A DNA stretch of 64,000 nucleotides, from positions 116,547 to 180,546 of the forward strand of contig DJVP01000012.1 of assembly GCA_002441245.1 (NCBI GenBank), in the 5' to 3' direction. The notes below the pieces were generated by a model. That model did not search any database and was not told the origin of the DNA. It was given only the letters and a program-made list of their open reading frames with translations. How positions within the stretch are numbered: the stretch's first letter is position 1; every line of letters begins with the position of its first letter. Below are positions 1 through 64,000 of the stretch, one piece after another. The position numbers and the translations under genes are program-made. The stretch is from Candidatus Omnitrophica bacterium UBA6253. GTDB lineage: Bacteria; Omnitrophota; Gorgyraeia; Gygaellales; Profunditerraquicolaceae.

Positions 1-954
1 GGTTGAATTAGCATGCAACGTAGTCATAGAGCCATCATGGCCGGTATTCATCGCCTGGATCATATCCCAAAGCTCTTCGGCGCGCACCTCTCCAATAATA
101 ATCCTATCGGGCCGCATATGCAGGGCATTTTTTAATAATGTGCGTATGGAGATCTCGCCTTTGCCTTCAATATTTGGAAGGCGAGTCTCAAGCGGCACAA
201 AATGCTTGTGGTTAAAACACAGCTCCCTGGTATCTTCAATAGTAACAATTCTTTCTTTTTCCGAAATATTGCCCGCCAGGGCGTTAAGCATAGTGGTCTT
301 ACCGGAACCGGCTCCCCCGCAGATTAAAATATTCAGCCGGGCATCAACACACGCCCTTAAGAAATCCGCCGCTAAAATGTTAAGCGTCTTTAAACGCACC
401 TGATCTTCAAGGGTAAGCAAACGGTATGACATCTTTCTTATAGTTAATAATGAGCCGACGGAAGAAATAGGGCTTTTAACAATATTCACCCTTGAACCAT
501 CCTTTAAGCGCGCGTCTACGCACGGCTCCAGGCTGTTGACCCTTCTTCCGGAATAATCAAGGATTCGCTCAATAAAATAAGCAAGATGCGCCTCATTAGT
601 AAACCTGATTTCAGTCAACTCTATTTTACCGTTACGTTCTATATAAACCTGGCTGGGGCCGTTAATCATAATCTCTGAAATACTCTGGTCCTTAAGCAAC
701 ATGCCTATTGGACCAAGTTCAAGAAAATAAGCAATCACCTCATTCAAAAGCTCCTCTTCCTGAAGACGGGATAATTGCGCTTTACTACTCCTGGCCTCCT
801 CCTTAATAACATGAATAACTGAAGCTATAAAAGCCTGATCTTTAATTTTCAAGAAATCAACTTTTATTCCCTCCTGAGGATCGGTTAATTTCTCCAGCAC
901 CTGTTCAAGCAAACCCTTTTGCTCGCTTATATCTGCGGTCTTTTCCGGAATCAT
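1..954 (-). CDS. CpaF/TadA-family type IV pilus/secretion ATPase, partial (C-terminus runs off the window start)
   Basis: Manual minus-strand translation is open from the ATG at 954 to position 1. Walker A GGAGSGKTT and the IIIGEVRAEE / TGHDGSMTTLHAN motifs are typical of CpaF/TadA/PilT-type ATPases. The ATG overlaps the proS TGA as ATGA. Confidence 0.7.
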   Translation of the reverse strand, partial: MIPEKTADISEQKGLLEQVLEKLTDPQEGIKVDFLKIKDQAFIASVIHVIKEEARSSKAQLSRLQEEELLNEVIAYFLELGPIGMLLKDQSISEIMINGPSQVYIERNGKIELTEIRFTNEAHLAYFIERILDYSGRRVNSLEPCVDARLKDGSRVNIVKSPISSVGSLLTIRKMSYRLLTLEDQVRLKTLNILAADFLRACVDARLNILICGGAGSGKTTMLNALAGNISEKERIVTIEDTRELCFNHKHFVPLETRLPNIEGKGEISIRTLLKNALHMRPDRIIIGEVRAEELWDMIQAMNTGHDGSMTTLHANST

Positions 955-2216
955 TTCTTTCCTTTAATATTAGTTAAACGCTTTATCTCTGCCAGTGCCT
1001 GATCCTTAGGGCAGATTATCTTTTCTTTATTGTTACTTCGCAGTTTTATTTCAACAGTATTATCTTTGAGGCAAGTGCGGCCTATGACCACCTGTACTGG
1101 GATACCTAAAAGGTCTGCGTCCTTAAATTTAATCCCTGCACGGTCATCACGGTCATCCAAAAGGGCCTCTTTGCCAGCGCCAATAACCTGTTGATAAATA
1201 TCCTTGGCTAAATTCATGATGTCCGCATTCATTACATCCAGAGGAAGAATAACCACATCAAAAGGCGCTACTTCAGGCGGCCATACAATACCTTCGCTGT
1301 CATTATTTTGCTCAATCACTGCCGAAACCAGACGCGATACTCCTATACCGTAACAACCCATAATTATCGGCTTAAGAACCCCCTTGGCATCAGAAAAGTT
1401 GGCCTGGATCGCCTGGCTATATTTTGTCCCTAATTTAAAGATATGGCCAACCTCAATGCAATTTAGTTTCTCCATTTTGATTTTGCATTTCGGGCACTCC
1501 TGGCCATCTTCCTCTTTAAATGTCCTGGCCCCTGCGCACTTTGCGCATAATAAAACTACATCTTCCCCATCCTTGCTGGGGACCATGAATTCATGTGAGA
1601 CCTTGCCTCCCATAACTCCCGAATCAGCTTCAGTAATCAGGATTCTTAAACCCAGGCGCGAAAATATATTCTTATAAGCGTTAAACATCGCCTGGTAATT
1701 CTTATCCAACCCCGCCTCATCCTGATCAAAGCTATAAGCATCCTTCATAATAAACTCACAGGCGCGGATCAAACCAAAACGCGGTCTGATCTCATCGCGG
1801 AACTTAGTCTGGATCTGGTATAAGACCAAAGGAAGCTGCCTGTAGCTGGCGACTTGGCTCCTTACTAAATCTGTAATCGCCTCTTCATGTGTCGGCCCCA
1901 GACAAATACTCCTGCCCCGGCGGTCCTTAAAACTAAACATCACCTGCCCCAGGTCTTTATCCCGGCCCGTCTTCTGCCAAAGCTCAAGCGGCTGCAAAGC
2001 CGGAAGCAATAATTCATTTGCCCCGCAGGCATCCATTTCTTCCCGGATAACTTCCTGGATATTTTCCATGACCCTCAACCCCAAAGGAAGATATGAATAC
2101 ACGCCAGCCATAAGCATGCGCACTAGCCCTGCACGCAACAGTAACTTATGGCTAACTGATTCTGCCTCCTGAGGGTCCTCCTTTAAAGTTGGAATAAAAC
2201 TTTTGCTCCAAAACAT
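951..2216 (-). CDS. proS: Prolyl-tRNA synthetase (short bacterial form without INS domain)
   Basis: N-terminus MFWSKSFIPTLKEDPQEAESVSHKLLLRAGLVR aligns with the ProRS N-terminus, and class II aaRS motifs are present. The ORF track extends to 2267, but the conserved N-terminus suggests ATG at 2216, 1 nt after the upstream gene's stop. Confidence 0.85.
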   Translation of the reverse strand: MFWSKSFIPTLKEDPQEAESVSHKLLLRAGLVRMLMAGVYSYLPLGLRVMENIQEVIREEMDACGANELLLPALQPLELWQKTGRDKDLGQVMFSFKDRRGRSICLGPTHEEAITDLVRSQVASYRQLPLVLYQIQTKFRDEIRPRFGLIRACEFIMKDAYSFDQDEAGLDKNYQAMFNAYKNIFSRLGLRILITEADSGVMGGKVSHEFMVPSKDGEDVVLLCAKCAGARTFKEEDGQECPKCKIKMEKLNCIEVGHIFKLGTKYSQAIQANFSDAKGVLKPIIMGCYGIGVSRLVSAVIEQNNDSEGIVWPPEVAPFDVVILPLDVMNADIMNLAKDIYQQVIGAGKEALLDDRDDRAGIKFKDADLLGIPVQVVIGRTCLKDNTVEIKLRSNNKEKIICPKDQALAEIKRLTNIKGKK

Positions 2217-2217
2217 A

Positions 2218-3480
2218 TCAATCCTTGTTAAAAGTTTCTTTTGCCAAACATATTCCTCTTTTTGCAAAAAGTGACTGGAATGCCGGCTGAACCCCTGTAG
2301 CCCTGAAGCGGCCGCTCACCTTACCATGCTCAACAACATCATTTATTTCATAATAAAAAATATCTTCAAGATTGGCCCAGCCATTCCTGAGCCCGTTTAT
2401 CTGGGTAATCCGGGTAATCTTACGTGAACCATCGGCAAGCTGGTCCTGTTGAATAATCAAGTTTAAAGATGCGGCGATCTGGCGGTGGATCGCCTCTAAT
2501 GTAATAGGGATACCCGACATCAAAATCATAGTCTCTATTCGGTGCATTACCTCCTGGGGAGAATTTGCGTGAATTACCGAAAGGGCTCCGCTATGTCCGG
2601 AACACATCGCCTGAAGCATATCTAAGGCCTCAGCACTTCGAATCTCGCCTAAAATAATCCTTTGAGGCCGCATACGCAAAGAGTTCCTGAAAAGATCCCG
2701 GATACTAATCTCGCCTTTTCCTTCAATATTAGGCGGTTTGGTCTCAAGCCTGACCACGTGATCCTGCGCCAGATGAAGTTCGGCTGTATCTTCAATAACA
2801 ATAGTACGCTCATCATTATCAATATAACTGGAAAGTACGCCGACGGTAGTGGTCTTACCGCTTCCGGTTGCGCCGGCGAATATCATATTCACTTTACTCT
2901 TTATACAAGCGACCAGGAAATCCGCCATTCTTTTATCCAGCGTATCCAGGTGGATAAGATCCTCTGCCCTTTGAATTACTTTAAGGAATTTGCGGATAGT
3001 TATTGTCGGCCCATCCAGGGCTAATGGCGGTATAATAATATTAACTCGCGAACCATCCGGCAGGCAAACATCAGTATAGGGCTGAGTTTCATCAACCCTT
3101 CTTCTTGTAGGCGCCAGGATCTTTTGAATAACATACATAAGCTGCTGATCACTGTCAAATCTTATGTCAGTCATCAGTTTCTTGCCGCCCTTCTCTACAT
3201 ATACATTATGCGTGCCATTAATCATAATCTCCGTAACTTCATGGTCCATCATCAATTTTTCGATAGGACCAAAACCGGCAAACTCATCAACCAATTCATT
3301 AATGATAGTTTCCCTGTCCTGCTCTTTAAGCACGCTGCGCGGCTGATTAAGAATCCCCTCAAGGATCTGCCTGACGGTAGCCGCAACTTCTATTTTATTG
3401 CCGGCACTTTTAGACAAAACACTGCTGTATCGAGCAATGAAATCTTCACGTACCCTTCCCTTTAGCGTTTGATGAGCCAC
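2218..3480 (-). CDS. CpaF/TadA-family type IV pilus/secretion ATPase (second paralog)
   Basis: TEIMINGTHNVYVEKGGK, Walker A GATGSGKTTT, RPQRIILGEIRSAEALDMLQAMCSGHSG and SVIHANSP motifs. Confidence 0.8.
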   Translation of the reverse strand: MAHQTLKGRVREDFIARYSSVLSKSAGNKIEVAATVRQILEGILNQPRSVLKEQDRETIINELVDEFAGFGPIEKLMMDHEVTEIMINGTHNVYVEKGGKKLMTDIRFDSDQQLMYVIQKILAPTRRRVDETQPYTDVCLPDGSRVNIIIPPLALDGPTITIRKFLKVIQRAEDLIHLDTLDKRMADFLVACIKSKVNMIFAGATGSGKTTTVGVLSSYIDNDERTIVIEDTAELHLAQDHVVRLETKPPNIEGKGEISIRDLFRNSLRMRPQRIILGEIRSAEALDMLQAMCSGHSGALSVIHANSPQEVMHRIETMILMSGIPITLEAIHRQIAASLNLIIQQDQLADGSRKITRITQINGLRNGWANLEDIFYYEINDVVEHGKVSGRFRATGVQPAFQSLFAKRGICLAKETFNKD

Positions 3481-4550
3481 GTCTTCTCCTTGGTTTTAAG
3501 TTCCCGTAACAGAATCCGCACACAATCACCTGGCGTTATTTTCCTAATTATTTTACCATGCCTGAACAAAACCCCTTCGTTTCTGCCAAAAGCAACTCCT
3601 ATATCCGCTTCCTTAGCCTCCCCCGGGCCATTGACTACACAGCCCATTATAGCCAATTTCACCGGCCGGGGAAATAATTTATAGTCAATAGCCGATAGCT
3701 TACTCTCCAGCTCCTTTACTATTCCGACAAGATTCACCTTGCAACGGCCGCAGGTAGGGCAACTAATAACCTGCGGGCCGAAACTGCGCAGGGCTAAAGA
3801 CTCTAATATACATTTAGCTGCCCTGACCTCTTCTGTCGGCCCTTCAGTCAAAGACACCCTTATTGTATCACCAATACCCTCCAGAAGTAAAGCCCCTAAA
3901 GCCACGCTGGACTTGATAATCCCGTTGTAAACAGAACCGGTAGCAGTCAGGCCGAGATGCAGAGGATAACTACAAGCCTTAGAAATCTTACGATAAGCAT
4001 CAAGTGTGTCTAAAACATTATTTGCTTTAAGCGAAATTACTATATTATTAAACTTGAACCCCTCAACCATTTTTACATACCCCATACAGGCAGACACTAA
4101 TTTATCGCTCATTGAAGATTTCTTTAACCCGGTGTTTTTTACCGATCCCGAATTAAGCCCAATGCGCAGAGGGATCCTGGCAGCCTTTAATGCCAAAACA
4201 ACTGACCTTACCTGCTCTCTTTTATCAATATTTCCCGGATTCAATCTTATTTTATCCGCCCCATTCTCGATAGCCGCAATTGCCAGGCGCCAATCAAAAT
4301 GAATATCCGCCACGAGCGGCAATTTGACTTTTGATTTAATCCGCTTTAAAGCCGCGGCGTCATTAAAATCATTAATCGCCAGGCGCACAATTTGGCAGCC
4401 TGCATCCCTTAATTGGTTGATCTGAATAACAGTATTTTCTACATCGGCTGTCCTGGTCTTAGTCATTGACTGGATCGCTACCGGATTACTGCCCCCGACC
4501 AAAATATCGCCAATCTTTACTACCCTAGATTTTCTTCTTACAATATCCAT
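3462..4550 (-). CDS. ispG: 4-hydroxy-3-methylbut-2-enyl diphosphate synthase (GcpE)
   Basis: Overall 362-aa similarity to IspG, with a VVKIGDILVGGSNPVAIQSMT N-terminus and a C-terminal CPTCGRC Fe-S motif. Confidence 0.9.
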   Translation of the reverse strand: MDIVRRKSRVVKIGDILVGGSNPVAIQSMTKTRTADVENTVIQINQLRDAGCQIVRLAINDFNDAAALKRIKSKVKLPLVADIHFDWRLAIAAIENGADKIRLNPGNIDKREQVRSVVLALKAARIPLRIGLNSGSVKNTGLKKSSMSDKLVSACMGYVKMVEGFKFNNIVISLKANNVLDTLDAYRKISKACSYPLHLGLTATGSVYNGIIKSSVALGALLLEGIGDTIRVSLTEGPTEEVRAAKCILESLALRSFGPQVISCPTCGRCKVNLVGIVKELESKLSAIDYKLFPRPVKLAIMGCVVNGPGEAKEADIGVAFGRNEGVLFRHGKIIRKITPGDCVRILLRELKTKEKTWLIKR

Positions 4551-4555
4551 ATTAT

Positions 4556-5638
4556 TTATTTACCTATAACCCTGCTGATCTTATCCCCGTAAAGCCTTAA
4601 TATATCGTTATAGGTAACCAATAAGGCTATTGTAATCATCAGGGTAAAACCAACATTATTAATTACCTGCTCTGCCTTAATCCCCAGCGCCTTCCTCCTC
4701 AATTTTTCCAAACCCAACAAAAAAATATGCCCCCCATCAAGGATAGGCAGCGGCAAAAGGTTGAATATTGCCAGGCTCACGCTTAAGACCGCAACCAAAT
4801 GCATAACAGCAATTAAACCCAATTTCGCTGTTTTAGAAGTAATAAAAAATATCCCCAGCGGACCGGTCACAGAATCACGCATGGAAATCTTACCGCTGAT
4901 TAATCTCCATAGCCCCCTATAAGTCATAACAGTCAAATCTATGGTTTTCTTAATTCCAAGATAGCCCGATTCAAAGAATCCGTGCCTAACCTCAATAGTT
5001 TCATCAAAAGGAGAGATGCCTATAATCCCCAAGGAGCGTTTTTCCCCTATTTCATCACCTAAGATTTTATCTTTAATCAATACCTTAAATTTTAACTCCT
5101 TATTATCACGCAAAACCGAAAGCTCCACGCTCTCTTTAACTTTTCTTTTCTGGATCTGCAGCTGCAGGTCCTCCCATAAGTTAACCTTCTTGCCATCTAC
5201 AACAATAATTTTATCCCCTACCGCCAAACCGGCTTCTTTAGCTCCGTAACCGTCTATTAAACCGCCAACCTTAGTAGTCAGGCTTGGATAACCCGTAAAA
5301 AGAATACACCAGAAGAATAAAAAACCAAGTAAATAGTTCAAGAACGGGCCAAAAAAGATAATCTGGAATCGGCTGCCAATACTTTTGGAAAAATACTCAT
5401 CGGCCTTCCCTTTATATTCCGACTGGCTGTCCCCGGCCATCTTCACATACCCCCCCAGAGGGATCAGGCTTATGCTATATTCAGTATCATTTTTTTTCTT
5501 CTTAAAGACCTGCGGCCCAAACCCTAAAGAAAAATTCTCCACACGCACGCCATTTTTCCGTGCGGCGATGAAATGGCCAAATTCATGCACAATAATAAGC
5601 AGGCTTAAAATTAAAATAAAAATAAGAGTGGCAATCAT
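4556..5638 (-). CDS. rseP: RIP metalloprotease RseP (site-2 protease, PDZ-containing)
   Basis: HEFGHFIAARKNGV zinc motif, central PDZ-like region and C-terminal LPLPILDGG motif. Confidence 0.85.
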   Translation of the reverse strand: MIATLIFILILSLLIIVHEFGHFIAARKNGVRVENFSLGFGPQVFKKKKNDTEYSISLIPLGGYVKMAGDSQSEYKGKADEYFSKSIGSRFQIIFFGPFLNYLLGFLFFWCILFTGYPSLTTKVGGLIDGYGAKEAGLAVGDKIIVVDGKKVNLWEDLQLQIQKRKVKESVELSVLRDNKELKFKVLIKDKILGDEIGEKRSLGIIGISPFDETIEVRHGFFESGYLGIKKTIDLTVMTYRGLWRLISGKISMRDSVTGPLGIFFITSKTAKLGLIAVMHLVAVLSVSLAIFNLLPLPILDGGHIFLLGLEKLRRKALGIKAEQVINNVGFTLMITIALLVTYNDILRLYGDKISRVIGK

Positions 5639-6795
5639 TATTGATTTAGGTTAGCTGCCAACATAGCAGCTTCTTCTCGGGCCCAGGCATCGGCAGCCAT
5701 TATATCCGGCAAAACAGGATCAGCTATCCTTCTGTGGCGCCGCATTACCTTTTCTATTATTTTCGGTATAGTCAAGAAGCTAATCCGTTTGTTTAAGAAA
5801 TTATTCACACTTATCTCATTGGCCGCGTTTATTACCGCAGGCATTGTCCCCAACTGCCTGGCTGCCTGGAACGCAAGGCCAAGACAAGGAAATTTTTCCA
5901 GGTCCGGTTTTTCAAAATGCAGCTTATTTAAACGGTAGAAATCTATCCCTGAAAGTTTATTAACCAGCCTCTCGGGATAAGATAAGGCATACTGAATAGG
6001 TATGCGCATGTCCACCGCCGAAAGTTGCGCCATGATCACGCCATCATTGAATTCAACCATAGAATGGATTAAGGATTCAGGATGAATCAATACCTTGATT
6101 TTCTCCGCTCCTAAATCAAATAAAAACATCGCTTCAAGCAACTCCAGCCCCTTATTCATCAAGGTTGCCGAATCAACGGTTATCTTTCTGCCCATCTTCC
6201 AGCGGGGATGATGCAACACCTGCTCCAGGCTAACCTTTTTAAATTTACTACGCGGCAGGCTCCTTAGAGGCCCTCCGGATGCAGTAAGATAGACCTGCCT
6301 GACATCAGACTGCTGAAAACCCCCCAGGCTCTGCCAGATAGCCGATTGCTCGCTATCAACCGGCAAAATATTAACCTTGTGTTTCTTTGCCATACGCATA
6401 ACTAAGGGGCCGGCCATCACCAAGGCTTCTTTATTAGCCAAAGCAATATCTTTACCGTTTTTAATCGCTGCAAGTAAAGGGCTAAGGGCAGCTGAACCGG
6501 TAATGGCAAACATTACCAAATCTATATCTCTATCCTTGACCATTTCGCCCAACCCCTTTTCCCCGCAAAAAATTTTTATTGATGAACCCAGATCAGAGCC
6601 TAATTCACAGGCTGCCTGTTCATCTCTTACGCATACAAACCGTGGTTTAAACTCTTTTATCTGCTGTTTTAGTTTAATAATATCGGTATTAACGCTTAAG
6701 GCCTCCACCTTGAATTGTCTTGGCAGACTCCTGACTACCGAAAGCGTACTTTGGCCTATTGAGCCGCTGGAACCTAAAACCGCAATTCTCTTCAT
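5638..6795 (-). CDS. dxr: 1-deoxy-D-xylulose 5-phosphate reductoisomerase
   Basis: N-terminal IAVLGSSGSIGQSTLSVV NADPH motif and full-length Dxr similarity. Confidence 0.9.
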   Translation of the reverse strand: MKRIAVLGSSGSIGQSTLSVVRSLPRQFKVEALSVNTDIIKLKQQIKEFKPRFVCVRDEQAACELGSDLGSSIKIFCGEKGLGEMVKDRDIDLVMFAITGSAALSPLLAAIKNGKDIALANKEALVMAGPLVMRMAKKHKVNILPVDSEQSAIWQSLGGFQQSDVRQVYLTASGGPLRSLPRSKFKKVSLEQVLHHPRWKMGRKITVDSATLMNKGLELLEAMFLFDLGAEKIKVLIHPESLIHSMVEFNDGVIMAQLSAVDMRIPIQYALSYPERLVNKLSGIDFYRLNKLHFEKPDLEKFPCLGLAFQAARQLGTMPAVINAANEISVNNFLNKRISFLTIPKIIEKVMRRHRRIADPVLPDIMAADAWAREEAAMLAANLNQ

Positions 6796-7586
6796 TTTAC
6801 GATTACGCTAAGATAAAAATAAAATACCGGGGCAGTAAATAACAAACTGTCAATTTGATCTAATACCCCTCCCATGCCCGGAAAGATACTTCCTGAATCT
6901 TTGATCTGGCAATCCCTTTTAAGCAGTGATTCGGAAAGATCACCCAATTGGCCAAGCACGCCCAAACAAACCGCCACCAACAACAGCTGCCCATAGCCAA
7001 ATGGTAAAAACGATTTACTGGCTAAGGCGCCTAAAATACTGAATAATAATCCGCCAAGCGCTCCTTCAACGGTTTTCTTTGGGCTTATATGCTGCATCAA
7101 GGGCCTCTTTCCCCAGCGGCTTCCCACTAAATATGCACCGATATCGCCAAGCTTAATGATTAACAATAAAGCTACCAGAAAACCAAACCCTCCGGAAAGG
7201 TAACGTATCTTTATAATAAAACTAAAAAACCAGGAAACATAAAGGATGCCAAAGATAGTGGTCGAGATATCCACGATCACCCCGCTTGAATCCCTGCGCT
7301 TAAATTGCATAATCAGGATAAAAAACAAAGCCAAAACGATAAAAAGCAACTCCCAGCTTTTAGTCGGCTCAAATCTGAACATAATTGATAAAGGGATAAC
7401 CGCCCCCATGCCAATACCGAAATATTTATAAATATTGATCCCTTTTTTCTCAAGCATCACAAAATACTCATACAATCCGGCAATAATAAAAATGGTAACC
7501 ACTAATCCACAGAGCCAATCAAAGAAAATAACCACTGAAATAATGCTGATGAGCACAGCTGAACTGGTTATTCTTTTAGCAAGCAT
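6792..7586 (-). CDS. cdsA: Phosphatidate cytidylyltransferase
   Basis: Polytopic membrane protein with the C-terminal KRDCQIKDSGSIFPGMGGVLDQIDS CdsA signature. Confidence 0.85.
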   Translation of the reverse strand: MLAKRITSSAVLISIISVVIFFDWLCGLVVTIFIIAGLYEYFVMLEKKGINIYKYFGIGMGAVIPLSIMFRFEPTKSWELLFIVLALFFILIMQFKRRDSSGVIVDISTTIFGILYVSWFFSFIIKIRYLSGGFGFLVALLLIIKLGDIGAYLVGSRWGKRPLMQHISPKKTVEGALGGLLFSILGALASKSFLPFGYGQLLLVAVCLGVLGQLGDLSESLLKRDCQIKDSGSIFPGMGGVLDQIDSLLFTAPVFYFYLSVIVK

Positions 7587-8295
7587 TTAGGCCTCCGAAC
7601 CTGCGTTCTCTTTTTTGATACTCCTTAATCGCCTCTTTTAAATCATCTATCCCGAAATCCGGCCAGTATTTCCTGGAAAAATAAAACTCAGAATATGAAA
7701 GCTGCCAGAGCAGAAAATTGCTAATGCGCATCTCTTCACTGGTGCGGATTAAAAGATCAGGATCAGGAATATCCGCGGCATAAAAATAACTGCTGAACCG
7801 CTTTTCTTCCAGGCTTTCCGGATCAACTTTACCGGCCAATACATCCTTGGCGAATTCTTTAGCGGCATCCACAATCTCCTGCCTGCCTCCGTAATTTATA
7901 GCTAATACAACCTTAAGCCCGGTGTTCCCGGAGGTTTCGTCCTGAGCCTTTTTAATCTTTACTTGAAGATATTTAGGAATTGGCTGGCCCCTGCCGATAA
8001 CTATAAAACGCATATTATTTTTATGCAACTGAAGGATCTCTTTCCCCAGGAAGTTATCCAGGTAGCGCATTAAAACGGCAACTTCATTCTTTGGCCTGGA
8101 CCAATTCTCAGTCGAGAAGGCGAAAAAGGTGACCACCTGAATACCTAATTGTCCTGCACCGCGAATAATCTCTTTTACGCGTTTTACCCCCTCCCGGTGC
8201 CCGCAAGTTCGGTTTAAGCCTCTCTCTTTTGCCCAGCGGCCATTACCGTCCATAATAAAAGCTATATGCTTAGGGATTTTTAGATTGTCCTGCAT
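7576..8295 (-). CDS. uppS: Undecaprenyl diphosphate synthase
   Basis: HIAFIMDGNGRWA motif and cis-prenyltransferase fold features. Confidence 0.9.
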   Translation of the reverse strand: MQDNLKIPKHIAFIMDGNGRWAKERGLNRTCGHREGVKRVKEIIRGAGQLGIQVVTFFAFSTENWSRPKNEVAVLMRYLDNFLGKEILQLHKNNMRFIVIGRGQPIPKYLQVKIKKAQDETSGNTGLKVVLAINYGGRQEIVDAAKEFAKDVLAGKVDPESLEEKRFSSYFYAADIPDPDLLIRTSEEMRISNFLLWQLSYSEFYFSRKYWPDFGIDDLKEAIKEYQKRERRFGGLNAC

Positions 8296-8296
8296 G

Positions 8297-9877
8297 CTAC
8301 TGATGCACCTGGTAATCTATATTAGGGAAGAGATTGTCCTTATATTCAATATCTGAAAGCCAATTCTCGTTAATATTATTGGACTTGACATCTTCATAGA
8401 TCCGATTAAACCTTAAAAGATGATCTTTGGTACGGCGCACCGCATAACTTGTATGCGTTCCCGTACCCAGGATAAATGCCCAATCCGAACTTTGTGCCAA
8501 TAGTAATTCACGTAAAGCCTGATTTAAAGCCCTGCGCAATAAACCTTGAGCCTGGGGAAAACTTCTGGACAACTCACTCATTCGTTCTGAAGCCACATGC
8601 AAGTGCCGATAGATCCAGTCATTTGTGCCTTGAAGCCACATCTCCGAATACCCTTTATAGCCCCAGCTGGAAAGCGAAGGAGTAATCACCTGATTACGCG
8701 GATTCTCTGCCAGGTATTCCGAGGGAGTGATCATGCGGATCTCGTTCTGGTCGCAGGCGACTTTACGGAAAAGAAAATCCAGCCACATCGGCCCCTCATA
8801 CCACCAATGCCCAAATAGCTCGGCGTCATACGGCGAGACAATAATCGGTGCCTTACCCATAAGGTCATTAAGGTAACTTGCCTGTTTCTGGCGGTTGAAC
8901 ATAAAATTTCCGGCATGTTCGGCTGCCCGGTCCCTTGCCCACTCCGGGACATATGGCTCCTTATGGTTGCCTGTGCCGGTAATACGGTAATATTTTATCC
9001 CCGTATTGATACGTACTCCGTCGGGATGAATATATGGTTTGATATAATCAAACTCAAGGTCAAAACCTATATCGCGGTAAAACTCCCGGTAGTTATAATC
9101 TCCTGGATATCCTTCGATAGAACTCCAGACCTGTTTTGAAGACTCCAGGTCCCTGCCAAAAGCAGCTACCCCTGTACCCTTACAATAAACAGGGGCAAAC
9201 ACTCCATATTTAGGCCGAGGCGTACCATGCAGCAGGCCGTGAGAATCAGTAAAAAAATAACGGATCCCCGCTTCACGAAGTATCTCATCATGCCCGGGGC
9301 AAAAACCGCATTCAGGAAGCCAGATACCGCGCGGCCTTCTGCCAAATACACCTTCATAGTGGTCCGCTGCCACCTTTACCTGCGCGCGTACCGAATCCCG
9401 GCAAACATCCATAAGCGGGAAAAATCCATGCGTAGCTCCGCAGGTAATTATCTCAAGCTTGCCTAAATCCTGGAATTTCTTAAAGGCATACACCAGATTA
9501 TTGTTATATTTCTGAAAGGTATCCCGGGCATGCGAGAATTTGATAAAATACATTTCCGCCAGGTGCCTGAACGCCTCCTGCCACTTTGTCCTCTCTATTT
9601 CTTTTTGGGACAATTCGATGAGCTTATTTATATGCTTTAAATAACGCTCCTGCAAAAGCTGGTCTGAAAGCATTGAAATAAGCGTAGGGCTTAATGTCAT
9701 GGTAATCCGGAAGTCTATACCGTCGGCAACCAGCCCTTCAAAAACAGAAATCAAAGGTACATAAGTCTCAGTGATTGCCTCATAAAGCCAATCCTCTTCC
9801 AGGAAATTTTCATGTTCCGGATGCCGCACAAAAGGCAAATGTCCATGCAAAACTAAACAAAGGTATCCTTTAGCCAT
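8297..9877 (-). CDS. GH57-family 1,4-alpha-glucan branching enzyme
   Basis: N-terminus LVLHGHLPFV and GH57 (DUF1957-type) architecture, 526 aa. Confidence 0.7.
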   Translation of the reverse strand: MAKGYLCLVLHGHLPFVRHPEHENFLEEDWLYEAITETYVPLISVFEGLVADGIDFRITMTLSPTLISMLSDQLLQERYLKHINKLIELSQKEIERTKWQEAFRHLAEMYFIKFSHARDTFQKYNNNLVYAFKKFQDLGKLEIITCGATHGFFPLMDVCRDSVRAQVKVAADHYEGVFGRRPRGIWLPECGFCPGHDEILREAGIRYFFTDSHGLLHGTPRPKYGVFAPVYCKGTGVAAFGRDLESSKQVWSSIEGYPGDYNYREFYRDIGFDLEFDYIKPYIHPDGVRINTGIKYYRITGTGNHKEPYVPEWARDRAAEHAGNFMFNRQKQASYLNDLMGKAPIIVSPYDAELFGHWWYEGPMWLDFLFRKVACDQNEIRMITPSEYLAENPRNQVITPSLSSWGYKGYSEMWLQGTNDWIYRHLHVASERMSELSRSFPQAQGLLRRALNQALRELLLAQSSDWAFILGTGTHTSYAVRRTKDHLLRFNRIYEDVKSNNINENWLSDIEYKDNLFPNIDYQVHQ

Positions 9878-9881
9878 AGGT

Positions 9882-10922
9882 TTATCTGGTCTCTCGGGTT
9901 ACGATTGGAGTAATAGTACGCTCTTCTAATTTATCCGCGGAGGTCGCTTTAACCGGTATTACCTGTTTGCTATCCGGCAAATAATAGCGTAAGGTAAAAG
10001 TCCCGTCGGGCCTTAAATTAATCGGCTGCCCCTGCACTGTAACTTTTGCATCAGGTTCAGTAGCTCCATAGACAATTAGTTCACAATCTACTTTCATCCA
10101 AAAACTTCTCTCCTTAACTGCTTTTCTTACGGGGCTAGAGGATATGCCTGAGCTAAATAACCCCTGCTTTGTGCGTTCCTGCCAGGCACGGCCTACCGGG
10201 GAACTTTTACCCAAACCAAAACCCATACCATAAAGCCTGGCAAATATATCTTCAGGGATCATCCATTCTTCATCGGTAATCCACGACGGCCCATCCAATG
10301 GCGTCGAAACAACATTCGAACGTAAAATAGTAATAAACCTGCCATCGGTTAACATCAACCCCAAATCTACACACCAGGAACGCCCGGGGCCTGCCGTATC
10401 TATATACCAGCTGTTGGCAAAATCATTGTAATGAATATCAAAGAAACTATTGGCATTAAAACCGTTAAAGATAATATTAGTAACATCATAAACCCTTAAA
10501 ACCTTTTTTGCACGATAGAAATCGTCACCTAATTTACTCTTTAATCCTTCAATGGTTTGGTTCCTCATCTCCCAGTAAGTATGCAGCCAGCGCGGATCGC
10601 GTACCTGCAAAATAATCTTATCCTGGTCATAACAAAAAGGGAGATCCTGCAGTGCCGTACTTCTGGGGCGGGTATCTTCCGGATGAGAGAATTTTGTATT
10701 GACGGCAACAGTCTCCTGAAAACCAGGGATATCCCTAGATGCAGAAACCGCTGGACCAGAAACAGGAGATTTCTTTTTCTTCGGTTTTAAAGTTACGTTC
10801 TTGGAAGAGATGATTTTCTTTAGTTTGTCTTTTACTTTCTTTAATATTTTCATCAGCCCGCCTCCCTCTAATAAAAAAGGGGGATTATCTCCCCTTTTTA
10901 TAGAACAGTTACTTCCGTTCAT
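9882..10922 (-). CDS. Hypothetical protein with lysine-rich N-terminus (DUF4912-like partner of GH57?)
   Basis: Lies immediately downstream of the GH57 enzyme and has no catalytic motifs I recognise. DUF4912 assignment is from memory of typical GH57 neighbourhoods. Confidence 0.4.
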   Translation of the reverse strand: MNGSNCSIKRGDNPPFLLEGGGLMKILKKVKDKLKKIISSKNVTLKPKKKKSPVSGPAVSASRDIPGFQETVAVNTKFSHPEDTRPRSTALQDLPFCYDQDKIILQVRDPRWLHTYWEMRNQTIEGLKSKLGDDFYRAKKVLRVYDVTNIIFNGFNANSFFDIHYNDFANSWYIDTAGPGRSWCVDLGLMLTDGRFITILRSNVVSTPLDGPSWITDEEWMIPEDIFARLYGMGFGLGKSSPVGRAWQERTKQGLFSSGISSSPVRKAVKERSFWMKVDCELIVYGATEPDAKVTVQGQPINLRPDGTFTLRYYLPDSKQVIPVKATSADKLEERTITPIVTRETR

Positions 10923-10938
10923 TCAATCTCCCCTTATT

Positions 10939-11262
10939 TCATTTTTTAGTTACCCTTTGCAACTCATCTTTCAAGCCTTGATTTGCCAGCTGCTCTTGAA
11001 CTAAAATTCTTTTGTTTTCCTCAAGCGCTGCTTTTATCTCTTCAGCCTCTTTTTCCTTTGCCTTGACCTTTTCTTCTAAAGCTGACCTCTCCTGGGAGAA
11101 TTTGTTCATCTTTTCTTCAAGCTGAAGACGCGCAACCATCTCTTTATCGCGGCCAGCTTTTTGGCGCATCGCGTTATTGTATGAACTGATTGTCCCAAAC
11201 AATAATACCGACGATAATATAGCTAAGATAATTACTATGCGATTCTTTAAACCATTCTCCAT
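10939..11262 (-). CDS. Small membrane-anchored coiled-coil protein
   Basis: N-terminal TM segment followed by an E/K-rich heptad-like sequence. Sits directly upstream of an OmpA-family gene. Confidence 0.5.
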   Translation of the reverse strand: MENGLKNRIVIILAILSSVLLFGTISSYNNAMRQKAGRDKEMVARLQLEEKMNKFSQERSALEEKVKAKEKEAEEIKAALEENKRILVQEQLANQGLKDELQRVTKK

Positions 11263-11265
11263 GGT

Positions 11266-11931
11266 TTATTTAAGGTTCTCTTTAGGCTCTTTGAGCCCGG
11301 TTGAATCCGCATTAAGATCGCCCTTGGAATCACCTTTAATCTTGGTAATATTAGGCAGTATGACAATCTCTACCCTGCGGTTCTGCTTGCGGCCATATGC
11401 GGTTTCGTTAGAATCTACAGGACGATATTCTCCGTAACCGATCGCGGATAAACGTTCGGGCGCAATCCCCTGATCCTTAACTAAATAGTGCAATACACTT
11501 AAGGCACGGGCAGTAGAAAGCTCCCAGTTAGACTTCCAACCTGAAAGCTTAATCGGGACATTATCAGTGTGGCCTTCAATACCGACATTAAATTGTGCCA
11601 TATTATCTTTTAATATCGCCGATACTTTATCTAATAAAGAATACGCCTCAGGCCTGATCTTGGACTTTCCGGAATCAAACAAAAGGTCCCCTACGACGGT
11701 AATAACCAGCCCTTTTTCCATCATTTGGAGTTTTATTTGTTTATCATTTATCTCCTGGCCTAACTTCTGCTCAAGCATCCCCTTAGAGCGCAAAAGCTCA
11801 TCCAACTGGGCATTCAACTCCTCGATTTTCTGGGCGTCAGAACGCCTGCCTTTCTGAAAAACAAAACTGCATCCGGATAATCCTAAGATTATGAATAAAA
11901 CCAGTGCGAATTTAAAGAAAGTATTTCTCAT
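11266..11931 (-). CDS. OmpA-family peptidoglycan-binding lipoprotein (Pal/MotB-like)
   Basis: Lipobox LSGC, then an OmpA-like domain: GHTDNVPI...NWELSTARALSV...NRRVEIVI. Confidence 0.8.
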   Translation of the reverse strand: MRNTFFKFALVLFIILGLSGCSFVFQKGRRSDAQKIEELNAQLDELLRSKGMLEQKLGQEINDKQIKLQMMEKGLVITVVGDLLFDSGKSKIRPEAYSLLDKVSAILKDNMAQFNVGIEGHTDNVPIKLSGWKSNWELSTARALSVLHYLVKDQGIAPERLSAIGYGEYRPVDSNETAYGRKQNRRVEIVILPNITKIKGDSKGDLNADSTGLKEPKENLK

Positions 11932-12027
11932 TTTAATTCTCCTTGGCCCTTGGCCTGTTTACTTGAAATTGAAATTTAAATATAACATAACCCCCTATTC
12001 TAGTCAAGAGTTTTATCAGGCTACAAC

Positions 12028-13308
<1,281 letters not shown>

Positions 13309-14547
13309 TTATGGTGTCATCGTAAAAATCTTATGCGCGATATCCGGATACCTGGCGATAAAATTCAACTCATCATCAACCAAGGGTTTCTGGTTATGCA
13401 CGTTAGCATACCTGACTAATTCCAATATACGCGTGGCCTCGGCATCATCCTTAAAAGGTACCTCCAGTTTTTCATAAACATTGCGGAAACCCTTGATGCC
13501 AGAATATTCTCCAGCAGTGATCTTTCTGCCTGTCTCAATTATTTCCGGCTCTCCCCGGCCAAGCTCCTCATAATCATAAAGTTCGTAATTGCGCCTGTCT
13601 TTCAATGCACCGTCGGCATGGATCCCCGATTCATGGGCAAAGGCATTAGCACCCACACCGGGCTGATTAATCGGGATCGGCACGCCAAAGGCATAAGAAG
13701 CATATTTACATATTTTCCAAGCCATCTTTAAATCCACCTTCTCGTCTAAATGATAACCCTGCATACCCTGGCCGAATTTAATTGCCAAAATTACCGAAAC
13801 CAGGTCAGCATTACCCGCACGTTCCCCCATGCCATTAACACAAGTATTAATATAAGCGTCTACGCCGGCATCATTGGCTGCTTTAGCTCCGGCAATGGAA
13901 TTAGCCACTACCAAACCCAAATCGTTGTGGCAATGGACCTCAATAGGCAAATTAACCGCTTCAGCGAGCGACTTTATACGCTCATAAATACTAAAAGGAG
14001 TATCACATCCTAACGTATCGCAGTAACGAATCCTTCCTGCGCCGGCATTTTTGGCTTTAACAGCAAAATCAATCAGGTATTTTATATCGGTACGCGAAGC
14101 ATCTTCGGCGTTTACCCCGACGGTCTCTGCGCCTAATTTTATTGCCTCCCCTACCGCCTCCTCCATCTCCTGGATTACCGATTGATGATCTAATTTACCT
14201 TTAAATTTATGGATAATCATCTGGTCGCTGGTAGAGATAGAAAGATTTATGTATTTTAAATGCGGCACCAGTTTAAAGGCAGCTTTTACATCCTCTTTTG
14301 TCGCACGTAACCAGCCGCTTAACCTGATATTAGAAAACCCCCCTAATTTAATCAATTCTAAATTAGCATTAAGGTAATTTGTTTCATGGCGAGTGAGCGG
14401 GAAACCAAACTCCGATTGAAAAACTCCCATTTGATCCAGATACCAGTTAATCATAGTTTTCTGCAGTTTCGACAAACAGATACGCGAGGTCTGTACCCCG
14501 TCGCGATTAGTTACATCAAGCAGATAAATCTTATGTTTATGTGTCAT
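13309..14547 (-). CDS. HMGL-like DRE-TIM metallolyase (homocitrate/citramalate/isopropylmalate synthase family, short form)
   Basis: LLDVTNRDGVQ, HCHNDLGL, GERAGNA and AHESGIHADG motifs with no LeuA C-terminal regulatory domain. The ORF could extend to 14583. Confidence 0.65.
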   Translation of the reverse strand: MTHKHKIYLLDVTNRDGVQTSRICLSKLQKTMINWYLDQMGVFQSEFGFPLTRHETNYLNANLELIKLGGFSNIRLSGWLRATKEDVKAAFKLVPHLKYINLSISTSDQMIIHKFKGKLDHQSVIQEMEEAVGEAIKLGAETVGVNAEDASRTDIKYLIDFAVKAKNAGAGRIRYCDTLGCDTPFSIYERIKSLAEAVNLPIEVHCHNDLGLVVANSIAGAKAANDAGVDAYINTCVNGMGERAGNADLVSVILAIKFGQGMQGYHLDEKVDLKMAWKICKYASYAFGVPIPINQPGVGANAFAHESGIHADGALKDRRNYELYDYEELGRGEPEIIETGRKITAGEYSGIKGFRNVYEKLEVPFKDDAEATRILELVRYANVHNQKPLVDDELNFIARYPDIAHKIFTMTP

Positions 14548-14606
14548 ATTTACTCCTTGCCCAAAAAGGGTAGGCCCGCGCAATTCCTTATAAACGCGGG
14601 GCGTTG

Positions 14607-16328
14607 TTATTCTTTTATTATTTTTCTGAGTTCTTTTTTATCCGGCACCCCGTGCGAAGAAAATATCTGATAGTTATCTAAAAGATAACTCAGGCCAAAA
14701 CTAACCTGCACCTCTTTATTTAAAGCAATATTTTCCTTGAGCAAGAGCGTGCCTTCCGGCCCTTTAGCACAGGTTCGTATTTTTTGCGCGTCAGCCTCGG
14801 GAAGGCAATCCTCCCACCATGAACTATTAATATTCTTGGCGCGACAGATTAGATAATCCCAGAACTTCTGCGGATAATACTTCTGAATGCAACAGCTGCG
14901 CAGGTATTCCTCTGTTTCAAATAAACCGTTCCTAGTATCAAAACTATTCCCCTTCTCTACTGCCAGAAAGTGCAAACTTGGTTTAAATTCCCTTAACACC
15001 GAGAGAAGGCCTGCGGCATCTTTATCAAATATACTGAAAAACAAATCCAGGTTCCCCTTTCTAGGCTGGCGATTAATAAAATAAGATACCCCGCTTACCT
15101 GGGGCTTAAGCAGATATAAGCCGTCAATTAACTCCAGATTATTCTTAAAGTTGTCAAAATTATTTTCTTTTTCTACATCCTTGCCGATAATGTAAGCCGG
15201 TAAAAACTTAATTGATAAATTCTTGATCAACCCTTGAGCCCGCTCCAAATCAACATATTCAGCACTAATACCGGGAAATTGTTTTCTCAACAGTTCTATG
15301 ACCGGCTCCGTATTGCAGACAACACAGTCTTTAGAGCTTATTACAATCAAGTTCAGTTTATTCGGTTCAGGAAACAAACAGCTGGCCTTAAGTTCACCCG
15401 GGTTATGACAGCTACCGGCCAATCCATCCTTCTTACAGTTAGCATCGGAATAACAACGCGGCAGGATCGCCAGTATATCAGGATCATCGGCAATCTTATC
15501 TGACAAACGGATCTCTTCGGTTTTGCAGTTCAAAAGCTTGCCGCCTTTAACTTCTAGTGTCAGCTTCCCGAGCTTGCGCCCCTGCCAGGAAGGATGCACA
15601 ATAAAAGTGGAACCCACTTTAGTTTCCACGTCCTCTTTTATCGGATTAGACCCCCTAAAAAGTATATCTATATCCTTAACTTCAGAAATTAAATCCGAGT
15701 CTTCTTTTATACCCAAAGTACTTAAAACAATCACTACCTCCACACCTTCATTCTTAAGGCGGCTGACCAGCTGACCTATTGCTTTAGGCGCTGTAATCTT
15801 TAAACCTTCTGATTTCTGGCTGGCGGCTAGATTAGTCAAACCGATAATCCCGATCTTTACCCCGGAAACCTGTTTGACAATATACGGCTCCACTTTATCC
15901 GAATCTAAATTAACGCTTAAAAAGGCGGGATTGCTTTTCCTGGCGTTCTTTAGAAAGAAATCCTTGCCGAAATTAAACTCATCGCCGCTTATGCCAACCG
16001 CATCATAGCGCATCAACTCCATAGCCTTGAAGTTTACTTCAGAACGCTGCATATCCAACCGGGTATTCTGAGTATATTCATCCATCGGGCCTCCGGCGGT
16101 AAAAGCACCGCAGTCTAAAAGCAAAAGCCCCGGAAATTTCTTTCTTAATTCTTTTACCAGCGAAGCCCTGCGGGCAAGTCCGCCATCACGCTCTATAGGA
16201 CAGCTACAGGTATAAAGCATGGCATGGGTATTGCCGGTATAAAGTATAGTTATTTCTTTTGCGCAAAGATTGCCGGCACTCAATGCCAACAGTACAAAGA
16301 TAAAGAATATAGCTTTAACGCTTTTCAT
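14607..16328 (-). CDS. Secreted multidomain protein: 5'-nucleotidase/metallophosphatase-like N-domain with degenerate metal ligands plus Cys-rich thioredoxin-like C-terminal region
   Basis: Signal peptide. ITILYTGNTHAM...GGLARRASLV...LLLDCGA...GDEFN resembles the UshA/SoxB-type fold, but H/D ligands are replaced. C-terminal DCVVC and multiple Cys pairs. Confidence 0.5.
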   Translation of the reverse strand: MKSVKAIFFIFVLLALSAGNLCAKEITILYTGNTHAMLYTCSCPIERDGGLARRASLVKELRKKFPGLLLLDCGAFTAGGPMDEYTQNTRLDMQRSEVNFKAMELMRYDAVGISGDEFNFGKDFFLKNARKSNPAFLSVNLDSDKVEPYIVKQVSGVKIGIIGLTNLAASQKSEGLKITAPKAIGQLVSRLKNEGVEVVIVLSTLGIKEDSDLISEVKDIDILFRGSNPIKEDVETKVGSTFIVHPSWQGRKLGKLTLEVKGGKLLNCKTEEIRLSDKIADDPDILAILPRCYSDANCKKDGLAGSCHNPGELKASCLFPEPNKLNLIVISSKDCVVCNTEPVIELLRKQFPGISAEYVDLERAQGLIKNLSIKFLPAYIIGKDVEKENNFDNFKNNLELIDGLYLLKPQVSGVSYFINRQPRKGNLDLFFSIFDKDAAGLLSVLREFKPSLHFLAVEKGNSFDTRNGLFETEEYLRSCCIQKYYPQKFWDYLICRAKNINSSWWEDCLPEADAQKIRTCAKGPEGTLLLKENIALNKEVQVSFGLSYLLDNYQIFSSHGVPDKKELRKIIKE

Positions 16329-17911
16329 GTCCTGATAACTTTTACGGTTAAGATATTTTCTAATTCACGTATTTTATCCTGAATCTCCGGGCTAACCAGG
16401 CTATCTACATTTAAAACACTAATCGCCTTTCCCCCCTGTTGATCCCTGCCGAAGGTCATCGCGGCGATATTAATGCCGTTCTTGCCCATAAGTGTTCCCA
16501 GGCTCCCTATCAAACCGGGTTTATCCCAGTTGCGGATAAAGACCATTTCGCCAATCGGATATAACTCAAGGTAATAATCGTCAATCTTGACAATCCTCGG
16601 CTGTTTATTGCTGGAAAGCGTTCCAAAAACTTTTTTTACCTCTTTATCCGTCTTAATCTCTAGCTGGATAAGATTGACAAATTCCCCTTCTTGAGCCGAC
16701 TTTGATTCACGCAGTTTTATTCCTCTTTCCTTAAGCAAGGATACGGCGTTAACAAAATTTACTGTCTCCTTTAATATCGGTTCAAGCACGCCCTTAGCCA
16801 AAGCCATAGTTACAGGGCTTAAATCATACTTAGTAATTTCGCCGCTGTAATTTATAATTAACTCCTGGAACCTCCCCTCTACAAGCTGGGCAGTAAACAT
16901 ACCAAGTTTTTCCCCTAAATTAATATAAGGATTAAGAATTTTACAAACCTCCGCCTCCAAACATGGATAATTAGCGGCATTGCGTATGCCCTTGCCTAAA
17001 AGGGCGTCGCGCACAATCTCTGCTACTTCAATTGCCACGTTGACCTGAGCCTCCTCGGTAGAAGCGCCCAGATGCGGAGTAATAACTACATTATCGAGTT
17101 TTAAAAGTTCGTTCTCTGCGGAAAGCGGCTCATTTTCAAAAACATCCATTGCCGCCCCGGATACCTTTTGCTCTTTTAATGCCTTAACTAAAGCTGCCTC
17201 ATCAATTATCCCTCCACGGGCGCAATTTATTATACGCACCCCTTTTTTCATTAAGGCAAATTCTTTGTCAGAAATCATATGCCGGGTTTCATCAGTTAGC
17301 GGGGTATGCACTGTGATATAATCTGCCTCCTGCAGGACTTTTTTTAATTCCGCGATCTCAACCCCAATGCTCTCGGCAACCTCAGCCGACAAAAACGGAT
17401 CATACGCTAATATCTTCATTCCAAACGATAAAGCACGCTTGGCCACTTCTGAACCAATACGGCCAAAACCTACTATGCCAAGGGTTTTTCCATAGAGCTC
17501 TACACCCATAAACTTTGAACGCTTCCATTCCCCCTTCTTAGTTGAGGCATTCGCCTGCGGGATATTCCTGGAAAGGGCAAGGATCATACTAAAGGTATGC
17601 TCAGCGGTAGAAATAGTATTGCCCGCCGGAGTATTCATCACAATAATCCCTTTTTGCGTAGCTGCCTCCAAATCCACATTGTCAAGTCCGACCCCGGCGC
17701 GGCCGACAACCTTCAGTTTTTTAGCTGCCTGAATTATATCGCTGGTTACTTTGGTTGCGCTACGCACTACCAAAGCATCATAATCCTTGATGATCTCCTT
17801 TAGGGTATCCGGCTTTAAATCTGTCTTTACATCCACGACAAGTTCCTTGGATTCCCTAAACACCTTAATCCCCTCTTCTGACAATGCATCACTAACCAAG
17901 ACCTTGATCAT
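16325..17911 (-). CDS. serA: D-3-phosphoglycerate dehydrogenase with C-terminal ACT domain
   Basis: 2-hydroxyacid dehydrogenase motifs (GxGxxG, catalytic His), C-terminal ACT, 528 aa. Confidence 0.9.
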   Translation of the reverse strand: MIKVLVSDALSEEGIKVFRESKELVVDVKTDLKPDTLKEIIKDYDALVVRSATKVTSDIIQAAKKLKVVGRAGVGLDNVDLEAATQKGIIVMNTPAGNTISTAEHTFSMILALSRNIPQANASTKKGEWKRSKFMGVELYGKTLGIVGFGRIGSEVAKRALSFGMKILAYDPFLSAEVAESIGVEIAELKKVLQEADYITVHTPLTDETRHMISDKEFALMKKGVRIINCARGGIIDEAALVKALKEQKVSGAAMDVFENEPLSAENELLKLDNVVITPHLGASTEEAQVNVAIEVAEIVRDALLGKGIRNAANYPCLEAEVCKILNPYINLGEKLGMFTAQLVEGRFQELIINYSGEITKYDLSPVTMALAKGVLEPILKETVNFVNAVSLLKERGIKLRESKSAQEGEFVNLIQLEIKTDKEVKKVFGTLSSNKQPRIVKIDDYYLELYPIGEMVFIRNWDKPGLIGSLGTLMGKNGINIAAMTFGRDQQGGKAISVLNVDSLVSPEIQDKIRELENILTVKVIRT

Positions 17912-17916
17912 TTTAT

Positions 17917-19059
17917 TTACTCCTTTTTCAAGAAAGTTTCTTCTGCCGCCTTAACCCCTGTGCCCAGCTCAAATGCATAACCTAGTTCCTTTAAAACTTT
18001 TTCAAGGCAGGCAATACCGGCGATAATATCAAACTCTTCAATAAACCCCATATGGGCAAATCTGAATACCTTGCCTTTTAATTCCGCCTGGCCTCCGGCA
18101 ATAGTTACTCCATAAACATCACGCATAGTTTTGACTAATTTTTCTCCGTCAATACCTGCGGGGACTTTTACCGCGGTTACCACATCCGAAGCAGCGGTCG
18201 GCGCGAATAACTCCAGGCCCAACGCCTTCATCGCCGCTTTAGTAGCACAAGCCATAACCTTATGGCGGTTGAATATCTTTTCCAAACCGTCCTGTTTCAT
18301 CATCCTCAATACTTCCACCAAGGCAACTATCAGAGAAATAGCCGGGGTAAAAGGTGTATCTGTCTTTTGGATGGCCTTCCTGGCCAATGTCAAATCAAAA
18401 TAATACCGCGGACTCTTTGAAACAGAAATCATCTCCCATGCCTTTTTGCTTACGCTTATAAAGGCAAGCCCGGGAGGAAGCATAAAACCTTTTTGCGAAC
18501 CTGAAACACACACATCAACACCCCAGGCGTCAGTTTTTAAATCAATGGCTCCCAGGCCGCTGATCGCATCAACTACTAAAACTGCCTTATATTTACTAAC
18601 CACCTTGCCAATCGCTTCGATATCGCTGGCGACGCCGGTTGAAGTTTCGCAAAGAGTGGTAAAAACAGCCTTTATATTAGGGTTATCCTTAAGCCGTTTT
18701 TCAATATCTTTAGGATCCACTGCCTTGCCCCACTGGACCTTAATCACATCCGCCGAAATACCATACCCCTTGCATATCTCAGTCCAGCGTTCCCCGAATT
18801 TACCACTCTCTACGGAGATCACAGCATCCTGCGCTGAAAGCAGATTAACTACCGCTGCCTCCATCGCCCCTGTACCGGAAGAGGTAAGTATAAAGACATC
18901 GGATTCTGTCTGAAATATATACTTTAGTCCTTCAGTAGCTTCTTTAAGTATCGCCTGAAACTGCGGGGTGCGGTGATGAATAATCGGTTTACCTAATGCC
19001 TGGCATACCTCAGGCGGCAACGGAGTCGGACCAGGCGTTAACAAATAATTTTTTCTCAT
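17917..19059 (-). CDS. Class V aminotransferase (phosphoserine / serine-pyruvate aminotransferase type)
   Basis: LLTPGPTPLPPEV N-terminus typical of AGXT/archaeal-type SerC. Adjacent to serA. Confidence 0.75.
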   Translation of the reverse strand: MRKNYLLTPGPTPLPPEVCQALGKPIIHHRTPQFQAILKEATEGLKYIFQTESDVFILTSSGTGAMEAAVVNLLSAQDAVISVESGKFGERWTEICKGYGISADVIKVQWGKAVDPKDIEKRLKDNPNIKAVFTTLCETSTGVASDIEAIGKVVSKYKAVLVVDAISGLGAIDLKTDAWGVDVCVSGSQKGFMLPPGLAFISVSKKAWEMISVSKSPRYYFDLTLARKAIQKTDTPFTPAISLIVALVEVLRMMKQDGLEKIFNRHKVMACATKAAMKALGLELFAPTAASDVVTAVKVPAGIDGEKLVKTMRDVYGVTIAGGQAELKGKVFRFAHMGFIEEFDIIAGIACLEKVLKELGYAFELGTGVKAAEETFLKKE

Positions 19060-19071
19060 TTCTCACTCCTC

Positions 19072-19695
19072 TTATTTTATTTTCTTGTTGTTTAATACCA
19101 CTTCATCAATTATTCCGTAATCCTTTGCTTCTTTAGCGGACATAAAATAATCCCTGTCAGTATCCTTCTGTATTTTCTCCAGCGGCTGAGAAGTATGGTG
19201 CACAAGGATGTTATTAATTTTATCACGTAGGGTTAAGATCTCCTTAGCCTGTATAGATATATCGGCAGCCGCCCCTTGCACCCCGCCCCAGGGCTGATGG
19301 ATCATTACCCGTGAATTAGGAAGCACAAAGCGCTTTCCCTTGGTACCCGCTGCCAGCAAAACCGCCCCCATACTGGCTGCCTGCCCCACGCAATAGGTTG
19401 CCACATCGCATTTTATAAATTGCATAGTATCGTATATGGCAAGGCCCGCAGTAACCGAACCACCGGGAGAATTAATATAGACATTGATATCTTTATCCTT
19501 GTCTTCCATCTGCAAGAAAAGCATCTGGGCCATCACAAGATTTGCCACATAATCATCAATAGGCGTGCCGATAAAAACAATGCGGTCCTTTAAAAGACGC
19601 GAGTAAATATCATAAGCGCGCTCGTAACCCCGGGCAGTCTGCTCAATTACCATGGGAACTAATGTCTGCATTTTTGTCTCCATCATTTCCTCCAT
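19072..19695 (-). CDS. clpP: ATP-dependent Clp protease proteolytic subunit
   Basis: [19 protein letters not shown]...AASMGA...MIHQP catalytic triad context. Confidence 0.95.
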
Positions 19696-19696
19696 T

Positions 19697-20575
19697 TTAA
19701 TGGGTCTCCTGCCAATCCGCCTCGCTTAACAAAAACTCCATCACCTTGGCCGGCATATGGTCATCTATAGGCATGCCTTCTTTTTTGGCAATCTGAGCTA
19801 AAACTAAATAAATCTTAACCTGTTTTTTAGCCTGCGGCTGAATCCCCTCCGCAATCAGTTTCTCCTGCTCCTCAATTTTATCCCGGGGAACCCCCTTCAT
19901 TGCCAAATCAATCTTTGTCTGCCGCAGCATATCCTGGGCCTGCCGGTTAACCAGGCTCTCCGGAACTTTAAATTCCAAATCTTTAAGCAGGTTCTCAATT
20001 AATTCACTTTCAATACGCTGACGCTCTTGATTTTCCTTGGTAATAAAAATCTGCCTCTCCACCGCTTTTTCAAATTCCGAAAGGTTCGGATAACCCAAAG
20101 AACGGCTAAATTTATCGTCTAAAGTTTCCGCCTTACGCGACTCCTTAACGGAATCAATCTGTTTCTTTACCTCATCGGCAGTTACCGTCACTGCCTTGAA
20201 ATTTATCTTCATTTTTCTATAATCTTTAACCGCAATCTCCGGAGTAACCTCTACAACCGCTTTAAAAGAAAGGTTGCTGCGGTCCAACTTCACATCAGTT
20301 ATCTGCGGTAATTCAATCACATCAAGCTTTTCTGCTGCAATTGCCTGATTATATACATCAGGAACCAGCTCCTTCAATACCTGTTCATGTACCGAAGCAG
20401 CGTAATGTTTCTCTAAAACATCCCGCGGAGCCTTACCCGGGCGAAAACCCGGGACCTTTGCTTCTTTGGCAACCTGAGAGAAAACTTCTTCAAATTTATT
20501 TTTAATTAACTCACCGCTAACCGCTACGCTTAATTCACATTTAGTGCTATCCAACTTCCTTACTTCAGTTTTCAT
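19697..20575 (-). CDS. tig: Trigger factor, short form lacking the PPIase domain
   Basis: GFRPGKAP ribosome-binding motif plus C-terminal chaperone-arm region. Only 292 aa. Conserved tig-clpP synteny. Confidence 0.7.
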
Positions 20576-20609
20576 TTGAATCCTTTCTTATTTTAATTAT
20601 ATAATATAC

Positions 20610-21332
20610 TTACATTCTAAACTTCTCGCCCAGATAAACCTCGCGCGCGCGCGGATGGTTAATCAGCTCATGCGCCGAACCCGATATGAGAATCGCTCCA
20701 TCAGCAATCAAATAAGCCCGGTCAGTTATAGCCAGGGTTTCGCGCACATTATGGTCGGTTAATAAAATCCCAAGCCCTTTTGCCCTCAGTTCTTTAATGA
20801 TCTCTTGAGCCTCATTGACAACTATAGGGTCAATACCGGAAAAAGGCTCATCCAAAAGTATAAAAGAAGGGTTGGTTACTAGCGCCCGGGTAATCTCAAG
20901 CCTACGCCTTTCCCCTCCGCTTAAGGTATATGCCTTATTTTTTGCCAAATGCGCGATATTTAATTCTTCAAGCAAAGAAACAAGCCTGCGTTTTCTCTGC
21001 GGCCGGCTCAAAGGCAGAGTTTCAAGAATCGCGTTTATATTCTCCGCCACTGTCAGCTTGCGGAATATCGAAGCCTCCTGAGAAAGGTATCCTATGCCAA
21101 AACGCGCCCGCTCATGGATAGGCAGATTCGTAATTTCATGGTTATCAAAAACAATCGTGCCGCGATTTGGAGGCACAATTCCTACAATCATATAGAATGT
21201 CGTGGTTTTTCCTGCCCCATTAGGCCCAAGCAAACCGACAATCTCACCGCGCTTAACGGTAATATCTACACCATTAACAACAGTCCGGCCATCGTACGAC
21301 TTAGCTAAACCTTTAGTTTCTAAAAGCTGCAT
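20610..21332 (-). CDS. lptB: LPS export ABC transporter ATP-binding protein
   Basis: Walker A GPNGAGKTT, LSGGERRRLEI signature, 240 aa. Adjacent to an OstA-like gene. Confidence 0.85.
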   Translation of the reverse strand: MQLLETKGLAKSYDGRTVVNGVDITVKRGEIVGLLGPNGAGKTTTFYMIVGIVPPNRGTIVFDNHEITNLPIHERARFGIGYLSQEASIFRKLTVAENINAILETLPLSRPQRKRRLVSLLEELNIAHLAKNKAYTLSGGERRRLEITRALVTNPSFILLDEPFSGIDPIVVNEAQEIIKELRAKGLGILLTDHNVRETLAITDRAYLIADGAILISGSAHELINHPRAREVYLGEKFRM

Positions 21333-22209
21333 TCAGATTCTCCGTCTGGTAAATTTCTATCTGAGGTCTGCCGGTCAAAACTATTCTCTTGTCCAAAGCA
21401 GTATAGACTGCCTCCTGGCTAAAAGAAGTATTTTCGCCGCGCAATATACGCACATTTCCCTGGGCAATAATCTTATTGACAGAGCTGGACATCACCGCAG
21501 AACTTTGGGCCATCTTGGCCCCTTCCTGTTTTGCAGTAAAATAAACCTGCATTTTATCGCTATAGATGATTAAATCCGGCGTTTCTACTTTAACATTATT
21601 ATTAAATATGGCAATATTTTTTTCATAATCTACTTCCAGGGGGCCGTCGCAGATAATTACGATTTTTTCTTTTTTGGCCTTTTGCTTATTTAAAGGTTCC
21701 ATATCCAAACGCACATTCTTCTCCAATGCCACCTGCTTGAGCGCGGTCTGCCCCTTGGCACCTTCTCCGCTAAGGTTCATATCCGAACGCTGAAGGTTGA
21801 CTCTATCCAGGGTACTGACTATCTGTTGCTTGCGGTCCCAGTCCAGTGAATCAGTAGTCAGTTTTGCACCAGTAGAAGTAGTAATCACTACATTATTTTC
21901 TAAATGTACAACTCCGCTATCTTTATTGAAATTGCCGTTATCGGCTGTAAGATTAATGCTGTCTTTATCCGCGTAATGATTGCCCACCACCTCTTTAAGT
22001 TTTACAACTTCATTAGATATATCCGCTGATTTTCCGGATAGGTCCCAGGATTTTTTCCCTTTCTCGCCGTACCCGGAGAGAGAAAAATCGCCAATCTGCT
22101 GATCAGAATCTTTTGTCTCTTCGTTAGTTTTATTGGCTTCAACCGCCAAAGAACTTCTGGAGAGAAATAAAAACGCCAGGATTAAAAACGCGAGCTTCTT
22201 AAACTCCAT
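21313..22209 (-). CDS. OstA-like LPS transport periplasmic protein (LptA/LptC family)
   Basis: Signal peptide, beta-jellyroll-like repetitive sequence, and position between kdsC and lptB as in the kdsD-kdsC-lptC-lptA-lptB operon. Confidence 0.6.
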   Translation of the reverse strand: MEFKKLAFLILAFLFLSRSSLAVEANKTNEETKDSDQQIGDFSLSGYGEKGKKSWDLSGKSADISNEVVKLKEVVGNHYADKDSINLTADNGNFNKDSGVVHLENNVVITTSTGAKLTTDSLDWDRKQQIVSTLDRVNLQRSDMNLSGEGAKGQTALKQVALEKNVRLDMEPLNKQKAKKEKIVIICDGPLEVDYEKNIAIFNNNVKVETPDLIIYSDKMQVYFTAKQEGAKMAQSSAVMSSSVNKIIAQGNVRILRGENTSFSQEAVYTALDKRIVLTGRPQIEIYQTENLNAAFRN

Positions 22210-22741
22210 AAATTTTCAATATTTTTCCCCATTTACCCTGTGATTTAAGGATCATCTCGGCGATCTCCCTGACAGCCCCGCGTCCGCCCATGCGCTTAGT
22301 TATATAAACTGCGGCCTTTTTAATTTCGCCGGAGGCATTTCCTACCGCTATCGGCAGGCCTATTTTGTGCATAAGCGACAGGTCCACCAGGTCGTCCGCC
22401 ACAAAACAAATTTCATCTGTGGAAACTTTGTATTTCTTTAGAATCATGCCCAAGACCTTAGTCTTAGGAAAAACATCGGCAAAAACTTTAGCCACCCGCA
22501 TATCTTTAGCGCGCGGGAGGATAGTCTTGGAACTTTTAGCGGTAATCAGAATAGTAGGGATCCCGGCTTTGTGTAAAACATAAACCCCTAACCCGTCATG
22601 CACATCAAAAAATTTAAGCTCGCCTCCCCGGGAATCATAGACTATCCTGCCGTCAGTTAATACCCCGTCAACATCCAGAAGGAGCAGTTTGATTTTTCGC
22701 AGGCGAGCATTTAAATCTTTTTTAGCTATTCCTCCAGGCAT
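22199..22741 (-). CDS. kdsC: 3-deoxy-D-manno-octulosonate 8-phosphate phosphatase
   Basis: HAD motif LLLLDVDGVLTDG and small size. Confidence 0.85.
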   Translation of the reverse strand: MPGGIAKKDLNARLRKIKLLLLDVDGVLTDGRIVYDSRGGELKFFDVHDGLGVYVLHKAGIPTILITAKSSKTILPRAKDMRVAKVFADVFPKTKVLGMILKKYKVSTDEICFVADDLVDLSLMHKIGLPIAVGNASGEIKKAAVYITKRMGGRGAVREIAEMILKSQGKWGKILKIYGV

Positions 22742-22743
22742 GA

Positions 22744-23712
22744 TTAAACTAATCCCGCTTTAAGCAGGTCCTGTACATCCAGCAAGCCCACCGGCCGCAT
22801 AAATTTATCCACAACAGGAACTTCATCTATTTTCTTGGCCTGCAATATACGCATTGCCTCTGCAGCCAGCATATCCTTATTTACTACTGTAGGATTCCTA
22901 GTCATTACCTCTTTGATCGCTCGCATCGCCAGATTTTTATCCGTTTCAAGATGGCGGCGCAGGTCTCCATCAGTAAAAATACCTTTTAGCTTACCCTGTT
23001 TATCTACAACTGTAGCTGAACCTGCCCTTGCCCGGGTAATCGCGCATAAGACCTGCGATACCTTCTTGTCTTCATCTACTACGGCATTGGACTGCGCGCG
23101 GCGCATAATATCCTCAACCCTCAAAAGCAGTCTCCTGCCTAAAGCTCCTCCCGGATGGAAAAAAGCAAAATCTTTTTCTTTAAAACCCTTTCTCTCCAAT
23201 AAACACACAGCCAGGGCATCCGCCATTGCAAGAGTCGCGGTGGTTGAAGCCGTAGGAGCCAGGCCCAATGGGCAAGCCTCTTTTTTAACTGAGACATCTA
23301 AAACCACATCGCTGTATTTAGCAAGCACGGATTTTAAGTTCCCAGTAAGCGATATAATCGGAGAACCTATTTTTTTAAGTATAGGCAGAAGCTGTTTCAT
23401 CTCCTCGGTAGAGCCGCTGTTAGAAAGAATAACTATGATATCATCCGCAGTTACTTTACCCAAATCACCGTGAATCGCCTCCGCGGTATGCAGAAATAAA
23501 CTAGGGGTACCGGTAGAAGCAAGGGTCGCGGAAAGTTTTTGCGCGATAATACCGGTCTTGCCCATACCACTGACTACAACCCTGCCCTTATTCTTAAGGA
23601 TTAATTCAACTGCCTTAACAAATCCTTTATCCAGCCGGCTTTTTAACAATTTTACGGCCGCGGCTTCGATATCTAAAACCTCTTTTGCCCGCTTAATAAC
23701 ATTTATCTTCAT
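22744..23712 (-). CDS. kdsD: Arabinose-5-phosphate isomerase (SIS + tandem CBS)
   Basis: SIS motifs (VVVSGMGKTG), C-terminal CBS pair. Confidence 0.85.
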   Translation of the reverse strand: MKINVIKRAKEVLDIEAAAVKLLKSRLDKGFVKAVELILKNKGRVVVSGMGKTGIIAQKLSATLASTGTPSLFLHTAEAIHGDLGKVTADDIIVILSNSGSTEEMKQLLPILKKIGSPIISLTGNLKSVLAKYSDVVLDVSVKKEACPLGLAPTASTTATLAMADALAVCLLERKGFKEKDFAFFHPGGALGRRLLLRVEDIMRRAQSNAVVDEDKKVSQVLCAITRARAGSATVVDKQGKLKGIFTDGDLRRHLETDKNLAMRAIKEVMTRNPTVVNKDMLAAEAMRILQAKKIDEVPVVDKFMRPVGLLDVQDLLKAGLV

Positions 23713-24521
23713 AGTGCACGCTCAATCTTTTTGACTTGTTTTAACAAAATCTCCAATTCTTTAAAATTAATCATATTTGCCCCATCGCAAGGTGCTATCT
23801 TAGGATCAATATGCACCTCTAAAAATAAACCATCGCAGCCAAAAGCTACGGCTGCCCTGGAAAGCCCGGAGACAAATTCACTTTGGCCTCCGGAACAAGC
23901 GCCTTTTCCTCCGGGGAGCTGGACACTGTGCGTGGCGTCATAAATTACCGGATAACCAAACCCGCGCATAATCGCAAGGGCCCGGTAATCCGTAACCAGG
24001 TTATTATAACCAAAACTTGCCCCTCTTTCCGTAAGTAAAATATTTTTATTCCCGGCGGATTCAACTTTCTTGATTATCGGCAAGATATCCCAAGGAGCAA
24101 GGAACTGCCCCTTCTTGATATTCACTGTTTTGCCGGTCTTTGCCGCAGCCAACAGAATATCTGTCTGACGGCAGAGAAAAGCCGGAATCTGAATAATATC
24201 CAAGACCTTGGCTGCCTCAGCCATATCTTTTGCGCAATGCACATCGCTAAGGACAGGAACCTTAAGCTGCTGTTTTACCTTCTTTAAAATAGCCAGCCCC
24301 TTGCTTAATCCCGGGCCGCGGTAAGAATCCACGGAAAGGCGGTTGGCTTTATCAAAGCTGGATTTGAATATAAAGGGCACTTTACATGATGAGGCGATGG
24401 ATTTAATCCGCCTGGCAGCTTCAAGACAAGAGCTTTCCGACTCAATAACACAGGGCCCGGCAATAAGCACGAGCGGAAATTTATCCCCAAATTTTATATT
24501 TCCTACATTAACCTGGCGCAT
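23709..24521 (-). CDS. kdsA: 2-dehydro-3-deoxyphosphooctonate aldolase (Kdo8P synthase)
   Basis: LVLIAGPCVIES N-terminus and DAHP/Kdo8P synthase fold. Confidence 0.9.
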   Translation of the reverse strand: MRQVNVGNIKFGDKFPLVLIAGPCVIESESSCLEAARRIKSIASSCKVPFIFKSSFDKANRLSVDSYRGPGLSKGLAILKKVKQQLKVPVLSDVHCAKDMAEAAKVLDIIQIPAFLCRQTDILLAAAKTGKTVNIKKGQFLAPWDILPIIKKVESAGNKNILLTERGASFGYNNLVTDYRALAIMRGFGYPVIYDATHSVQLPGGKGACSGGQSEFVSGLSRAAVAFGCDGLFLEVHIDPKIAPCDGANMINFKELEILLKQVKKIERAL

Positions 24522-25262
24522 TTAATTTATCCCCTTTTGTAATAAAACCTTGAGCCTCTCTAGATCTTCGGGAGTATCCACGCTTATAGTATCAAATTTA
24601 GTTTCGATCACTTTAATTTTAAACCCCTCGGCTAAAACGCGCAATTGTTCCAATTTCTCCGTCCTCTCAAGATTAGAAACAGGGAGGTTCTTATAAGTAA
24701 AAAGAAAATCTTTTGTATAACCATAAAGGCCGATATGCTTATAATAACTTGCCTCTTTGATTTCGGCGTTAGGCGCTAAGTAGGGAATAGGCGCGCGCGA
24801 AAAATACAAAGCTAGGTTATTCTTCCCCACCACTACCTTTACTACGTGCGGATCAGCAATCTGCTCGGGATCTTCAATCTTTTTCATGATTGTCGCCATA
24901 CTAAGAGAGCTATCTTCTAACAAAGCACGCGCGACGTTATCAATCATCATCGGATGAACTAAAGGTTCGTCACCCTGGATATTGATAACAATCTTCACAT
25001 CCAAAGGATTGACCACCTCGCTAATCCTATCAGTACCACAAGTATGCTCTTTAGAGGTCATTACTGTTTTGGCTCCAAATTCAGTTGCGACCTTCTGGAT
25101 TATTTTATCGTCACAAGCAATAACCAAATCATCGAGTATGCGGCTTGCTTTGGCCCTTTCCCAAACATGCTGCAACATAGGCTTGCCCATAATATCCGCC
25201 AGGACCTTGCCCTTAAACCTGGTAGATAAATACCTGGCAGGTATAACTCCAATTACATCCAT
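24522..25262 (-). CDS. kdsB: 3-deoxy-manno-octulosonate cytidylyltransferase
   Basis: GVIPARYLSTRFKGK N-terminus. Confidence 0.9.
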   Translation of the reverse strand: MDVIGVIPARYLSTRFKGKVLADIMGKPMLQHVWERAKASRILDDLVIACDDKIIQKVATEFGAKTVMTSKEHTCGTDRISEVVNPLDVKIVINIQGDEPLVHPMMIDNVARALLEDSSLSMATIMKKIEDPEQIADPHVVKVVVGKNNLALYFSRAPIPYLAPNAEIKEASYYKHIGLYGYTKDFLFTYKNLPVSNLERTEKLEQLRVLAEGFKIKVIETKFDTISVDTPEDLERLKVLLQKGIN

Positions 25263-26278
25263 TATTTAATCCTTCCTAAAAGTTCTCGGGAATTTGTTAC
25301 CGCTGTCCCCAGCTTGCCTACTACAATACCGGCGGCAAAATTAGCAATATACGCTGCTTCGAGTTTTGAAGCACCTGCGCAAAGAGCCAAGGTAAAACTG
25401 CTGATTACCGTGTCCCCTGCTCCGGATACATCAAAAACCTCCTGGGCTACGGTAGGAATGCGTTTATTCTTGCCTTTTTCAAAAAGCCACATTCCACCCT
25501 CGCCAAGTGTAATTAAAAGGCTCTCTAACTGCAAATACTCCAATATCTTCTCTCCTGCATTCTTAATGTCGTTATCCGTAAACAGAGTTTCCTTGTAAAT
25601 TTTAAACAAGTTTCCCCTATCATTCATTTTAAGATACCTGATGGCGTTCTGGGCTTCTTTTCGATTAGGAGTAATACAAGTGGCATGCTTATAGCAGTCG
25701 AAGTTATTCTCCTTAGGGTCAACAGTTACTATCTTTTTAAAATCTTTAGCGGTTTTAATAATATTCCTAGTCAATTCACGATCAAGCAGCCCTTTTCCAT
25801 AGTCCTCAATAACAATAGCGTCAAAATTCTTTATATTAGTGTCGAGAAATATTGTAAGCTTATCTTTTATAGACTTCGAAATATCATGTACATCTTCCCA
25901 ATCAACCCTTACCACCTGCTGGTGCCCTGCGATAATCCTTGTCTTAAGGGTTGTTTTCCTGCCCTTTTCAAAAAATACCCCCTTAGTATCAATGCCCAGT
26001 TTCTTGGCCTCGGACTGAAACATTTCTGTCGCCGGATCCTTGCTATCGCCCAATATCCCGCACAGACTTACCCTTGCGCCTAAGGCACTGATATTATTGG
26101 CAACATTAGCCGCGCCTCCTGGAACATAATTTCTTCTGTTTGCGTAAACCACGGGAACAGGAGCTTCAGGAGAAATCCTCTCGACATTACCCCAGATATA
26201 CTGGTCAAGAATCAGGTCGCCTACGACCAATACCCTTGCTTTATTAAGTTTCCCGACTACTTTTCTTAAGTTCTTCAT
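25262..26278 (-). CDS. hldE: D-beta-D-heptose 7-phosphate kinase (HldE/RfaE domain I only)
   Basis: PfkB ribokinase fold with VLVVGDLILDQY...PGGAANVA and C-terminal GAGDT motifs. No adenylyltransferase domain fused. Confidence 0.75.
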   Translation of the reverse strand: MKNLRKVVGKLNKARVLVVGDLILDQYIWGNVERISPEAPVPVVYANRRNYVPGGAANVANNISALGARVSLCGILGDSKDPATEMFQSEAKKLGIDTKGVFFEKGRKTTLKTRIIAGHQQVVRVDWEDVHDISKSIKDKLTIFLDTNIKNFDAIVIEDYGKGLLDRELTRNIIKTAKDFKKIVTVDPKENNFDCYKHATCITPNRKEAQNAIRYLKMNDRGNLFKIYKETLFTDNDIKNAGEKILEYLQLESLLITLGEGGMWLFEKGKNKRIPTVAQEVFDVSGAGDTVISSFTLALCAGASKLEAAYIANFAAGIVVGKLGTAVTNSRELLGRIK

Positions 26279-27207
26279 AGCTTTTCAATTACCGCCTGCG
26301 CTAAAAGCGGAAGCATTATTTCATGGTGGCCGATAATATAATACCCCTGCCCGCCTGAATTCGTCGGACGAATCACCACATTCTGCGCCGGACGGTACTG
26401 ATAAATCATATCAAAGTTAGCGGTAGTAAAATCCTTGACCTTATGCCCAAGGTTTCGCGCAAGATTAAGCGCCTTTAAAAATACCTCAGGCAAAAGCACA
26501 GCTGAGCCAAAATTTAAAACTACACCGCCCTGATTCAATAAGCAGATATTTTTAACAAGGGTATGGAAATCACGTAATGAGCCTTCGGCGGTCAACCCGG
26601 CATTGAACGAAGGATGCTGATGTATTATATCCGTACCGATGCCTACAAAAACGCATACCGGTACATTATATTTATGGGCATTATAAAGCAGGCTTAAATT
26701 TTTATTCGGTAATTTCTCATCGGAAATCATTTTACCCACCGCGTTTCCTAAACCTAAGCCCTCGCCCACTCCGTCCTTAACTGCCCGATTAATAAAATCC
26801 GCAGTTTCCTTGCCCATGCCGAAACTGCCATTTTTAAGGTTTTCGGCAACATCCTCGGAGGTCTTGCCCTGGAAAGCAATCTCAAAATCATGAATAATCC
26901 CGGCGCCATTAAGGCAAACACAACTAATTACTTTTTTCTTAATCAGTTCAATTAATATTGGATTAAGCCCGCATTTTATTACATGCGCGCCTGCCATAAA
27001 AATTACCGCTTTTTTCTTCCTGCTGGCCAAGGCTATATGCGAAGAAACCGCGCGTAAATCTTTAACCTTTAAAATATCCGGCAAAGAGCTCAGGAAGCTG
27101 TTAAAACTTTTAAGCTTAGCCGGAGCAAGCGCAAAATCCCCTTTACCTACCTTGCTAAAACGGGTTTTAATTGAGTATCTTTTTACTTTTTTCCAGTTAA
27201 TCGTCAT
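26275..27207 (-). CDS. Deoxyhypusine synthase-like protein (candidate homospermidine synthase-type)
   Basis: By-eye similarity to DHS blocks (NGAGIIHDFEI vs TAGGVEEDLIK, LLNQGGVV vs ILGGGVV, PLL near the C-terminus). Not confirmed. Confidence 0.4.
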   Translation of the reverse strand: MTINWKKVKRYSIKTRFSKVGKGDFALAPAKLKSFNSFLSSLPDILKVKDLRAVSSHIALASRKKKAVIFMAGAHVIKCGLNPILIELIKKKVISCVCLNGAGIIHDFEIAFQGKTSEDVAENLKNGSFGMGKETADFINRAVKDGVGEGLGLGNAVGKMISDEKLPNKNLSLLYNAHKYNVPVCVFVGIGTDIIHQHPSFNAGLTAEGSLRDFHTLVKNICLLNQGGVVLNFGSAVLLPEVFLKALNLARNLGHKVKDFTTANFDMIYQYRPAQNVVIRPTNSGGQGYYIIGHHEIMLPLLAQAVIEKL

Positions 27208-27375
27208 AGGAATCCTTCGCTCAGGACAATAAGCCTTTAGTGATTAGTGCGAAAAGCTTAATGATTTTATCACAATTTAAGGTTAATTCAAACAGAAATA
27301 TTTTAGCTCAAAAGGAATATCGATAGTATCTTTTATATCTAAAACCGGCATCTTTTTGCCCCTAACAACTATATA

Positions 27376-27567
27376 TCATCCTTCTTTGCCACTGCCGCAC
27401 TTATTTAATACCCACATCATAGGACACCATCCGGTAAACGCCGATTGGAATAAGTTTAAACCGACAAACGCAGTAAACCAGAGCCAATTATGATTAACGT
27501 AATGAGCCAAAAAAAGGCTGACCAGAATAAAAAAACCTGCTATGCCGCGTAATAACCTGTCTATCAT
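27376..27567 (-). CDS. Small inner-membrane protein (DUF2892/YgaP-like, GWCP motif)
   Basis: Two TM helices and a GWCPMMW motif. 16 bp downstream of the OMP gene in the same operon. Confidence 0.5.
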
Positions 27568-27582
27568 ACACGCCTCCTTTTC

Positions 27583-28869
27583 TTAAAAACTATAGCGCAG
27601 CCGCGCGTAAATATTCTTGTTCTTCCTCATCTGACCGAAATCTGTATAATCTTCCGCCCCCCAGGGAATGTTTAATCCGCTTGTAAACTTCCAGTGGTCG
27701 GTCAAATCATACTCCACAGAAAACCGCAGGTAACCGTCATTATTAGAAGGAGAATAGAAGTTAAACAAAGACACCCTTACCGTCTGGTTTTTAAAAAGTT
27801 TGGTTAGGCGCTGAGTAGTAATATGTTTACATTCATCGTAAACAACATCCTGACTGAGCAGCGAACGTTTATAGGCAGCGTAATCGAGCATCTGCTCATA
27901 ATAATACTGGAAAGCGACTTTCAAATCATTACCCAAATCCTTCTCATATCCAGCCATAAGTCTTACGGAAGAATTCTCGATAAGCCGATTATTGCCTTTA
28001 GGATCCTCGGGCGAATGCAGATAGGCGCCTTCAATATTCCCGATACCCCCCAACAACTCCCCCCTAAGGCTTGAACCGTAAACATCCTGGCGTTCGTAAT
28101 AAAGCTGCCTGGCTGCTTCATTTTTATAGCTACGGGATATATTATCAAATCCCCTGAATAAATAGATTGCCGCTTCGGTGCTGCCGAAATTACGATAGAA
28201 TCGCCCGGCATATTCAAAATTTTTTGCCTGCTGCCCAGGCTCAATCAGGTCCCGGTCAGAATCAGTGCCGGCGATACCCCCCTGAAAACTATCAAAGAAT
28301 GAAAGCCTGTCTCCCTCAGGCATACTGTTAGGCGTAAAATGCGGTATAACAATAAAATCAAAATTAAATAACTCCGGATACAGAGAAATCTTGAGCGCAT
28401 CTGAAGGTTTTTTTAAATATTCATCATCACGTCCTACATAAAAAGACACATAGTCCTTAGGAAAGACATCGTTTATAAACAGATAGTCTCCGGTACCCCA
28501 GGTAAGAACCTGGCGGCCAACTTTTACGTCGATTAATTGAGTAGGCGTAAAAGAAAGGTTTGCCTCACGCAACTCAAAATCTGTTTTCCCGCCGAAATAC
28601 TCGTCAAGCGTAAAGTCGCCCTTAAAACGGAATACCCCTTGAAAACGCGATAATATGTCTTCCCCCTCAAAGTTATACTGATTTTTTAACTGCAGGCGTT
28701 CTTCCGCCATATTGTAATCGCTGTGCTTGGTAGGATCACCCTTGCTGATTACCCCACCAAAAGCACCTTCAGCAAAACCATGCCATCCGGATAAACCAGC
28801 AAAAACTGGCTTCTGCCAGGCAAAAAGTAATAAAATAACCAAGAATATGCCGGATTTCTTGATTACCAT
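27583..28869 (-). CDS. Outer-membrane beta-barrel protein (DUF1302-like?)
   Basis: Signal peptide, alternating amphipathic strands, C-terminal ...RLRYSF aromatic terminus. Translationally coupled to the upstream LolA-like gene. Confidence 0.55.
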   Translation of the reverse strand: MVIKKSGIFLVILLLFAWQKPVFAGLSGWHGFAEGAFGGVISKGDPTKHSDYNMAEERLQLKNQYNFEGEDILSRFQGVFRFKGDFTLDEYFGGKTDFELREANLSFTPTQLIDVKVGRQVLTWGTGDYLFINDVFPKDYVSFYVGRDDEYLKKPSDALKISLYPELFNFDFIVIPHFTPNSMPEGDRLSFFDSFQGGIAGTDSDRDLIEPGQQAKNFEYAGRFYRNFGSTEAAIYLFRGFDNISRSYKNEAARQLYYERQDVYGSSLRGELLGGIGNIEGAYLHSPEDPKGNNRLIENSSVRLMAGYEKDLGNDLKVAFQYYYEQMLDYAAYKRSLLSQDVVYDECKHITTQRLTKLFKNQTVRVSLFNFYSPSNNDGYLRFSVEYDLTDHWKFTSGLNIPWGAEDYTDFGQMRKNKNIYARLRYSF

Positions 28870-28870
28870 A

Positions 28871-29659
28871 CTAACCCTTTATCCACTGCATGGGAGGATT
28901 ACGTAAATACCTCTCAGTAAATATGCTATCATTAATGCCAATGCCATAAGAAATATCCGTAAACTCCGCCGTAGTGGAAGAGCCGGAATTTAAATCCTGA
29001 GCAATCATTTTTACAATGGTAGGATACCCTTGGATCTCTTTTATTTCCGCTGCCTCCACTATACGGTAGAGTTTCCCCTCTTTGTCATAATATTCAGCCT
29101 TTAGCGGGATAAAATTACTCTTATCCACTTGTACTTGATAATAGGAAAATTCGACCTGGTCGGCATCTTTAGGCGTATTCTTGATCATATAACTATCGCC
29201 CTCGCTCGATAAAAGTTCATGGTTATCCAGGTTTACGCTGCGGCCCGAAACATCTTCATATAGAAAATTCGTCCCGGCAAAACTGGAGCGTTTATCAGAA
29301 GAGGCGACACGGCGCACAAGGTCAAGAGCCGGAAGATAAAGCCATCGGTCATCGTCTTTGCTCAGGTGCTTCCAGACAATATAGGCCATGCCCTTAACAT
29401 CGCTGGGCTTATCAAAATAAACGTAATATTTTTGATCTCCGTTATCCGATATATTAAAACGCAATATCGTCATTTGGCGCTCGCGCCTGCGGCCCTGGGA
29501 GTCGGTTATGACCATCTTTGCCTGGGAACGTCCGTCCTTATCCTGATAATACCCCATATGGCTTGCGCGGCCGGCAATATCATCGGCACTCATTTGCGCA
29601 TATACAGAACCGATGCCCATGAGAAATAAAAATAAGAATATTGAGATATTTTTTTTCAC
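28871..29659 (-). CDS. LolA-like periplasmic lipoprotein-sorting-type protein (DUF1329-like)
   Basis: Signal peptide, about 260 aa. Its coupled position after an MMPL/RND exporter matches the known exporter / LolA-like / OM barrel trio. Confidence 0.5.
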   Translation of the reverse strand: MKKNISIFLFLFLMGIGSVYAQMSADDIAGRASHMGYYQDKDGRSQAKMVITDSQGRRRERQMTILRFNISDNGDQKYYVYFDKPSDVKGMAYIVWKHLSKDDDRWLYLPALDLVRRVASSDKRSSFAGTNFLYEDVSGRSVNLDNHELLSSEGDSYMIKNTPKDADQVEFSYYQVQVDKSNFIPLKAEYYDKEGKLYRIVEAAEIKEIQGYPTIVKMIAQDLNSGSSTTAEFTDISYGIGINDSIFTERYLRNPPMQWIKG

Positions 29660-32187
29660 TTTACTCCTCCTTTATCGCTTTTAGTAAAAAAACATTGCCT
29701 TAACCGGGAAACAAAAAAACACAATGCAGATAACAGGCCTACGCTACCTACTGCTATCACTGTCGCGATATTCCAAGGCGTTGCGGTATAAGCTATAAGC
29801 ACATAAGCAACGCCTATGGCAATAACCAAAGACATCAAAATACATTGTGGGCAGGAACGTAAGAACCTGTTTGTAGGCTCATAGAAAATTACTCCCGGAT
29901 GCATGGAGACTATTGCCGGCAGAATAATCAACGTACCTACGCTGGCGAATAACATTATCGCGAACATAAATAAACCAACTGTATTATAAGGCACGAGCGG
30001 AGAAATAAAAAGCGGCAGGAATCCGATAGACACAACCAGGGCATTACGCAGTATTGCCCTGTACGGAGACAAGAACATTTCTTCAGAGGTATCTTTCCAG
30101 TTCCCCTTAACCGCGTATATGGTTTTAGCGCGCTCCACGAAATGAATGGAGAAATCAATCGCAAGCCCCAAGGTAAGAGCTGAAAGTACCGCTACCGGCA
30201 TATCATATTCCTTCCCTGTAAACCCCAGAGAACCGTATATAAAAAGCACGGTAACGATCAAAGGCACCATTGAGACAAACGCGGCAACCACCGAACGCAA
30301 AAGTATAATCATCATAAGAAGCACAATGATAAAACTACCGATAAAATTCCACAACATGCCCATGACCATTTTATCCTGCCAGACCATGTTGATATATGTA
30401 AGACCGGACCAATTATATGAAACTTGATAAGGAGGCGGATTATCTTTTATGAACTTTTCCGTATCACGCTTGACTTGCGCCATCACCTGATTATCACCGC
30501 TTTTTAGCTGTAACCAGAGATTAGCCTTTGAATAATCCGGGGTTACAAAATGAAAAAGGTCATCCGGCTTATGTGAATTTTCGAAGGACAGAAGACATTG
30601 CGCTACCGCCGCCTTGGTCACCGGGATAGTATAATAAATTTTATTTCCTCCCATAAGTTCGTAATAAACTTTCATAACTACGTCCGCCACCGAAGTAGAT
30701 TTACCCACCTGATTCTCTTTGTAAAGATAATCTTGCAGTTTTTGTATGTAAACAAGCATTGCCGGCTCTTTAAAAACCTCCGCATCCTTATCCTTGGCTG
30801 CGAAAATAAAATACACGCTGTAGGTTCCGCCGAAATGTTTATTCAAAACAGTATCCGCCTGGCGGATGGGATGGCGATTAGCAAACCACTTTGTGGGGTT
30901 ATCGTTAATACGTATCCTGGTTATACCGTAGATAGACAACGCAACAACAACAAGAGTTGCCATCAAAAATACCGGCCAGCGCCGTACCGTCAGGCGGCCC
31001 AAAATCACCAGAAGTTTGGAAAAACCAGTTTCCTTTAATTCTTCTTGAGTGAGGCCAAAACCTTTAAGCTTATCCTCCTTTAACAACGCCACATAAGCGG
31101 GGATAAAAAGAACCGTAGTAAACCAAGCTATGCCCACACCCACAGCTACAAAAATACCGAATATTTGAATAGGCGGTATAGGAGCAAAAGACAACGAAAA
31201 GAAACCGGCTATAGTAGTAATAGAAGTAAACAGGTTCGGGATAAAGAGTGTCTTTAAAACATGGGCCACCGTCTTATTCTTATCATGAGTCTTTTTATAT
31301 TCTTCGAAGAAATCGCTTAAAATATGAATGGAATCCAATACGCAAATGGGCAGCAAAAATATCGGGATCATTGAACTCATTATATGTATAGGAAACCCCA
31401 AACCAACCATCAGCCCCATGGTCAATAGAACCACATCTACTGCCATTAAAATAGGTATTAATACTAAAACAATATTCCTGAAAAACCAGAACATAAGCAG
31501 AAAAATCACCAGGATAGCTAATGGGGCACAAATCCCCATCTGAACAAACATCTCTTTACCGAAAGCATCTTCCGCAAGAGGCAACCCGGCAAGATAATAC
31601 TGTTCCTGCCCTTGATGAGATTTCAGGATATCCTGTATGGCACGGGAGATTTTATAACTAAGGTTTTTCTCTTTTATGGGGACATAAATGCACAACGCCC
31701 TGGCATCCTGGGAAATAAGAGTATTATAGAACAACGGGTTGGCCAGCGCCCTTATCTTGATGCGCAAGGCATCTTCAGGCGTATAAGGCGGTTTATCCAT
31801 TAACCACCTAAAAACCACCTCTCCGGGGCCACCCTGGCGTATATCATCTTTGTTGCTTAAGCTCATCAATTCATATGTTACAACCCCGTCAATTTTCTTA
31901 ATCGCCTGCGTAATATCATAAACCTTTTCCAGTGTCCCGGGGTTAAAAACACCATCCTTATCTTGTTCATTCACTACACCCAACACGATATAATCATTGA
32001 GCGAAAATTCCTTTTTTACCTCTTTATGGAATAACCTGACAAATTCCTTCTCGGAAAGCATATTCTCCGGATCAGTGTCTATCTTTATTTTTAAAAACTG
32101 CAGGCATGAAGCAATGGTAAGGAATATGGTTATACCGAATATGACCCTGGGCCTGCGCAAGGCGAAATTAACCATCTTTTCAAACAT
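29656..32187 (-). CDS. MMPL/RND-superfamily exporter (HpnN/MmpL-like, 12 TM with two periplasmic domains)
   Basis: 843 aa, two 6-TM bundles each followed by a large soluble loop. Gly-rich TM4/TM10-like segments typical of RND/MMPL. Confidence 0.7.
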   Translation of the reverse strand: MFEKMVNFALRRPRVIFGITIFLTIASCLQFLKIKIDTDPENMLSEKEFVRLFHKEVKKEFSLNDYIVLGVVNEQDKDGVFNPGTLEKVYDITQAIKKIDGVVTYELMSLSNKDDIRQGGPGEVVFRWLMDKPPYTPEDALRIKIRALANPLFYNTLISQDARALCIYVPIKEKNLSYKISRAIQDILKSHQGQEQYYLAGLPLAEDAFGKEMFVQMGICAPLAILVIFLLMFWFFRNIVLVLIPILMAVDVVLLTMGLMVGLGFPIHIMSSMIPIFLLPICVLDSIHILSDFFEEYKKTHDKNKTVAHVLKTLFIPNLFTSITTIAGFFSLSFAPIPPIQIFGIFVAVGVGIAWFTTVLFIPAYVALLKEDKLKGFGLTQEELKETGFSKLLVILGRLTVRRWPVFLMATLVVVALSIYGITRIRINDNPTKWFANRHPIRQADTVLNKHFGGTYSVYFIFAAKDKDAEVFKEPAMLVYIQKLQDYLYKENQVGKSTSVADVVMKVYYELMGGNKIYYTIPVTKAAVAQCLLSFENSHKPDDLFHFVTPDYSKANLWLQLKSGDNQVMAQVKRDTEKFIKDNPPPYQVSYNWSGLTYINMVWQDKMVMGMLWNFIGSFIIVLLMMIILLRSVVAAFVSMVPLIVTVLFIYGSLGFTGKEYDMPVAVLSALTLGLAIDFSIHFVERAKTIYAVKGNWKDTSEEMFLSPYRAILRNALVVSIGFLPLFISPLVPYNTVGLFMFAIMLFASVGTLIILPAIVSMHPGVIFYEPTNRFLRSCPQCILMSLVIAIGVAYVLIAYTATPWNIATVIAVGSVGLLSALCFFVSRLRQCFFTKSDKGGVK

Positions 32188-32189
32188 CT

Positions 32190-32465
32190 TTAACCCCTCC
32201 CTTTATATAAAGCCCCTAATAAAAACCTGACCCTTTTATCCAGGATGCGGTAGCAGGATTTTGTCCCTTCTTTACGGATTCCAAGTATACCGCGTGACTT
32301 TAAGATACCCAGATGCTGGGAAATCGTTGACTGCGGAAGACCGAGTGCCTTGACCATCATCTGGACATTACATTCATTTTTCGTTAACAGCCCTTTCACG
32401 ATCTTAAGGCGTACCGGATGCCCCAGGGCCTTCAAAAAATCGCTCTCCTCATTATAATTCAACAT
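32190..32465 (-). CDS. ArsR/SmtB-family transcriptional repressor
   Basis: 91 aa winged helix with LGHPVRLKIV...STISQHLGILK. Perfect GGAGG RBS 5 nt upstream. Stop overlaps the exporter start. Confidence 0.8.
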   Translation of the reverse strand: MLNYNEESDFLKALGHPVRLKIVKGLLTKNECNVQMMVKALGLPQSTISQHLGILKSRGILGIRKEGTKSCYRILDKRVRFLLGALYKGRG

Positions 32466-32484
32466 GCATCCTCCTTAAACTATT

Positions 32485-32532
32485 ATTTATCTATTAATCG
32501 TGATAATACGATAAATAGATAAATTTGTCAAG
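32485..32532 (-). promoter_or_regulatory. Sigma70-like promoter (TTGACA-17-TATTAT on the minus strand) overlapped by a 40-bp imperfect palindrome, the likely ArsR operator
   Basis: Minus-strand TTGACA is the complement of 32527-32532 and TATTAT of 32503-32508. Inverted repeat ATTTATCTATT-ATCGT...ACGAT-AAATAGATAAAT spans 32485-32524. Confidence 0.6.
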
Positions 32533-32565
32533 CAAATTTTTTATTGATTGCTGGGCAATATTAAA

Positions 32566-34587
32566 CTAACCGCCTTTGAGTATTGATTCAGCTACAGAAA
32601 GCACATCCTCGATACTGATTGCCTTAAGACAGGCAAATTCTTTTTCACAATTATGCGCCAGGCATTGGATACAGCCTACGTCTTTATGCAGATATTTATC
32701 CCTTTTTCCTAAAGGGCCCCAGCGCCGCGGGCTAAGCCCGGGTTGATTGCGGCCAAAGATGGAAATTACGGGTATTCCTAAGCTTGAGGCGATATGCACC
32801 GGACCAGAATCATTAGAGATAAACAAAGAACACCTTTTAAGGATGCTGGCAAGATGACTCAGCGAAGTCTTGCCGGACAGATTTAACGCCTTATCTCCTA
32901 ATTTTTGAGCTACCATATTTGCCAATGGAATATCCCTGGCCCCGGCTACAATCAGAATCTTAAAATTATGCCGTTTGGCTAAAATTTCGGCAACCTGAGC
33001 GAACCTATTTATCGGCCAAATCTTTGAAGGACAACTTGCCCCAGGGTTAATCGCTAATAATTTATCTGCTTCTTCGATGCCATTGCCAGCAAACAAGTCA
33101 CTAACCCATTGCTCTGATTCCGGCTTTATGGGCATGAATAAATCCCGGGCATTGCCGCTTATACCTAAATCGCTAAGTAAATCCAGGTTATATTCCGCTT
33201 CATGCCTCAAGCCTTCTTGCTTTTTATGGGGTTTCTTGAGATTATTCAAGAAACCGAATTTACGGTTATACCCCAGGCGGCAAGGAATGCCAGCCAGGAA
33301 AATTATCAGATGCATACGATTGGTAGGATGCAGGATTATTGCCAAATCAAATCTTTTCTTTTTTAGCCTGCCGGCAAATCTTAGCGAACGAATCCAGCTT
33401 CTATGCTTAATCTCTTTATCATAAATTATAGTTTCATCCAGATATGGATTTGCCTCCACAATATCCCTGGCATAAGGAGCAACCATCATAGAAATATAAG
33501 CCTGTGGGTACTTTTGCCTTAAGGCCTTAATTACCGGAGTAGACAAAAGCACATCTCCTATACGGTCAGTACGCACGATTAAAATGCGCCGGTAAATCTT
33601 TTCTTTGGCATCAGGGGTATTTTCTTTATCTTTGCCTTTAAGTAAATAGTTTACCTGCTTAAATACATCATCAACCTTCAGACAAGACAAGCATTCAAGG
33701 CTAGCAAAACGGCAGGAGGCCTTTTCGCACGGCCGGCAAAATATATCTTTTTTAACAATTATTCTCTTCTGCGACCACGGCCCGTATTTATTTTCATCCG
33801 TAGGGCCGAATATTGAAACAACCGGAATATCCAGGTAACTAGCCAAATGCATTGCCGCGCTATCGTTGGTGATTAAAAGCCTGGCTTTTCTTAGTAAAGC
33901 TGCCAATTGATTAATTGAGGTTTTGGCGCAAAGATTAATGATTCTTTCCGGACAGGACTGGTGGACAAATGAACATACGGGTTCGTCGGTTTTATCCCCT
34001 ACCAAAACTACATCCCAGCCTTCTTTAATAAGTAGGCTGCATAGATGGCTGAAATTCTCTTTATCCCAACGCTTAATCTGACTCCTTGCTCCGGGAGCAA
34101 CTACTACTATTTTAGCGCTGTCTTTTATGTTTTGTCCTTTTAAAATATCCTCGATATATTTTACATCTTCGGCCGCGATAACCAGTGATTGCTGTTTCTT
34201 GCTCCTGAAAGGATACCCGGCAAAGCAGGCCCAAAATAAATGCCTGTCCTTCATATGTTTAAACTTTCCCGGTATAAAACGTAATGGGGAACTTCTTTTT
34301 TTAGCAGGCAGGAAAGCCCCGAACAAGCTATTGCGTAAGTCAACAATTATATCGAATTTCTCTTTGGACAGAAAAAGAAATAATTTTATCTTATCTATTA
34401 ACTTGGCATGTTTATTAAAAACAATTACATTTTCTATCGCCTGGTTGCTAATGAATATCTCTTTGGGCCTCTCAGGAACCAGGCAACTGATCTTGGCATT
34501 AGGGTATTCATTGCACAATGCGTCTAAAACCGGCAAGGTTAAAATGCAATCGCCTATATTGCTTAAAGTAATAAAAAGTATCTTCAT
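32566..34587 (-). CDS. Tandem-fused glycosyltransferase family 9 (two heptosyltransferase-like domains)
   Basis: Two repeats of the GT9 N-terminal signature (ILFITLSNIGDCILTLPVLDAL and RILIVRTDRIGDVLLSTPVIKAL), each with a C-terminal sugar-nucleotide domain. 673 aa. Confidence 0.75.
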   Translation of the reverse strand: MKILFITLSNIGDCILTLPVLDALCNEYPNAKISCLVPERPKEIFISNQAIENVIVFNKHAKLIDKIKLFLFLSKEKFDIIVDLRNSLFGAFLPAKKRSSPLRFIPGKFKHMKDRHLFWACFAGYPFRSKKQQSLVIAAEDVKYIEDILKGQNIKDSAKIVVVAPGARSQIKRWDKENFSHLCSLLIKEGWDVVLVGDKTDEPVCSFVHQSCPERIINLCAKTSINQLAALLRKARLLITNDSAAMHLASYLDIPVVSIFGPTDENKYGPWSQKRIIVKKDIFCRPCEKASCRFASLECLSCLKVDDVFKQVNYLLKGKDKENTPDAKEKIYRRILIVRTDRIGDVLLSTPVIKALRQKYPQAYISMMVAPYARDIVEANPYLDETIIYDKEIKHRSWIRSLRFAGRLKKKRFDLAIILHPTNRMHLIIFLAGIPCRLGYNRKFGFLNNLKKPHKKQEGLRHEAEYNLDLLSDLGISGNARDLFMPIKPESEQWVSDLFAGNGIEEADKLLAINPGASCPSKIWPINRFAQVAEILAKRHNFKILIVAGARDIPLANMVAQKLGDKALNLSGKTSLSHLASILKRCSLFISNDSGPVHIASSLGIPVISIFGRNQPGLSPRRWGPLGKRDKYLHKDVGCIQCLAHNCEKEFACLKAISIEDVLSVAESILKGG

Positions 34588-35618
34588 AATTTCCTAACTT
34601 TTCTGGCCTCTGTCAAGACATCATCAGGAGTAACCGCTTTCATACAACGGTTATCCTGGCAATTAACTCTATAGCAAGGAATCGCGCAACCAACATCTTT
34701 CTGCAAGATAACCACATTAGTATCCGGATAAGGGCCGGTTATTTCTCTGGCCGTCGGTCCAAAAATCCCTATTATCTTCTTAGCCCCAACGGCATTAGCT
34801 ATATGCATTGGCCCGGTATCCGCGGTAACAAAAAGGCTTGCCCGCTTAGCTAGGGCGGCCAAATGCTTTATATTAAAAACCCCGCAGCCAATCAAGGGCT
34901 TCTCTTTCATTTTTTCTTTTATCTGATTAGCCAGCGGCAGGTCAGATATACTACCGGTTATAATTACCCTTGCCTTTACTTCATCGATCAAACTATCAGC
35001 TAGCTTAGCCCAGTAATCCTTCGGCCAACGTTTAGGCATCCAATTTCCTCCGGGATTAAGCGCAACTAAAAAATCATCCTTACCCACGCCATTTCTTTTC
35101 AGGAAATCATATACATATTCCTCTTCTTCAGGAGTAAAAATAAAATCCAAGTACCTGTCTTCCACGCGTAAACCCGCTTTTTCAACAACATTCAGATAAA
35201 AATCTATACGGTGCAAAGAATCCCTTTTCGGCATAGAGATCTTTTGAGTCAGCAAGAAAGAACGTTTTTTAGTATTATGGCCTATCCTCTGCTGTATCCC
35301 GGCCAACCGACAAATTAACGCGCGGCTAAATGAACGATGCAACAGGAACGCAGTATCAAATTTCTTGCTTTTAAGCAGGCTGATAAAATTTAATTTTGCC
35401 AGCATACCCTTATGCCTGTCCTTTTCATCAAAAATAATTACTTCATCTAAATACGGATTTCCTTTTAATATCGGATAACACCGACTGGGGATTGCACAGG
35501 CAATATAGCTATCGGGATAATTCCTGCGTACATTCCTGATAGTGGCCGTAGAAAACAAAACATCCCCCAGCCAATTTACATTAAAGATAAGGATACGTTT
35601 TGGCTTAAGTTTACTCAT
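34584..35618 (-). CDS. Glycosyltransferase family 9 (ADP-heptose:LPS heptosyltransferase, WaaF/WaaC-like)
   Basis: RILIFNVNWLGDVLFSTATIRNV signature, 344 aa. Confidence 0.8.
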   Translation of the reverse strand: MSKLKPKRILIFNVNWLGDVLFSTATIRNVRRNYPDSYIACAIPSRCYPILKGNPYLDEVIIFDEKDRHKGMLAKLNFISLLKSKKFDTAFLLHRSFSRALICRLAGIQQRIGHNTKKRSFLLTQKISMPKRDSLHRIDFYLNVVEKAGLRVEDRYLDFIFTPEEEEYVYDFLKRNGVGKDDFLVALNPGGNWMPKRWPKDYWAKLADSLIDEVKARVIITGSISDLPLANQIKEKMKEKPLIGCGVFNIKHLAALAKRASLFVTADTGPMHIANAVGAKKIIGIFGPTAREITGPYPDTNVVILQKDVGCAIPCYRVNCQDNRCMKAVTPDDVLTEARKVRKL

Positions 35619-36734
35619 TTACGCTGGCTCTCCCGGCCGGATTCTTTTCTCTAAACATTCTTTATAAACCTTTTCTGTCGCATCAACCATTTTCTCTTTA
35701 GAAAAATTATCCATAATGAATTTACGGGCGCTAGTTGCCAAATTATCGCGCATTTGCTTATCAGTCAAAAGGCGCATAATCGCCCCCGCTAAAGATACCG
35801 GGTCAGCAGGCTCAACTAATAATCCGTTTTGCCCGTCTTTAATCAGGGTTTTTATCCCCCCCACTGCCGAACCTACAACTGCCAACCCCTGCGCCATTGC
35901 TTCCATAAGCGCTAAGCCTAAACCCTCCTGCAATGAAGGCATAACAAAGATATCCAGTGCCGCAAGCACATTTTTAGTTCCTTCAGCTTGCGGTAAGAAT
36001 AAAACACTATTTTTGATAGCTAGATCATCCGCTTCTTCAACCAGCACATCCTTCATTTTACCTTCGCCGACAACAACCAATTTCACTGAAGGAAAGTTCT
36101 TGATAATAATCTGCATGGCCTTAAAAAGATAAATATGCCCTTTCACGTCAGATAAACGGGCAACAATCCCCACTAAAGGGGCATCTTCTATGCCTAAAGA
36201 TTCCCTGAAACTTTGCCTGCCTGAAAAATCACCGAAACTTTGCAGATCTATACCGTTATTTATTACTTTAATTTTGTTTTCATCCAGATTAAAATCAAGA
36301 ATCAGATGTTCCTTTACCTGCTGGCTTATAGCAATAATAGCATTATCCCAACAAGGAAAAAACAAGCGGGATAGCTTTGGTTTAAAAAAACCATGGCAGG
36401 TAAATATATGCGGTTTACGGCAATAACGACTCAATAAACTCCCCAAAACCTGAGTAGTTCGGCTGTTTGAATGTATCAAATCAATATTAAGCCGCTTGAT
36501 TTCTTTTCTGAGCCTTAAAAAACTGATAATGATCTTCGGGCTGACCTCTTTTTTCGTGCATAAAGGAACCCGTATGTTCTTTATGCCTGCTGCCGTGAAC
36601 TTTCCTAAGAGTCCGCCTCCTCCGGAAGCCAGGTAAACACTATGGCCATTTTCTTTAAGTCCGGAGGCTAGAGTAAACAGATAGCTGGAAATTCCCCCTA
36701 CATTAAGATGGTTAGCTATAAACAATATATTCAT
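35619..36734 (-). CDS. Glycosyltransferase family 4 (GT-B, group 1)
   Basis: MNILFIANHLNVGGISSY N-terminus and C-terminal E-x7-E-like GT4 region. Confidence 0.8.
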   Translation of the reverse strand: MNILFIANHLNVGGISSYLFTLASGLKENGHSVYLASGGGGLLGKFTAAGIKNIRVPLCTKKEVSPKIIISFLRLRKEIKRLNIDLIHSNSRTTQVLGSLLSRYCRKPHIFTCHGFFKPKLSRLFFPCWDNAIIAISQQVKEHLILDFNLDENKIKVINNGIDLQSFGDFSGRQSFRESLGIEDAPLVGIVARLSDVKGHIYLFKAMQIIIKNFPSVKLVVVGEGKMKDVLVEEADDLAIKNSVLFLPQAEGTKNVLAALDIFVMPSLQEGLGLALMEAMAQGLAVVGSAVGGIKTLIKDGQNGLLVEPADPVSLAGAIMRLLTDKQMRDNLATSARKFIMDNFSKEKMVDATEKVYKECLEKRIRPGEPA

Positions 36735-38824
36735 TATAATAATTTATCTATTGCCGCAAGCACTTCCTCAGGAGTAATCTGCCTCATACAGTGCTTGGTT
36801 CGACATTTAGTTTTATAACAAGGCTGGCAATCCAGATTTTTATTAATCACAATGCAGTTCTTTCCTGGCGGAAGATGGCGGCGCGCATCAGTAGGCCCAA
36901 AGAGCGCGATAAAAGGAGTCCTTACCGCGGATGCGATATGCAAAGGCGAAGAATCTGCTGAAATAAACACATTGCATTTCTTGATCAGGGCAGCCAACTC
37001 ATTTACACTGGTTTTACCGCAGGCATTAATAATTTTGGTACCCTTAAGTGAATTTACGAGCATGTCAGCATAGACTAAATCCTGGGCAGTACCGGTAATC
37101 ACTACGCGTATATCGCGCAACCCCAAATCTTCACAAAGACGCATCAGGTATTGCTGCGGCCAAAGTTTGGTACTCCATCTCCTGGAAGCGCTAATATTGA
37201 TCCCCACTATTTTCTGAGCCTCGCTCAGCCATTGGGCGTTTAAAAGCTCATCCACGCGCTTTATATCTTCAGGAGACGGCCAAAGCTCAAGCGAATTATT
37301 CAAAAGGTCAATACCGAGCATTTTTAATATGCGAAACTGGTGCGTTACCGGGTCGATAAGCGGTTTTCCATCTTTAATGCGGTGCTGAAGCAAAAAAGAA
37401 AGCTTTTTGTTATCATAACCGTAGCAATTAACGCAGCCGCTCAGGTAAGAAAGTATATGGCTGGACCGGCTGTTCTGCAGGTCTATAACAATATCAAAAT
37501 TCTTTTTCCTTAAGACGCCTCCTATGCCCAATAACCCCTTTAGCCCCTTATCATTATTTTTCAAATCACACACCAATAGCTCATCTATATAAGGGCTTCT
37601 TAGCAATACATCTTTTGATTCCTCTCCGGTCAAAAAGCTTATCTTATAATTTGCTTGGGAAAATTTCTCCCAAACCGCCCTTAATGCAGCCGTGGAAAGG
37701 ATTATATCCCCTAGAGAGCTGAGCTTAATTATCAGAATCTTAAAATTACTCAAGGCATCACGGTAAACATCCAAGGTATTCTTAACCATCAACTCCACCG
37801 TATATTTTTCTTTAATCTTAACGTAGGCATTCTCTGCCAAATTCTGTGCTAATTGCGTATTTTCATAAATACGCAGTATAGCATCGGCCATGCTTTTATG
37901 ATCTGCTGGAGGAACTAATAGACCGTTTTTGCCATCTTCAATGATATCAATTACCCCGCCTACCTTAGTAGCTACCACCGGTACGCCGGAGGCTTGGGCC
38001 TCAACCACTACCCGGCCAAATGCCTCATGTGTTGTCGTAGCCAAAACCACCAGGTCCAGATGCGCCAGTATCCCAGGGATATCACGCTGTGTTCCTAAGA
38101 ATTCTGTGCAATGCCATAGACCAAGCCGTCGTACTAACACCTGTACTTCCTCCTTATACGCCTCCTTTGATGCCGGGGCATCCCCCACTATCCATATTTT
38201 TAACCGTGGTACAGTCCTTGAGATACGCGCCATAGCCTTAATAAAATGCAGGTGGCCTTTTAGAGGAGTGATCCTGCCGATAATCCCTACGTTAAACTCC
38301 TCTTTTCTCTTTGACTTAGGGTCAAGGTATTTAAACCTTTCCATATCCACGCTGCGCGGAACAAGCCTGATACGCTCATGAGGCACTGCAAAGTCTTCAA
38401 TCATATGCCGGGCAATCACGTTGCTTAAAACAATCACTCTCTTAGCCCAACCCATTACTAAACTAAAAAGATGCTTCTTATAGTAGCCATGACAAGTAGT
38501 TATAAATACGGCCTTGGTCCTACGGCAGGCAAAATAAGCAATCCATGCCGGCACGCGCGAACGGGCATGAACGATATCAATCTCCTCCTGTTTGATTATC
38601 CCTACTAGAATAGGGATTAATTTATATATAGAAAAAATTGATTTTTTATGTACTGCTAATGTGTAATGTTTGGCGCCGCATGCTTCAAGCTCTCCGACCA
38701 GGGCTCCGCCGGCAGAAACCACTACTACTTTATGCCCCAGGCGCACCAGATACTTGGACAAATCCAAGGTACCGGTCTCAACCCCGCCTACATTAAGTTC
38801 AGGCAATATTTGCAGTATCTTCAT
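36734..38824 (-). CDS. Fusion protein: GT4 glycosyltransferase (N-terminal) + GT9 heptosyltransferase (C-terminal)
   Basis: N-terminus ILQILPELNVGGVE (GT4), then from about residue 360 FKILIIKLSSLGDIILSTAALRAV (GT9). 696 aa. Confidence 0.75.
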   Translation of the reverse strand: MKILQILPELNVGGVETGTLDLSKYLVRLGHKVVVVSAGGALVGELEACGAKHYTLAVHKKSIFSIYKLIPILVGIIKQEEIDIVHARSRVPAWIAYFACRRTKAVFITTCHGYYKKHLFSLVMGWAKRVIVLSNVIARHMIEDFAVPHERIRLVPRSVDMERFKYLDPKSKRKEEFNVGIIGRITPLKGHLHFIKAMARISRTVPRLKIWIVGDAPASKEAYKEEVQVLVRRLGLWHCTEFLGTQRDIPGILAHLDLVVLATTTHEAFGRVVVEAQASGVPVVATKVGGVIDIIEDGKNGLLVPPADHKSMADAILRIYENTQLAQNLAENAYVKIKEKYTVELMVKNTLDVYRDALSNFKILIIKLSSLGDIILSTAALRAVWEKFSQANYKISFLTGEESKDVLLRSPYIDELLVCDLKNNDKGLKGLLGIGGVLRKKNFDIVIDLQNSRSSHILSYLSGCVNCYGYDNKKLSFLLQHRIKDGKPLIDPVTHQFRILKMLGIDLLNNSLELWPSPEDIKRVDELLNAQWLSEAQKIVGINISASRRWSTKLWPQQYLMRLCEDLGLRDIRVVITGTAQDLVYADMLVNSLKGTKIINACGKTSVNELAALIKKCNVFISADSSPLHIASAVRTPFIALFGPTDARRHLPPGKNCIVINKNLDCQPCYKTKCRTKHCMRQITPEEVLAAIDKLL

Positions 38825-40770
38825 AGTATTTTATCTAACCCTGCGCTTACCCGTAAGTTATCTTCAGGAAAACTTACCCTGGGATGATTCTGTAATATTT
38901 CTCTAATGAAGCCGGAGATTTCTTTAATTTGCTTTAAATATATATATCTTTTATCCTGATAATTTTTTAGAAAGCGTTGATGCTTCTTGCTAAGGCCGGC
39001 GGCCTTAAATACCACAACATATCTTTCTGCCATAACCGCCTCAGAGATCATCGATATACTCTCCGGCGAACTTATAATTATACTGCTTAAGCCTAATATG
39101 CCGCCAACTGCATCAGGATGGTTGTTTTCATTGGCAATAATTAAAAGCTTACAGCGCAAATAAGCCTCAAATTCTTTTTTAAGCACCTGCTCCACTTCCG
39201 GCGGCGTACGGCGGGAGGTAGAAAGAAGAATATCCGCGTTCAACTCTTCGGCAGATTGTTTAATTTGACCAATCAATCCTGTTATCGCCTGACGGCTAAT
39301 AGCAAACCCTTTACTATCGCCTCCAATTAATATGCCAATACAAGGATTAAGCAAAGGGCCTTTTAAGAGGCCGGACTTCTGCAATCTCCCTGATTTTTCT
39401 TTTAAATAATCCCCGTCAATTAAATTAAGCGCCCCCTCGGTCATTACCACATTTTTCTTATTTTGTGGCCTGTCATGCCGGGGGATAATCGCCAGATCAA
39501 ACTTTTTCAGGCTTAAGACAGCCGGCCGCATTACAATAACTGACTTGGCCTGGTTTGCTTTAGCCAATATATAATTTACAGCGCTCAATTTATCTCCCGC
39601 AGAAATAATAATATCGGGCTTAAGGTTGATTAAACCCTGCCAACTTTCACTGGTTAAGGCATAATGCAAATAACACAGGCAGCGATGGCATTGATACCTG
39701 CCGTTAAAAACAGCCATCCAGTTAAATATAACCCTGAACAGGCAGCTACGGAATTTCACCTCACAGATAGATAATGTAGATTTTATTCCCCGCCCTGATA
39801 ATTGCCGATTGACCAATTTAGCTACGCTTTCAGACTGATGGAGGTGGCCTGCCTTTCCATCGGAAAGGATCAATACCTCTTTCTCTTTACCGTATTTCCA
39901 GATTTTATAAGTCCAGAGATACTCATAGGGGTATTGCTGGATATACTTCTCATAAATATCAGCCAACCTCTGCAGGTTGTCATGCAGGTCATTTTGTGCG
40001 TCACCGCTTTTGGTTGCCACATAAACCTGGTCCAGAATAACTTTAGTATGAGGACCTTTTACGCGCGTATAAAAAACAGGGATTATGGAACAGCCGTATT
40101 TCAAAGCCAGCTTCACCGCTCCGGTAGACATAGAGGCGGATTTACCAAAAAACCTTACGATCTCCCCCTTTTTGCCGCCCTGATCAGTAGTCATCCCGAT
40201 TGACTGGTTATTTTTAAGGACATCAATCAACTCCCGCAATCCCCCTTGCTTATGGATAAGCTTTGCCCCTTGTTTAAGCCTATAGGTATTAAGCAGGTCA
40301 TTTAACCGCGGGAATCCCTGATCTCGCACAAATAATATAAAAGGGAACCCGAGGTTTGCGCAGATGATATTGGAAAGTTCCCAGTTACCTTCATGTGCGA
40401 TAAGAAAAATTACCCCTTTGCCTCTTTTAAAAGCCTCGCCAATATAATGCCTGTTTTCAATATGGATATACTTTTCAAGATACCTCTTATTTATACGCGG
40501 GATAAAAGAAATCTCTATAAGGTTCTGGCCGAATGCCTGATAAACCTTGCGGGTTATCTTTGCGGCTAACCGAAAGTCTTTATTTATTGTCACGGCCTTC
40601 TTGATATTCGCGTAAGCGACCGCGCGATGCCGGGAATCAAAAAAATAGATAACGTCCCCCAGCCTCCTGCCCAAAAACAGGCTTGCGTTCAAAGGCAGCA
40701 AGAAAGTAAACAGGCTGGCGGCCTTAAAGAGAATACAGCTTAAGTAATCGGCGATCAAATTCTGCTTCAT
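38821..40770 (-). CDS. Fusion protein: LpxL/HtrB-type lipid A late acyltransferase (N-terminal) + ELM1-like GT-B domain (C-terminal)
   Basis: N-terminal half resembles lauroyl/myristoyl acyltransferases (about 290 aa). C-terminal half begins LILSDGKAGHLHQSESVAKL, like the ELM1-family N-terminus. Confidence 0.6.
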   Translation of the reverse strand: MKQNLIADYLSCILFKAASLFTFLLPLNASLFLGRRLGDVIYFFDSRHRAVAYANIKKAVTINKDFRLAAKITRKVYQAFGQNLIEISFIPRINKRYLEKYIHIENRHYIGEAFKRGKGVIFLIAHEGNWELSNIICANLGFPFILFVRDQGFPRLNDLLNTYRLKQGAKLIHKQGGLRELIDVLKNNQSIGMTTDQGGKKGEIVRFFGKSASMSTGAVKLALKYGCSIIPVFYTRVKGPHTKVILDQVYVATKSGDAQNDLHDNLQRLADIYEKYIQQYPYEYLWTYKIWKYGKEKEVLILSDGKAGHLHQSESVAKLVNRQLSGRGIKSTLSICEVKFRSCLFRVIFNWMAVFNGRYQCHRCLCYLHYALTSESWQGLINLKPDIIISAGDKLSAVNYILAKANQAKSVIVMRPAVLSLKKFDLAIIPRHDRPQNKKNVVMTEGALNLIDGDYLKEKSGRLQKSGLLKGPLLNPCIGILIGGDSKGFAISRQAITGLIGQIKQSAEELNADILLSTSRRTPPEVEQVLKKEFEAYLRCKLLIIANENNHPDAVGGILGLSSIIISSPESISMISEAVMAERYVVVFKAAGLSKKHQRFLKNYQDKRYIYLKQIKEISGFIREILQNHPRVSFPEDNLRVSAGLDKIL

Positions 40771-41785
40771 TCTTAGTTATGACCAGTTTAATATTCAAAG
40801 AGAATATGCCCGGATAGGTAAATTTAAGCCTGGAAATCTTCACGGCATCTTTTTCGGTTGTGATAATCGTATCTAAATTCCTGTCTCTGGCGCATTTAAT
40901 AATACCATCTAAGTCTGCCTGCGCATAATCGTGATGATCAATAAATCTCAAGGCCTCTGCGATATTAATTCCTAAAGAAGAAACCGTGTTCTCGAAGGCC
41001 CGCGGGTTGCCTATAGCTGAAAAAACTACCGCGGATTTTCCGTTAAAACTATCTGGGCTTAAAATTTCATCCGGAGCATGCAGATTACCAAAACCCTCAG
41101 GCCTATGCCTTGACTCTACAATAAGAGCCCGGGAATTTAACTGTCTTAATCTTGCCGTCAGGCCAGCGGTATCCTGGCCAGGATAAACTTGAGTCAAAAC
41201 AAATATATCTGCCCTGCTCAACGCAATCAACGGCTCACGTAAAAAACCCGCCGGAAGCAAACGAAGATTACCAAAAGGATTGCAGGCATCGATAGTTACA
41301 ATCTCCAGATCTTTAAATATACGCCACTGCTGCATACCATCATCAAGAATCAGGATATTTGCAGCATGATCCTTGATTGCCCTGGCTGCCCCTTTTAACC
41401 TGTCTTTATCGACAATAACAGGAGTTTGCGGCAGCTTTTTTTGTAACATAGCCGGTTCATCTCCCATACCTTGCTCCCCGGAAAGTTTTATATCTCTTTT
41501 ATAGCCCCGGGTAAGCACCGCTATCTTATTGCCTTTCTGGCTTAGTTTAACAACCAAATATTCTACAAGGCTGGTCTTGCCTGTGCCGCCTAGAGTAATG
41601 TTTCCTACGCTGATTAACGTACAATTAACCCGTGCCGGCCGAAACCTATGGAAACCCGCCGCAATAACCACAGCCAATCCATAAACCAAAGACAACATAA
41701 AAAGCAGGCCTCTTAAACACGCTGCCAACGGGCCTTTTATCTTGCAGGTAACTAAGTTATAAAGGTAGTCCTTTGGTAAAAGCAT
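40724..41785 (-). CDS. lpxK: Tetraacyldisaccharide 4'-kinase
   Basis: LISVGNITLGGTGKTSLVEYLV P-loop and TRGYKR motif. Confidence 0.85.
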   Translation of the reverse strand: MLLPKDYLYNLVTCKIKGPLAACLRGLLFMLSLVYGLAVVIAAGFHRFRPARVNCTLISVGNITLGGTGKTSLVEYLVVKLSQKGNKIAVLTRGYKRDIKLSGEQGMGDEPAMLQKKLPQTPVIVDKDRLKGAARAIKDHAANILILDDGMQQWRIFKDLEIVTIDACNPFGNLRLLPAGFLREPLIALSRADIFVLTQVYPGQDTAGLTARLRQLNSRALIVESRHRPEGFGNLHAPDEILSPDSFNGKSAVVFSAIGNPRAFENTVSSLGINIAEALRFIDHHDYAQADLDGIIKCARDRNLDTIITTEKDAVKISRLKFTYPGIFSLNIKLVITKNEAEFDRRLLKLYSL

Positions 41786-41794
41786 AGCAAAAAT

Positions 41795-42067
41795 TTAAAT
41801 CGCCTTAAAAAACATTAAAAACCCGATGATTATAAACAGTGCTGCTCCGATATAGCGAATCAACTCTGGCCTGATGAACTTAGCCAAAAGCGCCCCCAGA
41901 AAAACCGAAATCACCGTAACAATAACATAAGCCGATACCGAACCTAACCATACAGAAATTGGCTTACCAGTCTTAGCCGCCATGCCAATGCCAACCAACT
42001 GGGTTTTATCCGCCAACTCCGCGAAGAATACAGCGCCAAAAGTAGCCAAAAAAACCTTCCAATCCAT
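41795..42067 (-). CDS. UPF0016 (GDT1/TMEM165-like) single-repeat membrane protein
   Basis: AELADKTQL (E-x-G-D-K-T motif variant) and 3 TM segments. 90 aa. Confidence 0.6.
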   Translation of the reverse strand: MDWKVFLATFGAVFFAELADKTQLVGIGMAAKTGKPISVWLGSVSAYVIVTVISVFLGALLAKFIRPELIRYIGAALFIIIGFLMFFKAI

Positions 42068-42181
42068 CTTCCTGCTCCTCTCTATGATAAGGTTGCTTTA
42101 AATATTTATGATATCACATAAGGTGCCTTCAGGCAAATAGTTTAAAGGATTAAAACGCAAGAATACCAATAGGATATGTAA

Positions 42182-42838
42182 TTAAAGCAGGATGTAACCG
42201 GAGATCTGTTTTAACTGATTTACTACGATATCGGCGTCAGCCAAATACTCCTTGGGTAAACTGGTAGAAACAGCAATACAGGACATCCCGGCCTTCTTAG
42301 CCGAGATAATGCCAAATGGCGCATTTTCTATAACCAGGCAATATTCTGGCCTAAGCCCCAATAGCCCGGCTGCCCTGAGATACGGCTCAGGATGAGGTTT
42401 GCCATTCTTAACCTGGTTACCGGCTACTATAACATCAAAAAGCTTGCGCATTTTAACAGGTAAAATCCTTTTTATCTCATTGAGCGGGCTGCCCGTAACC
42501 AACCCTAGCATAAAACCCTCATCTTTTAATTCAACCAGAAGCTCGCAAGCTCCATGGAAGATATGCCGCTTAAAATAACGTTTAAATATCTTCTGGCGCA
42601 GCTTAAATATAGCCTTCAAAATCTTCTTTGACGGCTTAATCTTCTCGCGTTTTAACAGGCCTTTTAAGGTAGTTTCCCATCGTTCACCTTCTTGTGCGTA
42701 AACCTCAAAACAACTTACCCGCACGCCCCACGGCCGCAAGGCCTCATACCAAGCAATAAAATGATATGGCATAGAATCGACAATTACTCCATCCATATCA
42801 AAAATAATTGCCCGTGGCCTTATTTTTAGCTTTTTCAT
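42182..42838 (-). CDS. HAD-IA family hydrolase (beta-phosphoglucomutase-like phosphatase)
   Basis: IIFDMDGVIVDS motif I, plus motifs II-IV. Confidence 0.75.
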   Translation of the reverse strand: MKKLKIRPRAIIFDMDGVIVDSMPYHFIAWYEALRPWGVRVSCFEVYAQEGERWETTLKGLLKREKIKPSKKILKAIFKLRQKIFKRYFKRHIFHGACELLVELKDEGFMLGLVTGSPLNEIKRILPVKMRKLFDVIVAGNQVKNGKPHPEPYLRAAGLLGLRPEYCLVIENAPFGIISAKKAGMSCIAVSTSLPKEYLADADIVVNQLKQISGYILL

Positions 42839-42848
42839 ATTTTAATAA

Positions 42849-43571
42849 TTAATCAGATGACATAAAGGAAAGATTGCGTTCGATGAAATCAATCAATTCC
42901 TGCTGAATATCAGCCGAGATATTGCGGAATTCCACGCCGAAACCCGGATACTCATGGGGCTGGACTTCTTTATCCGGGACCCACACAACAGCTGCCTCAA
43001 TTACAAGTTCTTCTTTCTTTGGCGCCAGCCTCATCTTAAGTATTACCTCATCCCCCAGCTTAAAATTATCGCAACCGAATATAAAGGCACCCACCGCGCT
43101 CAAATTAAGTATATCAACCTTAAGGCAGCTTGGCGAAGTCGAAGATTTGGATTTTAACTCTACTTTTAAATCAATGGGCAGGCGTTTAAACCTGCGGCGC
43201 AGCTGCATCTTTTTGATATCCTCAATAGCTTTGTCTTCCTTAAAACTATTAACCGCTAAATCCTCCGTGGCATAAACCTCAATAACCCTGTCCATGCCGG
43301 AAACCGCAAATACTCCCCTGAGGTGCGCCGGAATATTTAAAAGCTTCATCCTACCCTTGCTGTTGACCACTTCTTTATAAGCAATAACTACAACCGAGAT
43401 CCCCATATAATCAATACCTTCAATATCCTCCAAATTGCAGAGTATATCCGTATATCCATCACGCAGGCATTGCCCAACCACCTCTACAAGATTAGCGGAA
43501 TTAACGTCTATGCGGCCGGATAAATCCATAATGATTATATAATCTTTCTGCCTTAATTTTATCTCTAGCAT
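42849..43571 (-). CDS. STAS (anti-sigma-factor antagonist-like) - PilZ fusion protein
   Basis: N-terminal STAS-like 110 aa. C-terminal RRRFKR...NLSAVGAFI...GFGVEF matches PilZ RxxxR and (D/N)xSxxG motifs. Confidence 0.6.
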   Translation of the reverse strand: MLEIKLRQKDYIIIMDLSGRIDVNSANLVEVVGQCLRDGYTDILCNLEDIEGIDYMGISVVVIAYKEVVNSKGRMKLLNIPAHLRGVFAVSGMDRVIEVYATEDLAVNSFKEDKAIEDIKKMQLRRRFKRLPIDLKVELKSKSSTSPSCLKVDILNLSAVGAFIFGCDNFKLGDEVILKMRLAPKKEELVIEAAVVWVPDKEVQPHEYPGFGVEFRNISADIQQELIDFIERNLSFMSSD

Positions 43572-43948
43572 GTTAATTTAAATTCAATGGCAGGATTTAA
43601 TTTTAAGGTATTGTGCGCAGGGCAGTTTTTAATAAACTCCAGCAATGCCCTCTGCCTGCGTTCATCGATTGAGCAGGATTTTAAATCTATCTCCACATTG
43701 ATCTGCCTGAAAGATAACGGAGATTCCTTGGAAAGCTCAGCAGAGACATTGATCTTGAAGTTTTCCAGGTTTAACTTTGAGCCTTCGGAGTATTTACGGA
43801 TATATACCCCGATACAACTGCCTAACCCGGTCAGAAGCGCATCCAGCGGGGTTAATCCTTTTCCTTTTGCGTCCACGACAAATTCACTTTCGCCTGATTT
43901 AACGCTAAATGCCAAATCCTGATTATGCACAACTTCTATCTTATACAT
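43565..43948 (-). CDS. OsmC/Ohr-family peroxiredoxin-like protein
   Basis: LLTGLGSC and CPAHNTL conserved Cys motifs. Confidence 0.7.
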   Translation of the reverse strand: MYKIEVVHNQDLAFSVKSGESEFVVDAKGKGLTPLDALLTGLGSCIGVYIRKYSEGSKLNLENFKINVSAELSKESPLSFRQINVEIDLKSCSIDERRQRALLEFIKNCPAHNTLKLNPAIEFKLTC

Positions 43949-44003
43949 TTACACCTCACTTTTTAAACATACTAACATGCCCAGGGATATATTACAAGGT
44001 TAG

Positions 44004-44480
44004 TTAATAAGCCCTGGGCCTTGCCTGTTTCTGCCAAGAATCAAAAAGCTTTATATTTTCTCTTACTAATACTGCCGGAGTAATCCTGATTCTATTTTTT
44101 GCCAACTTCCTTAAATCCAGATTAGAAACAGGCAATTCATTAAAACCATACCTCTTGGCATCTTTGATTGCGCAGCCAAAAACAATGCGCGAGATTCTTG
44201 CCCAATGGCAGGCCGCAAAACACATCGGGCACGGCTCACAAGTAGAATAAATAACGCAACCGGATAAATCAACTCTTTTAAGCCTCTTACATGCCTGCCG
44301 GATTGCCGTTATTTCAGCATGAGCCGTAATATCGGTATTCTTCCAGACAAGATTATGGCTACAGGCAATAACTTTATTGCCTTTTACAATACAAGAGCCA
44401 AAAGGTGCCTGGCCTTTCCTTGCCCCTTGCGCGGCCTTCTCTATGGCAAAACGCATAAATTTTATATCCTGATTTTTCAT
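44004..44480 (-). CDS. CDA-fold deaminase, guanine deaminase (GuaD)/TadA-like
   Basis: TAHAEITAIRQACK...YSTCEPCPMCFAACHWAR closely parallels the B. subtilis GuaD zinc motifs. Confidence 0.7.
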   Translation of the reverse strand: MKNQDIKFMRFAIEKAAQGARKGQAPFGSCIVKGNKVIACSHNLVWKNTDITAHAEITAIRQACKRLKRVDLSGCVIYSTCEPCPMCFAACHWARISRIVFGCAIKDAKRYGFNELPVSNLDLRKLAKNRIRITPAVLVRENIKLFDSWQKQARPRAY

Positions 44481-44487
44481 TAGCCTT

Positions 44488-45399
44488 TCATAATATTTTA
44501 CTCATTAATAACCCTAGTATAAAGGACAAAGAAGTCCCCAGGTTAACCAAAATAGTCATTGCGCACATCTTTTGAAGCAACAGACTGTCCCTATAAGCAC
44601 CCTTGAGCATTAAAGACGCCAATATTACGGCAATAATCAATACCGGAAAATAGAAAAATGCGCTCTCTACAGGGAAACCCTTTGCTAAAGCGATAAAAAA
44701 ACTAACTCCTGCGCAAACAACAAACAACGCATATAGAAAAGCGCCTCTTTCTTTGCCTATGCGTACTAATAAATTATTTTTAGACGCCTCTCTGTCCACC
44801 TGATAATCCGGATATTCATTGATCAATATTATATTTACCACTGCACAGGCAATAGGCAACGATACAAAAACAGCCAAAATATCAAAACTGGAAACTTGAA
44901 TATAAAATGCGGCATTTACAGCCAAAAAACCAAAACTATAAGCAATAAATATCTCGCCTAATCCCCGGCTTACCCAGCGTAGAGGCGGCTTAGAATAGAA
45001 TAACCCGCAGATTACCCCTGAAGCACCCAGCAAAAGAGTCCATTTGCCGGTTTTAAAATAAAACTGCAAGATTGTTCCTATTAAAAAGGCCAGCAGGATA
45101 ACCGCATAAGACAGGACCCCTACCTTGCTTTCGGGAATTAATTTCTTAACCAATACCTGGCTGCCGCCGCTAAATGGGCTTTTTCCTAAAACCGCCGAAA
45201 GACGGTCTTCTTTGATATCGTAAATCTCGCCACTATAATGCGCGGCTAATTGAATAAGGATCGAACCAGCTAAACCCAAGAAAAAAACTGCCGGACTAAA
45301 TTTACCCGTAAGGCGTTGCGCAAGTAATGCGCCCAAAATATATGGCAGGATGACTACGCTTAAAAACGGTATGCGCGAAAGCAAAATCCAATATTTCAT
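44488..45399 (-). CDS. UbiA-superfamily prenyltransferase (MenA-like)
   Basis: Polytopic membrane protein with two Asp-rich motifs (YDIKED and DYQVD). Confidence 0.65.
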   Translation of the reverse strand: MKYWILLSRIPFLSVVILPYILGALLAQRLTGKFSPAVFFLGLAGSILIQLAAHYSGEIYDIKEDRLSAVLGKSPFSGGSQVLVKKLIPESKVGVLSYAVILLAFLIGTILQFYFKTGKWTLLLGASGVICGLFYSKPPLRWVSRGLGEIFIAYSFGFLAVNAAFYIQVSSFDILAVFVSLPIACAVVNIILINEYPDYQVDREASKNNLLVRIGKERGAFLYALFVVCAGVSFFIALAKGFPVESAFFYFPVLIIAVILASLMLKGAYRDSLLLQKMCAMTILVNLGTSLSFILGLLMSKIL

Positions 45400-45404
45400 A
45401 TTTT

Positions 45405-45830
45405 TTATTTTCTTATAAAATCCTGATAAACCGCCAGGATTATCACAATAGCAGAACTGCTGAAAATGAAAAAATAATTTATGGCATCTTTGTTTGAACG
45501 CAGGCGGCAGAGCATTATGCGCAAAAATTCTCTGTCGCCGGCATCTAAAATCTGGCTGTTCGATATCTTCTTATGGATTTGGTATCTTTCCAATTCCTGG
45601 CGCAAGATTTTATCCTGTCTGAATTTATATAGAAAATATAGAAAGAATCCTGCTACACCCAGATACCAGAAAAACTTCGGCCAGAATAATCCAAAGGGCA
45701 AAACAAGATTTACCAGCCTGACAGAGATTGTGGCAATTATTCCGACAAGAAGAAATAGCCAGGAGACAGTAGTGTCCCTGCAACTTGCGGAAGCCTTACA
45801 ATTAATGCATTGCGTTTTAGGTTTAAACAT
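45405..45830 (-). CDS. Hypothetical membrane protein with N-terminal CxxC...C motif
   Basis: CINCKASASC then 3-4 TM segments. No recognisable family. Confidence 0.4.
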   Translation of the reverse strand: MFKPKTQCINCKASASCRDTTVSWLFLLVGIIATISVRLVNLVLPFGLFWPKFFWYLGVAGFFLYFLYKFRQDKILRQELERYQIHKKISNSQILDAGDREFLRIMLCRLRSNKDAINYFFIFSSSAIVIILAVYQDFIRK

Positions 45831-45833
45831 ATA

Positions 45834-46004
45834 TTATTGAGTAAGGTCCTTATTGTTGCTCCTGCGCAAGGCCTTAACCATGCGCTCATAAGCCTCCAGG
45901 GCTGAAGCCCCTTCAGTAAGATGGTCAAAACAAACAGCCGCATACCCCTTACGGTTTTTAATCTTAAAAATCTGCACTTTTAAGTGGCCGATTTTCTCTA
46001 ACAT
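45834..46004 (-). CDS. Candidate small ORF (56 aa) absent from the ORF track
   Basis: ATG...TAA ORF MLEKIGHLKVQIFKIKNRKGYAAVCFDHLTEGASALEAYERMVKALRRSNNKDLTQ fills a 190-bp same-strand gap. Plausible beta-alpha-beta composition. Confidence 0.3.
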   Translation of the reverse strand: MLEKIGHLKVQIFKIKNRKGYAAVCFDHLTEGASALEAYERMVKALRRSNNKDLTQ

Positions 46005-46017
46005 TTTATATTAAGGA

Positions 46018-46767
46018 TTAACTAACTTCAATGGCTGCGCGAGCATCAAATGGATTAGTGCGCATAGCCAAAGAAAATAAATACGGATAATCTGCCTTAA
46101 GATGTTTCATGTAAGAGACCCATTGCATTATAAGCAGCCGATAAGAACGCTTCAAGTCATTGGAGAGATGCTCATAATCCTTCTGGGTAAGATTTTTTAA
46201 ATCCACACGGCCTTCCAACTCTTCAGTAAGATGGAATACCGCCCAGAGCAAATCAGTAAATGACTCATGTTCCAGAAGATTCTGGTTTTCCAGCAGGCCA
46301 AGCATAAAATTACGCTTTTTAATCAAGAAATCTTTTAATCCCTGCAGGTCGCCTTTTTTATAATCAATTTTATAATCATAGTTTCCAAGGTCCTTCTCCA
46401 AACGGTTAAACTCAGATGCTGCCCATTCTGAGCGTACGCTTAATTTATCAGATATAGAGCACCCCTGCATGTCAAAAACTATGCAGAATTTAAGCAGCTC
46501 CTTGCCTACTTCACTAAAAAATACACCAATGACCATATTCATTTTCTTAAATAAAGCCTGTTTCTCCCGATAAGTCAAAAGGTTATGCATCACCAGCGTA
46601 ACTAGAAAAACCTCCAGAAACACAAAACCGATATCCCCAATAAGATAGATAAATATGTGCCGTGCGTCCCGAAAAATCAAGAAGTGGATATAGTAAACCG
46701 ATGCTGAGAGTATAATTAAAACAACCCCCAAGATAACCTGCCAGTTAAATATCTTATTAAGCACCAT
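46018..46767 (-). CDS. Hypothetical membrane-anchored protein (2 N-terminal TM + cytoplasmic domain)
   Basis: ORF only. No motifs recognised. Confidence 0.4.
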   Translation of the reverse strand: MVLNKIFNWQVILGVVLIILSASVYYIHFLIFRDARHIFIYLIGDIGFVFLEVFLVTLVMHNLLTYREKQALFKKMNMVIGVFFSEVGKELLKFCIVFDMQGCSISDKLSVRSEWAASEFNRLEKDLGNYDYKIDYKKGDLQGLKDFLIKKRNFMLGLLENQNLLEHESFTDLLWAVFHLTEELEGRVDLKNLTQKDYEHLSNDLKRSYRLLIMQWVSYMKHLKADYPYLFSLAMRTNPFDARAAIEVS

Positions 46768-46770
46768 AAC

Positions 46771-47214
46771 TTATTCTCCTATATCCTCATTCCATAAATT
46801 AGGTTTGCGCTTAATAAACTGCCGCATTAATTGTTTGCAATCAGCCGAATCTAAATTGACGATCTTCACTCCCCTTCTTCTGGCATAGCTTTCCGGACCT
46901 TTAAAAGTTTGATTTTCCCCGATTACCACCTTAGGTATCTTATAAAGCAGTATCGCGCCCATACACATATCACAGGGAGAAAGCGTGGAATAAATAATAC
47001 ACTTTTTATAATCTGCGCTTTTTAACCTGCCGGCATTCTCCAGACAATCCATCTCGGCGTGCAAAACCGCCGAACTCTTTTGTATGCGCCTGTTATGGCC
47101 CCTTGCTATAATTAACCCATCCTTAACCAATACCGCACCTATAGGAATTCCTTGTTCGGCTAAACTTTTTTTAGCTTCTTTAATCGCCTCCTGCATAAAC
47201 TTTTCCATAAGCAC
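46771..47214 (-). CDS. CDA-fold deaminase, yeast Fcy1-type cytosine deaminase-like
   Basis: GHNRRIQKSSAVLHAE...YSTLSPCDMCMGAILLYKIPKVVIGEN...WNEDIGE parallels yeast cytosine deaminase along its length. Confidence 0.7.
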   Translation of the reverse strand: MLMEKFMQEAIKEAKKSLAEQGIPIGAVLVKDGLIIARGHNRRIQKSSAVLHAEMDCLENAGRLKSADYKKCIIYSTLSPCDMCMGAILLYKIPKVVIGENQTFKGPESYARRRGVKIVNLDSADCKQLMRQFIKRKPNLWNEDIGE

Positions 47215-47685
47215 CTATCGCGATATCTTGATTATTTTATATTTAAGCAGCCCTGCTGGAACCCTTATCTCCACAACTTCGTTTTCTTTATGCCCCAGTA
47301 AGCCTTCACCCACCGGAGAACTCACTGAAATCTTGTTCTGGTTATAATCCGCCTCAAGCTCCGAAACCAATACATATTCCATCTCTTCTTCCGTATCCAT
47401 ATCTATCAGTTTTACTCTGGCACCGATTAAAACTTGATCCTGGGGTATATCTTTATCAAGTATGCGCACCCGGGAAAGCTTCTCCTCTAATTCAACGATC
47501 TGCTTTTCATTATGCCCCTGGGCATCCTTAGCCGCGTCATACTCGGCATTCTCGCTGATATCGCCATGCGCCCGGGCCTCGCCTACTGCCTTAGAAAGCT
47601 GCCGGCGTTTAACCGTCTTCAAATATTCCAGATCGCTAACTAATTTCTCATAGCCTTCCTGGGTTAGATAGATATCCCCTGACAT
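47215..47685 (-). CDS. greA: Transcription elongation factor GreA
   Basis: LTQEGYEKL...GDISENAEYDAAKD motifs. Start chosen at MSGDIYLTQ; the ORF could extend to 47715. Confidence 0.85.
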   Translation of the reverse strand: MSGDIYLTQEGYEKLVSDLEYLKTVKRRQLSKAVGEARAHGDISENAEYDAAKDAQGHNEKQIVELEEKLSRVRILDKDIPQDQVLIGARVKLIDMDTEEEMEYVLVSELEADYNQNKISVSSPVGEGLLGHKENEVVEIRVPAGLLKYKIIKISR

Positions 47686-47742
47686 ATTTGGCTCCTTTAC
47701 CCTGCAAAAGGGCATACCGGCCGCTTCCTTCCGGGCCGGATG

Positions 47743-49014
47743 TCAATCAATTAACAACTGTTTGATAGCCTCAATATTCTTTTTGGTCGCACCCCTGTTA
47801 CTGATAATCAATTCATAAGCGTGTTCAACCAATTGCTCAGCCGACAGATCACTAGATAATATTTCTTTTGTTTTACTGGCCAACTCTCGTGAATCACACA
47901 CCATAACAGCAGCCTTATTCTTCAAAAACAATTTGCTAATATCCCGGAAGTTAAACATATGAGGACCAAAGATCACCGGCTTTTTTTGACTTGCCGGTTC
48001 AAGGATATTGTGGCCGCCGGTCTTAACCAGGCTACCTCCGACAAAAACAATATCCGCAGCAGCATAATAGTTAAGCAGCTCCCCCATAACATCAAGAATA
48101 AACACAGGATTATTAATATGGACAGGAGATGCCCCGGATATGCTTGAAATAAAAACCGGCATAAAATCCTGCTGCGAAATTAATCTTCCGACATCCCCGC
48201 AGCGTTCCGGATGCCGCGGGACAAGCAGTAATTTTAACTTTGGGAAAGTAAATAAAAGTTCTTTGTAGGCCTCAATAATTATCTCTTCTTCTCCGGGGTG
48301 CGTACTGCCGCAAACCCATAACTTATCATCTAAATCCAGCCAAAGCTTATTGCGGATAAAAAAAGGATCAAATCCTGCTATTGCCTCTAAATTAATGTCA
48401 AACTTGACATTTCCTGTAACCTGGACGTTCCCTTTATCTACTCCCAAATCTGCTAATCGCAAGGCATCAGTTTCCGTTTGCACGCAGAACTTACCAACCT
48501 TCCTTAAAATCGGCCGGATAAGCAATCTTATCGCGCGGTAGCCGGAATAAGAATTATCGGATATCCTGCCATTAACCGTAATTATCGGAATCTTCTGTTT
48601 ATACAGACAATTAATTAAGTTCGGCCAAATTTCTGTTTCAGCAATAATAAACAGACAGGGGTTAATCTTCTTTATTACCTTCTTAACAATAAAACTCAAA
48701 TCCAAGGGAAGATAAGTCAGGAGGTCGCCATCATTGATTAGCCCCCGGGCGATTTTATTGCCGGTTGCGGTTACAGTGGAAATAACTAATTTCTTATGCG
48801 GATAGGCCTTTCTTAATTCACCGACCAACCCCTTTATGGAAACAGCCTCTCCTACGCTTACCGCATGTATCCAAATCGGCTTATCCAGGTTTAAATTATC
48901 CGGCAAAAACCCGAAACGCCTGAAGAACCCATAATGGAACTTACCCTTAAGTAAATATACCGGCAGATAAATTAATACGAAAATTAAAATTATTAAATCA
49001 TAAAGCAGGAACAT
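47743..49014 (-). CDS. waaA: 3-deoxy-D-manno-octulosonic acid (Kdo) transferase
   Basis: IWIHAVSVGEAVSIKGLV N-terminal motif and GT30 fold. Confidence 0.85.
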   Translation of the reverse strand: MFLLYDLIILIFVLIYLPVYLLKGKFHYGFFRRFGFLPDNLNLDKPIWIHAVSVGEAVSIKGLVGELRKAYPHKKLVISTVTATGNKIARGLINDGDLLTYLPLDLSFIVKKVIKKINPCLFIIAETEIWPNLINCLYKQKIPIITVNGRISDNSYSGYRAIRLLIRPILRKVGKFCVQTETDALRLADLGVDKGNVQVTGNVKFDINLEAIAGFDPFFIRNKLWLDLDDKLWVCGSTHPGEEEIIIEAYKELLFTFPKLKLLLVPRHPERCGDVGRLISQQDFMPVFISSISGASPVHINNPVFILDVMGELLNYYAAADIVFVGGSLVKTGGHNILEPASQKKPVIFGPHMFNFRDISKLFLKNKAAVMVCDSRELASKTKEILSSDLSAEQLVEHAYELIISNRGATKKNIEAIKQLLID

Positions 49015-49066
49015 TGTTTTGTTTTTCCCTATATACTACCTACAATATACTCTAGCTACTGCTCTC

Positions 49067-49942
49067 CTACGCATGGGGATGCGCCTTATCGTAAACGCTC
49101 TTCAGTTTTTCGGTTGTTAAATGCGTATAAATCTGCGTCGTGGATAGATTAGCATGCCCCAGGAGCTCCTGTACCGTACGCAGGTCTGCCCCACGATTTA
49201 AAAGATGTGTAGCAAAAGAATGCCGGAAGGTGTGCGCAGAGACCCCCGGTTTTATCTCAGCCAAATGCAGGTATTTTACCAAAATATAGCGCACCCCGCG
49301 CGTAGTAATGCGCCGGTAATTATTGTTTAAGAATACGGCAGATGACTCTTTCTTCCTTTTACCTAAATATCCCCTGATAGCTAAAAGCGCCGCTTCGCCG
49401 ATCGGGGCTATCCTTTCTTTCTTGCCTTTACCTCTGATCTTTACAATTCCACTGATAAAATCAATGTCGTCTAAGTTTAATCCCACCAGCTCTGAAATAC
49501 GCAGGCCGCTGGAGTAAAATGTCTCTAAAATTGCCCGGTCGCGTAACCCCAGGATGTCTGTCCCGCTCCTGGCAAAAGCTGACTCAATAAGCTTCTTAAC
49601 CTCCTCTTCCGTCATAAACGAAGGCAGGTGCCTATCCAGCTTCGGGCTGGAGAGCATAAGAATCGGATTTGTTTTTATGTAACCTTCACGGGATAGGAAT
49701 CTAAAAAAACTGCGTAAAGCTGAAAGCCGGCGGCCGACTGTACGGTTTCCTAAATTCTTTTCCTTTAATACCGCCAGATATTTTCTAAGAGCAAGATAAT
49801 CTATCTTTTCTAATTCCGCGCCGGCAAGAAACCTGCCAAAATCATTAAGGTCTAATTTATAATTGACGACGGTGTGGGCAGAATAATTCTTTTCTATTTC
49901 CAGATAGCGGATAAACTTTTCAATATATTTTTCCATATACAC
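49067..49942 (-). CDS. Tyrosine recombinase XerC/XerD
   Basis: R...HTFRHSFATHLL...LGHANLSTTQIYTH catalytic motifs. Housekeeping context next to topA. Confidence 0.8.
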   Translation of the reverse strand: MYMEKYIEKFIRYLEIEKNYSAHTVVNYKLDLNDFGRFLAGAELEKIDYLALRKYLAVLKEKNLGNRTVGRRLSALRSFFRFLSREGYIKTNPILMLSSPKLDRHLPSFMTEEEVKKLIESAFARSGTDILGLRDRAILETFYSSGLRISELVGLNLDDIDFISGIVKIRGKGKKERIAPIGEAALLAIRGYLGKRKKESSAVFLNNNYRRITTRGVRYILVKYLHLAEIKPGVSAHTFRHSFATHLLNRGADLRTVQELLGHANLSTTQIYTHLTTEKLKSVYDKAHPHA

Positions 49943-49948
49943 CCAGGC

Positions 49949-51943
49949 TTATTCTTTATTTTCCGGTAAGGTGCGCGAGGTAAAGGTACACTTAGGAAAA
50001 TTTGAACAACCAAAGAAAAATCCGCGTTTTGAACGCCGTTCAATCAATTCTCCGCCGCAATTATCTATAGGGCATTTAACCCCTGAAGTAATAGATTTTG
50101 AATTCTTGCATGCCGGAAAACCCGAACAACTTAAAAATTTTCCCCGCCTGCCCCACTTCACAATCAAGGGTTTGCCGCATTTATCGCAAGACTGATCAGT
50201 AGTTATAATTTCTTTCTTAATATTCGCCTGGGCAAAATCAAGGCTCTCTTTAAAGGGCGCGTAGAACTCTTCTAATACTTCAATGCGCTTAAGCCTGCCT
50301 TCTTCAATTTCATCCAACCTCTCCTCCATAAGCGCAGTAAACTTGACATCTATAATCTTTGGAAAATATTCTACCAGCATATCACTTACCTTAAAGCCCA
50401 ATTCTGTAGGATTAAGATATCCCTTAATCCGGCGCACATAATCACGTAAAATAAGCGTATACATAATCGGCGCGTAAGTTGAAGGCCGGCCAATTCCTTC
50501 TTCTTCCAATGCCTTTACTAAAGAACTGTCCGAGAACCTCGGTGGCGGTTTGGTAAAATGCTGTGAAGGAGTAAGTTTATCTAAAGCAAGCGTCTCTCCC
50601 TGGACAAGGGGAGGAATCACATTCTTATTCTTATCTTTCTCATCCTCCTGGCCTTCTTTTTCCTCTTCCTCGGTTTTGTTATAAGCAGCCAAAAAACCTT
50701 CAAAAAGTAAATGACTGCCATTGGCTACAAATAGATATTTTCCCGCTGCAATGTCCACCGCAGTAGCAAGAAACTCCGCGCTTTTCATCTGACTTGCTAA
50801 GAAACGGTTATAGATTAGCTCATATAAACGAAACTGATCATGCGTGAGAAAATCCTTCATGCTTTCCGGAGAACGCGAGATATAGCTTGGCCGGATTGCC
50901 TCATGCGCCTGCTGCGCGGACTTCTTGGCCTTAAAAACATTAGGATTCTCAGGAAGGAAATCTTTGCCAAAAATCCTGCCGATATGCTCACGCACCTCAA
51001 CAATAGCTTCAGGAGCAGTATTCGGCGAATCCGTACGCATATATGTGATTAAACCCAGCGGGTTATCCCCGCCGATATCAACCCCCTCATAAAGCTGCTG
51101 CGCCACTATCATGGTCTTTGAAGCATTGAACCTTAGCTTATTAAACGCCTCCTGTTGCATTGTGCTGGTAATAAACGGCGCCGGGGCATAACGTTTTTTT
51201 TCCGTTTGTTTGATTTCAACAACTTTAAACTCTTTATTCTCTAGTTCATCTACAATATCCTGCGCGTCTTTTTGGGTCTTGATCTCCGTTTTCTTATTCT
51301 CGATTTTCTCAAGCTTAGCGCAAAAATTACTCTCTCCGGAAACTTTAGGTTTAAATAATTCCGCAGCAATCTCCCAATACTCATTGGCGCAAAATGCCTG
51401 GATCTGCCGTTCCCTTTCCACAATCAATCTGAGGGCTACGGATTGTACCCGGCCAGCGCTTAAACCACGGGCGAGCTTCTTCCAAAGTAAAGGGCTTAAG
51501 AAATATCCGACAATCCGGTCAAGCACCCTGCGGCCTACCTGGGCTTCAATCATATTGTTATCAAACTCACGGGCGGCTTTAAATGCCTCCCCTACCGCAT
51601 GCGGAGTAATCTCATGAAAACTTACCCGCAACACATCCTTACCCTTAAAAACCCTTTCCTTTATCTGCCAGCCGATTGCCTCACCCTCACGGTCAGGGTC
51701 GGTTGCTACATATATTCTTTCTTTTTCCTTTGAATCTTTTCTCAACTGAGCCATTAATTTCTTTCTGGATGGAATAACCACATACTCCGGTTTAAATTTA
51801 TTATCAATATCGACCCCCAGCTCTTTCTGCGGCAGGTCAATAATATGCCCCATAGAAGAAACTACGGTATAATCTGCGCCTAATATCTTGCCTATGGTCT
51901 TGGCCTTAGTAGGTGATTCAACAATAACCAGATTTTTACTCAT
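49949..51943 (-). CDS. topA: DNA topoisomerase I with C-terminal zinc-ribbon repeats
   Basis: TOPRIM N-terminus LVIVESPTKAKTI, active-site region, and three C4 zinc ribbons at the C-terminus. Confidence 0.9.
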   Translation of the reverse strand: MSKNLVIVESPTKAKTIGKILGADYTVVSSMGHIIDLPQKELGVDIDNKFKPEYVVIPSRKKLMAQLRKDSKEKERIYVATDPDREGEAIGWQIKERVFKGKDVLRVSFHEITPHAVGEAFKAAREFDNNMIEAQVGRRVLDRIVGYFLSPLLWKKLARGLSAGRVQSVALRLIVERERQIQAFCANEYWEIAAELFKPKVSGESNFCAKLEKIENKKTEIKTQKDAQDIVDELENKEFKVVEIKQTEKKRYAPAPFITSTMQQEAFNKLRFNASKTMIVAQQLYEGVDIGGDNPLGLITYMRTDSPNTAPEAIVEVREHIGRIFGKDFLPENPNVFKAKKSAQQAHEAIRPSYISRSPESMKDFLTHDQFRLYELIYNRFLASQMKSAEFLATAVDIAAGKYLFVANGSHLLFEGFLAAYNKTEEEEKEGQEDEKDKNKNVIPPLVQGETLALDKLTPSQHFTKPPPRFSDSSLVKALEEEGIGRPSTYAPIMYTLILRDYVRRIKGYLNPTELGFKVSDMLVEYFPKIIDVKFTALMEERLDEIEEGRLKRIEVLEEFYAPFKESLDFAQANIKKEIITTDQSCDKCGKPLIVKWGRRGKFLSCSGFPACKNSKSITSGVKCPIDNCGGELIERRSKRGFFFGCSNFPKCTFTSRTLPENKE

Positions 51944-53029
51944 TTAACTCCTTATAAAATGTTTTCCCGGTAATTCTTTGATTAATTTCTTAAATTGTAA
52001 TTTTAAAATCAGGCCTGAAATTTGACTATTGGTCAAAGATGTCTTTTCCATTAAATCATCTATTGCCACTGCTTTATGGCTTATGCAATTGTAAAGCACA
52101 TTTTCTTCTTTTGCACACGAAATATTCTCCTCTAATTCCGGCCCGACCTGATTATTTTCTTTAAAAATACTCAAATTTAATTCTTCAAGTATATCTTCAC
52201 TACAGGTAACCAGCTTTGCACCCTGCTTGAGCAATTCATTAGTCCCCATTGAAACACAAGTATCAATCCTGCCCGGCAAAGCAAAAACATCCCTGCCCTG
52301 CTCCAAAGCAAAATCCACAGTAATCAACGCCCCGCTATTTCTGGCTGCCTCAGTAACCAAAACCCCTAAACTCAAACCGCTGATCAGACGGTTGCGCCGG
52401 GGAAAATTATGCGCCAATGGCTTTGTATCCATAGAAAATTCAGAAACTACTGCTCCATTTTTAGATATCTGCTCGGCCAGGCCACGGTTTTCCGGAGGAT
52501 AAATATGGTTAAAACCGCTCCCCATCACCGCGATCGTACGGCCGGCAGCTTTTAACGCTCCGCGATGGGCGTAAGTATCCACTCCGCGGGCCATCCCGGA
52601 TACAATAGTCAGGTTATTTAAAGCCAGCTCCGCGGCAAATTTCTCTGCGCTGCTTAAACCATAAAGTGATGCCCGGCGTGAACCGACAATACCCAAGCTT
52701 AAACTATCAACCTCGGTTATCCCGCCTGAAACATAAAGCACAATCGGGGCTCCGGGAATAGGCTTTAAGTTTTGAGGGTACCCTTGGTCAAAGAGCGTAA
52801 TAATTTCAAGGCCTGCTTTTTTAGCCTGAGTCAAATCATTCTCTAGATTCCTGGTGTCAAACGAAACAATATTTTCGCTGATCCGGCAGCCCACAACCGA
52901 CTCCAGACTCTGTCGGCTGGCTTTAAATATCTCCTGCGGCTTATCAAAATATTTAAGCAGGCGCCCTAAACATACACTGCCTATCTGCGGGATAAGGTTC
53001 AGGCTTACCAATGACTCAAGGCTATTCAT
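51944..53029 (-). CDS. dprA: DNA processing protein DprA/Smf
   Basis: GMARGVDTYAHRGAL...MGSGFNHIYP Rossmann-like DprA core. Classic smf-topA synteny. Confidence 0.85.
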   Translation of the reverse strand: MNSLESLVSLNLIPQIGSVCLGRLLKYFDKPQEIFKASRQSLESVVGCRISENIVSFDTRNLENDLTQAKKAGLEIITLFDQGYPQNLKPIPGAPIVLYVSGGITEVDSLSLGIVGSRRASLYGLSSAEKFAAELALNNLTIVSGMARGVDTYAHRGALKAAGRTIAVMGSGFNHIYPPENRGLAEQISKNGAVVSEFSMDTKPLAHNFPRRNRLISGLSLGVLVTEAARNSGALITVDFALEQGRDVFALPGRIDTCVSMGTNELLKQGAKLVTCSEDILEELNLSIFKENNQVGPELEENISCAKEENVLYNCISHKAVAIDDLMEKTSLTNSQISGLILKLQFKKLIKELPGKHFIRS

Positions 53030-53532
53030 TTCTTACTGGCAAGTATTTTAGATATTTTATTAACCACCTGTTTAATTGAAAAATGCGTTGTATCAATTAA
53101 TTTGTCGGCTTGCATATAATAAGGCGCGCGCATTTTCAATAAAGTTTCTATACGTTTTTGCGGCTTGCCTACATTCAAAAGCGGCCGGCCTTTATTTGCA
53201 GAAACCCTCCTTAATATTTCTTCGGGGCTTGCATAAAGGCAAATCATTATTCCGGTTCTCTTCATTAAATTAATATTGTCTTTATCTAAGACCACTCCGC
53301 CGCCGCAGGCAACCACAGATTTCTTTTGCGCAGAGACCTGCTTTAAAGCCTTCTTCTCAATTTTGCGGAAATACGCCTCGCCGTCTTTGGCAAAAATATC
53401 TACGATCCTGCGCCGCTCCTTCAATTCAATCAGCTCATCTAAATCAACAAAGCTAGATCCCCTCTCTTTAGCCAATTGGCATCCGACAGAAGATTTCCCG
53501 GTACCCATAAATCCTACTAAATATACATTCAT
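53026..53532 (-). CDS. aroK: Shikimate kinase
   Basis: NVYLVGFMGTGKSSVG P-loop, 168 aa. Confidence 0.85.
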   Translation of the reverse strand: MNVYLVGFMGTGKSSVGCQLAKERGSSFVDLDELIELKERRRIVDIFAKDGEAYFRKIEKKALKQVSAQKKSVVACGGGVVLDKDNINLMKRTGIMICLYASPEEILRRVSANKGRPLLNVGKPQKRIETLLKMRAPYYMQADKLIDTTHFSIKQVVNKISKILASKK

Positions 53533-53585
53533 TTTTTATGCAGGGACGGCTCTAAACTTTGACTTTAGAACCGTCCCCGGGATAG

Positions 53586-53846
53586 CTAACTATTATACGC
53601 TTCCAATACTGTTTCGCTTATCTGCTGCTTCAACTCTTTGGTAACAGGATAAACCGTGTTATACCATTTACCATCTTTTCCTTGATGGCGCGGCATGCTC
53701 ACAAACAAACCCCTGCTGCCGCTTACTACACTGAAACCCTTGACCACAATTCCCGAGATTGAAATATCAACAAAGGCCTTAAGTTTTGAATCGCTGTCTA
53801 ATTTACAGACCCGGCTGACACTTATTACCTTCTCCATCTTGATCAC
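53586..53846 (-). CDS. spoVG: SpoVG-family protein
   Basis: KLKAFVDISISGIVVKGFSVVSGSRGLFVSMP...YPVTKELKQQISETVLEAY parallels SpoVG. Confidence 0.7.
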   Translation of the reverse strand: MIKMEKVISVSRVCKLDSDSKLKAFVDISISGIVVKGFSVVSGSRGLFVSMPRHQGKDGKWYNTVYPVTKELKQQISETVLEAYNS

Positions 53847-53907
53847 CCCTTTCTGTTACAATAGACGAAAGAGGCACGATTATCTAACTTTATATCTTTT
53901 TAGAAAA

Positions 53908-54195
53908 TCAGAATGCGGTTTCGGTATAGACATCATAACGGCTGATACTTTTACCTACCTGTGCATAATCCAGTTCTTCAATTGTCTTTTCAAATGGCTT
54001 AGTAGCTCCAGCAGACAGGCCATTAATAGTAAATACCACATTGGCTACTGAAATATTCTTCATATAAAGTATAATCCGCACTGCCACAGTAGAATAGTTT
54101 TTATCGGTATTATTAATGACCTCACCTTTTACAACTACTTCTTTGGTATTCTCGGATTTTTTAATTTCTATATGATAATAATTAAAGTTAGGCAT
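53908..54195 (-). CDS. Hypothetical 95-aa protein
   Basis: ORF between aroC and spoVG. No motif recognised. Confidence 0.35.
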   Translation of the reverse strand: MPNFNYYHIEIKKSENTKEVVVKGEVINNTDKNYSTVAVRIILYMKNISVANVVFTINGLSAGATKPFEKTIEELDYAQVGKSISRYDVYTETAF

Positions 54196-55234
54196 GAGAT
54201 ATTCTACCCCTGTAATTAGCGTAAGTCTTTTTGATATCGATTAAGGAATCTGAACCGAATTTCTCAAGGAATGCATCAGCTAAAACGAGCGCGCATGCCG
54301 ATTCAGCCACCACGCCGGCAGATTCCACCACGCACACATCCGAACGCTCAATAGCAGCCTTAGCGGATTTCTTGGTTTTAATATTTACCGAATCCAGCGG
54401 ATTCATCAAAGTTGCAATCGGCTTCATGCAGGCGCGTAAAATAATCTCCTGCCCGTTAGATACCCCGCCTTCAATGCCTCCGGCATTATTAGTCCTGCGG
54501 CAATACCCCTTACCTTTATTGTAATAAATCGCATCGTGCACTTCTGAACCAAAACTAACCGCATACCCTAAACCCAGACCGACCTCAAAAGACTTAATCC
54601 CCGGGATAGATATGATAGAACCTGCCAAACGGCTGTCCAGCCTGCGGTCAGCCTGCACATAACTACCCAGACCTACTGGGACTTTTTTGGCAACTACCTC
54701 AAAAACTCCTCCTATCGTATCCTTATTCTTAATCGCCTCGGTTATTTTTGCGGCTACCCCTTTAACAGTAACCTCGCCCCCTACCGATAAAACTCTGCTT
54801 GAAATAGTTATGCCGAATTCACCCAGGAGTTCTTTGCACAAAGCCCCTAAAGCAACTGTAGCTGCGGTGCTGCGCGCCGAGGCGCGTTCCAACACCTCCC
54901 TTATATCTGTAAAACCATATTTCAACAAACCGGCTAAATCCGCATGGCCTGGCCGGGCAGCCATTACCTTATGCAGGCTTTCGATACTTGCGTCTTTATT
55001 TTTTATCAATAAAGTAACCGGGCTGCCAAGAGTAATGTTATTTTTTAAACCAGAACTTATCTCTACCCGGTCATTCTCTATCTGCATACGCTTGCCCCGC
55101 CCAAACCCGGACTGCCTGCGTTTTAACTCTTTATTCATCCGGCTCACATCTACCTTAAGTCCGGCGGGAAAACCCTCCAGTATAGCCACGATTGCCTTTC
55201 CGTGCGATTCACCTGCAGTTAAATATCTTAACAT
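54188..55234 (-). CDS. aroC: Chorismate synthase
   Basis: LRYLTAGESHGKA N-terminus, GRSSARETA-like region, 348 aa. Confidence 0.9.
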   Translation of the reverse strand: MLRYLTAGESHGKAIVAILEGFPAGLKVDVSRMNKELKRRQSGFGRGKRMQIENDRVEISSGLKNNITLGSPVTLLIKNKDASIESLHKVMAARPGHADLAGLLKYGFTDIREVLERASARSTAATVALGALCKELLGEFGITISSRVLSVGGEVTVKGVAAKITEAIKNKDTIGGVFEVVAKKVPVGLGSYVQADRRLDSRLAGSIISIPGIKSFEVGLGLGYAVSFGSEVHDAIYYNKGKGYCRRTNNAGGIEGGVSNGQEIILRACMKPIATLMNPLDSVNIKTKKSAKAAIERSDVCVVESAGVVAESACALVLADAFLEKFGSDSLIDIKKTYANYRGRISHA

Positions 55235-55244
55235 AATATTCCTC

Positions 55245-55829
55245 CTATTGCCTCCAGAGCCCGCGCTTATTTTCGCGCGCCTCTCGATATAATCTTGAAA
55301 ATAAATCCGCGTATTTCACATTTGGCGGATAAGTCATTAAAGACGCATAACCCTCTTCAACAATCATAGCATTCAAGAATCTTCCGTCGGGTAAATAAAC
55401 ATAGGCTAAAATCCTGTTATATCGATCATACCTTTCTTTGTCAAACTCCAACCTTACGCGTTTTCCTTCAGCCATCTGCCTAGTAAAACCATAAGACTGC
55501 CTGCCCAATTGTTTAATTATATCAATACCCTGTCCGCTTCGCCTGGCATCACGATGGAGTTTAGCAGATTCGTGCATCTCGGGAGTATCAATCCCCAGTA
55601 ATCGCACGTATTCTCCATTTTCCAGTTTTAATGTATCCCCATCAACTACTCTCTTTACCAGTATATTACTATAGTCATAATTACTGCCGATAAGAGAAAA
55701 CCGGTTCGACTCTTTTTTAGAATCCATGCAGGGATTCAAAAAATTAGCAAAGAAATATCCCGCTAAAACCAATACCCCTGAAACTAATAAAAAAACAAAT
55801 TTCTTATTCCGTGTCTTTTTCCTGCTCAT
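55245..55829 (-). CDS. Membrane-anchored staphylococcal-nuclease (SNase/thermonuclease)-like nuclease
   Basis: N-terminal TM, then VVDGDTLKL...RLLGIDTPE...R...Y SNase motifs. Confidence 0.75.
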   Translation of the reverse strand: MSRKKTRNKKFVFLLVSGVLVLAGYFFANFLNPCMDSKKESNRFSLIGSNYDYSNILVKRVVDGDTLKLENGEYVRLLGIDTPEMHESAKLHRDARRSGQGIDIIKQLGRQSYGFTRQMAEGKRVRLEFDKERYDRYNRILAYVYLPDGRFLNAMIVEEGYASLMTYPPNVKYADLFSRLYREARENKRGLWRQ

Positions 55830-56383
55830 AGCTGAGAGGCAATAATCTGGGCTAATACCACAATATCTTCAGTACAGAAAATATTCTTTATACTTGAGTC
55901 AAAATACATATTTGCATCAGGCGCAAACTCCGTGTCCTGCTTCCACAACTTAACCAGCACCGGCACATCTATAAATGCCTCGATGATCAGGCTGGCATCT
56001 CCTCCGTCTGATTGCCTTGCCGGCAACCGGCATAAAATATCTTTTAAGGCATCCGGATTCTTGCCGTATTTACGGACTATCGGCTTAATGCAGCGCCTGT
56101 GAAACGCTTCATAATAACCTTGCCCCCCGGGAAATTCCCTGAAGGTAAGCCACCGGCCGCTTGGCGCAGGTAACCCTTTTAATTTTTGCGCCAAATAATG
56201 TAAAAGCAGGATACTTACAAAATCCTTTGCCGGGATATTACAGGAGGAGGAAAGGACTTTTCTTTCCCGGATATTTATACTGTATCCATCCGCCAGGAAT
56301 TTGACTAATAAATTCTTGGCAGGATTAGGGTTAAGATTAGATAAATCCTCCCAGGCCTTATTAAGTGCTGCCTCATAGCCCAT
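55826..56383 (-). CDS. Hypothetical protein, 4-nt overlap with the SNase-like gene (possible DUF3786-like; unverified)
   Basis: 185 aa, several Cys, no recognised catalytic motif. Confidence 0.4.
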   Translation of the reverse strand: MGYEAALNKAWEDLSNLNPNPAKNLLVKFLADGYSINIRERKVLSSSCNIPAKDFVSILLLHYLAQKLKGLPAPSGRWLTFREFPGGQGYYEAFHRRCIKPIVRKYGKNPDALKDILCRLPARQSDGGDASLIIEAFIDVPVLVKLWKQDTEFAPDANMYFDSSIKNIFCTEDIVVLAQIIASQL

Positions 56384-56560
56384 ATTTTATTATATAATTA
56401 TTATCGCATAAATCAATGATTTTAGATAGCGGCGCTGTCTTGGCTTGCCGCATGCCGAAAGATGACGATAAAAAAAGAACATCTTTGTTCCAAGGAGAGG
56501 CTTACTCCTAAAGAACGGGGATACTTTTAACGACAGGGCCCCAAGGCAAACATTATTATA

Positions 56561-56588
56561 TTGCGGTTGCGGTTTTTTGACTTATAAT
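56561..56588 (+). promoter_or_regulatory. Possible sigma70 promoter (TTGCGG-16-TATAAT) that would give a leaderless helicase mRNA
   Basis: TATAAT at 56583-56588 lies 7 nt before the helicase ATG at 56596, with no SD sequence. Confidence 0.3.
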
Positions 56589-56595
56589 AGAAACT

Positions 56596-58485
56596 ATGAT
56601 TTACGACAGGTTCCAGCAGGAAGCCATTAACCACATCAATAACGGCCACTCGGTAATCGTCTCAGCTCCAACCGGCGCAGGCAAGACCGTTATTGCCGAA
56701 CACATTATTTCTTCATGTATTGCAACTAAAGAATGTTCGGCAGGCGTAATCTACACCGCACCTATTAAAGCCCTCTCCAATCAGAAATTCCGAGACTTTC
56801 AAGGCCAATTTCAGGATAATATCGGAATTCTTACCGGTGATGTTTCCATTAACCCCCAGGCCCCGGTCTTGATCATGACTACGGAGATCTTCCGCAACAA
56901 AATACTGGATGAGCCGGAAAGCCTTAATAAATACTCCTGGATTATTTTTGATGAGATCCATTATATTGATAATCCCGAACGCGGCACGGTTTGGGAAGAA
57001 TCCCTGATCTTTCTCCCTAAGCATATGAATCTGTTGGGGCTGTCAGCAACTATTCCCAATATTAAACAATTCGCTTCCTGGATTGAATCCATACATAATA
57101 AACCTATCAAAGTAGTGATCGAAGAAAACCGGCCCGTGCCTTTGCATTTTCTTTTCCAGTGCCAGAATGAAATAGTGGATAAAATTGAACGCCTTAAGCG
57201 CCTGCGCTCAAGTAAGCCTAACAGGCTCAATTCGCTGGTCGATTACCTGCGCGGAAACGACGGATTACCGGCGATATATTTTGTCTTCAGCCGCAAGCGC
57301 GCTGAAGAATTGGCCCAAGACCTCTACGGATTTAAATTTTTAGATGCCAAGGAAAGCCGCGCAATCACCCAGATGTATGAAGATTTAATGGTGCGTTTTA
57401 ATCTAAAACATGAACAATCAGCGCAAATCCTTTACCCTCTGGTGCAGCGCGGGATCGCCTATCACCACGCAGGTATGCTGCCGACATTAAAAGAAGTAAT
57501 TGAAAGGCTTTTTACCAGCCGCCTGCTTAAGGTTATCTTTACCACCGAAACCTTTGCCCTAGGAATTAATATGCCCAGCCGTTCTGTTATGTTCGACGGC
57601 CTGCGTAAATTCTACGGTACCTATGTGCGTAATTTAAAAACGCGCGATTTCTACCAGATGGCCGGCCGTGCCGGAAGGCGCGGCATCGACAAGGAAGGAT
57701 TTGTTTATACACGGGTTAACCCGCAGAGGATAAATTTCGAAGAGGTTAACAGGATAATTTTCGGTAAACCCGAGGAGGTAAAAAGCCAGCTCAACACATC
57801 CTATGCCACCATCCTTAACCTTTACGAAAAATACCAGGAGGATTTATTTAAAATATATCCCCTATCTTTGCATTACTATCAATCAAATAAAAATGAACAG
57901 AAACAGGCATTAAACCTGCTGGATGCAAAGCTCAGACTATTAAAAGAATTAAATTATATCCATGAAGGAAAGCTTTCGGAAAAAGGCAAGTTCGCAAAAA
58001 CCGTTTACGGTTATGAATTGGTACTGGCGGAATTATATGACCAGAATATACTTGAACAGCTGGATGAATTCGAATTAGGGGTAACGGCCTCTGCGGTTGT
58101 ATTTGAGCCGCGCAAGAATCAACGTATGCCTACAGGCATATCCAAGTCTGCTCGCGCGCTCAAGCGCATCTGCGAAGAGAATTACAACCGGATAAAAGAT
58201 AAAGAACGCCGCTACAAAATTTACCCCTTCAGCAAACTCCCCTATTTTCATCTATGCTCAAGCATGGAGGCATGGCTGCGCGGGACAAACTTTGATAAGA
58301 CCCTACAGATGACTGATTGCGACGAAGGCGAGGTAGTGCGTTATTTCAGGATGAGCGTACAGGTTTTAAGGGAAATCTCACAGGCTCCGATTGCCTCATA
58401 CCTGCTTAAAGATAAAATAAAAGAAACCATCCGCGTGATAAACCGCGATATTGTTGACGCAGAAAAACAACTCCGCGAAGGCTAA
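56596..58485 (+). CDS. Ski2-like/DEAD-DEAH superfamily 2 helicase
   Basis: Q-motif F..QQEAI, motif I APTGAGKT, motif [26 protein letters not shown]-terminal arch/accessory region. Confidence 0.8.
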
Positions 58486-59411
58486 TCTAAGCTAAGATAA
58501 TCCTGGATTATTTTCTTGTGGTCAAAAGCAAAATCGAGCTTTTCCAGTTCCTGACGTTTTACCACCTTCAAGCCGGCCGCATCGTCACCGGCCTTCGGCT
58601 TTCCTTTTGCCTTGGCGATAAATACCGTACCGACGGTATGAAACCTGGGATCCCTCTTGGGATCCGAATAAGTATGGAACTGGCGTATCTCGGTGAGCTC
58701 CAGGTCCGTTTCTTCTTTTGCCTCCCTTTTTACCGCATCTTCAAGGCTCTCCCCGTAATCTACGAACCCCCCGGGCAAGGCCCATCCGAACGGAGGGTTA
58801 CTGCGCTTGATGATCACTATCCCTTCGGCCAGTTCGATGATTGCATCTACCGTAACATACGGACCGCCGGACAACTTTGTGGTTACATATTCCAAATATC
58901 CCAAAACCCCTTTATTAAAAACCGCAAATGCCTCCTGGTCATAAAGGCAGAAAATAATTTCTTTTAAAGAAGTATCCTCCTCCCGCAAAAGCTTTAATAC
59001 CTCCTGGGCCATAATCTTGGCGGATGCCAAAAGCGGAAAACCTCCAGTGCCGCATCCTAATGCCGGAAAAACAATGGAACTGATTTTTAATTCATTAGCC
59101 AGCGCCAACGCGCTCCTTGCGGCGTCACGGATTTTTACCTCATCGGTCTTAAAATCCATGCCCATGGTCACGGTATGAATTACATATCTTGCCGCCAGCT
59201 CCCCGGCAGTAGTTTCAACCGCCCCCCCTACCTTTATGGGAGATTTCTTCAACGCCTCTTCTTCAATGACCTTACCGCCCTTACGCTTGATTACACCAGC
59301 AACCCCTCCACCCATCAAAAGCTTATTATTTGCGGCATTCACAATCGCATCCGCCCTTGACTCGGTAATATCTCCCAACACCACCTTGATTTCCGTATTT
59401 TTAATCTTCAT
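58482..59411 (-). CDS. Macro domain (ADP-ribose binding/hydrolase) - NUDIX hydrolase fusion protein
   Basis: N-terminus [17 protein letters not shown]...GGGVAGVI...[10 protein letters not shown] is macro-like. C-terminal half carries the [30 protein letters not shown] box. Confidence 0.75.
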
Positions 59412-59468
59412 ACCACTCCCCTTAAAGGCAATTGCCTACAAAGAACAGACATCAACAGGACCCGCCAG

Positions 59469-59885
59469 TTATTCACCGATTATTTTTATTAATACTCGTT
59501 TCTTCCGCTGCCCATCAAACTCCCCGTAAAAAATCTGCTCCCAGGGGCCAAAATCCAGCTTGCCTTTCGTAACCGCCACAAGCACTTCCCTGCCCATAAT
59601 CGTACGCTTCAAATGCGCATCCCCGTTATCTTCGCCGGTCAGGTTATGCTGATACCTGTCTTTACCAAACGGCGCCAACTTCTCAAGCCAGATAGAAAAA
59701 TCTCTATGCAGCCCGCTTTCATCATCATTGATAAAAACACTGGCGGTGATATGCATAGGGTTAACCAGGCATAAACCTTCTTTAATCCCGCTTTTGCGCA
59801 AGGCCTCTTCTACCTGAGCCGTGATATTAATAAAATCCTGTTTTCCCTCGGTATTAAAATAAAGATACTCAGTATGTGATTTCAT
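59469..59885 (-). CDS. YjbQ/UPF0047-family protein (secondary thiamine-phosphate synthase-like)
   Basis: 138 aa with the [25 protein letters not shown] pattern of UPF0047. Confidence 0.65.
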
Positions 59886-60626
59886 TTACAATTTCTCCAA
59901 TATTAATTTGTCATATTTTTGATCAATTTTGAAATTAAATTTCTTCAGAAAAGACATGCCCAGCAATCCATCTTCGGGAATAGCTGTATTTTCATTTTCA
60001 GGCAAGATCGCCGCCTCTATATTTTTTACCTCGGAATCCTGTACGCTAACACTCTCTAAAATCACCATCCTTGCCTCTGTTTTACGGCCGTCTGCCAGCA
60101 TCAACTCTATCGACTTACCGCCCTTAACATCAGTATCCATCCCTAAATCTTTGGCTATTTTATTTGACAATATTATTAAAGAAGCGCCGGTATCCAAAAT
60201 AAGGTTGGCCTTGACTTTATTGTTCAGCGTGGTTATCACCTTAACATGGCCGCTTTGCTTGTCTACGCTTACCTGCTTTGGCTCATGTTCTCTTCTTAAC
60301 GCTGCCTCTTCAGCCCTTTCCTGCACCTTTGACTTTTCATCAGCCCATTCCTGCCTGATTGATGCAGCCTCTTCAGAAGAAGACCTGACTATCCGCTCTA
60401 TCTGTTTCCTAGAAAATTTCATTGAGCCGAAACTGATCTCCAGGTCAACCTCATCCGCACTTTCTTTCTTAATCAACCCTTCAATGTTGCGCCCGTTTTT
60501 CAAATAAAGGATATCTGCAAATACCTGCAGTTGAAAATTAGACAAAATTAAAAAAGCCAGCGCCGTTAAAATAATATTTAAACGGATTTTTAACATTTTA
60601 TACTTTCGCGGCTGAAACCGCCTCAT
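59886..60626 (-). CDS. Secreted retropepsin-like (clan AA) aspartic protease
   Basis: Signal peptide; LILDTGASLIILS catalytic D-T/S-G motif. The true start is probably the ATG at 60597 (MLKIRLN...). Confidence 0.65.
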   Translation of the reverse strand: MRRFQPRKYKMLKIRLNIILTALAFLILSNFQLQVFADILYLKNGRNIEGLIKKESADEVDLEISFGSMKFSRKQIERIVRSSSEEAASIRQEWADEKSKVQERAEEAALRREHEPKQVSVDKQSGHVKVITTLNNKVKANLILDTGASLIILSNKIAKDLGMDTDVKGGKSIELMLADGRKTEARMVILESVSVQDSEVKNIEAAILPENENTAIPEDGLLGMSFLKKFNFKIDQKYDKLILEKL

Positions 60627-60828
60627 TCACAGAGCAGATAAAACTTATCCGCTCAAGTATTCCGCCTCGACTTTTGTCCGAAGGGCTCAATTTTAGGCAA
60701 TCCTTTAATGGCCTCCAAAGACTTGTGCAGTTTATGTTTTGGAAGCGCATATTTTGTAAGCCTGCCAGACAAAAATTTATCATATCCGGCTAAATCCATC
60801 AGGCCATGTCCGCTGTAGCAAAACAGGA

Positions 60829-62049
60829 TTACTTTCTGCTTTCTTTCTTGGCTTTTTTGGCCTCATCAATAGCACAGGCAATCGCATGGCTGGTCTCAGG
60901 AGCACAGATAGTACCCTCGGTCTTTCCCCAGATCATCGCTGACTCATAACACTTGATCTGATCATATGAACGCGGGTTAATCAGGCCTTTGGCTGCTGCC
61001 TGGCTGACTAAAGGCGCCATACCATGATAACGCAAGCCTCCGGCATGAATCGGCTCAGGCACAAAATCATGCCCCAAGGTATACATGGCCAACAACGGAG
61101 TAAGCCCGGCAGTATCTCCAAAATCATAAGTAAACGGCCCCCTGGTCAATGTCGGGCAAGCTGTAGGTTCAACCGGAATAATCTCAATCTTCTTGCCATG
61201 GATTTTATCACAGATAAACGGAAAAGATACTCCGGCAAAATTGCTGCCTCCTCCTACGCAACCTATAACCACATCAGGAGTTTTCTCTCCGGCTATTTTC
61301 AATTGCTTTTTTGCTTCAAGGCCGATAATTGTCTGATGTAATAAGACATGGTTTAAGACGCTGCCCAAAGAATAACGCGAATTTCCGCTTTTATCGGAAA
61401 CCGCATCCTCTACCGCCTCGCTTATAGCAATACCCAAGCTTCCAGGGGTATGCGGCATCTTCCTTAAGACCTCCCGCCCGGCAGCCGTATCATGGCTGGG
61501 ACTTGCAACACACTTTGCCCCCCAAACCTGCATCATCGTCTTACGCATCGGTTTCTGGTCAAAGCTGATGCGCACCATATAAACCTTACATTCAAGACCG
61601 ATTAGATTACAGGCAAAAGCAATAGCACTTCCCCACTGTCCGGCTCCGGTCTCTGTAGTCAATTTCTTAATCCCGAATTTCTTATTATACCAGGCCTGGG
61701 CCACGGCGGTGTTCGGCTTATGGCTTCCTGCAGGACTGACGCTTTCGTCTTTGTAATAAATACGGGCAGGGGTTTTTAAATATTCTTCCAGCGCCAGCGC
61801 TCGGCGCAACGGAGCAGGCCTCCACAAAGCCAGCATCTCCAATACCTCTTCAGGAATATCAATCCAACGCCTGATTGAAACCTCCTGATCGATTATATTC
61901 ATAGGGAAGACCTTGGCGAGCATTTCAGGCTTAAGCGCCTGGCCATCCGGGCCCAAGGGAGGCTGTATTGGCCCGGGCAAATCCGCGGCTAAATTATACC
62001 ATTGCCTAGGGATATCTTTTTCAGGAAGAATTATTTTATTGAAAGGCAT
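60829..62049 (-). CDS. TrpB2-type tryptophan synthase beta-like PLP enzyme (stand-alone)
   Basis: [19 protein letters not shown]...AGSHKPNTA and the extended TrpB2 N-terminus. The ORF-track upstream extension to 62163 overlaps nth and is rejected. Confidence 0.8.
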
Positions 62050-62068
62050 TTTTCTCCTTATCCTTGAG

Positions 62069-62722
62069 TTAACGCGACCTAGCAACACCCCTTCTTTTAC
62101 AAAATCTATAAACTTTACATTTGCTGCAAAATGGCGAAACCGGAAAACATAAATTCTGGCCAAAGGTTACCAGGATAGTGTTTAGTTCAATCCATTCCTT
62201 CCTGGGAACGATTTTTTGCAAAGCAAATTCTGTTTCTTCGGGATCATTTGTTTTTATCCAGCCCAGACGGTTTGAGATTCTATGCACATGCGTATCCACA
62301 CATATTGCGGGAATGCCAAATCCCAAACCCAAAACCAAGTTAGCTGTCTTTCTGCCTACCCCCTTTAAACCTAAGAGCGCATCCAGCCGGTCCGGAACTT
62401 TCCCGGAATAATCTTCTAATAATTTTCTGCTTAAATTCAGGATCACCCTGCTTTTATTGCGATAAAAACCCACCGGGTAAATTAATTTCCGGATCTTCCC
62501 AACAGTTAATTTTAGCATACTCTTGGGCTTATCCGCAACCTTAAACAATCTCTGGCTGGCCGCAATTGTAGTCTTATCTTTAGTGCGCAGAGAAAGTATA
62601 CAGGAGACCAAAACCCGATAAGCATCATGCTTGGCAGAAATCTGGGTAACCGAAGGAATTATACAATCCTTAACCTGCCCTTTTATTAATTTTATAGTTT
62701 TTAATATTTTTTTAGCGCTCAT
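62069..62722 (-). CDS. nth: Endonuclease III (HhH-GPD glycosylase with 4Fe-4S loop)
   Basis: [12 protein letters not shown] HhH motif, VDTHVHR, C-terminal C-x6-C-x2-C-x5-C cluster. Confidence 0.85.
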
Positions 62723-63651
62723 ATTGATATATCTACGCGCAATTCAGTATATAAACCGTTTTTAATACCCACCTTGCCTAAATCGTCATCTCTGTATTTA
62801 ATCGAACGGTTAAATATATACCCGCCGGAAATTGAGCTTTGGATATATTTATTAACCTGATACTTAACCCCTGCCCCTAAATGCATTTCATTATATTCAA
62901 GTACCGTATTTTTAAGGTTATCTTTGGTTACCTCAAACTCATCCTCTGACATATCCGCCTCAAGAAGCAGGATCAGTTTGTCGTTAAAAACATAGGTAAT
63001 TTCAGGTTTACTGGGAGTAATATTAAAGGTAAGTCTGCCGTCAGGTTTATAGATAAAACCTAAAATCGGCTCAACTACATCTTTAAAACTTGGGAAAACC
63101 CCTACACCGCAGATGAAGGTCAATTTTTTATCAAACTGATGAATAAAAAAGTAGCGTTGCGGCAAGCGGAAGGTCGAGGAATTAAAGTTCCAACTATCAG
63201 AATAAAATGATGGCGCAAGCCCAAGAGTAAGATAAGTTTTATCAAAAAAGAATGGCAGGATAGTCTCAACACCGAATGATATTTGGGTTAAATGCGCCGG
63301 AAGTTTTACGCTGGTTGTATTATTTATCCCTATATACCTGGAACCGATAGCAAGCTCAACCGGTAATTCTCCGAAAACTTTCAGATCATAGCTAAATTCG
63401 GAAGCCGAATCCGTAACTGCCACTTTACCCGATTTTGCATCGACAGAACAGGAAGGCATATAACGCACATAACTATCAAGTTCATAAGGCAATTCATCTT
63501 CTTTTATCGCTATAACCCGCCCGAGCTCCTGGCGATATTCCGGGTTTACTAAAACAGCAGCGGTTTCTGTATCCGCACCCAAACAATAAACCTGGCCAAA
63601 TAAAACAATAAACAAAACAAACAATACTGGTTTAAATTCCTGCTTTTGCAC
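62719..63651 (-). CDS. Hypothetical secreted/outer-membrane protein
   Basis: Signal peptide, beta-rich alternating pattern. No family recognised. Confidence 0.4.
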   Translation of the reverse strand: MQKQEFKPVLFVLFIVLFGQVYCLGADTETAAVLVNPEYRQELGRVIAIKEDELPYELDSYVRYMPSCSVDAKSGKVAVTDSASEFSYDLKVFGELPVELAIGSRYIGINNTTSVKLPAHLTQISFGVETILPFFFDKTYLTLGLAPSFYSDSWNFNSSTFRLPQRYFFIHQFDKKLTFICGVGVFPSFKDVVEPILGFIYKPDGRLTFNITPSKPEITYVFNDKLILLLEADMSEDEFEVTKDNLKNTVLEYNEMHLGAGVKYQVNKYIQSSISGGYIFNRSIKYRDDDLGKVGIKNGLYTELRVDISI

Positions 63652-63670
63652 CTAAATCCCCTTCTGGATA

Positions 63671-64000
63671 TTAAGGCTTTCTGCCAAAAAGCACATCGGT
63701 AAGCCCTTTGATAATATTAGTTACCGCCGGTTTAAAGCCATATTTTGGCTCACGAAGCGTGCCGCTTAATTTAATTACGCCGATTTTGCCAACCTGCCCC
63801 ATAAAAGCCGTGGTAACATCCTTTAATGTTCCGCTTAAAGGGACCATCTCGCTTATAATATCCACGTCTAAAGTTCCCGCCAGTGAACCGTTAAAGCCTA
63901 TTTTTAACGGTCCGGAAAGTTCGGCAATATTACTTTTAAGTTTTAAATTATCCGTATAAGCAAAATTATCTTTTACCAGGAAAGTACAGGCGCATTCTGA
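63671..64000 (-). CDS. C-terminal fragment of a larger protein continuing past the window end (AsmA/TamB-like C-terminus?)
   Basis: Manual translation is open from 64000 down to the stop at 63671 (...GTLREPKYGFKPAVTNIIKGLTDVLFGRKP). Family assignment is weak. Confidence 0.35.
   Translation of the reverse strand, partial: SECACTFLVKDNFAYTDNLKLKSNIAELSGPLKIGFNGSLAGTLDVDIISEMVPLSGTLKDVTTAFMGQVGKIGVIKLSGTLREPKYGFKPAVTNIIKGLTDVLFGRKP

Follow-up and report, generated by a model that had tools for sequence, protein, structure and literature searches.

UshA-like (seleno)proteins have been listed in surveys of prokaryotic selenoproteomes since at least 2008, as 'COG0737 UshA-like' with a CxU motif (Zhang & Gladyshev 2008, PMC2398784), and have stood in these lists for nearly two decades without a proposed function. 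Two NCBIfam models describe them. NF041198 ('UshA-like (seleno)protein', UshA_like_PCGU) covers a secreted orphan family in which a degenerate N-terminal domain carries a P-C-x-[C/U] loop followed by GG-x-ARR, and in which the C-terminus is a c554-type multihaem cytochrome lying at about positions 354-518 of the profile, as located via the cytochrome-fused homologs P0257 and P0149; such fusions are also found in other phyla. NF049981 ('UshA-like (seleno)protein family 2'), with CxxU as its listed motif, describes a comparable N-domain that stands alone. The fold is that of UshA, CD73, YfkN and SoxB, periplasmic or extracellular proteins with a dimetal site, a catalytic dyad and a C-terminal nucleotide-binding domain.

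The window, i.e. the whole 64-kb stretch of DNA analysed from Candidatus Omnitrophica bacterium UBA6253, encodes a new architectural variant of this known orphan family. The protein is composed, in this order, of a signal peptide, a 5'-nucleotidase-fold N-domain of the UshA-like (seleno)protein type, a four-Cys mini-domain, a thioredoxin-like CxxC domain and a GILT/DsbA-like domain. The features of the locus are the following:

16325..17911, minus strand: upstream neighbour serA (D-3-phosphoglycerate dehydrogenase), a synteny anchor and not a functional part
14607..16328, minus strand: whole gene, 573 aa, with an ATG start and the stop codon at 14607-14609
16260..16328, minus strand: signal peptide, residues 1-23, from sequence reading and alignments, with cleavage after LCA/LYA
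15462..16259, minus strand: degenerate 5'-nucleotidase-type metallophosphatase domain, residues 24-289, from fold, homology and ligand columns
16197..16211, minus strand: T-C41-S-C43-P loop, family consensus P-C-S-C-P, C43 being the selenocysteine position of relatives
15372..15461, minus strand: four-Cys mini-domain, residues 290-319 (C292, C298, C307, C317), from Cys conservation
15054..15371, minus strand: small thioredoxin-like domain, residues 320-425, with C335-V-V-C338 and an invariant P377
14610..15053, minus strand: GILT/DsbA-like thioredoxin-fold domain with a helical insert, residues 426-573
13309..14583, minus strand: downstream neighbour, HMGL-like (citramalate/homocitrate synthase-type), a synteny anchor and not a functional part

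The open reading frame is a genuine gene, carried over its whole length by hundreds of Candidatus Omnitrophota genomes: homolog searches returned full-length orthologs in more than 200 sequences, at 47-100% identity. A partial protein at NCBI (locus tag WC357_07370) is 100% identical to it. Its start ATG overlaps the stop codon of serA (ACATGA), and in Omnitrophota its slot always lies between serA and an HMGL-like synthase or purA. It is a core gene that keeps this housekeeping context throughout the phylum, a candidate phylum hardly studied by experiment. All strings quoted in an earlier sequence-only reading (ITILYTGNTHAM, GGLARRASLV, LLLDCGA, GDEFNFG, CSCP, DCVVC) are present in the frame. 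Secretion, also proposed there, is borne out by a signal peptide read from the sequence (MKSVKAIFFIFVLLALSAGNLCA, followed by KE after cleavage) and conserved in the ortholog alignment, of which residues 2-20 form a helix in the AF2 model. A lipoprotein reading was rejected, the cleavage site not being a lipobox because C22 is Tyr in 77 of 99 orthologs.

NF041198 is the best NCBIfam match of the protein (1.3e-35, residues 11-268 against profile positions 7-275). The degenerate N-domain, the loop preceding GG-x-ARR and the secretion are shared, but the score reaches only 122.9 bits against a curated cut-off of 275, and nothing beyond profile position 275 is matched. Indeed, the cytochrome is absent, no CxxCH motif occurs in the 573-aa sequence, and the cytochrome's place is taken by the four-Cys mini-domain, the thioredoxin CxxC and the GILT/DsbA-like domain. 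Residues 26-289 match the 262-position profile of NF049981 over its whole length (E 3.1e-21), but they score 76 bits where the cut-off is 140, and the protein has three additional domains and CxC instead of CxxU. The Omnitrophota protein is a Cys-type relative with a likely redox partner, the thioredoxin CxxC domain, built in. The novelty previously suspected does not extend to the N-domain, which belongs to a group already listed and modelled; it holds for the architecture and the genomic linkage, of which no description was met in the literature searched.

That the N-domain resembles a 5'-nucleotidase, as first noticed from motifs, is supported far beyond chance. Residues 24 to about 290 are homologous to the N-domains of 5'-nucleotidase, UshA and SoxB, with NCBIfam matches down to 1e-35, YfkN matched at 2.6e-10 by phmmer against PDB and a best E of 9.5e-19 for the family profile against PDB. 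The AF2 model (pLDDT 86.6, pTM 0.61) displays the metallophosphatase beta-sandwich and retrieves CD73, UshA and YfkN by Foldseek (E 1e-18 to 1e-16, about 300 aligned columns at 4-5 A rmsd); the five motifs likewise follow one another in the order and at the distances seen in UshA, CD73, YfkN and SoxB. Conversely, the whole 573-aa protein and its C-terminal fragments matched no Pfam family even at E<=10, including the Metallophos, 5_nucleotid_C and thioredoxin-type families that had been suggested for checking.

The difference from these enzymes lies in the active site. Alignment with known enzymes, together with column counts in 99 orthologs, revealed the replacement of five of the six canonical metal ligands and of the catalytic His-Asp dyad; at several of these positions the new residue varies. 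Only the motif I His is left (N33-T-H35, H35 kept in 99/99), the Asp column of this motif being N/Q/S/A. The Asp column of motif II (G74-A75) is occupied by A/S/N; in motif III (G115-D116-E117), Asn is replaced by G/S/P and the catalytic His by Asp in 93/99 orthologs; the motif IV His is Thr (T204) and the motif V His is variable (S227). The substitution of the ligands had been recognized from the sequence, but that first list was inexact as H35 is retained, its Tyr does not occupy a ligand position and its Cys, C73 (Cys in 92/99 orthologs), precedes the lost motif II Asp by two residues. The supposed CSCP insertion does not stand, because the loop is shorter than in YfkN and CD73, the alignment gaps falling in the query; CSCP is the P-C-x-C/U signature loop.

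Orthologs are named '5'-nucleotidase' by the JGI pipeline and, in one NCBI entry, 'bifunctional UDP-sugar hydrolase/5'-nucleotidase'. An ordinary 5'-nucleotidase or phosphoesterase, as these annotations and the significant fold homology would have it, is effectively refuted by the replaced ligands and dyad, by the absence of the 5'-nucleotidase C-terminal substrate-binding domain (5_nucleotid_C) and of any Pfam match, and by equivalog scores all far under their NCBIfam cut-offs. This pipeline label is thus ruled out by sequence and calls for correction. Nucleotide sensing or binding is not supported either, the C-terminal substrate-binding domain being absent and nothing else indicating nucleotides. 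The earlier idea of a pseudo-phosphatase is supported: the N-domain keeps the metallophosphatase fold with the phosphatase machinery gone, and phosphoesterase activity is not expected.

What is conserved in the N-domain is the Cys41-x-Cys43 loop, located between motif I and GG-x-AR as T/P40-C41-S42-C43. Both Cys are invariant in the 99 orthologs and are kept in 101 of 116 N-domains of all architectures, drawn from 150 representatives at 50% clustering; the homolog search had retrieved at least 11,000 homologs. In a Desulfobacter homolog (L013), an in-frame TGA is followed by about 300 aa of homologous frame. This protein is 31% identical to the N-domain (BLASTP, E 5e-33), and its ...PCG[U]AVKK-GGLARRA aligns with ...TCSCPIERDGGLARRA, U standing opposite C43. 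Exchange of Sec and Cys at one position marks catalytic redox residues. An 8-bp GC-stem hairpin about 20 nt downstream of the Desulfobacter UGA was not significant against shuffles (z -1.3) and is therefore unusable as SECIS evidence. L013 was the only Sec form recovered in a locus search with a two-sequence NF041198-type alignment, which mainly retrieved ordinary 5'-nucleotidases via a generic VDAGDMF pattern; a homolog search with the cytochrome-type copy P0149 yielded two proteins and no Sec-containing sequence. The neighbourhoods of L013, P0149 and a further homolog, P0220, gave no functional hint. The Omnitrophota gene itself was rejected as a selenoprotein gene, Cys being encoded in 84/84 orthologs, unlike the Sec forms of the family. 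The loop is modelled with low confidence by AF2 (pLDDT <50 at residues 42-46).

CxC motifs and Sec can also be metal ligands, as in CCS and [NiFeSe] hydrogenase. A remodelled site in which H35, C41, C43 and C73, with D72, D116 and E117, would bind a single Zn, Fe, Cu or Ni, the protein being a metal sensor, a chaperone or a metalloenzyme of new chemistry, is accordingly conceivable, and the invariance of H35, the gain of C73 beside the old motif II and the conservation of D72, D116, E117 and N119 point in this direction. Many relatives, moreover, retain the former-ligand pattern E-x-H, D-E, H, H (E33/H35/D115/E116/H204/H227), so that a metal may still participate in some members. However, both motif IV/V His (H204, H227) are lost in the clade of the window, the Sec-type L013 has Ala at both the H35 and C73 positions, and the thiol or haem electron carriers to which these domains are fused fit turnover better than storage. 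Such a metal site is considered quite improbable. As to a conceivable disulfide between C73 and C268, the two columns exhibited no co-variation in the ortholog alignment.

The C-terminal part was first described as Cys-rich thioredoxin-like modules, and it does include two thioredoxin-fold modules, of which only the first bears a CxxC. They are preceded by the mini-domain, whose four Cys, invariant in 99/99 orthologs and all present in 123/125 relatives, probably pair into two structural disulfides. Residues 320-425 adopt a thioredoxin fold with the CxxC (C335/C338, 99/99 orthologs) at the N-terminus of the first helix and with P377, invariant in the 99 orthologs, at the place expected for the cis-Pro loop facing it. 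Residues 426-573 form a thioredoxin fold with a helical insertion, closest to GILT (PF03227; mouse GILT 6nwx) and DsbA, but without a Pfam match and without an active-site CxxC or CPYG. The catalytic-Cys position is occupied by D435 (LDLFFSIFD435KDA versus LDLFVMSQCPYG in P0220 and others), and this domain is thus itself incapable of thiol chemistry. Its C480, C495, C508 and C520, located in the helical insert and invariant or nearly so in the 99 orthologs, are probably engaged in structural disulfides.

A general envelope protein-disulfide oxidoreductase or isomerase analogous to DsbA, DsbC or GILT would offer another explanation for this module: the thioredoxin CxxC and GILT/DsbA-like domains would work on secreted proteins, the UshA-like domain being a non-catalytic module for substrate binding or oligomerisation and the CxC a structural or regulatory disulfide. 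The fold relationship to GILT and DsbA, the housekeeping synteny of this core gene and the conservation of the thioredoxin-GILT module without the N-domain, either stand-alone or membrane-fused in the serA-HMGL/purA slot, are in line with it. In CD73, the equivalent loop contains a structural disulfide, and HMMER aligns C43 with the first Cys of that disulfide. Against this stand the invariance of C41 and C43 with Sec in relatives, Sec not being known to serve in structural bonds, the missing active-site Cys of the GILT/DsbA-like domain and the fusion of equivalent N-domains to cytochromes in other phyla. We regard a Dsb-type function as rather unlikely. The fusion partners of the N-domain, namely c554-type multihaem cytochromes, GILT-like 'CPYG' domains in forms of about 780 aa and the thioredoxin CxxC of the Omnitrophota protein, are all electron carriers.

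Taken together, the lost metal site, the Cys-x-Cys at the Sec position and the fused thioredoxin-like modules make a thiol-redox enzyme most likely, rather than a phosphatase. The thiol- or sulfur-handling enzyme formerly offered as one option fits the Sec at the C43 position, the electron-carrier partners and the linkage to a DsbD_TM-like protein in sister lineages. We would give roughly an even chance to the protein being a periplasmic multi-domain thiol-redox protein built on the fold of a dead phosphatase. In this mechanism, reducing equivalents would enter via C335/C338 of the thioredoxin-like domain, in the presumed direction of electron flow, and would be passed by an intramolecular thiol-disulfide exchange to C41/C43. 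The loop with these two Cys, which directly follows motif I, would now be the working group of the N-domain. The C41/C43 pair may then act on a periplasmic substrate, with oxidised sulfur or selenium species, peroxide and protein disulfides as candidates, while the last domain would likely serve as a scaffold or substrate-binding module. Among forms of at most 650 aa, ten have the CxC only and eight the CxxC only; the two motifs are not strictly co-conserved, and such a relay is therefore not obligatory family-wide. The protein would clearly exemplify how an enzyme fold can lose its metal chemistry and gain thiol chemistry.

Periplasmic reductases fed by DsbD or CcdA combine a thioredoxin with a catalytic domain, as in the Neisseria PilB (Trx-MsrA-MsrB), ScsB/ScsC and CcdA/ResA systems. 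A comparable organization emerges in deeper Omnitrophota lineages, where the serA-HMGL/purA slot contains a two-Cys membrane protein that carries a DUF1573 domain. This protein lies directly upstream of the ortholog in three loci (L089, L090, L095; 39-44% identity), upstream of the stand-alone thioredoxin-GILT module in others (L086-88, L091-92) and is fused to this module in P0232/L085. The logic would be common to both systems: a membrane protein with two Cys as putative transporter, a thioredoxin-fold CxxC carrier in the periplasm and, fused to the carrier, a domain with catalytic Cys. Adjacency or fusion of the putative transporter and the carrier is seen in the sister lineages. The differences are that the presumed catalytic domain has here a metallophosphatase fold with CxC instead of Msr, Prx or DsbC, and that the putative transporter of the sister lineages is only weakly DsbD_TM-like and carries a DUF1573 CxC domain. 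In these related lineages, the weakly DsbD/CcdA-like membrane protein probably serves the CxxC domain. Its gene is not adjacent in 80/80 loci of the window's own clade, nor in the 64-kb window itself; in the source genome, the partner would be encoded elsewhere.

DUF1573 with UxC corresponds to the OS_HP2 selenoprotein family. It is possible, though tentative, that metal-free thiol/selenol catalysts derived from the metallophosphatase fold constitute a new class of periplasmic reductases, in which electrons would reach the CxC or CxU from multihaem cytochromes or, alternatively, from a DsbD-like membrane relay by way of DUF1573 (CxC) and thioredoxin (CxxC) modules. If true, two orphan selenoprotein families from ocean metagenome surveys, UshA-like CxU and OS_HP2/DUF1573 UxC, would be joined in one envelope electron-transfer pathway, for which the built-in thioredoxin CxxC of the Omnitrophota protein and the physically linked, thiol-electron-transporter-like membrane protein of the sister lineages, with its DUF1573 CxC, together offer a concrete and testable frame.

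The membrane domain of P0232 had no sequence match in PDB and, taken alone, no useful Pfam match. Its resemblance to Pfam DsbD_TM (PF02683) is a weak signal that emerged only on scanning 44 family members (E 5.4e-4, 19.8 bits, below the gathering score of 27.1), and a match to SfLAP was obtained in two of the 44 (E 2.4e-9). The NPC and CTGQ motifs are invariant in this domain, five of its homologs are named CcdA by JGI, and fusions with a periplasmic thioredoxin CxxC domain occur in other members.

The gene under study is a single ORF at 14607-16328 on the minus strand, encoding a protein of 573 aa with a classical signal peptide at its N-terminus (MKSVK, a hydrophobic core, then LCA/KE). A lipobox reading was rejected, as C22 is replaced by Tyr in 77 of 99 orthologs. 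More than 540 homologs were found among 5.8 billion proteins, and nearly all of the best 120 are full length, with 59-88% identity; full identity (100%) is reached by one partial NCBI entry and one contig from a metagenome. Where the sources give an organism name, it is always 'Candidatus Omnitrophota/Omnitrophica', and they call the protein 'hypothetical protein' or '5'-nucleotidase' (JGI). The protein is thus real and conserved, and its annotation is wrong.

With 99 orthologs as input, AlphaFold2 gave a model of mean pLDDT 86.6, and residues 286-573 modelled separately reached 90.8. The following parts were delimited.

Domains of the studied protein
Residues 24-289: degenerate 5'-nucleotidase-type domain (N-domain); Foldseek match to the N-domains of CD73, UshA, YfkN and NadN, E 1e-18 to 1e-16
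Residues 290-319: mini-domain with four invariant Cys (C292, C298, C307, C317)
Residues 320-425: small thioredoxin-like (Trx) domain; C335-V-V-C338 immediately ahead of a helix, Pro377 invariant

By sequence, the N-domain matches YfkN (2.6e-10), the family profile (9.5e-19) and SoxB (3.8e-21). The 5'-nucleotidase-like fold and the thioredoxin-like module with DCVVC proposed by the sequence-only reading are thus both borne out; among the profile searches proposed with it, Pfam returned no match at all for the protein. The nature of the last domain emerges from P0220, a distant relative in which the homologous domain passes Pfam GILT (1.7e-21). In P0220 and many other relatives, this GILT-like domain carries an active-site 'CPYG', where the studied protein has Asp435; its last domain is therefore unable to do thiol chemistry itself.

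To read the metal site, the protein was aligned with YfkN, nucleotidase 3ivd from E. coli and a 5'-nucleotidase from snake venom, and the columns of the 99 orthologs were counted.

Former ligand and catalytic positions (residue in the studied protein; state in 99 orthologs)
Motif I Asp: N33; variable, Q/N/S/A
Motif I His: H35; His in 99/99
Motif II Asp: A75; S/N/A
Motif III Asn: G115; S/P/G
Catalytic His: D116; Asp in 93/99
Asp of the His-Asp dyad: N119; Asn in 99/99
Motif IV His: T204; mostly Thr
Motif V His: S227; variable

The claim that the metal ligands are substituted is correct in its central observation, but one ligand His, H35, is retained and Tyr stands at none of the ligand positions. 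An ordinary nucleotidase is excluded by sequence. The former ligand positions still read E-x-H, D-E, H and H in many distant relatives, and some family members may therefore still bind metal; the last two of these histidines are lost in the clade of the window.

The orthologs share a P-C-S-C-P loop in which both Cys (C41 and C43) are invariant. This 'CSCP' had been taken for an insertion, which it is not: canonical enzymes have a longer loop here. The top NCBIfam match is NF041198, 'UshA-like (seleno)protein' (UshA_like_PCGU; 1.3e-35, 122.9 bits against a cut-off of 275), followed by NF049981, 'UshA-like (seleno)protein family 2' (76 against 140 bits). Reviews give CxU and CxxU motifs for these two families without naming a function, and trace the CxU type to ocean metagenome surveys (PMC2398784, PMC9312934, PMC13188914). 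The equivalence of Cys and Sec was tested on genomic loci retrieved with a related query. In one of them, L013 on a Desulfobacter sp. chromosome, the same domain continues in frame for about 300 residues after the sequence LVLPCG-TGA-AVKKGGLARRA, with 31% identity to the studied N-domain (BLASTP, E 5e-33). The alignment pairs the TGA codon with C43 and the Cys before it with C41.

UshA-like gene of Desulfobacter
L013:5962-6963 (chromosome OY762069.1): UshA-like gene with a PCG-U motif; in-frame TGA at nt 6049 of L013

Its product, which lacks the cytochrome domain and scores 165 bits against the NF041198 cut-off of 275, is likely a selenoprotein; a hairpin 3' of the UGA was not statistically significant against shuffles. 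Cys is encoded in all 84 Omnitrophota orthologs examined. These alignments identify the Cys-x-Cys loop as the signature of the family and as the Sec site of relatives.

A profile search of 1.84 billion representatives returned 11,102 relatives (427 below 1e-30) of several architectures, and key columns were read from the best 150 aligned to the family HMM. Among these 150, both loop Cys are present in 101 of 116 N-domains and all four mini-domain Cys in 123 of 125. Forms of about 580 aa, like the studied protein, mostly keep the Trx CxxC (both CxC and CxxC in 44, CxC only in 10, CxxC only in 8, neither in 2). Those of about 780 aa include an additional GILT-like 'CPYG' domain, the Trx CxxC then being missing in 31 of 38, and those of about 900-1,200 aa have four CxxCH haem motifs in addition. 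Scans of these relatives resolved the NF041198 profile into an N-domain (positions ~7-300) and a c554-type multihaem cytochrome (~354-518); the relative P0149 exceeds its cut-off with 376 bits, and residues 252-413 of another, P0257, match its cytochrome part. Judging from these fusions, the N-domain always has an electron carrier as its partner, which is either haem-based, a thiol domain of GILT-like type or a thioredoxin-like domain with CxxC.

P0220 (L082:6001-7905, 634 aa) is devoid of the UshA-like domain, and two GILT-like 'CPYG' domains flank its 4-Cys mini-domain and Trx CxxC domain. Its contig may be archaeal, judged by its neighbours (ThiI, two-subunit PheRS), in which case the Trx-GILT module would be older and broader than the Omnitrophota protein. 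An unexpected protease-redox combination is found in P0270 (777 aa, representative library), where a caspase-like Peptidase_C14 domain precedes a UshA-like CxC domain and a GILT-like domain.

The order aminotransferase, serA, studied gene, HMGL-like synthase, purA is kept in a 65%-identical genome (L001) and in 80 of 80 metagenome loci carrying the gene at 47-100% identity. The stop codon of the upstream serA overlaps the ATG (ACATGA, with ATGA at window 16325-16328), and this ATGA overlap is kept in L001. It points to coupled translation of a putative periplasmic redox protein and serine biosynthesis genes, the functional reason for which is not obvious; the neighbours are housekeeping genes and provide no functional hint.

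In deeper Omnitrophota lineages, this slot is more telling. In three loci (L089, L090, L095), a protein of 384-397 aa with a DUF1573 domain and a polytopic membrane domain stands between serA and an ortholog of 583-591 aa (39-44% identity along its whole length). In five others (L086-88, L091-92), the DUF1573-membrane protein precedes a protein of 307-331 aa that consists of the C-terminal modules by themselves. P0232 unites DUF1573, membrane, Trx CxxC and GILT-like domains in one 660-aa protein, with serA on one side and purA on the other.

Members of the DUF1573-membrane family
L089:5001-6155
L095:5001-6194
L091:5001-6191
L085:718-2700 (P0232)

This family (~385 aa, 934 matches) is widespread in Omnitrophota and corresponds to no curated family; the 64-kb window holds no copy of the gene. 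N-P-C and C-T-G-Q motifs are invariant in the membrane domain. The member P0336 matches Pfam DsbD_TM at E 5.4e-4 (19.8 bits, below the gathering score of 27.1), SfLAP matches 2 of 44 members (best E-value 2.4e-9), and five homologs are called 'cytochrome c biogenesis protein CcdA' by JGI. In other members (P0353, P0348), the place of DUF1573 is taken by a periplasmic Trx CxxC domain. These matches lend weak support to a DsbD_TM-like membrane domain. The DUF1573 domain is Ig-like, bears a C-x-C of its own, either SCSC or SCGC, and shows a weak match to the model of the OS_HP2 (seleno)protein, described in the literature as pfam07610 with a UxC/UGC motif.

The most economical reading of these sequences is a putative periplasmic thiol-redox protein. 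A DsbD/CcdA-like supply, or another donor, would keep the Trx-like CxxC reduced; this pair would exchange with C41/C43 on the dead nucleotidase scaffold, and C41/C43 would act on a substrate. Electrons would flow by an intramolecular relay towards the loop, the Cys-less GILT/DsbA-like domain being a likely scaffold or substrate-binding module and the other eight Cys being probably structural. Against this reading, the CxC and CxxC motifs are not always conserved together, no membrane gene adjoins the studied gene in the window's clade and the DsbD_TM match is sub-threshold. The CxC loop is also weakly modelled (pLDDT <50 at residues 42-46). Rival explanations are a general folding catalyst of Dsb type, whose N-domain would be passive, and a remodelled His-Cys3 metal site.

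The studied protein does not belong to the phosphoesterase enzymes, whose ligands were checked for and are absent, nor to NF041198, because its score is below the cut-off and the cytochrome is missing, nor to NF049981, for which it also scores below the cut-off. What it has in common with both NCBIfam families is the N-domain and the Cys/Sec loop that defines them. The best description is a new architecture, so far confined to Omnitrophota and relatives, within the known, functionally orphan UshA-like (seleno)protein group; neither this architecture nor the DUF1573-membrane linkage was found described in the literature searched. Together they offer a testable pathway, of putative chemistry, for two old orphan selenoprotein families.

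The window has a G+C of about 42-45%, and neither tRNA genes nor Rfam matches were detected across 1-64000. Its minus strand carries about 55 of the 60 ORFs of at least 150 aa, and the plus-strand GC skew is negative in all 2-kb bins (-0.06 to -0.25). At 8297-10922, a GH57 branching-enzyme-type gene (Glyco_hydro_57 and BE_C) is followed by a DUF4912 protein, a pair found in the same order in L001.

Follow-up and report, generated by a model that had tools for sequence, protein, structure and literature searches.

A five-gene operon of an Omnitrophota genome as a candidate trans-envelope export route with an RND pump, a LolA-like carrier and an outer-membrane barrel

Introduction

The locus studied here raises a simple question: what might be accomplished together by a repressor, an inner-membrane pump, a periplasmic carrier, an outer-membrane barrel and a small membrane protein whose genes follow one another in a genome of the Omnitrophota? 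An earlier note on the same DNA had read them as a self-regulated operon for the export of a lipid, possibly one related to the lipopolysaccharide (LPS) whose biosynthetic genes lie next to it. We analysed the window, i.e., the whole stretch of 64,000 nucleotides containing the operon, and compared the latter with related loci. With moderate confidence, we favour the idea that the operon encodes an inducible trans-envelope route for the export of a hydrophobic or amphiphilic small molecule.

Results

Organization of the operon

Five co-directional ORFs lie on the minus strand within positions 27376-32532, and profile searches bore out both this gene content and the family assignments of the earlier note. 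The features are the following (coordinates of the window):

32503..32531, minus strand: sigma-70-type promoter, TTGACA-17 nt-TATTAT, best regional match (11/12 positions)
32485..32524, strand-neutral: candidate ArsR operator, a 17-nt inverted repeat found by repeat search
32190..32465, minus strand: first gene, ArsR/SmtB-family winged-helix repressor, 91 aa (NF033788, PF01022 HTH_5)
29656..32187, minus strand: inner-membrane RND pump of the MMPL/HAE3 (COG1033) type, 843 aa (PF03176, TIGR00921, PF12349, PF02460)
29656..29886, minus strand: C-terminal extension of the pump, aa ~768-843 (hydropathy, cysteine motifs)
28871..29659, minus strand: LolA-superfamily protein (LolA3/TP_0789-like clade), 262 aa, secreted and soluble in the periplasm (PF17131)
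27583..28869, minus strand: outer-membrane beta-barrel of 18 strands, distantly related to DUF1302, 428 aa (signal peptide, C-terminal Phe)
27376..27567, minus strand: DUF2892/YgaP-like two-helix small membrane protein, 63 aa (PF11127)

Of the 4-nt overlaps that had been described among the first three genes, the one joining the RND and LolA-like genes is present (GTGA), whereas arsR and the RND gene are separated by a 2-nt gap (TAA-AG-ATG). The 1-nt gap between the LolA-like and barrel genes agrees with the earlier reading; the one between the barrel and DUF2892 genes measures 15 nt rather than 16, and embeds a GGAGG ribosome-binding site ahead of the latter gene.

The inner-membrane pump

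The pump belongs to the MMPL/HAE3 branch of the RND superfamily, as it matches MMPL (PF03176) with 105 bits (cutoff 20.5; E = 4e-30); its top NCBIfam match is HAE3 (TIGR00921; 244 bits, E = 2e-72), under the cutoff of 352, and it also matches PF12349 and PF02460, with similarity to sterol-sensing domains. Hydropathy analysis revealed 12 core transmembrane helices and two large periplasmic loops; hence, the 12-helix topology first proposed describes the core, but two extra helices are predicted at the C-terminus. Asp285 and His288 in predicted TM4 are kept in 62/67 and 66/67 sequences, respectively, and Asp678, His682 and Arg686 in predicted TM10 in 66-67/67; this conservation extends to the Ilyobacter, Prevotella and Acinetobacter homologs. 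Such conserved Asp/His pairs are consistent with an active proton relay and, thus, with a working pump. Neither a membrane-fusion adaptor nor a TolC-family channel gene was found in the operon by inspection of the ORF list and profile search.

The C-terminal tail comprises, in this order, a CxxC motif, the two additional predicted helices and a C-x8-C motif. Among the pump C-termini compared, including that of the window, CxxC is present in 47/65 and C-x8-C in 46/65. The tail gave no Pfam match, and a relationship with DUF2892 was rejected (hhalign probability 0.9%). This conserved cysteine-rich two-helix tail represents a new observation.

The periplasmic carrier

The third gene codes for a co-encoded periplasmic protein of the LolA superfamily (DUF1329/PF17131). 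It matches PF17131 with 194 bits (E = 2e-57), and PF07044 (DUF1329) with 36 bits (cutoff 23), the latter match being confined to residues 71-143. Its N-terminus is a type-I signal peptide lacking a lipobox cysteine. Sequence matches in the PDB include 9TP6 (LolA3-PG; 1.7e-32), 4Z48 and 3BK5; 9TP6 is the closest solved structure (30% identity), and the AF2 model of the carrier (pLDDT 79) aligns to it with Foldseek TM-scores of 0.71-0.77, which confirms the fold.

The LolA-superfamily fold and the matching NCBI name might suggest an alternative, Lol-like route for lipoprotein sorting. We consider this most improbable. Indeed, structures of canonical LolA align to the carrier with TM-scores of 0.3-0.45, and the protein with which it is paired here is an RND pump instead of a LolCDE ABC transporter. 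Moreover, LolA3-PG binds LolB very weakly and lacks the LolA Arg and LolB Leu features (PMC13103446), and the deletion of lolA3 in F. johnsoniae left gliding motility and amylase secretion unchanged (PMC11885536).

The outer-membrane barrel

The tie of the barrel to DUF1302 is indirect. The protein scores 17.3 bits with PF06980 (DUF1302), under the cutoff of 23.2, and this domain was found in 5/120 close barrel homologs; a Prevotella homolog connects the barrel to DUF1302. Its 18-strand fold has as top structural neighbours Occ and AlgE, the same ones reported for DUF1302. The searches proposed in the earlier note thus support the LolA-like and beta-barrel folds of the 262-aa and 428-aa proteins, and profiles, structures and gene order together uphold the architecture it had put forward, in which an RND pump of the inner membrane is combined with a soluble LolA-superfamily carrier in the periplasm and a barrel made with a signal peptide.

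The small membrane protein

The last gene codes for a member of the YgaP-like_TM/DUF2892 family (PF11127; 56.7 bits versus a cutoff of 25.3, E = 2.7e-15), with two helices, a highly conserved sequence and a W-C-P motif kept in the orthologs. DUF2892 homologs adjoin RND/MMPL genes also in 11/13 non-redundant plasmid loci sampled from other phyla; like the pump tail, this cross-phylum linkage is a new observation. A broader but quite improbable reading is that DUF2892 proteins may be widespread, undescribed accessory or sensor subunits of RND pumps of the AcrB-like, MMPL and HAE3 branches.

Conservation of the cassette and genomic neighbourhood

The order RND, LolA-like, barrel is kept in 62/63 evaluable Omnitrophota loci, an arrangement far beyond chance, and the conserved neighbourhood expected by the earlier note was recovered; the trio is also present in Fusobacteriota and Bacteroidota, and the genera in which it occurs include Ilyobacter, Prevotella and Acinetobacter. 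The idea of five genes as one unit fared less well: arsR lies immediately 5' in 38/61 evaluable loci, the DUF2892 gene immediately 3' of the barrel in 56/76, and neither accompanies the trio in the closest relative, L094 (84% barrel identity). Thus, the regulation that the two genes provide is not intrinsic to the trio.

On one side, the operon is flanked by lpxK, an lpxL-like gene and GT4/GT9 glycosyltransferase genes, and on the other by an hldE-like kinase gene, kdsB, kdsA, kdsD, kdsC, an lptC/A fusion and lptB. From this adjacency, a glycolipid or LPS-variant cargo had been proposed. One might therefore imagine a housekeeping system delivering an endogenous envelope lipid tied to LPS biogenesis (a glycolipid, an LPS variant or a hopanoid-like lipid) to the outer membrane. 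The position of the operon inside an LPS supercluster speaks for it, as does the trio of L094, located in the same place and, having no repressor of its own, probably co-transcribed with the LPS genes; the sterol-sensing-domain similarity of the pump, the fact that 568 species genomes in the collection have relatives of the barrel and the description of Omnitrophota as mostly ultra-small cells (PMC10066038) also agree with it. However, the LPS surroundings are common only to the window and L094: of the 19 LPS-cluster genes that flank it, not one showed a specific recurrence next to the cassette when 80 other Omnitrophota loci were compared, and already in relatives at 81% and 77% identity the flanks are unrelated. 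A neighbourhood limited to the closest relative tells little about the cargo and is weak ground for the proposal. In addition, LPS itself has a separate, encoded Lpt pathway (LptC/A, LptB), control by a repressor is more in keeping with conditional than with constitutive activity, and membership of the pump in the hopanoid transporter family HpnN fails on the curated models (NF052374, 25.8 bits against a cutoff of 1100; TIGR03480, 80.8 versus 751.85). On balance, we regard this housekeeping role as unlikely.

Recurrent catabolic neighbours were likewise absent from the 80 loci, and a BNR/Ycf48-like fourth component (AmeC, COG4447) was found neither in the operon nor among the recurrent neighbours in these loci.

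Promoter, candidate operator and repressor

The -35 box of the promoter coincides with position 32532, the outer limit of the region of interest. The inverted repeat (17 nt, 94% complementary, 6-nt spacer) overlaps the -10 box, and the only exact copies of the half-site ATCTATTWATCG within the window are this pair, facing each other. The TTGACA + TAtTAT layout is found also 5' of orthologous arsR genes, and a related palindrome, ATCGTAaTATTACGAT, with outer half-sites AATCG/CGATT, lies over the -10 box in the type-A arsR loci (most clearly in L004, L006, L007 and L011, more weakly in the others). The conservation of promoter and palindrome in related loci supports, indirectly, a plausible autorepression by ArsR at its own promoter.

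The repressor falls within the curated ArsR/SmtB winged-helix family (NF033788; 76.3 bits, cutoff 55), and its Cys32 (in 'ECNV') and Cys71 (in 'KSCY') are kept in all window-type orthologs. Every characterised sensing motif tested for is absent from it. Thus, a persulfide sensor of the BigR/SqrR type was rejected, since the alignment places no Cys in helix alpha2 ('LILC') or at the C-terminus of alpha5, and the BigR model gave 52.6 bits against a cutoff of 155. As(III)-sensing ArsR proteins of the R773 type carry a C-V-C(-x-x-C) motif where the DNA-recognition region begins; the window protein has a single Cys at this site (C32, 'ECNV'). The alignment also revealed that the DUF2892-linked proteobacterial ArsRs, unlike that of the window, do possess the BigR/SqrR cysteine pair.

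The two conserved cysteines suggest that ArsR might be released by a thiol-reactive signal. According to a further, quite improbable reading, ArsR, the DUF2892 protein and the cytoplasm-facing cysteine-rich pump tail would form a thiol-based sensing/gating module, making the system a reactive-sulfur- or metalloid/redox-responsive exporter; its cargo may then be a hydrophobic sulfur species or a thiol-reactive lipid, e.g., zero-valent sulfur/polysulfide housed in the LolA-like groove.

Discussion

A possible mechanism

The inducible export route that we favour might work as follows. Transcription would start from the strong sigma-70 promoter and would probably be blocked by ArsR bound to the palindrome over the -10 box, until a thiol-reactive signal of the kind suggested by the two cysteines, e.g., reactive sulfur, an electrophile, an oxidant or a metal(loid), releases the repressor. 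The proton-driven MMPL/HAE3-type pump would then capture its cargo at the inner membrane. The cargo would probably enter from the outer leaflet or from the periplasmic side, by way of the sterol-sensing-like transmembrane domain and the two periplasmic loops. From the pump, we infer, the cargo would pass to the soluble LolA3/TP_0789-like carrier, shielded in a hydrophobic groove, and the carrier would dock on the 18-stranded DUF1302-type barrel, so that the cargo could be inserted in the outer membrane or released outside. The co-transcribed DUF2892 protein would most likely join the pump in the inner membrane as a small partner with an accessory or sensor role.

The RND/LolA-like/DUF1302-barrel cassette spans many phyla, and the contexts of its homologs are diverse: export of a motility/biofilm lipopeptide within the lipopeptide cluster of Acinetobacter, the response to iron/heme limitation in a regulon of Porphyromonas and Prevotella, the degradation of hydrocarbons and terpenes, and Tween 20 utilisation in P. 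putida. Such widely differing contexts imply that the function may not transfer between lineages. The Omnitrophota operon, the LolA3 operons of the Bacteroidota, the Acinetobacter genes A1S_0116/0117 and the AmeABCD-type clusters can be seen as variants of a single machine. They can be brought under one testable model, a shuttle-based envelope route unlike the TolC-type ducts and the Lpt-type bridges, and the homologous cassettes point to culturable organisms in which it could be tested. In addition, RND pumps may have an unrecognised regulatory layer, to judge from the linkage of DUF2892 with RND genes and from the cysteine-rich tail of the pump.

Comparison with known systems

The earlier note stated correctly that an exporter/DUF1329-like/DUF1302-like trio recurs in genomes and has no established function, and the operon is a version of this widespread, still uncharacterised transport cassette; the trio is less unexplored than was implied, since AmeABCD, cofitness clusters, A1S_0116-0117 and PG1178-81, all of them homologs or close analogues, have been described. 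AmeABCD of Castellaniella defragrans (PMC6394551) combines an HAE3/COG1033 RND pump, a LolA-superfamily protein and a DUF1302-type barrel, and the same combination (DUF1302/DUF1329/BNR/COG1033-RND) forms cofitness clusters in Shewanella, Kangiella and Pseudomonas (bioRxiv 10.1101/072470; 10.1101/2020.07.04.188060). DUF1302-DUF1329 and DUF1329-RND complexes have been predicted by others with AlphaFold-Multimer (PMC13499233, PMC10866462). AmeABCD-type clusters, like the window operon, have no MFP adaptor and no TolC, and the implied substrates are hydrophobic.

These likenesses bear on a possible reading that in our opinion is improbable, namely that the operon serves, in the manner of AmeABCD, the stress-inducible efflux of exogenous hydrophobic toxicants (solvent, terpene, dye) rather than of self-made cargo. 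Its repressor control is typical of efflux operons, and its variable genomic context recalls accessory resistance modules. We know of no ArsR-family protein that senses solvents, which counts against it. The deletion of ameABCD lowered monoterpene tolerance and raised Nile red accumulation (PMC6394551), and hydrocarbon degraders induce clusters of the DUF1329/DUF1302/RND type (PMC13101534; bioRxiv 10.1101/072470). However, the window operon lacks the BNR/Ycf48-like fourth protein of the AmeABCD type and recurrent catabolic genes nearby, and its carrier (262 aa, the short PF17131 form, versus 451 aa) and barrel (428 versus 605 aa) are much shorter; its regulator is an ArsR instead of a LuxR, and it has as extras the DUF2892 gene and the cysteine-rich pump tail.

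A very unlikely possibility is that the cassette works inward, the barrel admitting a hydrophobic nutrient (fatty esters, host lipids) and the LolA-like protein ferrying it to the inner membrane. Characterised RND-superfamily pumps drive substrates outward with the proton gradient, which counts against uptake, as do the intact proton-relay residues and the Acinetobacter cassette, which forms part of a biosynthetic operon with a secreted product. In favour of uptake, the nearest folds to the barrel are the Occ/OprD substrate-uptake channels, and a predatory/parasitic lifestyle and host dependence (PMC10066038) have been proposed for some Omnitrophota. Furthermore, P. putida mutants in DUF1302, DUF1329, BNR and RND genes fail on Tween 20 and butyl stearate (bioRxiv 10.1101/2020.07.04.188060; PMC10866462); the Tween 20 phenotype fits uptake as well as export.

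Returning to the export of a small molecule, which we favour, A1S_0116-A1S_0117 of A. baumannii are homologous to the window genes (tblastn 1e-13 for the carrier, 2e-9 for the barrel). There, a 1216-aa protein joins an N-terminal SRPBCC domain, MMPL and a C-terminal LolA_like domain, and its gene runs 4 nt into the beginning of the barrel gene; this pump/carrier fusion argues for direct coupling of the two proteins. The lipopeptide Ac-505, product of the A1S_0112-0119 operon, was found in the culture supernatant (PMC5376624). The Acinetobacter cassette lies within an NRPS cluster under quorum-sensing control, whereas the window operon adjoins no secondary-metabolite biosynthetic genes. The operons of P. 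gingivalis (PG1178-PG1181, including LolA3; PMC10434189, PMC13103446) and Prevotella share the order of the window operon, i.e., regulator, MMPL pump, PF17131 carrier and barrel (there a DUF1302-family protein), but have a TetR repressor instead of ArsR, paired ABC exporter genes and no DUF2892; iron limitation induces the P. gingivalis-type operon 13- to 136-fold, and hmu genes are under common control with it (PMC10434189, PMC11018363).

The best-understood functional analogues are HpnN and mycobacterial MmpL with LppX, lipid exporters from the HAE3 and MMPL branches of the RND superfamily that hand on hydrophobic cargo in the direction of the outer layers. The window operon differs from both, as HpnN has no co-encoded carrier or barrel and LppX is a lipoprotein in another genomic context, and the pump falls far under the cutoffs of the curated HpnN and MmpL models. 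Lastly, AcrAB-TolC with AcrZ resembles the operon in its RND energy source, its envelope-spanning route and a co-encoded small membrane protein. In place of its continuous duct, the operon encodes a soluble shuttle and a porin-like barrel; by analogy, the DUF2892 protein may play an AcrZ-like role.

Organization of the Operon and Its Control Region

The operon is composed of five co-directional open reading frames (ORFs), arsR being the first:

32465..32190, minus strand, arsR, 91 aa
32187..29656, minus strand, RND pump, 843 aa
29659..28871, minus strand, LolA-like protein, 262 aa
28869..27583, minus strand, barrel, 428 aa
27567..27376, minus strand, DUF2892 protein, 63 aa

The earlier note had placed a 4-nt overlap between arsR and the RND gene; however, these two genes are separated by a 2-nt gap (TAA-AG-ATG). 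Reading of the other junctions revealed a 4-nt overlap (GTGA) between the RND and LolA-like genes, a 1-nt gap between the LolA-like and barrel genes, and a GGAGG ribosome-binding site within the 15-nt gap preceding the DUF2892 gene. The upper coordinate of the operon, 32532, is the -35 box of a TTGACA-17-TATTAT promoter (11/12 positions, the top promoter match in 6 kb), whose -10 box is covered by a 17-nt inverted repeat (32485-32524, 94% complementary). The comparison across related loci showed that the TTGACA promoter recurs 5' of arsR genes of the window type, several of which also carry a palindrome centred on ATCGTAaTATTACGAT over the -10 box. The conserved promoter and palindrome give good comparative support for a putative autorepression of arsR. 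The idea of a wider regulon was also considered and abandoned, in that the only exact matches to the operator half-site in the window are the two facing promoter copies, while the two one-mismatch matches lie within chance expectation.

No convincing terminator was found 3' of the DUF2892 gene, the last of the operon; the next gene begins 168 nt downstream and has a promoter-like site of its own. Since Rfam and tRNA scans of the 64-kb window gave no matches and no tRNA genes, respectively, the short operon leader contains no riboswitch. The plus strand across the operon region harbors only short ORFs (the longest of 146 aa), none of them supported. Over the whole window (1-64000), ORFs of at least 150 aa are nearly all on the minus strand and the GC skew is negative in each 2-kb window over the 64 kb, which is consistent with a single replichore arm having a strong gene-strand bias.

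The regulator belongs to the ArsR/SmtB family (NCBIfam NF033788, score above cutoff). The ArsR proteins of the related loci fall into three subtypes, each with distinct conserved cysteines, and Cys32 and Cys71 are kept in every member of the window type. A BigR/SqrR-like or As(III) sensor was discarded, because the defining cysteines are missing. In the Omnitrophota loci without ArsR, the pump gene is often directly preceded by genes for a putative redox protein of the C_GCAxxG_C_C type (in 14 loci) and a putative DNA-binding protein of the DUF134 family (in 10). Such genes stand directly 5' of the pump gene or of arsR in loci L014, L017, L018, L020, L026, L041, L062 and L064, among others; in L062 and L064, it is arsR that the C_GCAxxG_C_C gene precedes.

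The Pump, the Carrier, the Barrel and the Small Protein

Pfam and NCBIfam searches bore out the families that the earlier note had assigned from the sequence alone, the DUF1302 match of the barrel being found only below threshold (E = 0.0026). In Pfam, the pump falls into MMPL and resembles the sterol-sensing and Patched families; its top NCBIfam family is HAE3, with a score under the cutoff. Predicted TM4 and TM10 keep their Asp/His pairs in 62-67 of 67 sequences, distant homologs included, which fits a working proton relay. The small protein belongs to YgaP-like_TM (DUF2892; 3e-15).

Beyond TM12, the pump carries a tail of about 75 aa (29656-29886, minus strand, aa ~768-843) in which two additional predicted transmembrane helices are preceded by a CxxC and followed by a C-x8-C motif; CxxC occurs in 47/65 and C-x8-C in 46/65 pump C-terminal sequences. 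This extension, which has no Pfam match, is probably a cytoplasm-facing cysteine cluster. Its topology and C-x8-C spacing are like those of the DUF2892 hairpin, but the hypothesis of a fused hairpin was rejected on the basis of the missing Pfam match and a hhalign probability of 0.9%.

The 262-aa carrier matches LolA_like (PF17131, 2e-57) and, partially, DUF1329; a literature search under TP_0789, as PF17131 is now called in Pfam, returned nothing useful. A type-I signal peptide without a lipobox cysteine predicts that the carrier is a soluble periplasmic protein. Among solved structures, 9TP6 (LolA3 of P. gingivalis, E = 1.7e-32), 4Z48 and 3BK5 are nearest to it; the AF2 model (pLDDT 79) reaches TM-scores of about 0.7 against them, compared with only 0.3-0.45 against canonical LolA. 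The sorting of lipoproteins, which the LolA-like family might bring to mind, has to be weighed against these lower scores and appears very improbable. Conservation of the carrier is highest over aa 100-140, where some 25 residues are invariant (DDRW, LPALDLVRR and SSFAG..F.YED.SGR among them), and it is also there that the model is least confident (pLDDT 51-59), as expected for a loop that becomes ordered on a partner. This stretch may represent a candidate docking element.

A direct search of the barrel sequence against the PDB gave only noise. Distant barrel homologs of 560-750 aa (proteins P0254, P0258, P0260, P0271, P0277 and similar ones) bear N-terminal extensions of 170-350 aa; the idea that they are LolA-barrel fusions is not supported, since these extensions match no Pfam family.

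Distribution of the Cassette and Its Genomic Neighbourhood

A scan with one genome per species retrieved relatives of the barrel in 568 genomes. The best 80 loci are nearly all labelled as Omnitrophota or Planctomycetes-like bins and include Ca. Velamenicoccus archaeovorus; the window itself comes from an Omnitrophota metagenome-assembled genome. The conserved co-occurrence that the earlier note had proposed as a check was indeed found, the RND, LolA-like and barrel genes following one another in that order in 62 of the 63 evaluable loci. ArsR lies directly 5' in 38/61 loci and DUF2892 directly 3' in 56/76. In L094, a metagenome contig that is the closest relative, with 84% barrel identity, the trio occupies the same position in the LPS cluster, with gaps of only 71 nt and 35 nt that leave no room for arsR or DUF2892, so that these two genes were gained or lost recently. 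Overall, the five-gene arrangement is real and its structural interpretation is sound; the operon very probably encodes an RND-carrier-barrel transport system.

The operon is embedded in a same-strand LPS supercluster (window 20610-27207 and 32566-41785). The upstream side comprises lpxK, an lpxL-like/ELM1 fusion and GT4 and GT9 glycosyltransferases, and the downstream side a deoxyhypusine-synthase-like gene, a PfkB kinase gene, kdsB, kdsA, kdsD, kdsC, an lptC/lptA fusion and lptB. Several genes of this supercluster are fused:

21313-22209, LptC-LptA fusion
32566-34587, double-length GT9 protein, 673 aa
36734-38824, GT4-GT9 fusion
38821-40770, lipid A acyltransferase fused to an ELM1-like domain

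Between the operon and an hldE-like kinase gene lies the gene for a 310-aa protein (26275-27207) with a weak deoxyhypusine-synthase match (29 bits), whose position is kept in the closest relative (L094 10543-11490).

This location had led to the suggestion that the cargo could be a glycolipid, an LPS variant or a hopanoid-like lipid. However, none of the 19 flanking LPS-cluster genes recurs specifically in the 80 other loci, the sole matches being generic similarities to an ABC ATPase, a glycosyltransferase (GT4) and an acyltransferase, and LPS synteny is limited to L094. The relatives with 81% and 77% identity possess arsR, with or without DUF2892, and have unrelated flanks (SerRS in one, Feo/DtxR/Fur/ferritin in the other). 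The association with LPS genes is therefore lineage-specific and weak evidence for the cargo; synteny was set aside as a clue, and the export of an endogenous lipid connected with LPS seems unlikely. In the relative with 77% identity (L097 6943-14391), the cassette is followed by genes for a DtxR-type repressor, FeoA, FeoA, FeoB, OprB, Fur and a rubrerythrin/ferritin, which recall the homologs of Porphyromonas and Prevotella, induced when iron is limiting.

DUF2892 and RND Pumps

We sampled DUF2892 homologs on plasmids and megaplasmids of Proteobacteria, Bacteroidota and Actinomycetota (loci L084-L093 and L099-L102). In 11 of 13 non-redundant loci, an RND or MMPL gene is no more than 3 kb away, the pumps belonging to different RND branches. 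An ArsR or CsoR-like regulator adjoins in eight of these loci, and sulfur/thiol genes are often nearby (MBL-fold hydrolase, YeeE/YedE, sulfurtransferase, TrxC, DsbA). The proteobacterial ArsRs carry the BigR/SqrR cysteine pair, whereas that of the window does not. An Azospira DUF2892 gene is induced about 10-fold during sulfide oxidation (PMC5358917); no description of the DUF2892-RND linkage was found in the literature searched. Taken together, these observations and the cysteine-rich pump tail point to a portable module for thiol, sulfur or metal stress attached to RND pumps. On these observations is based the reading of the operon as an exporter sensing or gated by thiols through ArsR, DUF2892 and the pump tail, which we consider quite improbable.

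Comparison with Related Systems

Outside this group, the genes for the LolA-like protein (49% identity), the barrel (40%) and the RND pump stand side by side in Ilyobacter polytropus (Fusobacteriota). The trio, on plasmid pILYOP01 (L081 2772-9854), is directly 3' of selD, of yedF, whose product is sulfurtransferase-like and belongs to selenium metabolism, and of a DUF3343 gene; such a context may be another sulfur or selenium hint, or a coincidence. In Prevotella nigrescens, two ABC exporters are followed by MMPL, by the LolA-like protein and by a protein annotated as DUF1302 family. PG1175-81, the matching operon of P. gingivalis, responds to iron limitation with a 13- to 136-fold induction and is co-regulated with hmu genes (PMC10434189, PMC11018363).

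Acinetobacter baumannii (L083 2126-7047) encodes a 1216-aa fusion of SRPBCC, MMPL and LolA_like domains, and the gene for a 424-aa homolog of the window barrel overlaps it by 4 nt. By gene sizes and neighbours (an NRPS, a 621-aa epimerase/hydrolase and a PPTase), these are A1S_0116-0117 of the operon A1S_0112-0119, which makes the secreted lipopeptide Ac-505; in the study of that operon, the former is simply called an RND transporter and the latter a porin-related hypothetical protein (PMC5376624). The fusion is our strongest argument for pump and carrier acting together, and the biosynthetic context argues for export; uptake, which the same three components might also serve, is improbable.

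According to the model that we propose, the proton-driven pump would extract a hydrophobic or amphiphilic molecule, the soluble LolA3-like shuttle would take it across the periplasm, and an 18-stranded barrel would receive it for insertion or release; ArsR would repress from the palindrome until a thiol-reactive signal releases it, and DUF2892 might act with the pump at the inner membrane. We regard the full statement, that is, RND-carrier-barrel transport, outward direction and inducibility, as rather probable.

Among the longer DUF1329/DUF1302/RND cassettes, AmeABCD confers monoterpene tolerance and dye efflux (PMC6394551), which would speak for xenobiotic efflux; in several Proteobacteria, the DUF1302, DUF1329, BNR and RND genes are cofit and were proposed to export an envelope component (bioRxiv 10.1101/072470). 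Xenobiotic efflux by the window operon is, in our opinion, doubtful. P. putida mutants in the DUF1302/DUF1329/BNR/RND genes fail on Tween 20 (bioRxiv 10.1101/2020.07.04.188060), and published Multimer models predict complexes of the barrel with the carrier and of the carrier with the pump (PMC13499233, PMC10866462). The parent cassette is known, widespread and mechanistically uncharacterised. Compared with the longer form, the window version lacks BNR/Ycf48 and has a much shorter carrier and barrel; together with its ArsR/DUF2892 control and the cysteine-rich pump tail, these are its distinct traits.

Follow-up and report, generated by a model that had tools for sequence, protein, structure and literature searches.

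A putative promoter/operator of a two-cysteine ArsR-type regulator and its exporter operon in Candidatus Omnitrophica

Introduction

How is an operon controlled that begins with a small arsR-type gene and continues with the genes of an envelope exporter, and what would induce it? In the window (the whole 64-kb stretch of Omnitrophota DNA analysed here), such an operon is preceded on the minus strand by a promoter-like sequence that is overlapped by a long palindrome, and the region 32485-32531 is proposed to be the single promoter/operator of the five genes that follow. The design itself is ordinary, since it is the classical ArsR/SmtB autorepression layout. What goes beyond the ordinary is a promoter-operator module conserved across phyla, an apparently uncharacterised arrangement of Cys32 and Cys71 in the regulator, and the repeated occurrence, under this regulator, of thioredoxin and CoADR-rhodanese genes together with RND exporters. 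The locus would provide an uncultivated phylum with a promoter, an operator consensus, and a regulon signature, parts that could be moved into E. coli; it would also link the poorly understood HAE3/LolA-like envelope exporters to thiol/sulfur stress, and so offer a clue to their substrate.

The promoter and the overlapping palindrome

The arsR gene is separated from a co-directional heptosyltransferase gene (673 aa) by a spacer of 100 nt and 25% G+C, which lies between the heptosyltransferase stop (32566) and the arsR start (32465). Here the preliminary description of this DNA had placed a minus-strand TTGACA-17 nt-TATTAT promoter and a GGAGG ribosome-binding site, and both are found. In the promoter scan, the -35 hexamer TTGACA (32526..32531, minus strand) begins 35 nt past the end of the heptosyltransferase gene and is followed, after a 17-nt spacer, by the -10 hexamer TATTAT (32503..32508, minus strand); together they match 11 of 12 consensus positions and constitute the top promoter-like site across 27-35 kb. 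The Shine-Dalgarno sequence AAGGAGG (32470..32476, minus strand) stands 4 nt before the arsR ATG, and the minus-strand text reads ...AAAAAATTTGC-TTGACA-AATTTATCTATTTATCG-TATTAT-CACGATTAATAGATAAATAATAGTTTAAGGAGGATGC-ATG. (It should be noted that by themselves the promoter hexamers are unremarkable genome-wide: the window contains 4 matches to at least 11 of 12 positions, versus 1.75 +/- 1.2 in simulated Markov-1 sequence.) The chance of finding such a pair on the right strand of that particular 100-nt, 25% G+C spacer is about 1e-3. The promoter is called because of its position and its conservation across phyla, and not from the hexamers alone.

The repeat finder locates a 40-bp imperfect palindrome, the putative operator, at 32485..32524 (a feature without strand; plus-strand 40-mer ATTTATCTATTAATCGTGATAATACGATAAATAGATAAAT). 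Its two 17-nt arms, 32485-32501 and 32508-32524, are complementary at 16 of 17 positions (94%) and lie 6 nt apart. This 17-6-17 repeat starts 2 nt after the -35 hexamer and extends to about +12, thereby spanning the spacer, the -10 box, and the predicted start site, which is deduced from the position of the -10 element to lie near 32495-32498. No other hairpin-type repeat in the 64 kb has 17-nt arms with at most 1 mismatch; the runner-up, at 53543-53577, has 14-nt arms. The inverted repeat over the spacer and -10 was also part of the preliminary description, and it is confirmed at these positions, but the hyphenated rendering given there drops one A (ATT-A-ATCGT). The geometry of ArsR/SmtB autorepression that had been read into it also appears to hold, given a dyad that lies over the spacer, the -10 element and the predicted start of a sigma70-type promoter, directly before the regulator gene, in a module conserved across phyla.

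When the palindrome is aligned with its counterparts in other genomes, it resolves on the minus strand into four 5-bp half-sites, arranged as H1-N3-H2-N6-H3-N3-H4 (ATCTA-ttt-ATCGT-attatc-ACGAT-taa-TAGAT). The inner left half-site, H2 (ATCGT, 32508..32512), is the most conserved element, and its last base is the first T of the -10 hexamer. The inner right half-site, H3 (ACGAT, 32497..32501), overlaps the predicted start. Of the outer pair, H1 on the left (ATCTA, 32516..32520) is weakly conserved, with a family consensus of ATCGT/ATCAC, while H4 on the right (TAGAT, 32489..32493; family consensus ACGAT / nnGAT) falls at about +4 to +8 relative to the predicted start.

Within the 64 kb, no second operator was detected when searching with the 17-mer (up to 3 mismatches), with the core dyad (up to 1 mismatch), or with a position weight matrix (PWM), and so no further member of the regulon is present there.

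The genes behind the promoter

The five genes, all on the minus strand, form a string in which every inter-gene gap or overlap is at most 15 nt. The first encodes the ArsR-type regulator (32190..32465), a protein of 91 aa with Cys32 and Cys71. The second (29656..32187), whose start is 2 nt past the arsR stop codon, encodes an HAE3/MMPL-type RND inner-membrane transporter of 843 aa (PF03176, E 4e-30); its match to the HAE3 model TIGR00921 has an E-value of 2e-72, yet its score is under the cut-off of that model. The third gene (28871..29659), which overlaps the transporter gene by 4 nt, encodes a LolA_like / TP_0789-like periplasmic protein of 262 aa (PF17131, E 2e-57; also a weak match to DUF1329, E 6e-9). 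It is followed by the gene of a putative outer-membrane protein of 428 aa (27583..28869), whose match to PF06980 (DUF1302; E 0.0026) is below the cut-off and whose place in the gene order is conserved. The last gene (27376..27567) encodes a DUF2892 / YgaP-like transmembrane (TM) protein of 63 aa with a GWCP motif (PF11127, E 3e-15); a DUF2892 gene also ends the operon in L011, L022, L036, and L038. (L numbers designate loci of ArsR homologues.)

The order arsR-MMPL-LolA_like-OMP-DUF2892 is kept down to 48% ArsR identity; with or without the DUF2892 gene, it is seen in L011, L017, L022, L024, L026, L036, L038, L065, L092, L095, and L100-103. A protein annotated from a Candidatus Omnitrophica MAG has exactly the sequence of the window ArsR, and the same locus is present on contigs of several metagenomes.

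The closest parallel to the exporter itself is AmeABCD of Castellaniella defragrans, in which an HAE3 RND protein is combined with a DUF1302 outer-membrane protein and a DUF1329/LolA-like periplasmic protein (PMC6394551). The operon in the window likewise has an HAE3 RND transporter, a periplasmic protein of the LolA superfamily, and a putative DUF1302-like outer-membrane protein. However, it has no AmeC homologue, its periplasmic protein belongs to PF17131 with only a weak DUF1329 match, its DUF1302 match is below the cut-off, and it adds the DUF2892 protein and the ArsR regulator.

Conservation of the module in other genomes

The palindrome is read as an operator because the same module has been kept with the regulator across phyla. 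The comparison included 80 loci from species-representative genomes and 28 from metagenomes, with ArsR homologues 40-82% identical to the window protein; all were gathered via arsR, and an association between motif and arsR is partly built into such a collection by ascertainment. Of the 80 genome loci, 26 have the core dyad ATCGT-N6-ACGAT (up to 1 mismatch) in the 200 nt before arsR; the remainder of these loci gives a background of 14 matches in 682 kb, equivalent to 0.004 per 210 nt. An alignment anchored on ATCGTAWTAT brings 53 non-redundant regions upstream of arsR into register (the homologues being 43-82% identical); the distances between the -35, -10, and half-sites are fixed, and the consensus is TTGACA-N12-tAT-ATCGT-AWTATy-aCGAT-ATa-a.GAT. 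The -10 element in these regions is TAATAT (31), TATTAT (21), or TATAAT (1), and in 38 of the 53 a hexamer 16-17 nt from it agrees with TTGACA at 5/6 positions or more. By their labels, the bins that contain the module belong to Omnitrophota, Elusimicrobiota, Lentisphaerae, Spirochaetes/Brevinematales, and Planctomycetes, and by record titles it is also present in Paenibacillus, Clostridium, Desulfofundulus, and Saccharibacillus. Finally, a PWM built from 36 other loci, with the window site left out, was scanned over both strands of the window (128 kb): the window site ranks first at 34.2 bits, and nothing elsewhere in the window scores above 6.8 bits. The remaining doubt that the site is a chance A+T-rich palindrome joined to a chance hexamer match, as a 25% G+C spacer and about 1.75 expected hexamer matches of at least 11/12 per 64 kb might allow, is effectively refuted by the enrichment of the core dyad, the 53-region alignment in register across phyla, and the leave-out PWM, as well as by the sole occurrence of a 17-nt-arm repeat in the window.

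It is the four 5-bp half-sites that are conserved in the family, and not the entire 40-mer. The outer arms ATCTA/TAGAT of the 40-mer are weakly conserved, and long, near-perfect 17-nt arms are peculiar to this genome and its closest relatives. H1 is ATCGT in L011, L095, and L038; H4 is TAGAT in L011 and L092, the two closest relatives. ACGAT is matched by H3, by H4, or by both, resulting in dyads with either 6-bp or 14-bp spacing. The recognition helix, PQST(I/V)SQHL, is essentially invariant across the ArsR homologues, which fits a shared operator. The operator consensus tATATCGTAWTATnaCGATATaanGAT should be usable for regulon prediction in Omnitrophota, Elusimicrobiota, Spirochaetota, and Paenibacillus; four variants of the operator string gave no match in a literature search.

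Under strict criteria, 59 of the 108 loci have no site, many of these being short contigs or diverged sites, and some Firmicutes loci have a different dyad, CTATCATAATATGATAG. L022, L038, and L100-103, a sub-clade in which the gene order is the same, lack the motif directly upstream of arsR; a scan of the entire loci places the full module further away, 0.45-2.8 kb ahead of arsR. In L038 the module is TTGACA-N12-ATCGT-TAT-ATCGT-AATATT-ACGAT-TAA-ACGAT, with 20/20 half-site bases. In both L038 and L022 it heads trx-DUF302-CoADR/rhodanese genes that are followed by arsR-MMPL-LolA_like-OMP-DUF2892, and in L062 it stands before a CoADR-rhodanese-TusA-DsrE fusion, after which comes arsR. The module thus goes with the beginning of the arsR-containing operon rather than with the arsR gene, as an operator/promoter should.

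A different reading would leave the ArsR protein out: the palindrome could function as RNA, as a hairpin (a terminator or insulator) against read-through from the heptosyltransferase gene, or it could be the site of an unrelated protein. When the 100-nt spacer is folded as RNA, the repeat does form a hairpin (MFE -19.5 kcal/mol, z = -2.9), the co-directional heptosyltransferase gene ends just upstream, and a different protein that co-occurs with arsR would be compatible with a locus collection based on arsR. However, the stem is weak and A+T-rich with no U-run after it, transcription from the predicted start would include the right arm alone, the left one being upstream, and the region 32150-32750 has no Rfam match at E <= 1. 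In addition, the sequences of the half-sites are kept, beyond what complementarity would require, and spacing usage varies between N6 and N14, a signature of a protein site that is tied to arsR. The terminator reading was rejected on these grounds, and a role as an RNA element or as the site of an unrelated factor is very improbable. Taken together, position, geometry and cross-phylum conservation argue strongly that 32485-32531 comprises the promoter and the putative operator of the cognate ArsR.

The regulator and its cysteines

Annotation sources give the window ArsR generic names only. The protein matches the Pfam families HTH_5 and HTH_20 (PF01022: 35.6 bits, cut-off 22; E 8e-9), and the sole NCBIfam model that it passes is NF033788, the generic ArsR/SmtB metalloregulator subfamily (76.3 bits, cut-off 55); with the NCBIfam models of PagR, BigR, CmtR, and others, it scores far under the cut-offs. 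Its AF2 model (pLDDT 82) has the canonical a1-a2-a3-a4-b1-b2-a5 fold, and Foldseek relates this model to CadC, CzrA, NolR, HlyU, and BigR with TM scores of 0.75-0.9. The closest solved structures are BigR, PagR, Rv0081, and M. smegmatis SmtB, with RexT more distant.

The observation, made at the outset, that this ArsR is without the usual metal-binding Cys arrangement holds up. In an ungapped BLASTP comparison with E. coli ArsR, the window sequence NECNVQM lies opposite ELCVCDL of helix alpha-3; NECNV thus occupies the position of the CxC motif, and Cys32, the sole Cys there, aligns one residue N-terminal of the first Cys of CVC. The alpha-5 metal site of the SmtB/CzrA/NmtR type (the Asp/His/His/Glu set) is likewise absent: helix alpha-5 of the window protein, DKRVRFLLGALYKGRG, contains no His, Glu, or Cys, and no column within this helix is conserved among the aligned homologues.

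The sensing region is not Cys-free. All 108 homologues have Cys32, which lies at the N-terminus of helix alpha-3, and 71 of them have Cys71, which lies in the wing strand beta-2. In the AF2 model, residue 33 participates in a beta-bridge beside the wing. At positions 21/32/40/71 the patterns are.C.C (64 homologues), CCC. (33), CCCC (7), and.C.. (2). The homologues without Cys71 are mostly Firmicutes, and nearly all of them have Cys21 and Cys40 instead; the partner Cys is therefore not universal. Cys32 and Cys71 are the conserved residues outside DNA binding. The protein is apparently a member of an uncharacterised two-Cys ArsR clade, and Cys32 with Cys71 (or with Cys21/Cys40 in Firmicutes) is likely a third arrangement of the sensory site among non-metal ArsR proteins. 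A search of the literature on ArsR proteins connected with persulfide/CoADR/rhodanese or with thioredoxin/redox returned RexT, BigR/SqrR/HlyU, and SoxR/sHdrR, and nothing on this two-Cys clade.

Relation to known ArsR-type sensors

RexT of Nostoc PCC 7120 (PDB 7txm) is an ArsR-type H2O2 sensor that controls the thioredoxin gene trxA2; its peroxidatic sensing Cys (Cys41), found invariably where alpha-3 starts, packs against His75 and Asn77 in the wing strand beta-2 and has a variable partner, and RexT has been reported as confined to Cyanobacteria (PMC8960804). The present clade resembles RexT in its invariant Cys at the start of alpha-3, in its varying partner Cys, and in the presence of adjacent thioredoxin genes, which adjoin 6 of 30 sampled homologues and also occur inside MMPL operons. 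In RexT, however, Cys41 pairs with the vicinal Cys40, as is usual for sensors of its type; in the present clade the partner is instead Cys71 of beta-2 or, in Firmicutes, Cys21/Cys40. The similarity is distant (E 1.4e-6 to 7txm), and the register of Cys32 relative to Cys40/41 of RexT is ambiguous.

The persulfide sensors BigR, SqrR, HlyU, and YgaV constitute cluster 4 of an ArsR sequence similarity network (SSN; PMC10054925), where the RexT-type peroxide sensors are cluster 6, and BigR provides the best sequence match in the PDB (3pqj, E 4e-11, about 37% identity). As with this group, the regulators considered here are two-Cys, presumably non-metal sensors with rhodanese and sulfurtransferase neighbours, and the DUF2892/YgaP-like TM protein in the window operon recalls the ygaV-ygaP pair. 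Yet the alpha-2/alpha-5 Cys pair that defines the BigR/SqrR group is absent: BigR Cys42 lies opposite Lys24 in the HMMER alignment, alpha-5 has no Cys, and the score with NF040642 is 52.6 bits versus a cut-off of 155. PagR of Bacillus anthracis shares the recognition helix LPQSTVSQHL, but it has Leu and Tyr at the two Cys positions, and the score of the window protein with NF052532 (53 bits, cut-off 170) is below that of an equivalog.

Gene neighbourhoods and the inducer

If the regulator is a two-Cys sensor, the genes that accompany it in other genomes may indicate what it senses. Among the sampled genes downstream of 30 homologues, the Pfam families are Pyr_redox_2 (9), Thioredoxin (6), Rhodanese (6), DsrE (3), OEP (3), TusA (2), C_GCAxxG_C_C (2), and SBF (2); the neighbouring oxidoreductases have CoA-disulfide reductase as their best match. 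The thiol/sulfur genes are sometimes found in one gene string with the MMPL exporter, as in arsR-trx-MMPL (L017), arsR-CoADR/rhodanese-MMPL (L024), and arsR-(Sulf_transp+glutaredoxin)-MMPL (L015), where the transport protein is YeeE-like. Other loci have arsR-(C_GCAxxG_C_C)-OEP-AcrB, with an RND pump (L012, L033, L067), arsR-trx-SBF (L048), or arsR-trx-cupin-CoADR/rhodanese (L028). None of the genes seen next to the homologues encodes ArsC, ArsB, a P-type ATPase, or a CDF protein.

On this evidence from the sequences, a thiol-reactive compound or sulfane sulfur is, on balance, the probable inducer. Given the same promoter/operator, Cys32 and Cys71 could instead bind a soft metal or metalloid as the inducer, for example As(III), Sb(III), Cd, or Cu(I), in the manner of classical ArsR. 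The protein does belong to the metalloregulator subfamily NF033788, Cys32 does adjoin the position of the CVC site, and transporters of the SBF type, distant relatives of ACR3, are present at two homologous loci. Nevertheless, the regulator has neither a CxC motif nor a third Cys, its relatives have rhodanese, DsrE, TusA, thioredoxin, and CoADR for neighbours rather than genes for arsenic or metal pumps, and the SBF proteins reach 87-88 bits with the ACR3 model, for which the cut-off is 283. A metal inducer is thus unlikely, and the link to ACR3 and arsenic was rejected.

The preliminary description had suggested a non-metal ligand, for example a lipid or the cargo of the transporter. Such a hydrophobic ligand, again acting through the same promoter/operator, would suit an operon that encodes an HAE3/MMPL exporter with a LolA-like partner; the related AmeABCD systems handle monoterpenes (PMC6394551), and pump regulators that are induced by the substrate of the pump are common. 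The 91-aa ArsR fold, however, has no known hydrophobic pocket, and at loci that are free of the exporter the regulator and operator are found on thioredoxin or CoADR genes. A thiol or sulfane-sulfur inducer is more likely than a lipid or cargo because of the conserved Cys residues, the ones kept outside DNA binding, and because of the thiol/sulfur neighbours, which comprise thioredoxin, CoADR/rhodanese, DsrE/TusA, glutaredoxin/YeeE-like, and C_GCAxxG_C_C proteins. Nothing in these findings supports the lipid or cargo suggestion, which is quite improbable.

A broader proposal, and a tentative one that may well prove wrong, is that the clade as a whole, across many phyla, consists of thiol-switch regulators that sense sulfane sulfur or disulfide stress, with a universal alpha-3 Cys, a clade-specific partner Cys, and an operator ATCGT-N6-ACGAT that is fused to the -10 element; in Omnitrophota, this switch would be coupled to an exporter composed of HAE3 RND, LolA-like, and beta-barrel proteins. 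If this were true, the pump might remove hydrophobic sulfur species (S8, organic polysulfanes) or a thiol-reactive lipophile. That the exporter shares operons with thioredoxin and with an enzyme resembling CoA-persulfide reductase suggests a cargo of this kind.

A mechanism of repression and derepression

The layout at arsR is like that of the classical ArsR/SmtB operators (SmtB, CzrA, CadC, ArsR), which are imperfect inverted repeats of the 12-2-12 type over the promoter. In both cases a small winged-helix repressor is encoded by the first gene, an A+T-rich dyad lies over the -10 element and start, and the genes that follow are an efflux operon; an inner 5-6-5 core with outer repeats, and possible room for a second dimer, are also in common. 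In contrast to the classical systems, the half-sites here are ATCGT/ACGAT rather than of the TGAA/TTCA type, the regulator has neither the alpha-3 CxC nor the alpha-5 metal site, and the exporter is of the HAE3/MMPL type instead of a metal pump.

A mechanism can be proposed in which the arsR, HAE3/MMPL transporter, LolA-like, outer-membrane protein, and DUF2892 genes would all be under the one promoter/operator. What the sequences show is the set of features, their uniqueness in the window, their conservation with the regulator across phyla, and the gene neighbourhoods; that this ArsR is the protein that binds, in what stoichiometry, where transcription starts, how the Cys residues react, and what the inducer is are all inferred. 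A dimer of ArsR would most likely bind ATCGT-N6-ACGAT, with the outer half-sites, 3 bp further out, assisting. Dimers of the ArsR family engage successive major grooves (PMC10054925), and a dimer on H2 and H3, the centres of which are 11 bp apart (roughly one turn of the helix), would fit this. With H2 sharing a base with the -10 element and H3 on the start site, the bound repressor would exclude RNA polymerase and block the formation of the open complex. With arsR at the head of the operon, this would be an autorepressing circuit: the bound repressor would limit its own synthesis along with that of the exporter. Derepression would most likely follow when Cys32 is chemically modified, and in this clade Cys71 would be its partner in a disulfide or polysulfide bridge. 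Sulfane sulfur or oxidants that react with thiols would bring this about, as is the case for RexT, BigR, and SqrR. The outer half-sites, finally, may recruit a second dimer, as has been proposed for the 12-2-12 operators of SmtB and CzrA.

Gene order and Cys patterns in related loci

Among the loci fetched for their homologues of the window's ArsR, those of a sister clade carry a longer gene string (L038, 2150-5261; also L022, L101 and L102), which runs in the order thioredoxin, DUF302, CoA-disulfide-reductase/rhodanese, arsR, MMPL, LolA_like, OMP and DUF2892. The head of this string carries the same promoter/operator as the window's arsR operon. Because one promoter/operator precedes the whole string, the 'lipid-type' exporter is co-transcribed in this clade with persulfide/thiol enzymes.

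Downstream of the arsR homologues of Paenibacillus and other Firmicutes (L041-L090) are encoded CoADR-rhodanese-TusA-DsrE fusion proteins of 820-875 aa. The ArsR homologues themselves retain Cys32, but Cys71 is replaced by a co-occurring pair, Cys21 (in RLCIV) and Cys40 (in QECL); all four Cys are present in 7 sequences. At two loci, an SBF-family transporter gene neighbours an arsR homologue (L048, 1599-2636, which is followed by a gene for a DUF6858 protein, and L089, 5344-6327); the products bear only a distant resemblance to ACR3 (87-88 bits vs. a cut-off of 283).

In a bioreactor Firmicutes clade (L104, L112, L113, L114 and L115), a different dyad, CTATCATAATATGATAG, follows the TTGACA upstream of arsR. 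Its layout is ATCAT-N3-ATGAT, a spacing that differs from that of the window's type, yet the recognition helix is unchanged.

Other features of the window

An extended -10-type promoter-like site on the minus strand (TTGAAT-16-TAAAAT with TG, 27264-27291) sits in the 168-nt gap past the DUF2892 gene, with a deoxyhypusine-synthase-like gene (26275-27207) downstream; it probably signals that another transcription unit follows. Further 11/12 matches to the σ70 consensus occur at 20196 and 45212 on the plus strand and at 55444 on the minus strand; they bring the number in the window to four, whereas chance alone would yield about 1.75.

Of the window's hairpin repeats, the second largest (GGGACGGCTCTAAAC...GTTTAGAACCGTCCC-like, with 14-nt arms, 53543-53577) is flanked by two minus-strand ORFs; its base is G+C-rich, and neither strand shows a T-run. 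The operon is preceded by a series of LPS-core-type genes (32566-38824), among them two unusual fusions: one encodes a 673-aa protein in which both halves are heptosyltransferases (GT9), the other a GT4+GT9 protein of 696 aa.

Follow-up and report, generated by a model that had tools for sequence, protein, structure and literature searches.

The LPS inner-core heptosyltransferases of E. coli, WaaC (HepI), WaaF (HepII) and WaaQ (HepIII), and the Veillonella GT9 enzyme of PDB entry 3TOV are GT-B-fold members of the PF01075 family that consist of a single domain. Enzymes of one glycan pathway can also be joined: WbdA holds two GT4 modules in one protein, KpsC two beta-Kdo transferase modules and HldE a kinase and an adenylyltransferase. 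In these proteins, as in the A. pleuropneumoniae capsule multienzyme (PDB 8QOY) that was among our structural matches, each module keeps its own active site, and the same would hold for the Omnitrophota fusions described here. The known examples serve O-antigen, capsule or precursor synthesis, unlike the inner-core and lipid A fusions of this locus, and our literature search yielded neither a report of fused inner-core GT9 modules nor one of an acyltransferase-glycosyltransferase fusion. The LpxL/LpxM acyltransferases (A. baumannii LpxM, PDB 5KN7/5KNK) and mycobacterial PatA lack the C-terminal GT-B domain of about 355 residues that is present here, and A. baumannii GtrOC1, encoded in the LOS outer-core locus, is a stand-alone PF06258 protein. 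The A. baumannii members of this ELM1/GtrOC1 family are predicted, and only predicted, to be glycosyltransferases (PMC4172580), and our literature search found no member with demonstrated activity.

We analysed a window of 64,000 nucleotides from the MAG of Candidatus Omnitrophica bacterium UBA6253 (contig DJVP01000012.1) and describe the domain identities, catalytic motifs, gene context and conservation of one block of genes, together with the polymorphism between its split and fused states in relatives. The block (32566-41785, minus strand) comprises, in transcription order, lpxK (40724-41785, 353 aa), an LpxL+ELM1 fusion (38821-40770, 649 aa), a GT4+GT9 fusion (36734-38824, 696 aa), a stand-alone GT4 gene (GT4b; 35619-36734, 371 aa), a stand-alone GT9 gene (GT9b; 34584-35618, 344 aa) and a GT9+GT9 fusion (32566-34587, 673 aa), all on the minus strand and all encoding proteins with a pI of 9.3-9.7. 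These are exactly the six consecutive minus-strand genes that a preliminary description of this DNA had reported, and the overlaps it had listed are all present in the sequence: 47 nt between lpxK and LpxL+ELM1 (40724-40770), a 4-nt ATGA at 38821-38824 and again at 34584-34587, and a single nucleotide (TAATG) at 36734. At 35618/35619 the TAA and ATG abut with no overlap. The block was said to end at lpxK; read on the coding strand, it begins with lpxK. Its claimed content of four GT9 domains, two GT4 domains, a late acyltransferase and lpxK agrees with the Pfam assignments, which score far above the curated cut-offs and add one ELM1 domain to the tally; the second halves of the fusions are GT9 domains in the 673-aa and 696-aa proteins and an ELM1 domain in the 649-aa protein.

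The GT9 family model PF01075 (cut-off 22 bits) matches the 673-aa protein with 246 bits in two stretches, GT9b with 115 bits and the GT9 part of the GT4+GT9 fusion (GT9c) with 126 bits. NCBIfam heptosyltransferase models span all four modules end to end; in the 673-aa protein full-length models match residues 2-322 and 334-670, and in the 696-aa protein residues 362-696. The N-terminal module of the GT9+GT9 fusion (GT9a_N; residues 1-318, 33634..34587, minus strand) differs most from the other three and lacks about 20 residues of the acceptor subdomain through a deletion; across 46 sequences, its D13, K172, W174, D242 and H247 do not vary. It is followed by a Lys/Glu-rich linker of about 15 residues (319-333; 33589..33633, minus strand), and then by the C-terminal module (GT9a_C; 32566..33588, minus strand, encoding residues 334-673 and including the stop codon), whose D345, D593 and H598 are invariant across 46 homologues. 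GT9a_C is the most WaaF-like of the four modules, with PDB matches to 3TOV at 9e-44 and to WaaF (1PSW) at 2e-27. In AF2 models of two of the fusion proteins (pLDDT 85.7 and 84.9; pTM 0.68 and 0.79), each half of GT9+GT9 aligns structurally with 3TOV, WaaF or WaaC, the TM-scores normalised to the target being 0.79-0.87 (Foldseek: 3TOV 2e-19, TMt 0.87; WaaF 1.8e-16, 0.83; WaaC 1.4e-11, 0.79).

The preliminary description had called these modules WaaC/WaaF-type, two types between which the equivalog models do not discriminate here. The best model for all four is HepII/WaaF (TIGR02195, cut-off 134.6 bits), with 164.9 bits for GT9a_C, 151.7 for GT9b (above the cut-off), 138.9, and 133.0 for GT9c; all four paralogues lie at or near the cut-off, so this model does not tell them apart. 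The HepI/WaaC model (TIGR02193, cut-off 185.3) was reached by no module (92.6, 78.0, 77.7 and 67.3 bits), and unlike in E. coli no module can be assigned as a WaaC orthologue. As HepI-level scores are missing and HepII scores are marginal, donor and acceptor specificities are guesses. The E. coli WaaC signature D261(T/S)(G/A)xxH266, together with D13 and K192 (PMC3559599), has its equivalents in GD, KxW and D(S/T)xxxH motifs, which all four modules share without exception and which line up with the WaaC residues; GT9c carries all three, its DSSPLH corresponding to the S/A variant described for WahD (PMC3559599). The GT9 modules are predicted to be heptosyltransferases, most likely with ADP-heptose as donor; for heptose transfer to the core the support is the gene context, namely hldA and the adjacent kds, lpx and lpt genes.

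In the GT4+GT9 fusion, the GT4a domain occupies residues 1-358 (37751..38824, minus strand), with Glycos_transf_1 (130 bits) and Glyco_transf_4 (96 bits) matching at about residues 12-334 and an EX7E motif that reads EAFGRVVVE. GT9c follows at residues 359-696 (36737..37750, minus strand), with PF01075 located at residues 438-678. GT4b shares 32% identity with GT4a and has EGLGLALME as its EX7E motif; both GT4 proteins exceed the cut-offs of the two Pfam models. In contrast to the single-domain enzymes of E. coli and 3TOV, two of the four GT9 modules thus share one polypeptide and a third is joined to a GT4 domain.

LpxK scores 257 bits with its Pfam model and 195.1 bits with the equivalog TIGR00682 (cut-off 91.95), and contains the P-loop GGTGKTS and a hydrophobic N-terminal segment (residues 19-48) as anchor. 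Elsewhere lpxK is also annotated with 324 aa, as expected if translation starts at 41698. In the 649-aa protein, residues 1-295 (39886..40770, minus strand) form the LpxL-type late (secondary) acyltransferase domain, which likewise has a hydrophobic N-terminus, a membrane anchor, and an LpxM-like fold; Lip_A_acyltrans (PF03279) matches residues 16-292 with 145 bits, above its cut-off, and the HX4D/E dyad is present as an HX4E motif invariant among aligned homologues. It reached no NCBIfam acyltransferase equivalog, the best being NF006270 with 137.7 bits against a cut-off of 248. With almost no linker, the ELM1/GtrOC1-family domain follows (residues 296-649; 38824..39885, minus strand), matched by Mito_fiss_Elm1 (PF06258) at residues 307-610 with 154 bits, above the cut-off. 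It has a GT-B fold whose nearest solved neighbours are lipid-glycosylating enzymes, and in family and setting it resembles GtrOC1, a predicted GT-B enzyme in an LPS/LOS core locus. An identity as LpxB was considered and rejected, since neither the sequence nor the closest folds resemble LpxB.

The same window carries the rest of a conserved LPS cluster at 21313..27207 (minus strand), comprising a GSU2086-family gene, hldA, kdsB, kdsA, kdsD, kdsC and an LptC+LptA-like fusion, after which comes lptB (20610-21332). A Kdo transferase gene, waaA, lies at 47743..49014 (minus strand; Glycos_transf_N 195 bits, NF004388 381 bits). The heptose-7-phosphate kinase HldA reaches its equivalog cut-off (362 versus 345 bits), and hldA is the only ADP-heptose pathway gene that we found within the window. 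An insert of about 5 kb at 27583-32465 parts the GT9 genes from the hldA/kds block, which is contiguous with them in relatives (loci L005-L007). This gene content places the cluster in a lipid A and LPS-core setting, as had been proposed from the six genes; for Omnitrophota, our literature search returned no biochemical or LPS-structural description.

The gene order from lpxK to the GT9 genes is kept in 80 species-level genomes, and in three MAGs (59-70% identity) it extends over lpxK, LpxL+ELM1, GT4+GT9, GT4, GT9, GT9(+)GT9, the GSU2086 gene, hldA, kdsBADC, lptC-A and lptB. LpxL+ELM1 is fused, next to LpxK, in 57 of the 64 informative Omnitrophota loci, and in another Omnitrophota lineage ELM1 is joined to LpxK and not to LpxL (about 32 clusters), whereas GtrOC1 stands alone. 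We counted at least 593 species-genome loci with GT4+GT9 proteins, which are full length in every one of the best 80; among the best 149 representatives, such proteins fall into at least 56 clusters (50% identity), and GT4-GT4, GT4-GT4-GT4, GT9-GT9 and GT4-GT9-GT9 architectures also exist. The few apparent splits of LpxL+ELM1 and GT4+GT9 are frameshifts inside domains, and these two are predicted to be old fusions, near-universal in the sampled phylum and essentially without linker. Of 55 loci, on the other hand, about 33 encode the last two GT9 modules in separate adjacent genes and about 15 in a single fused one, which points to a young fusion that is not obligatory, and the fused loci group in one or two clades in a neighbour-joining tree (one protein, without support values). 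In split orthologues a stop codon is followed by a restart 'M..ILIVRTDRIGD', mostly overlapping and out of frame, and this junction coincides with the linker, which is variable in the alignment and has a pLDDT below 50 at residues 319-328. GT9+GT9 would be a clade-specific fusion of two adjacent genes, with a disordered linker. The fused layout is typical of Omnitrophota, so that the covalent assembly called unusual in the preliminary description is so against textbook proteobacteria only and is the norm among the relatives surveyed; it is a modest variant of known enzymes that is apparently undescribed.

We consider it probable that the block is a late lipid A/core-oligosaccharide operon of overlapping or abutting neighbours, in which several pairs have become fused and each module is its own catalytic unit. 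All modules would work on a growing lipid A-Kdo acceptor at the cytoplasmic side of the inner membrane: LpxK would phosphorylate the 4' position, the product of waaA, which lies 6 kb upstream, would add Kdo to give the Kdo-lipid A acceptor, the membrane-anchored LpxL domain would add a secondary acyl chain, and the tethered ELM1 GT-B domain would add a sugar near lipid A, while the core would be built by two GT4 hexosyltransferase modules together with four GT9 modules, for which ADP-heptose is the most likely donor. Fusion would set a 1:1 stoichiometry and hold otherwise peripheral GT-B enzymes at the membrane beside their pathway neighbours. The donor sugars, the order of action and a kinetic benefit of fusion are what we infer here, and a neutral fusion of overlapping genes fits the same data as a beneficial one.

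That the fusions are frameshift or assembly artefacts, or that one half of each is a dead pseudo-enzyme, is exceedingly improbable. We found no evidence for an artefact, and the only hint of a pseudo-enzyme is the divergence and deletion of GT9a_N, against which stand catalytic residues that do not vary in either half of the two fusions with aligned relatives. At least 10 contigs of independent assemblies, NCBI, JGI and two Logan assemblies among their sources, encode the identical 673-aa protein. The GT9-GT9 and LpxL-ELM1 proteins each have more than 120 homologue clusters (58-100% identity, with Omnitrophota names); nearly all of these cover 97-100% of the query in the alignment, while a few shorter ones look truncated. 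Across the fusions, full-length homologues number in the hundreds. The fusions reported earlier are thus upheld, and both halves are intact enzyme modules with conserved catalytic motifs. It is also improbable, if less so, that the GT9 modules are not LPS heptosyltransferases and transfer another sugar, or act on some other acceptor, for example a protein, in the manner of TibC/Aah, or another glycolipid. The marginal HepII and insufficient HepI scores would agree with this, as would a CxxC..C..C motif that all four modules carry without counterpart in the aligned E. coli WaaC, WaaF and 3TOV, the presence of iron-containing TibC among the structural matches, and a weak hit to the TibC model. 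Against it speak structural matches that rank WaaF, WaaC and 3TOV above TibC, the D(T/S)(G/A/S)xxH signature with the K192 equivalent in every module and a locus that holds lpxK, lpxL, hldA, kdsABCD, lptC/A/B and waaA.

The preliminary description had gone further and suggested an obligate, ordered inner-core pathway; on this reading, a covalent assembly line would channel a lipid-linked intermediate between active sites and fix the order of inner-core sugars. The fused partners are indeed neighbours in a conserved gene order, LpxL+ELM1 and GT4+GT9 are kept essentially linkerless across lineages only 30-40% identical, and the pTM values of the AF2 models hint at some defined inter-domain packing. 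Yet most of the species sampled encode GT9a_N and GT9a_C in two genes, so covalent linkage is not required, their linker is disordered and variable, and other lineages pair GT4b+GT9b (L027 and L087), GT9b+GT9a_N (L017) or LpxK+ELM1, so that no particular pairing is required either; we regard such an assembly line as unlikely. More plausible, though still short of an even chance, is that the fusions are by-products of packed, overlapping genes in small genomes without functional consequence. With overlaps of 4, 1 and 0 nt, a small indel at ATGA suffices to merge ORFs; different neighbours within the same operon have fused independently several times, fused and split states coexist, and the same genomes hold LptC+LptA, WaaA+LpxK and CCA-type nucleotidyltransferase+LpxK fusions nearby. 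Neutrality alone sits less well with two fusions that are kept across the whole sampled phylum without reversion, and with an ELM1 domain whose partner, nearly always the membrane-anchored LpxL or LpxK, looks non-random.

Being tethered in this way to a membrane-anchored enzyme of lipid A synthesis, ELM1 would stand out as a glycosyltransferase acting directly at the lipid A-Kdo region, with the fusions recording consecutive steps, a conjecture that we offer tentatively and hold to be doubtful. If it is true, the repeated neighbour fusions (GT4+GT9, GT4b+GT9b, GT9b+GT9a_N and GT9a_N+GT9a_C) would record consecutively acting enzymes, the ELM1 step would be one so far uncharacterised, and gene architecture alone could reveal in which order an uncultured phylum assembles its core.

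The locus at 32566-41785 is an operon for late lipid A and core biosynthesis in an Omnitrophota bacterium. Our ORF list reproduced all six minus-strand ORFs where the preliminary description had placed them, and Pfam and NCBIfam models assigned their domains (plus signs denote domains fused in one protein): in transcription order, LpxK (40724-41785, 353 aa), an LpxL-type acyltransferase+PF06258 'ELM1' (38821-40770, 649 aa), GT4+GT9 (36734-38824, 696 aa), GT4 (35619-36734, 371 aa), GT9 (34584-35618, 344 aa) and GT9+GT9 (32566-34587, 673 aa). The block had been described as ending at lpxK, which is instead the first gene to be transcribed. The junction overlaps that had been claimed are present in the sequence, all on the minus strand: lpxK shares 47 nt with the gene for the 649-aa protein (40724-40770), ATGA overlaps occur at 38821-38824 and 34584-34587, a one-base TAATG overlap lies at 36734, and stop and start codons abut at 35618/35619. 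A 90-aa ORF of the GDT1 family (41795-42067) sits directly upstream and ends 9 nt ahead of lpxK, so the transcription unit may extend beyond the block. Scanned for promoters and terminators, the sequence yielded sites no more often than shuffled sequence did; the top promoter-like site, at 32531-32503 on the minus strand with 11 of 12 matches, occupies the 100-nt gap past the last GT9 gene, ahead of an ArsR-family gene. The start of lpxK is ambiguous: the longest ORF encodes 353 aa and is so called in two relatives as well, and elsewhere the identical sequence is annotated as 324 aa, with a start at 41698, within the hydrophobic N-terminal segment.

The double-domain proteins could have been frameshift artefacts that join separate genes, and several observations show that they are genuine. 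The exact 673-aa protein recurs on no fewer than 10 contigs (the ones listed are from NCBI MAG GCA_028712745.1, one JGI metagenome and two Logan assemblies), and its 696- and 649-aa neighbours accompany it wherever the contig extends far enough upstream. Searches for GT9-GT9 homologues gave more than 120 clusters (90% identity clustering) that are 58-100% identical, nearly all 655-705 aa long and covering 97-100% of the query, the three shorter ones residing on short contigs and being apparently truncated; those clusters that bear names are 'Candidatus Omnitrophica/Omnitrophota'. LpxL-ELM1 homologues follow the same pattern (63-100% identity, mostly full coverage). In an alignment of 46 GT9-GT9 sequences D13, K172, W174, D242 and H247 of the N-terminal half and D345, D593 and H598 of the C-terminal half are invariant, and the linker columns are variable. 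Similarly, 48 aligned LpxL-ELM1 sequences preserve the HX4E acyltransferase dyad (H126, E131) and the ELM1 motifs D304, G308-H309, G483-G484, T518-R521 and S568..E577 without exception, while the GT4-GT9 protein shows the expected motifs in both modules when read from the window sequence itself.

The four GT9 modules are 25-36% identical among themselves and the two GT4 modules 32%, from which we conclude that they are old paralogues rather than recent duplicates. Each of the four GT9 modules can be aligned over its full length to E. coli WaaC and WaaF and to the Veillonella GT9 structure 3TOV, and all retain residues corresponding to WaaC D13, K192 and the D261(T/S)(G/A)xxH266 signature, residues described for heptosyltransferases (PMC3559599). 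Modelled with AF2, the 673-aa protein (pLDDT 85.7) has two halves that each superpose on 3TOV, WaaF or WaaC at TM-scores (target-normalised) of 0.79-0.87, and none of its structural matches is a solved structure spanning both GT9 halves. The NCBIfam equivalog models do not tell the four modules apart as WaaC, WaaF or WaaQ orthologues and do not support the preliminary label WaaC/WaaF-type: the HepII model scores best for every module (133-165 bits, cut-off 134.6), and all stay well below the 185-bit cut-off of the HepI model. Since every module retains its own catalytic residues, each fused polypeptide most likely carries out two separate transfers. The predicted core would contain at most about four heptoses, two hexoses and one additional sugar.

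All four GT9 modules (window 32566-38824) also carry a CxxC..C..C motif near the C-terminus that is invariant in 46 homologues, comprising C284/C287/C292/C299 and C639/C642/C647/C653 in the 673-aa protein and matching positions in the 344-aa GT9 and in the 696-aa protein's GT9 half. The motif is absent from the aligned sequences of E. coli WaaC, WaaF and 3TOV and lies where the AF2 model has low confidence; it may represent a metal site such as that of the iron-containing heptosyltransferase TibC, a structural match.

We then asked how widespread such fusions are. A search of the GT4-GT9 protein against 1.84 billion representatives returned 2533 at E<=1e-30, and local HMMs assigned architectures to the best 149 of these. 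GT4-GT9 accounted for 56 of the best 149, followed by single GT4 (32), GT4-GT4 (21), single GT9 (17), GT4-GT4-GT4 (13) and GT9-GT9 (7), with one representative each for GT4-GT4-GT9, GT4-GT9-GT9 (1081 aa; protein P0278, NCBI source) and GT9-GT4 (a 337-aa fragment). On the basis of these counts, and because GT4-GT9 representatives reach down to approximately 26% identity, fused GT4/GT9 modules are common in metagenomes, and the notion that such covalent fusions are unusual holds only by comparison with textbook proteobacteria. Two cluster look-ups of 20 representatives, aimed at the distribution beyond Omnitrophota, provided a single taxonomic name, 'Chlamydiota bacterium' (43% identity).

For GTDB species genomes we scanned with a narrower GT4-GT9 alignment, a 20-sequence set of distant fusions being too divergent for search patterns. 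The scan gave at least 593 loci, the best 80 of which all encode a full-length GT4-GT9 protein and are all Omnitrophota-type, nearly all being so titled (a few have placeholder titles, for instance 'uncultured Planctomycetia', and another is 'Ca. Elulimicrobium'). In 57 of the 64 loci with enough upstream sequence a separate LpxK gene neighbours an LpxL+ELM1 gene, and in 2 of the 64 LpxK is fused to ELM1 without LpxL; the remaining 5 include frameshifts inside domains (L033 and L055) and broken HMM matches (L070). We rejected L033 and L055 as cases of split LpxL and ELM1 genes because their frameshifts lie within domains and do not reflect real domain splits. The last two GT9 modules, GT9a_N and GT9a_C (N- and C-terminal modules of the 673-aa protein), are encoded by separate genes in approximately 33 of the 55 loci with enough downstream sequence and fused in 15, as counted with a C-terminal-core criterion because the HMM match to the divergent GT9a_N breaks into two pieces. 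When modules were assigned to the best window paralogue, one invariant order emerged: the fused GT4 and GT9 halves of the 696-aa protein, the 371-aa GT4 (GT4b), the 344-aa GT9 (GT9b), GT9a_N and GT9a_C. In split genomes, CP070837.1 among them, a stop codon closes the upstream gene and 'M..ILIVRTDRIGD' restarts the downstream one, the two genes usually overlapping in different frames. When GT4-GT9 proteins were placed in a neighbour-joining tree, the fused loci fell within two clades, that of the window and another small one, and sporadic fusions of other neighbours occur as GT4b+GT9b (L027, L087) and GT9b+GT9a_N (L017).

Because the genes overlap or abut, neighbours have merged repeatedly. LpxL+ELM1 and GT4+GT9 are ancient fusions, with junctions of 0-5 residues and presence across the sampled phylum, and GT9a_N+GT9a_C is a young, clade-specific fusion whose linker of approximately 15 residues is Lys/Glu-rich with pLDDT <50. 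The coexistence of split and fused orthologues shows that covalent linkage is not obligatory, contrary to the obligate pathway previously read into the fusions. A putative benefit of fusion could be stoichiometry, co-localisation or tethering. LpxK and LpxL have hydrophobic N-termini and the six block proteins are basic (pI 9.3-9.7), features that fit the predicted action at the inner face of the inner membrane.

The 649-aa LpxL+ELM1 protein was modelled with a pLDDT of 84.9 and a pTM of 0.79, and no close solved relative of the ELM1 family was found by sequence. We considered ELM1 as a substitute for LpxB, as this would turn LpxK+ELM1 into a fusion of consecutive steps, and rejected it: similarity to LpxB is absent in sequence and fold, and LpxB is not among the top structural matches listed. 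NCBI names the family 'ELM1/GtrOC1'; GtrOC1 of A. baumannii is a glycosyltransferase of the LOS outer-core locus by prediction only (PMC4172580; PMC11975115).

The LpxK+ELM1 proteins of another Omnitrophota lineage are approximately 700-740 aa long, with no LpxL domain at the locus (L078, 7848-10001, on the complete chromosome CP070837.1; L034, 7822-9993; proteins P0390-P0422), and a homologue search with the CP070837.1 protein gave approximately 32 clusters of that architecture (39-100% identity). The matches also included fusions of LpxK to WaaA, the Kdo transferase (650-830 aa, several named Omnitrophota), and to a CCA/poly(A)-polymerase-type nucleotidyltransferase (approximately 880-895 aa, in Omnitrophota); these further LpxK fusion proteins are P0429, P0430, P0433, P0439, P0441, P0450 and P0477, and P0431 and P0434.

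Nearly all genes of the window, a segment of an Omnitrophota chromosome, lie on the minus strand; all annotated ORFs of at least 150 aa except one are so oriented, GC skew is uniformly negative, and tRNA and Rfam scans found no RNA genes in the 64 kb. It also holds the LPS genes hldA (TIGR02198, 362 bits versus a cut-off of 345), kdsB, kdsA, kdsD, kdsC, an LptC+LptA-like fusion, lptB and waaA. Three other Omnitrophota MAGs keep a nearly contiguous gene order, with a GT9-GT9 protein 59-70% identical: lpxK, LpxL+ELM1, GT4+GT9, GT4, GT9 and GT9+GT9, then a GSU2086-family gene, hldA, kdsB, kdsA, kdsD, kdsC, lptC-A and lptB. In the window this cluster is split by an approximately 5-kb minus-strand block (27583-32465) encoding an ArsR-family regulator, an 843-aa MMPL/RND-type transporter, a LolA-like (TP_0789-like) protein and a 428-aa protein that matches no family. 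Two of the three MAGs have no insert at this position and the third (L007) has a different, small transposase-like one after the GT9+GT9 gene. The gene for the uncharacterised GSU2086-family protein (26275-27207, minus strand; 310 aa) overlaps the hldA start by 4 nt. Its position directly upstream of hldA in all 4 genomes examined suggests that it contributes to the synthesis of heptose or LPS precursors. The 298-aa ORF at 21313-22209 (minus strand) joins an LptC domain to an LptA/OstA-like domain, a fusion that adjoins lptB in the three other MAGs as well. Further minus-strand genes encode a trigger factor of 292 aa versus a 410-position model (19697-20575), whose relatives have Trigger_N and Trigger_C domains and no PPIase domain, and two-domain proteins combining an ADP-ribose-binding macro domain with Nudix (58482-59411) and STAS with PilZ (42849-43571).

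We found no prior description of Omnitrophota LPS genes, Mito_fiss_Elm1 fusions or natural GT9 fusions in the literature. Public annotation names each fusion by just one of its domains ("lipopolysaccharide heptosyltransferase II", "ELM1/GtrOC1 family putative glycosyltransferase", "tetraacyldisaccharide 4'-kinase"), masking the two-enzyme nature of these proteins in hundreds of Omnitrophota genomes. All domains come from known families, so new chemistry is not implied. The finding alone opens no long-standing question, and multi-domain glycosyltransferases are common. It does provide a natural experiment, in that one gene pair occurs both fused and split within a single phylum, which makes it possible to test whether joining peripheral membrane glycosyltransferases covalently alters their kinetics or localisation. 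The near-constant tethering of ELM1/GtrOC1 is the most useful lead: in sampled genomes the domain is nearly always joined to a membrane-anchored lipid A enzyme, LpxL or LpxK. Such attachment would keep the ELM1 domain at the membrane, next to lipid A, a concrete hypothesis for this uncharacterised family, which is also present in Acinetobacter baumannii LOS loci.
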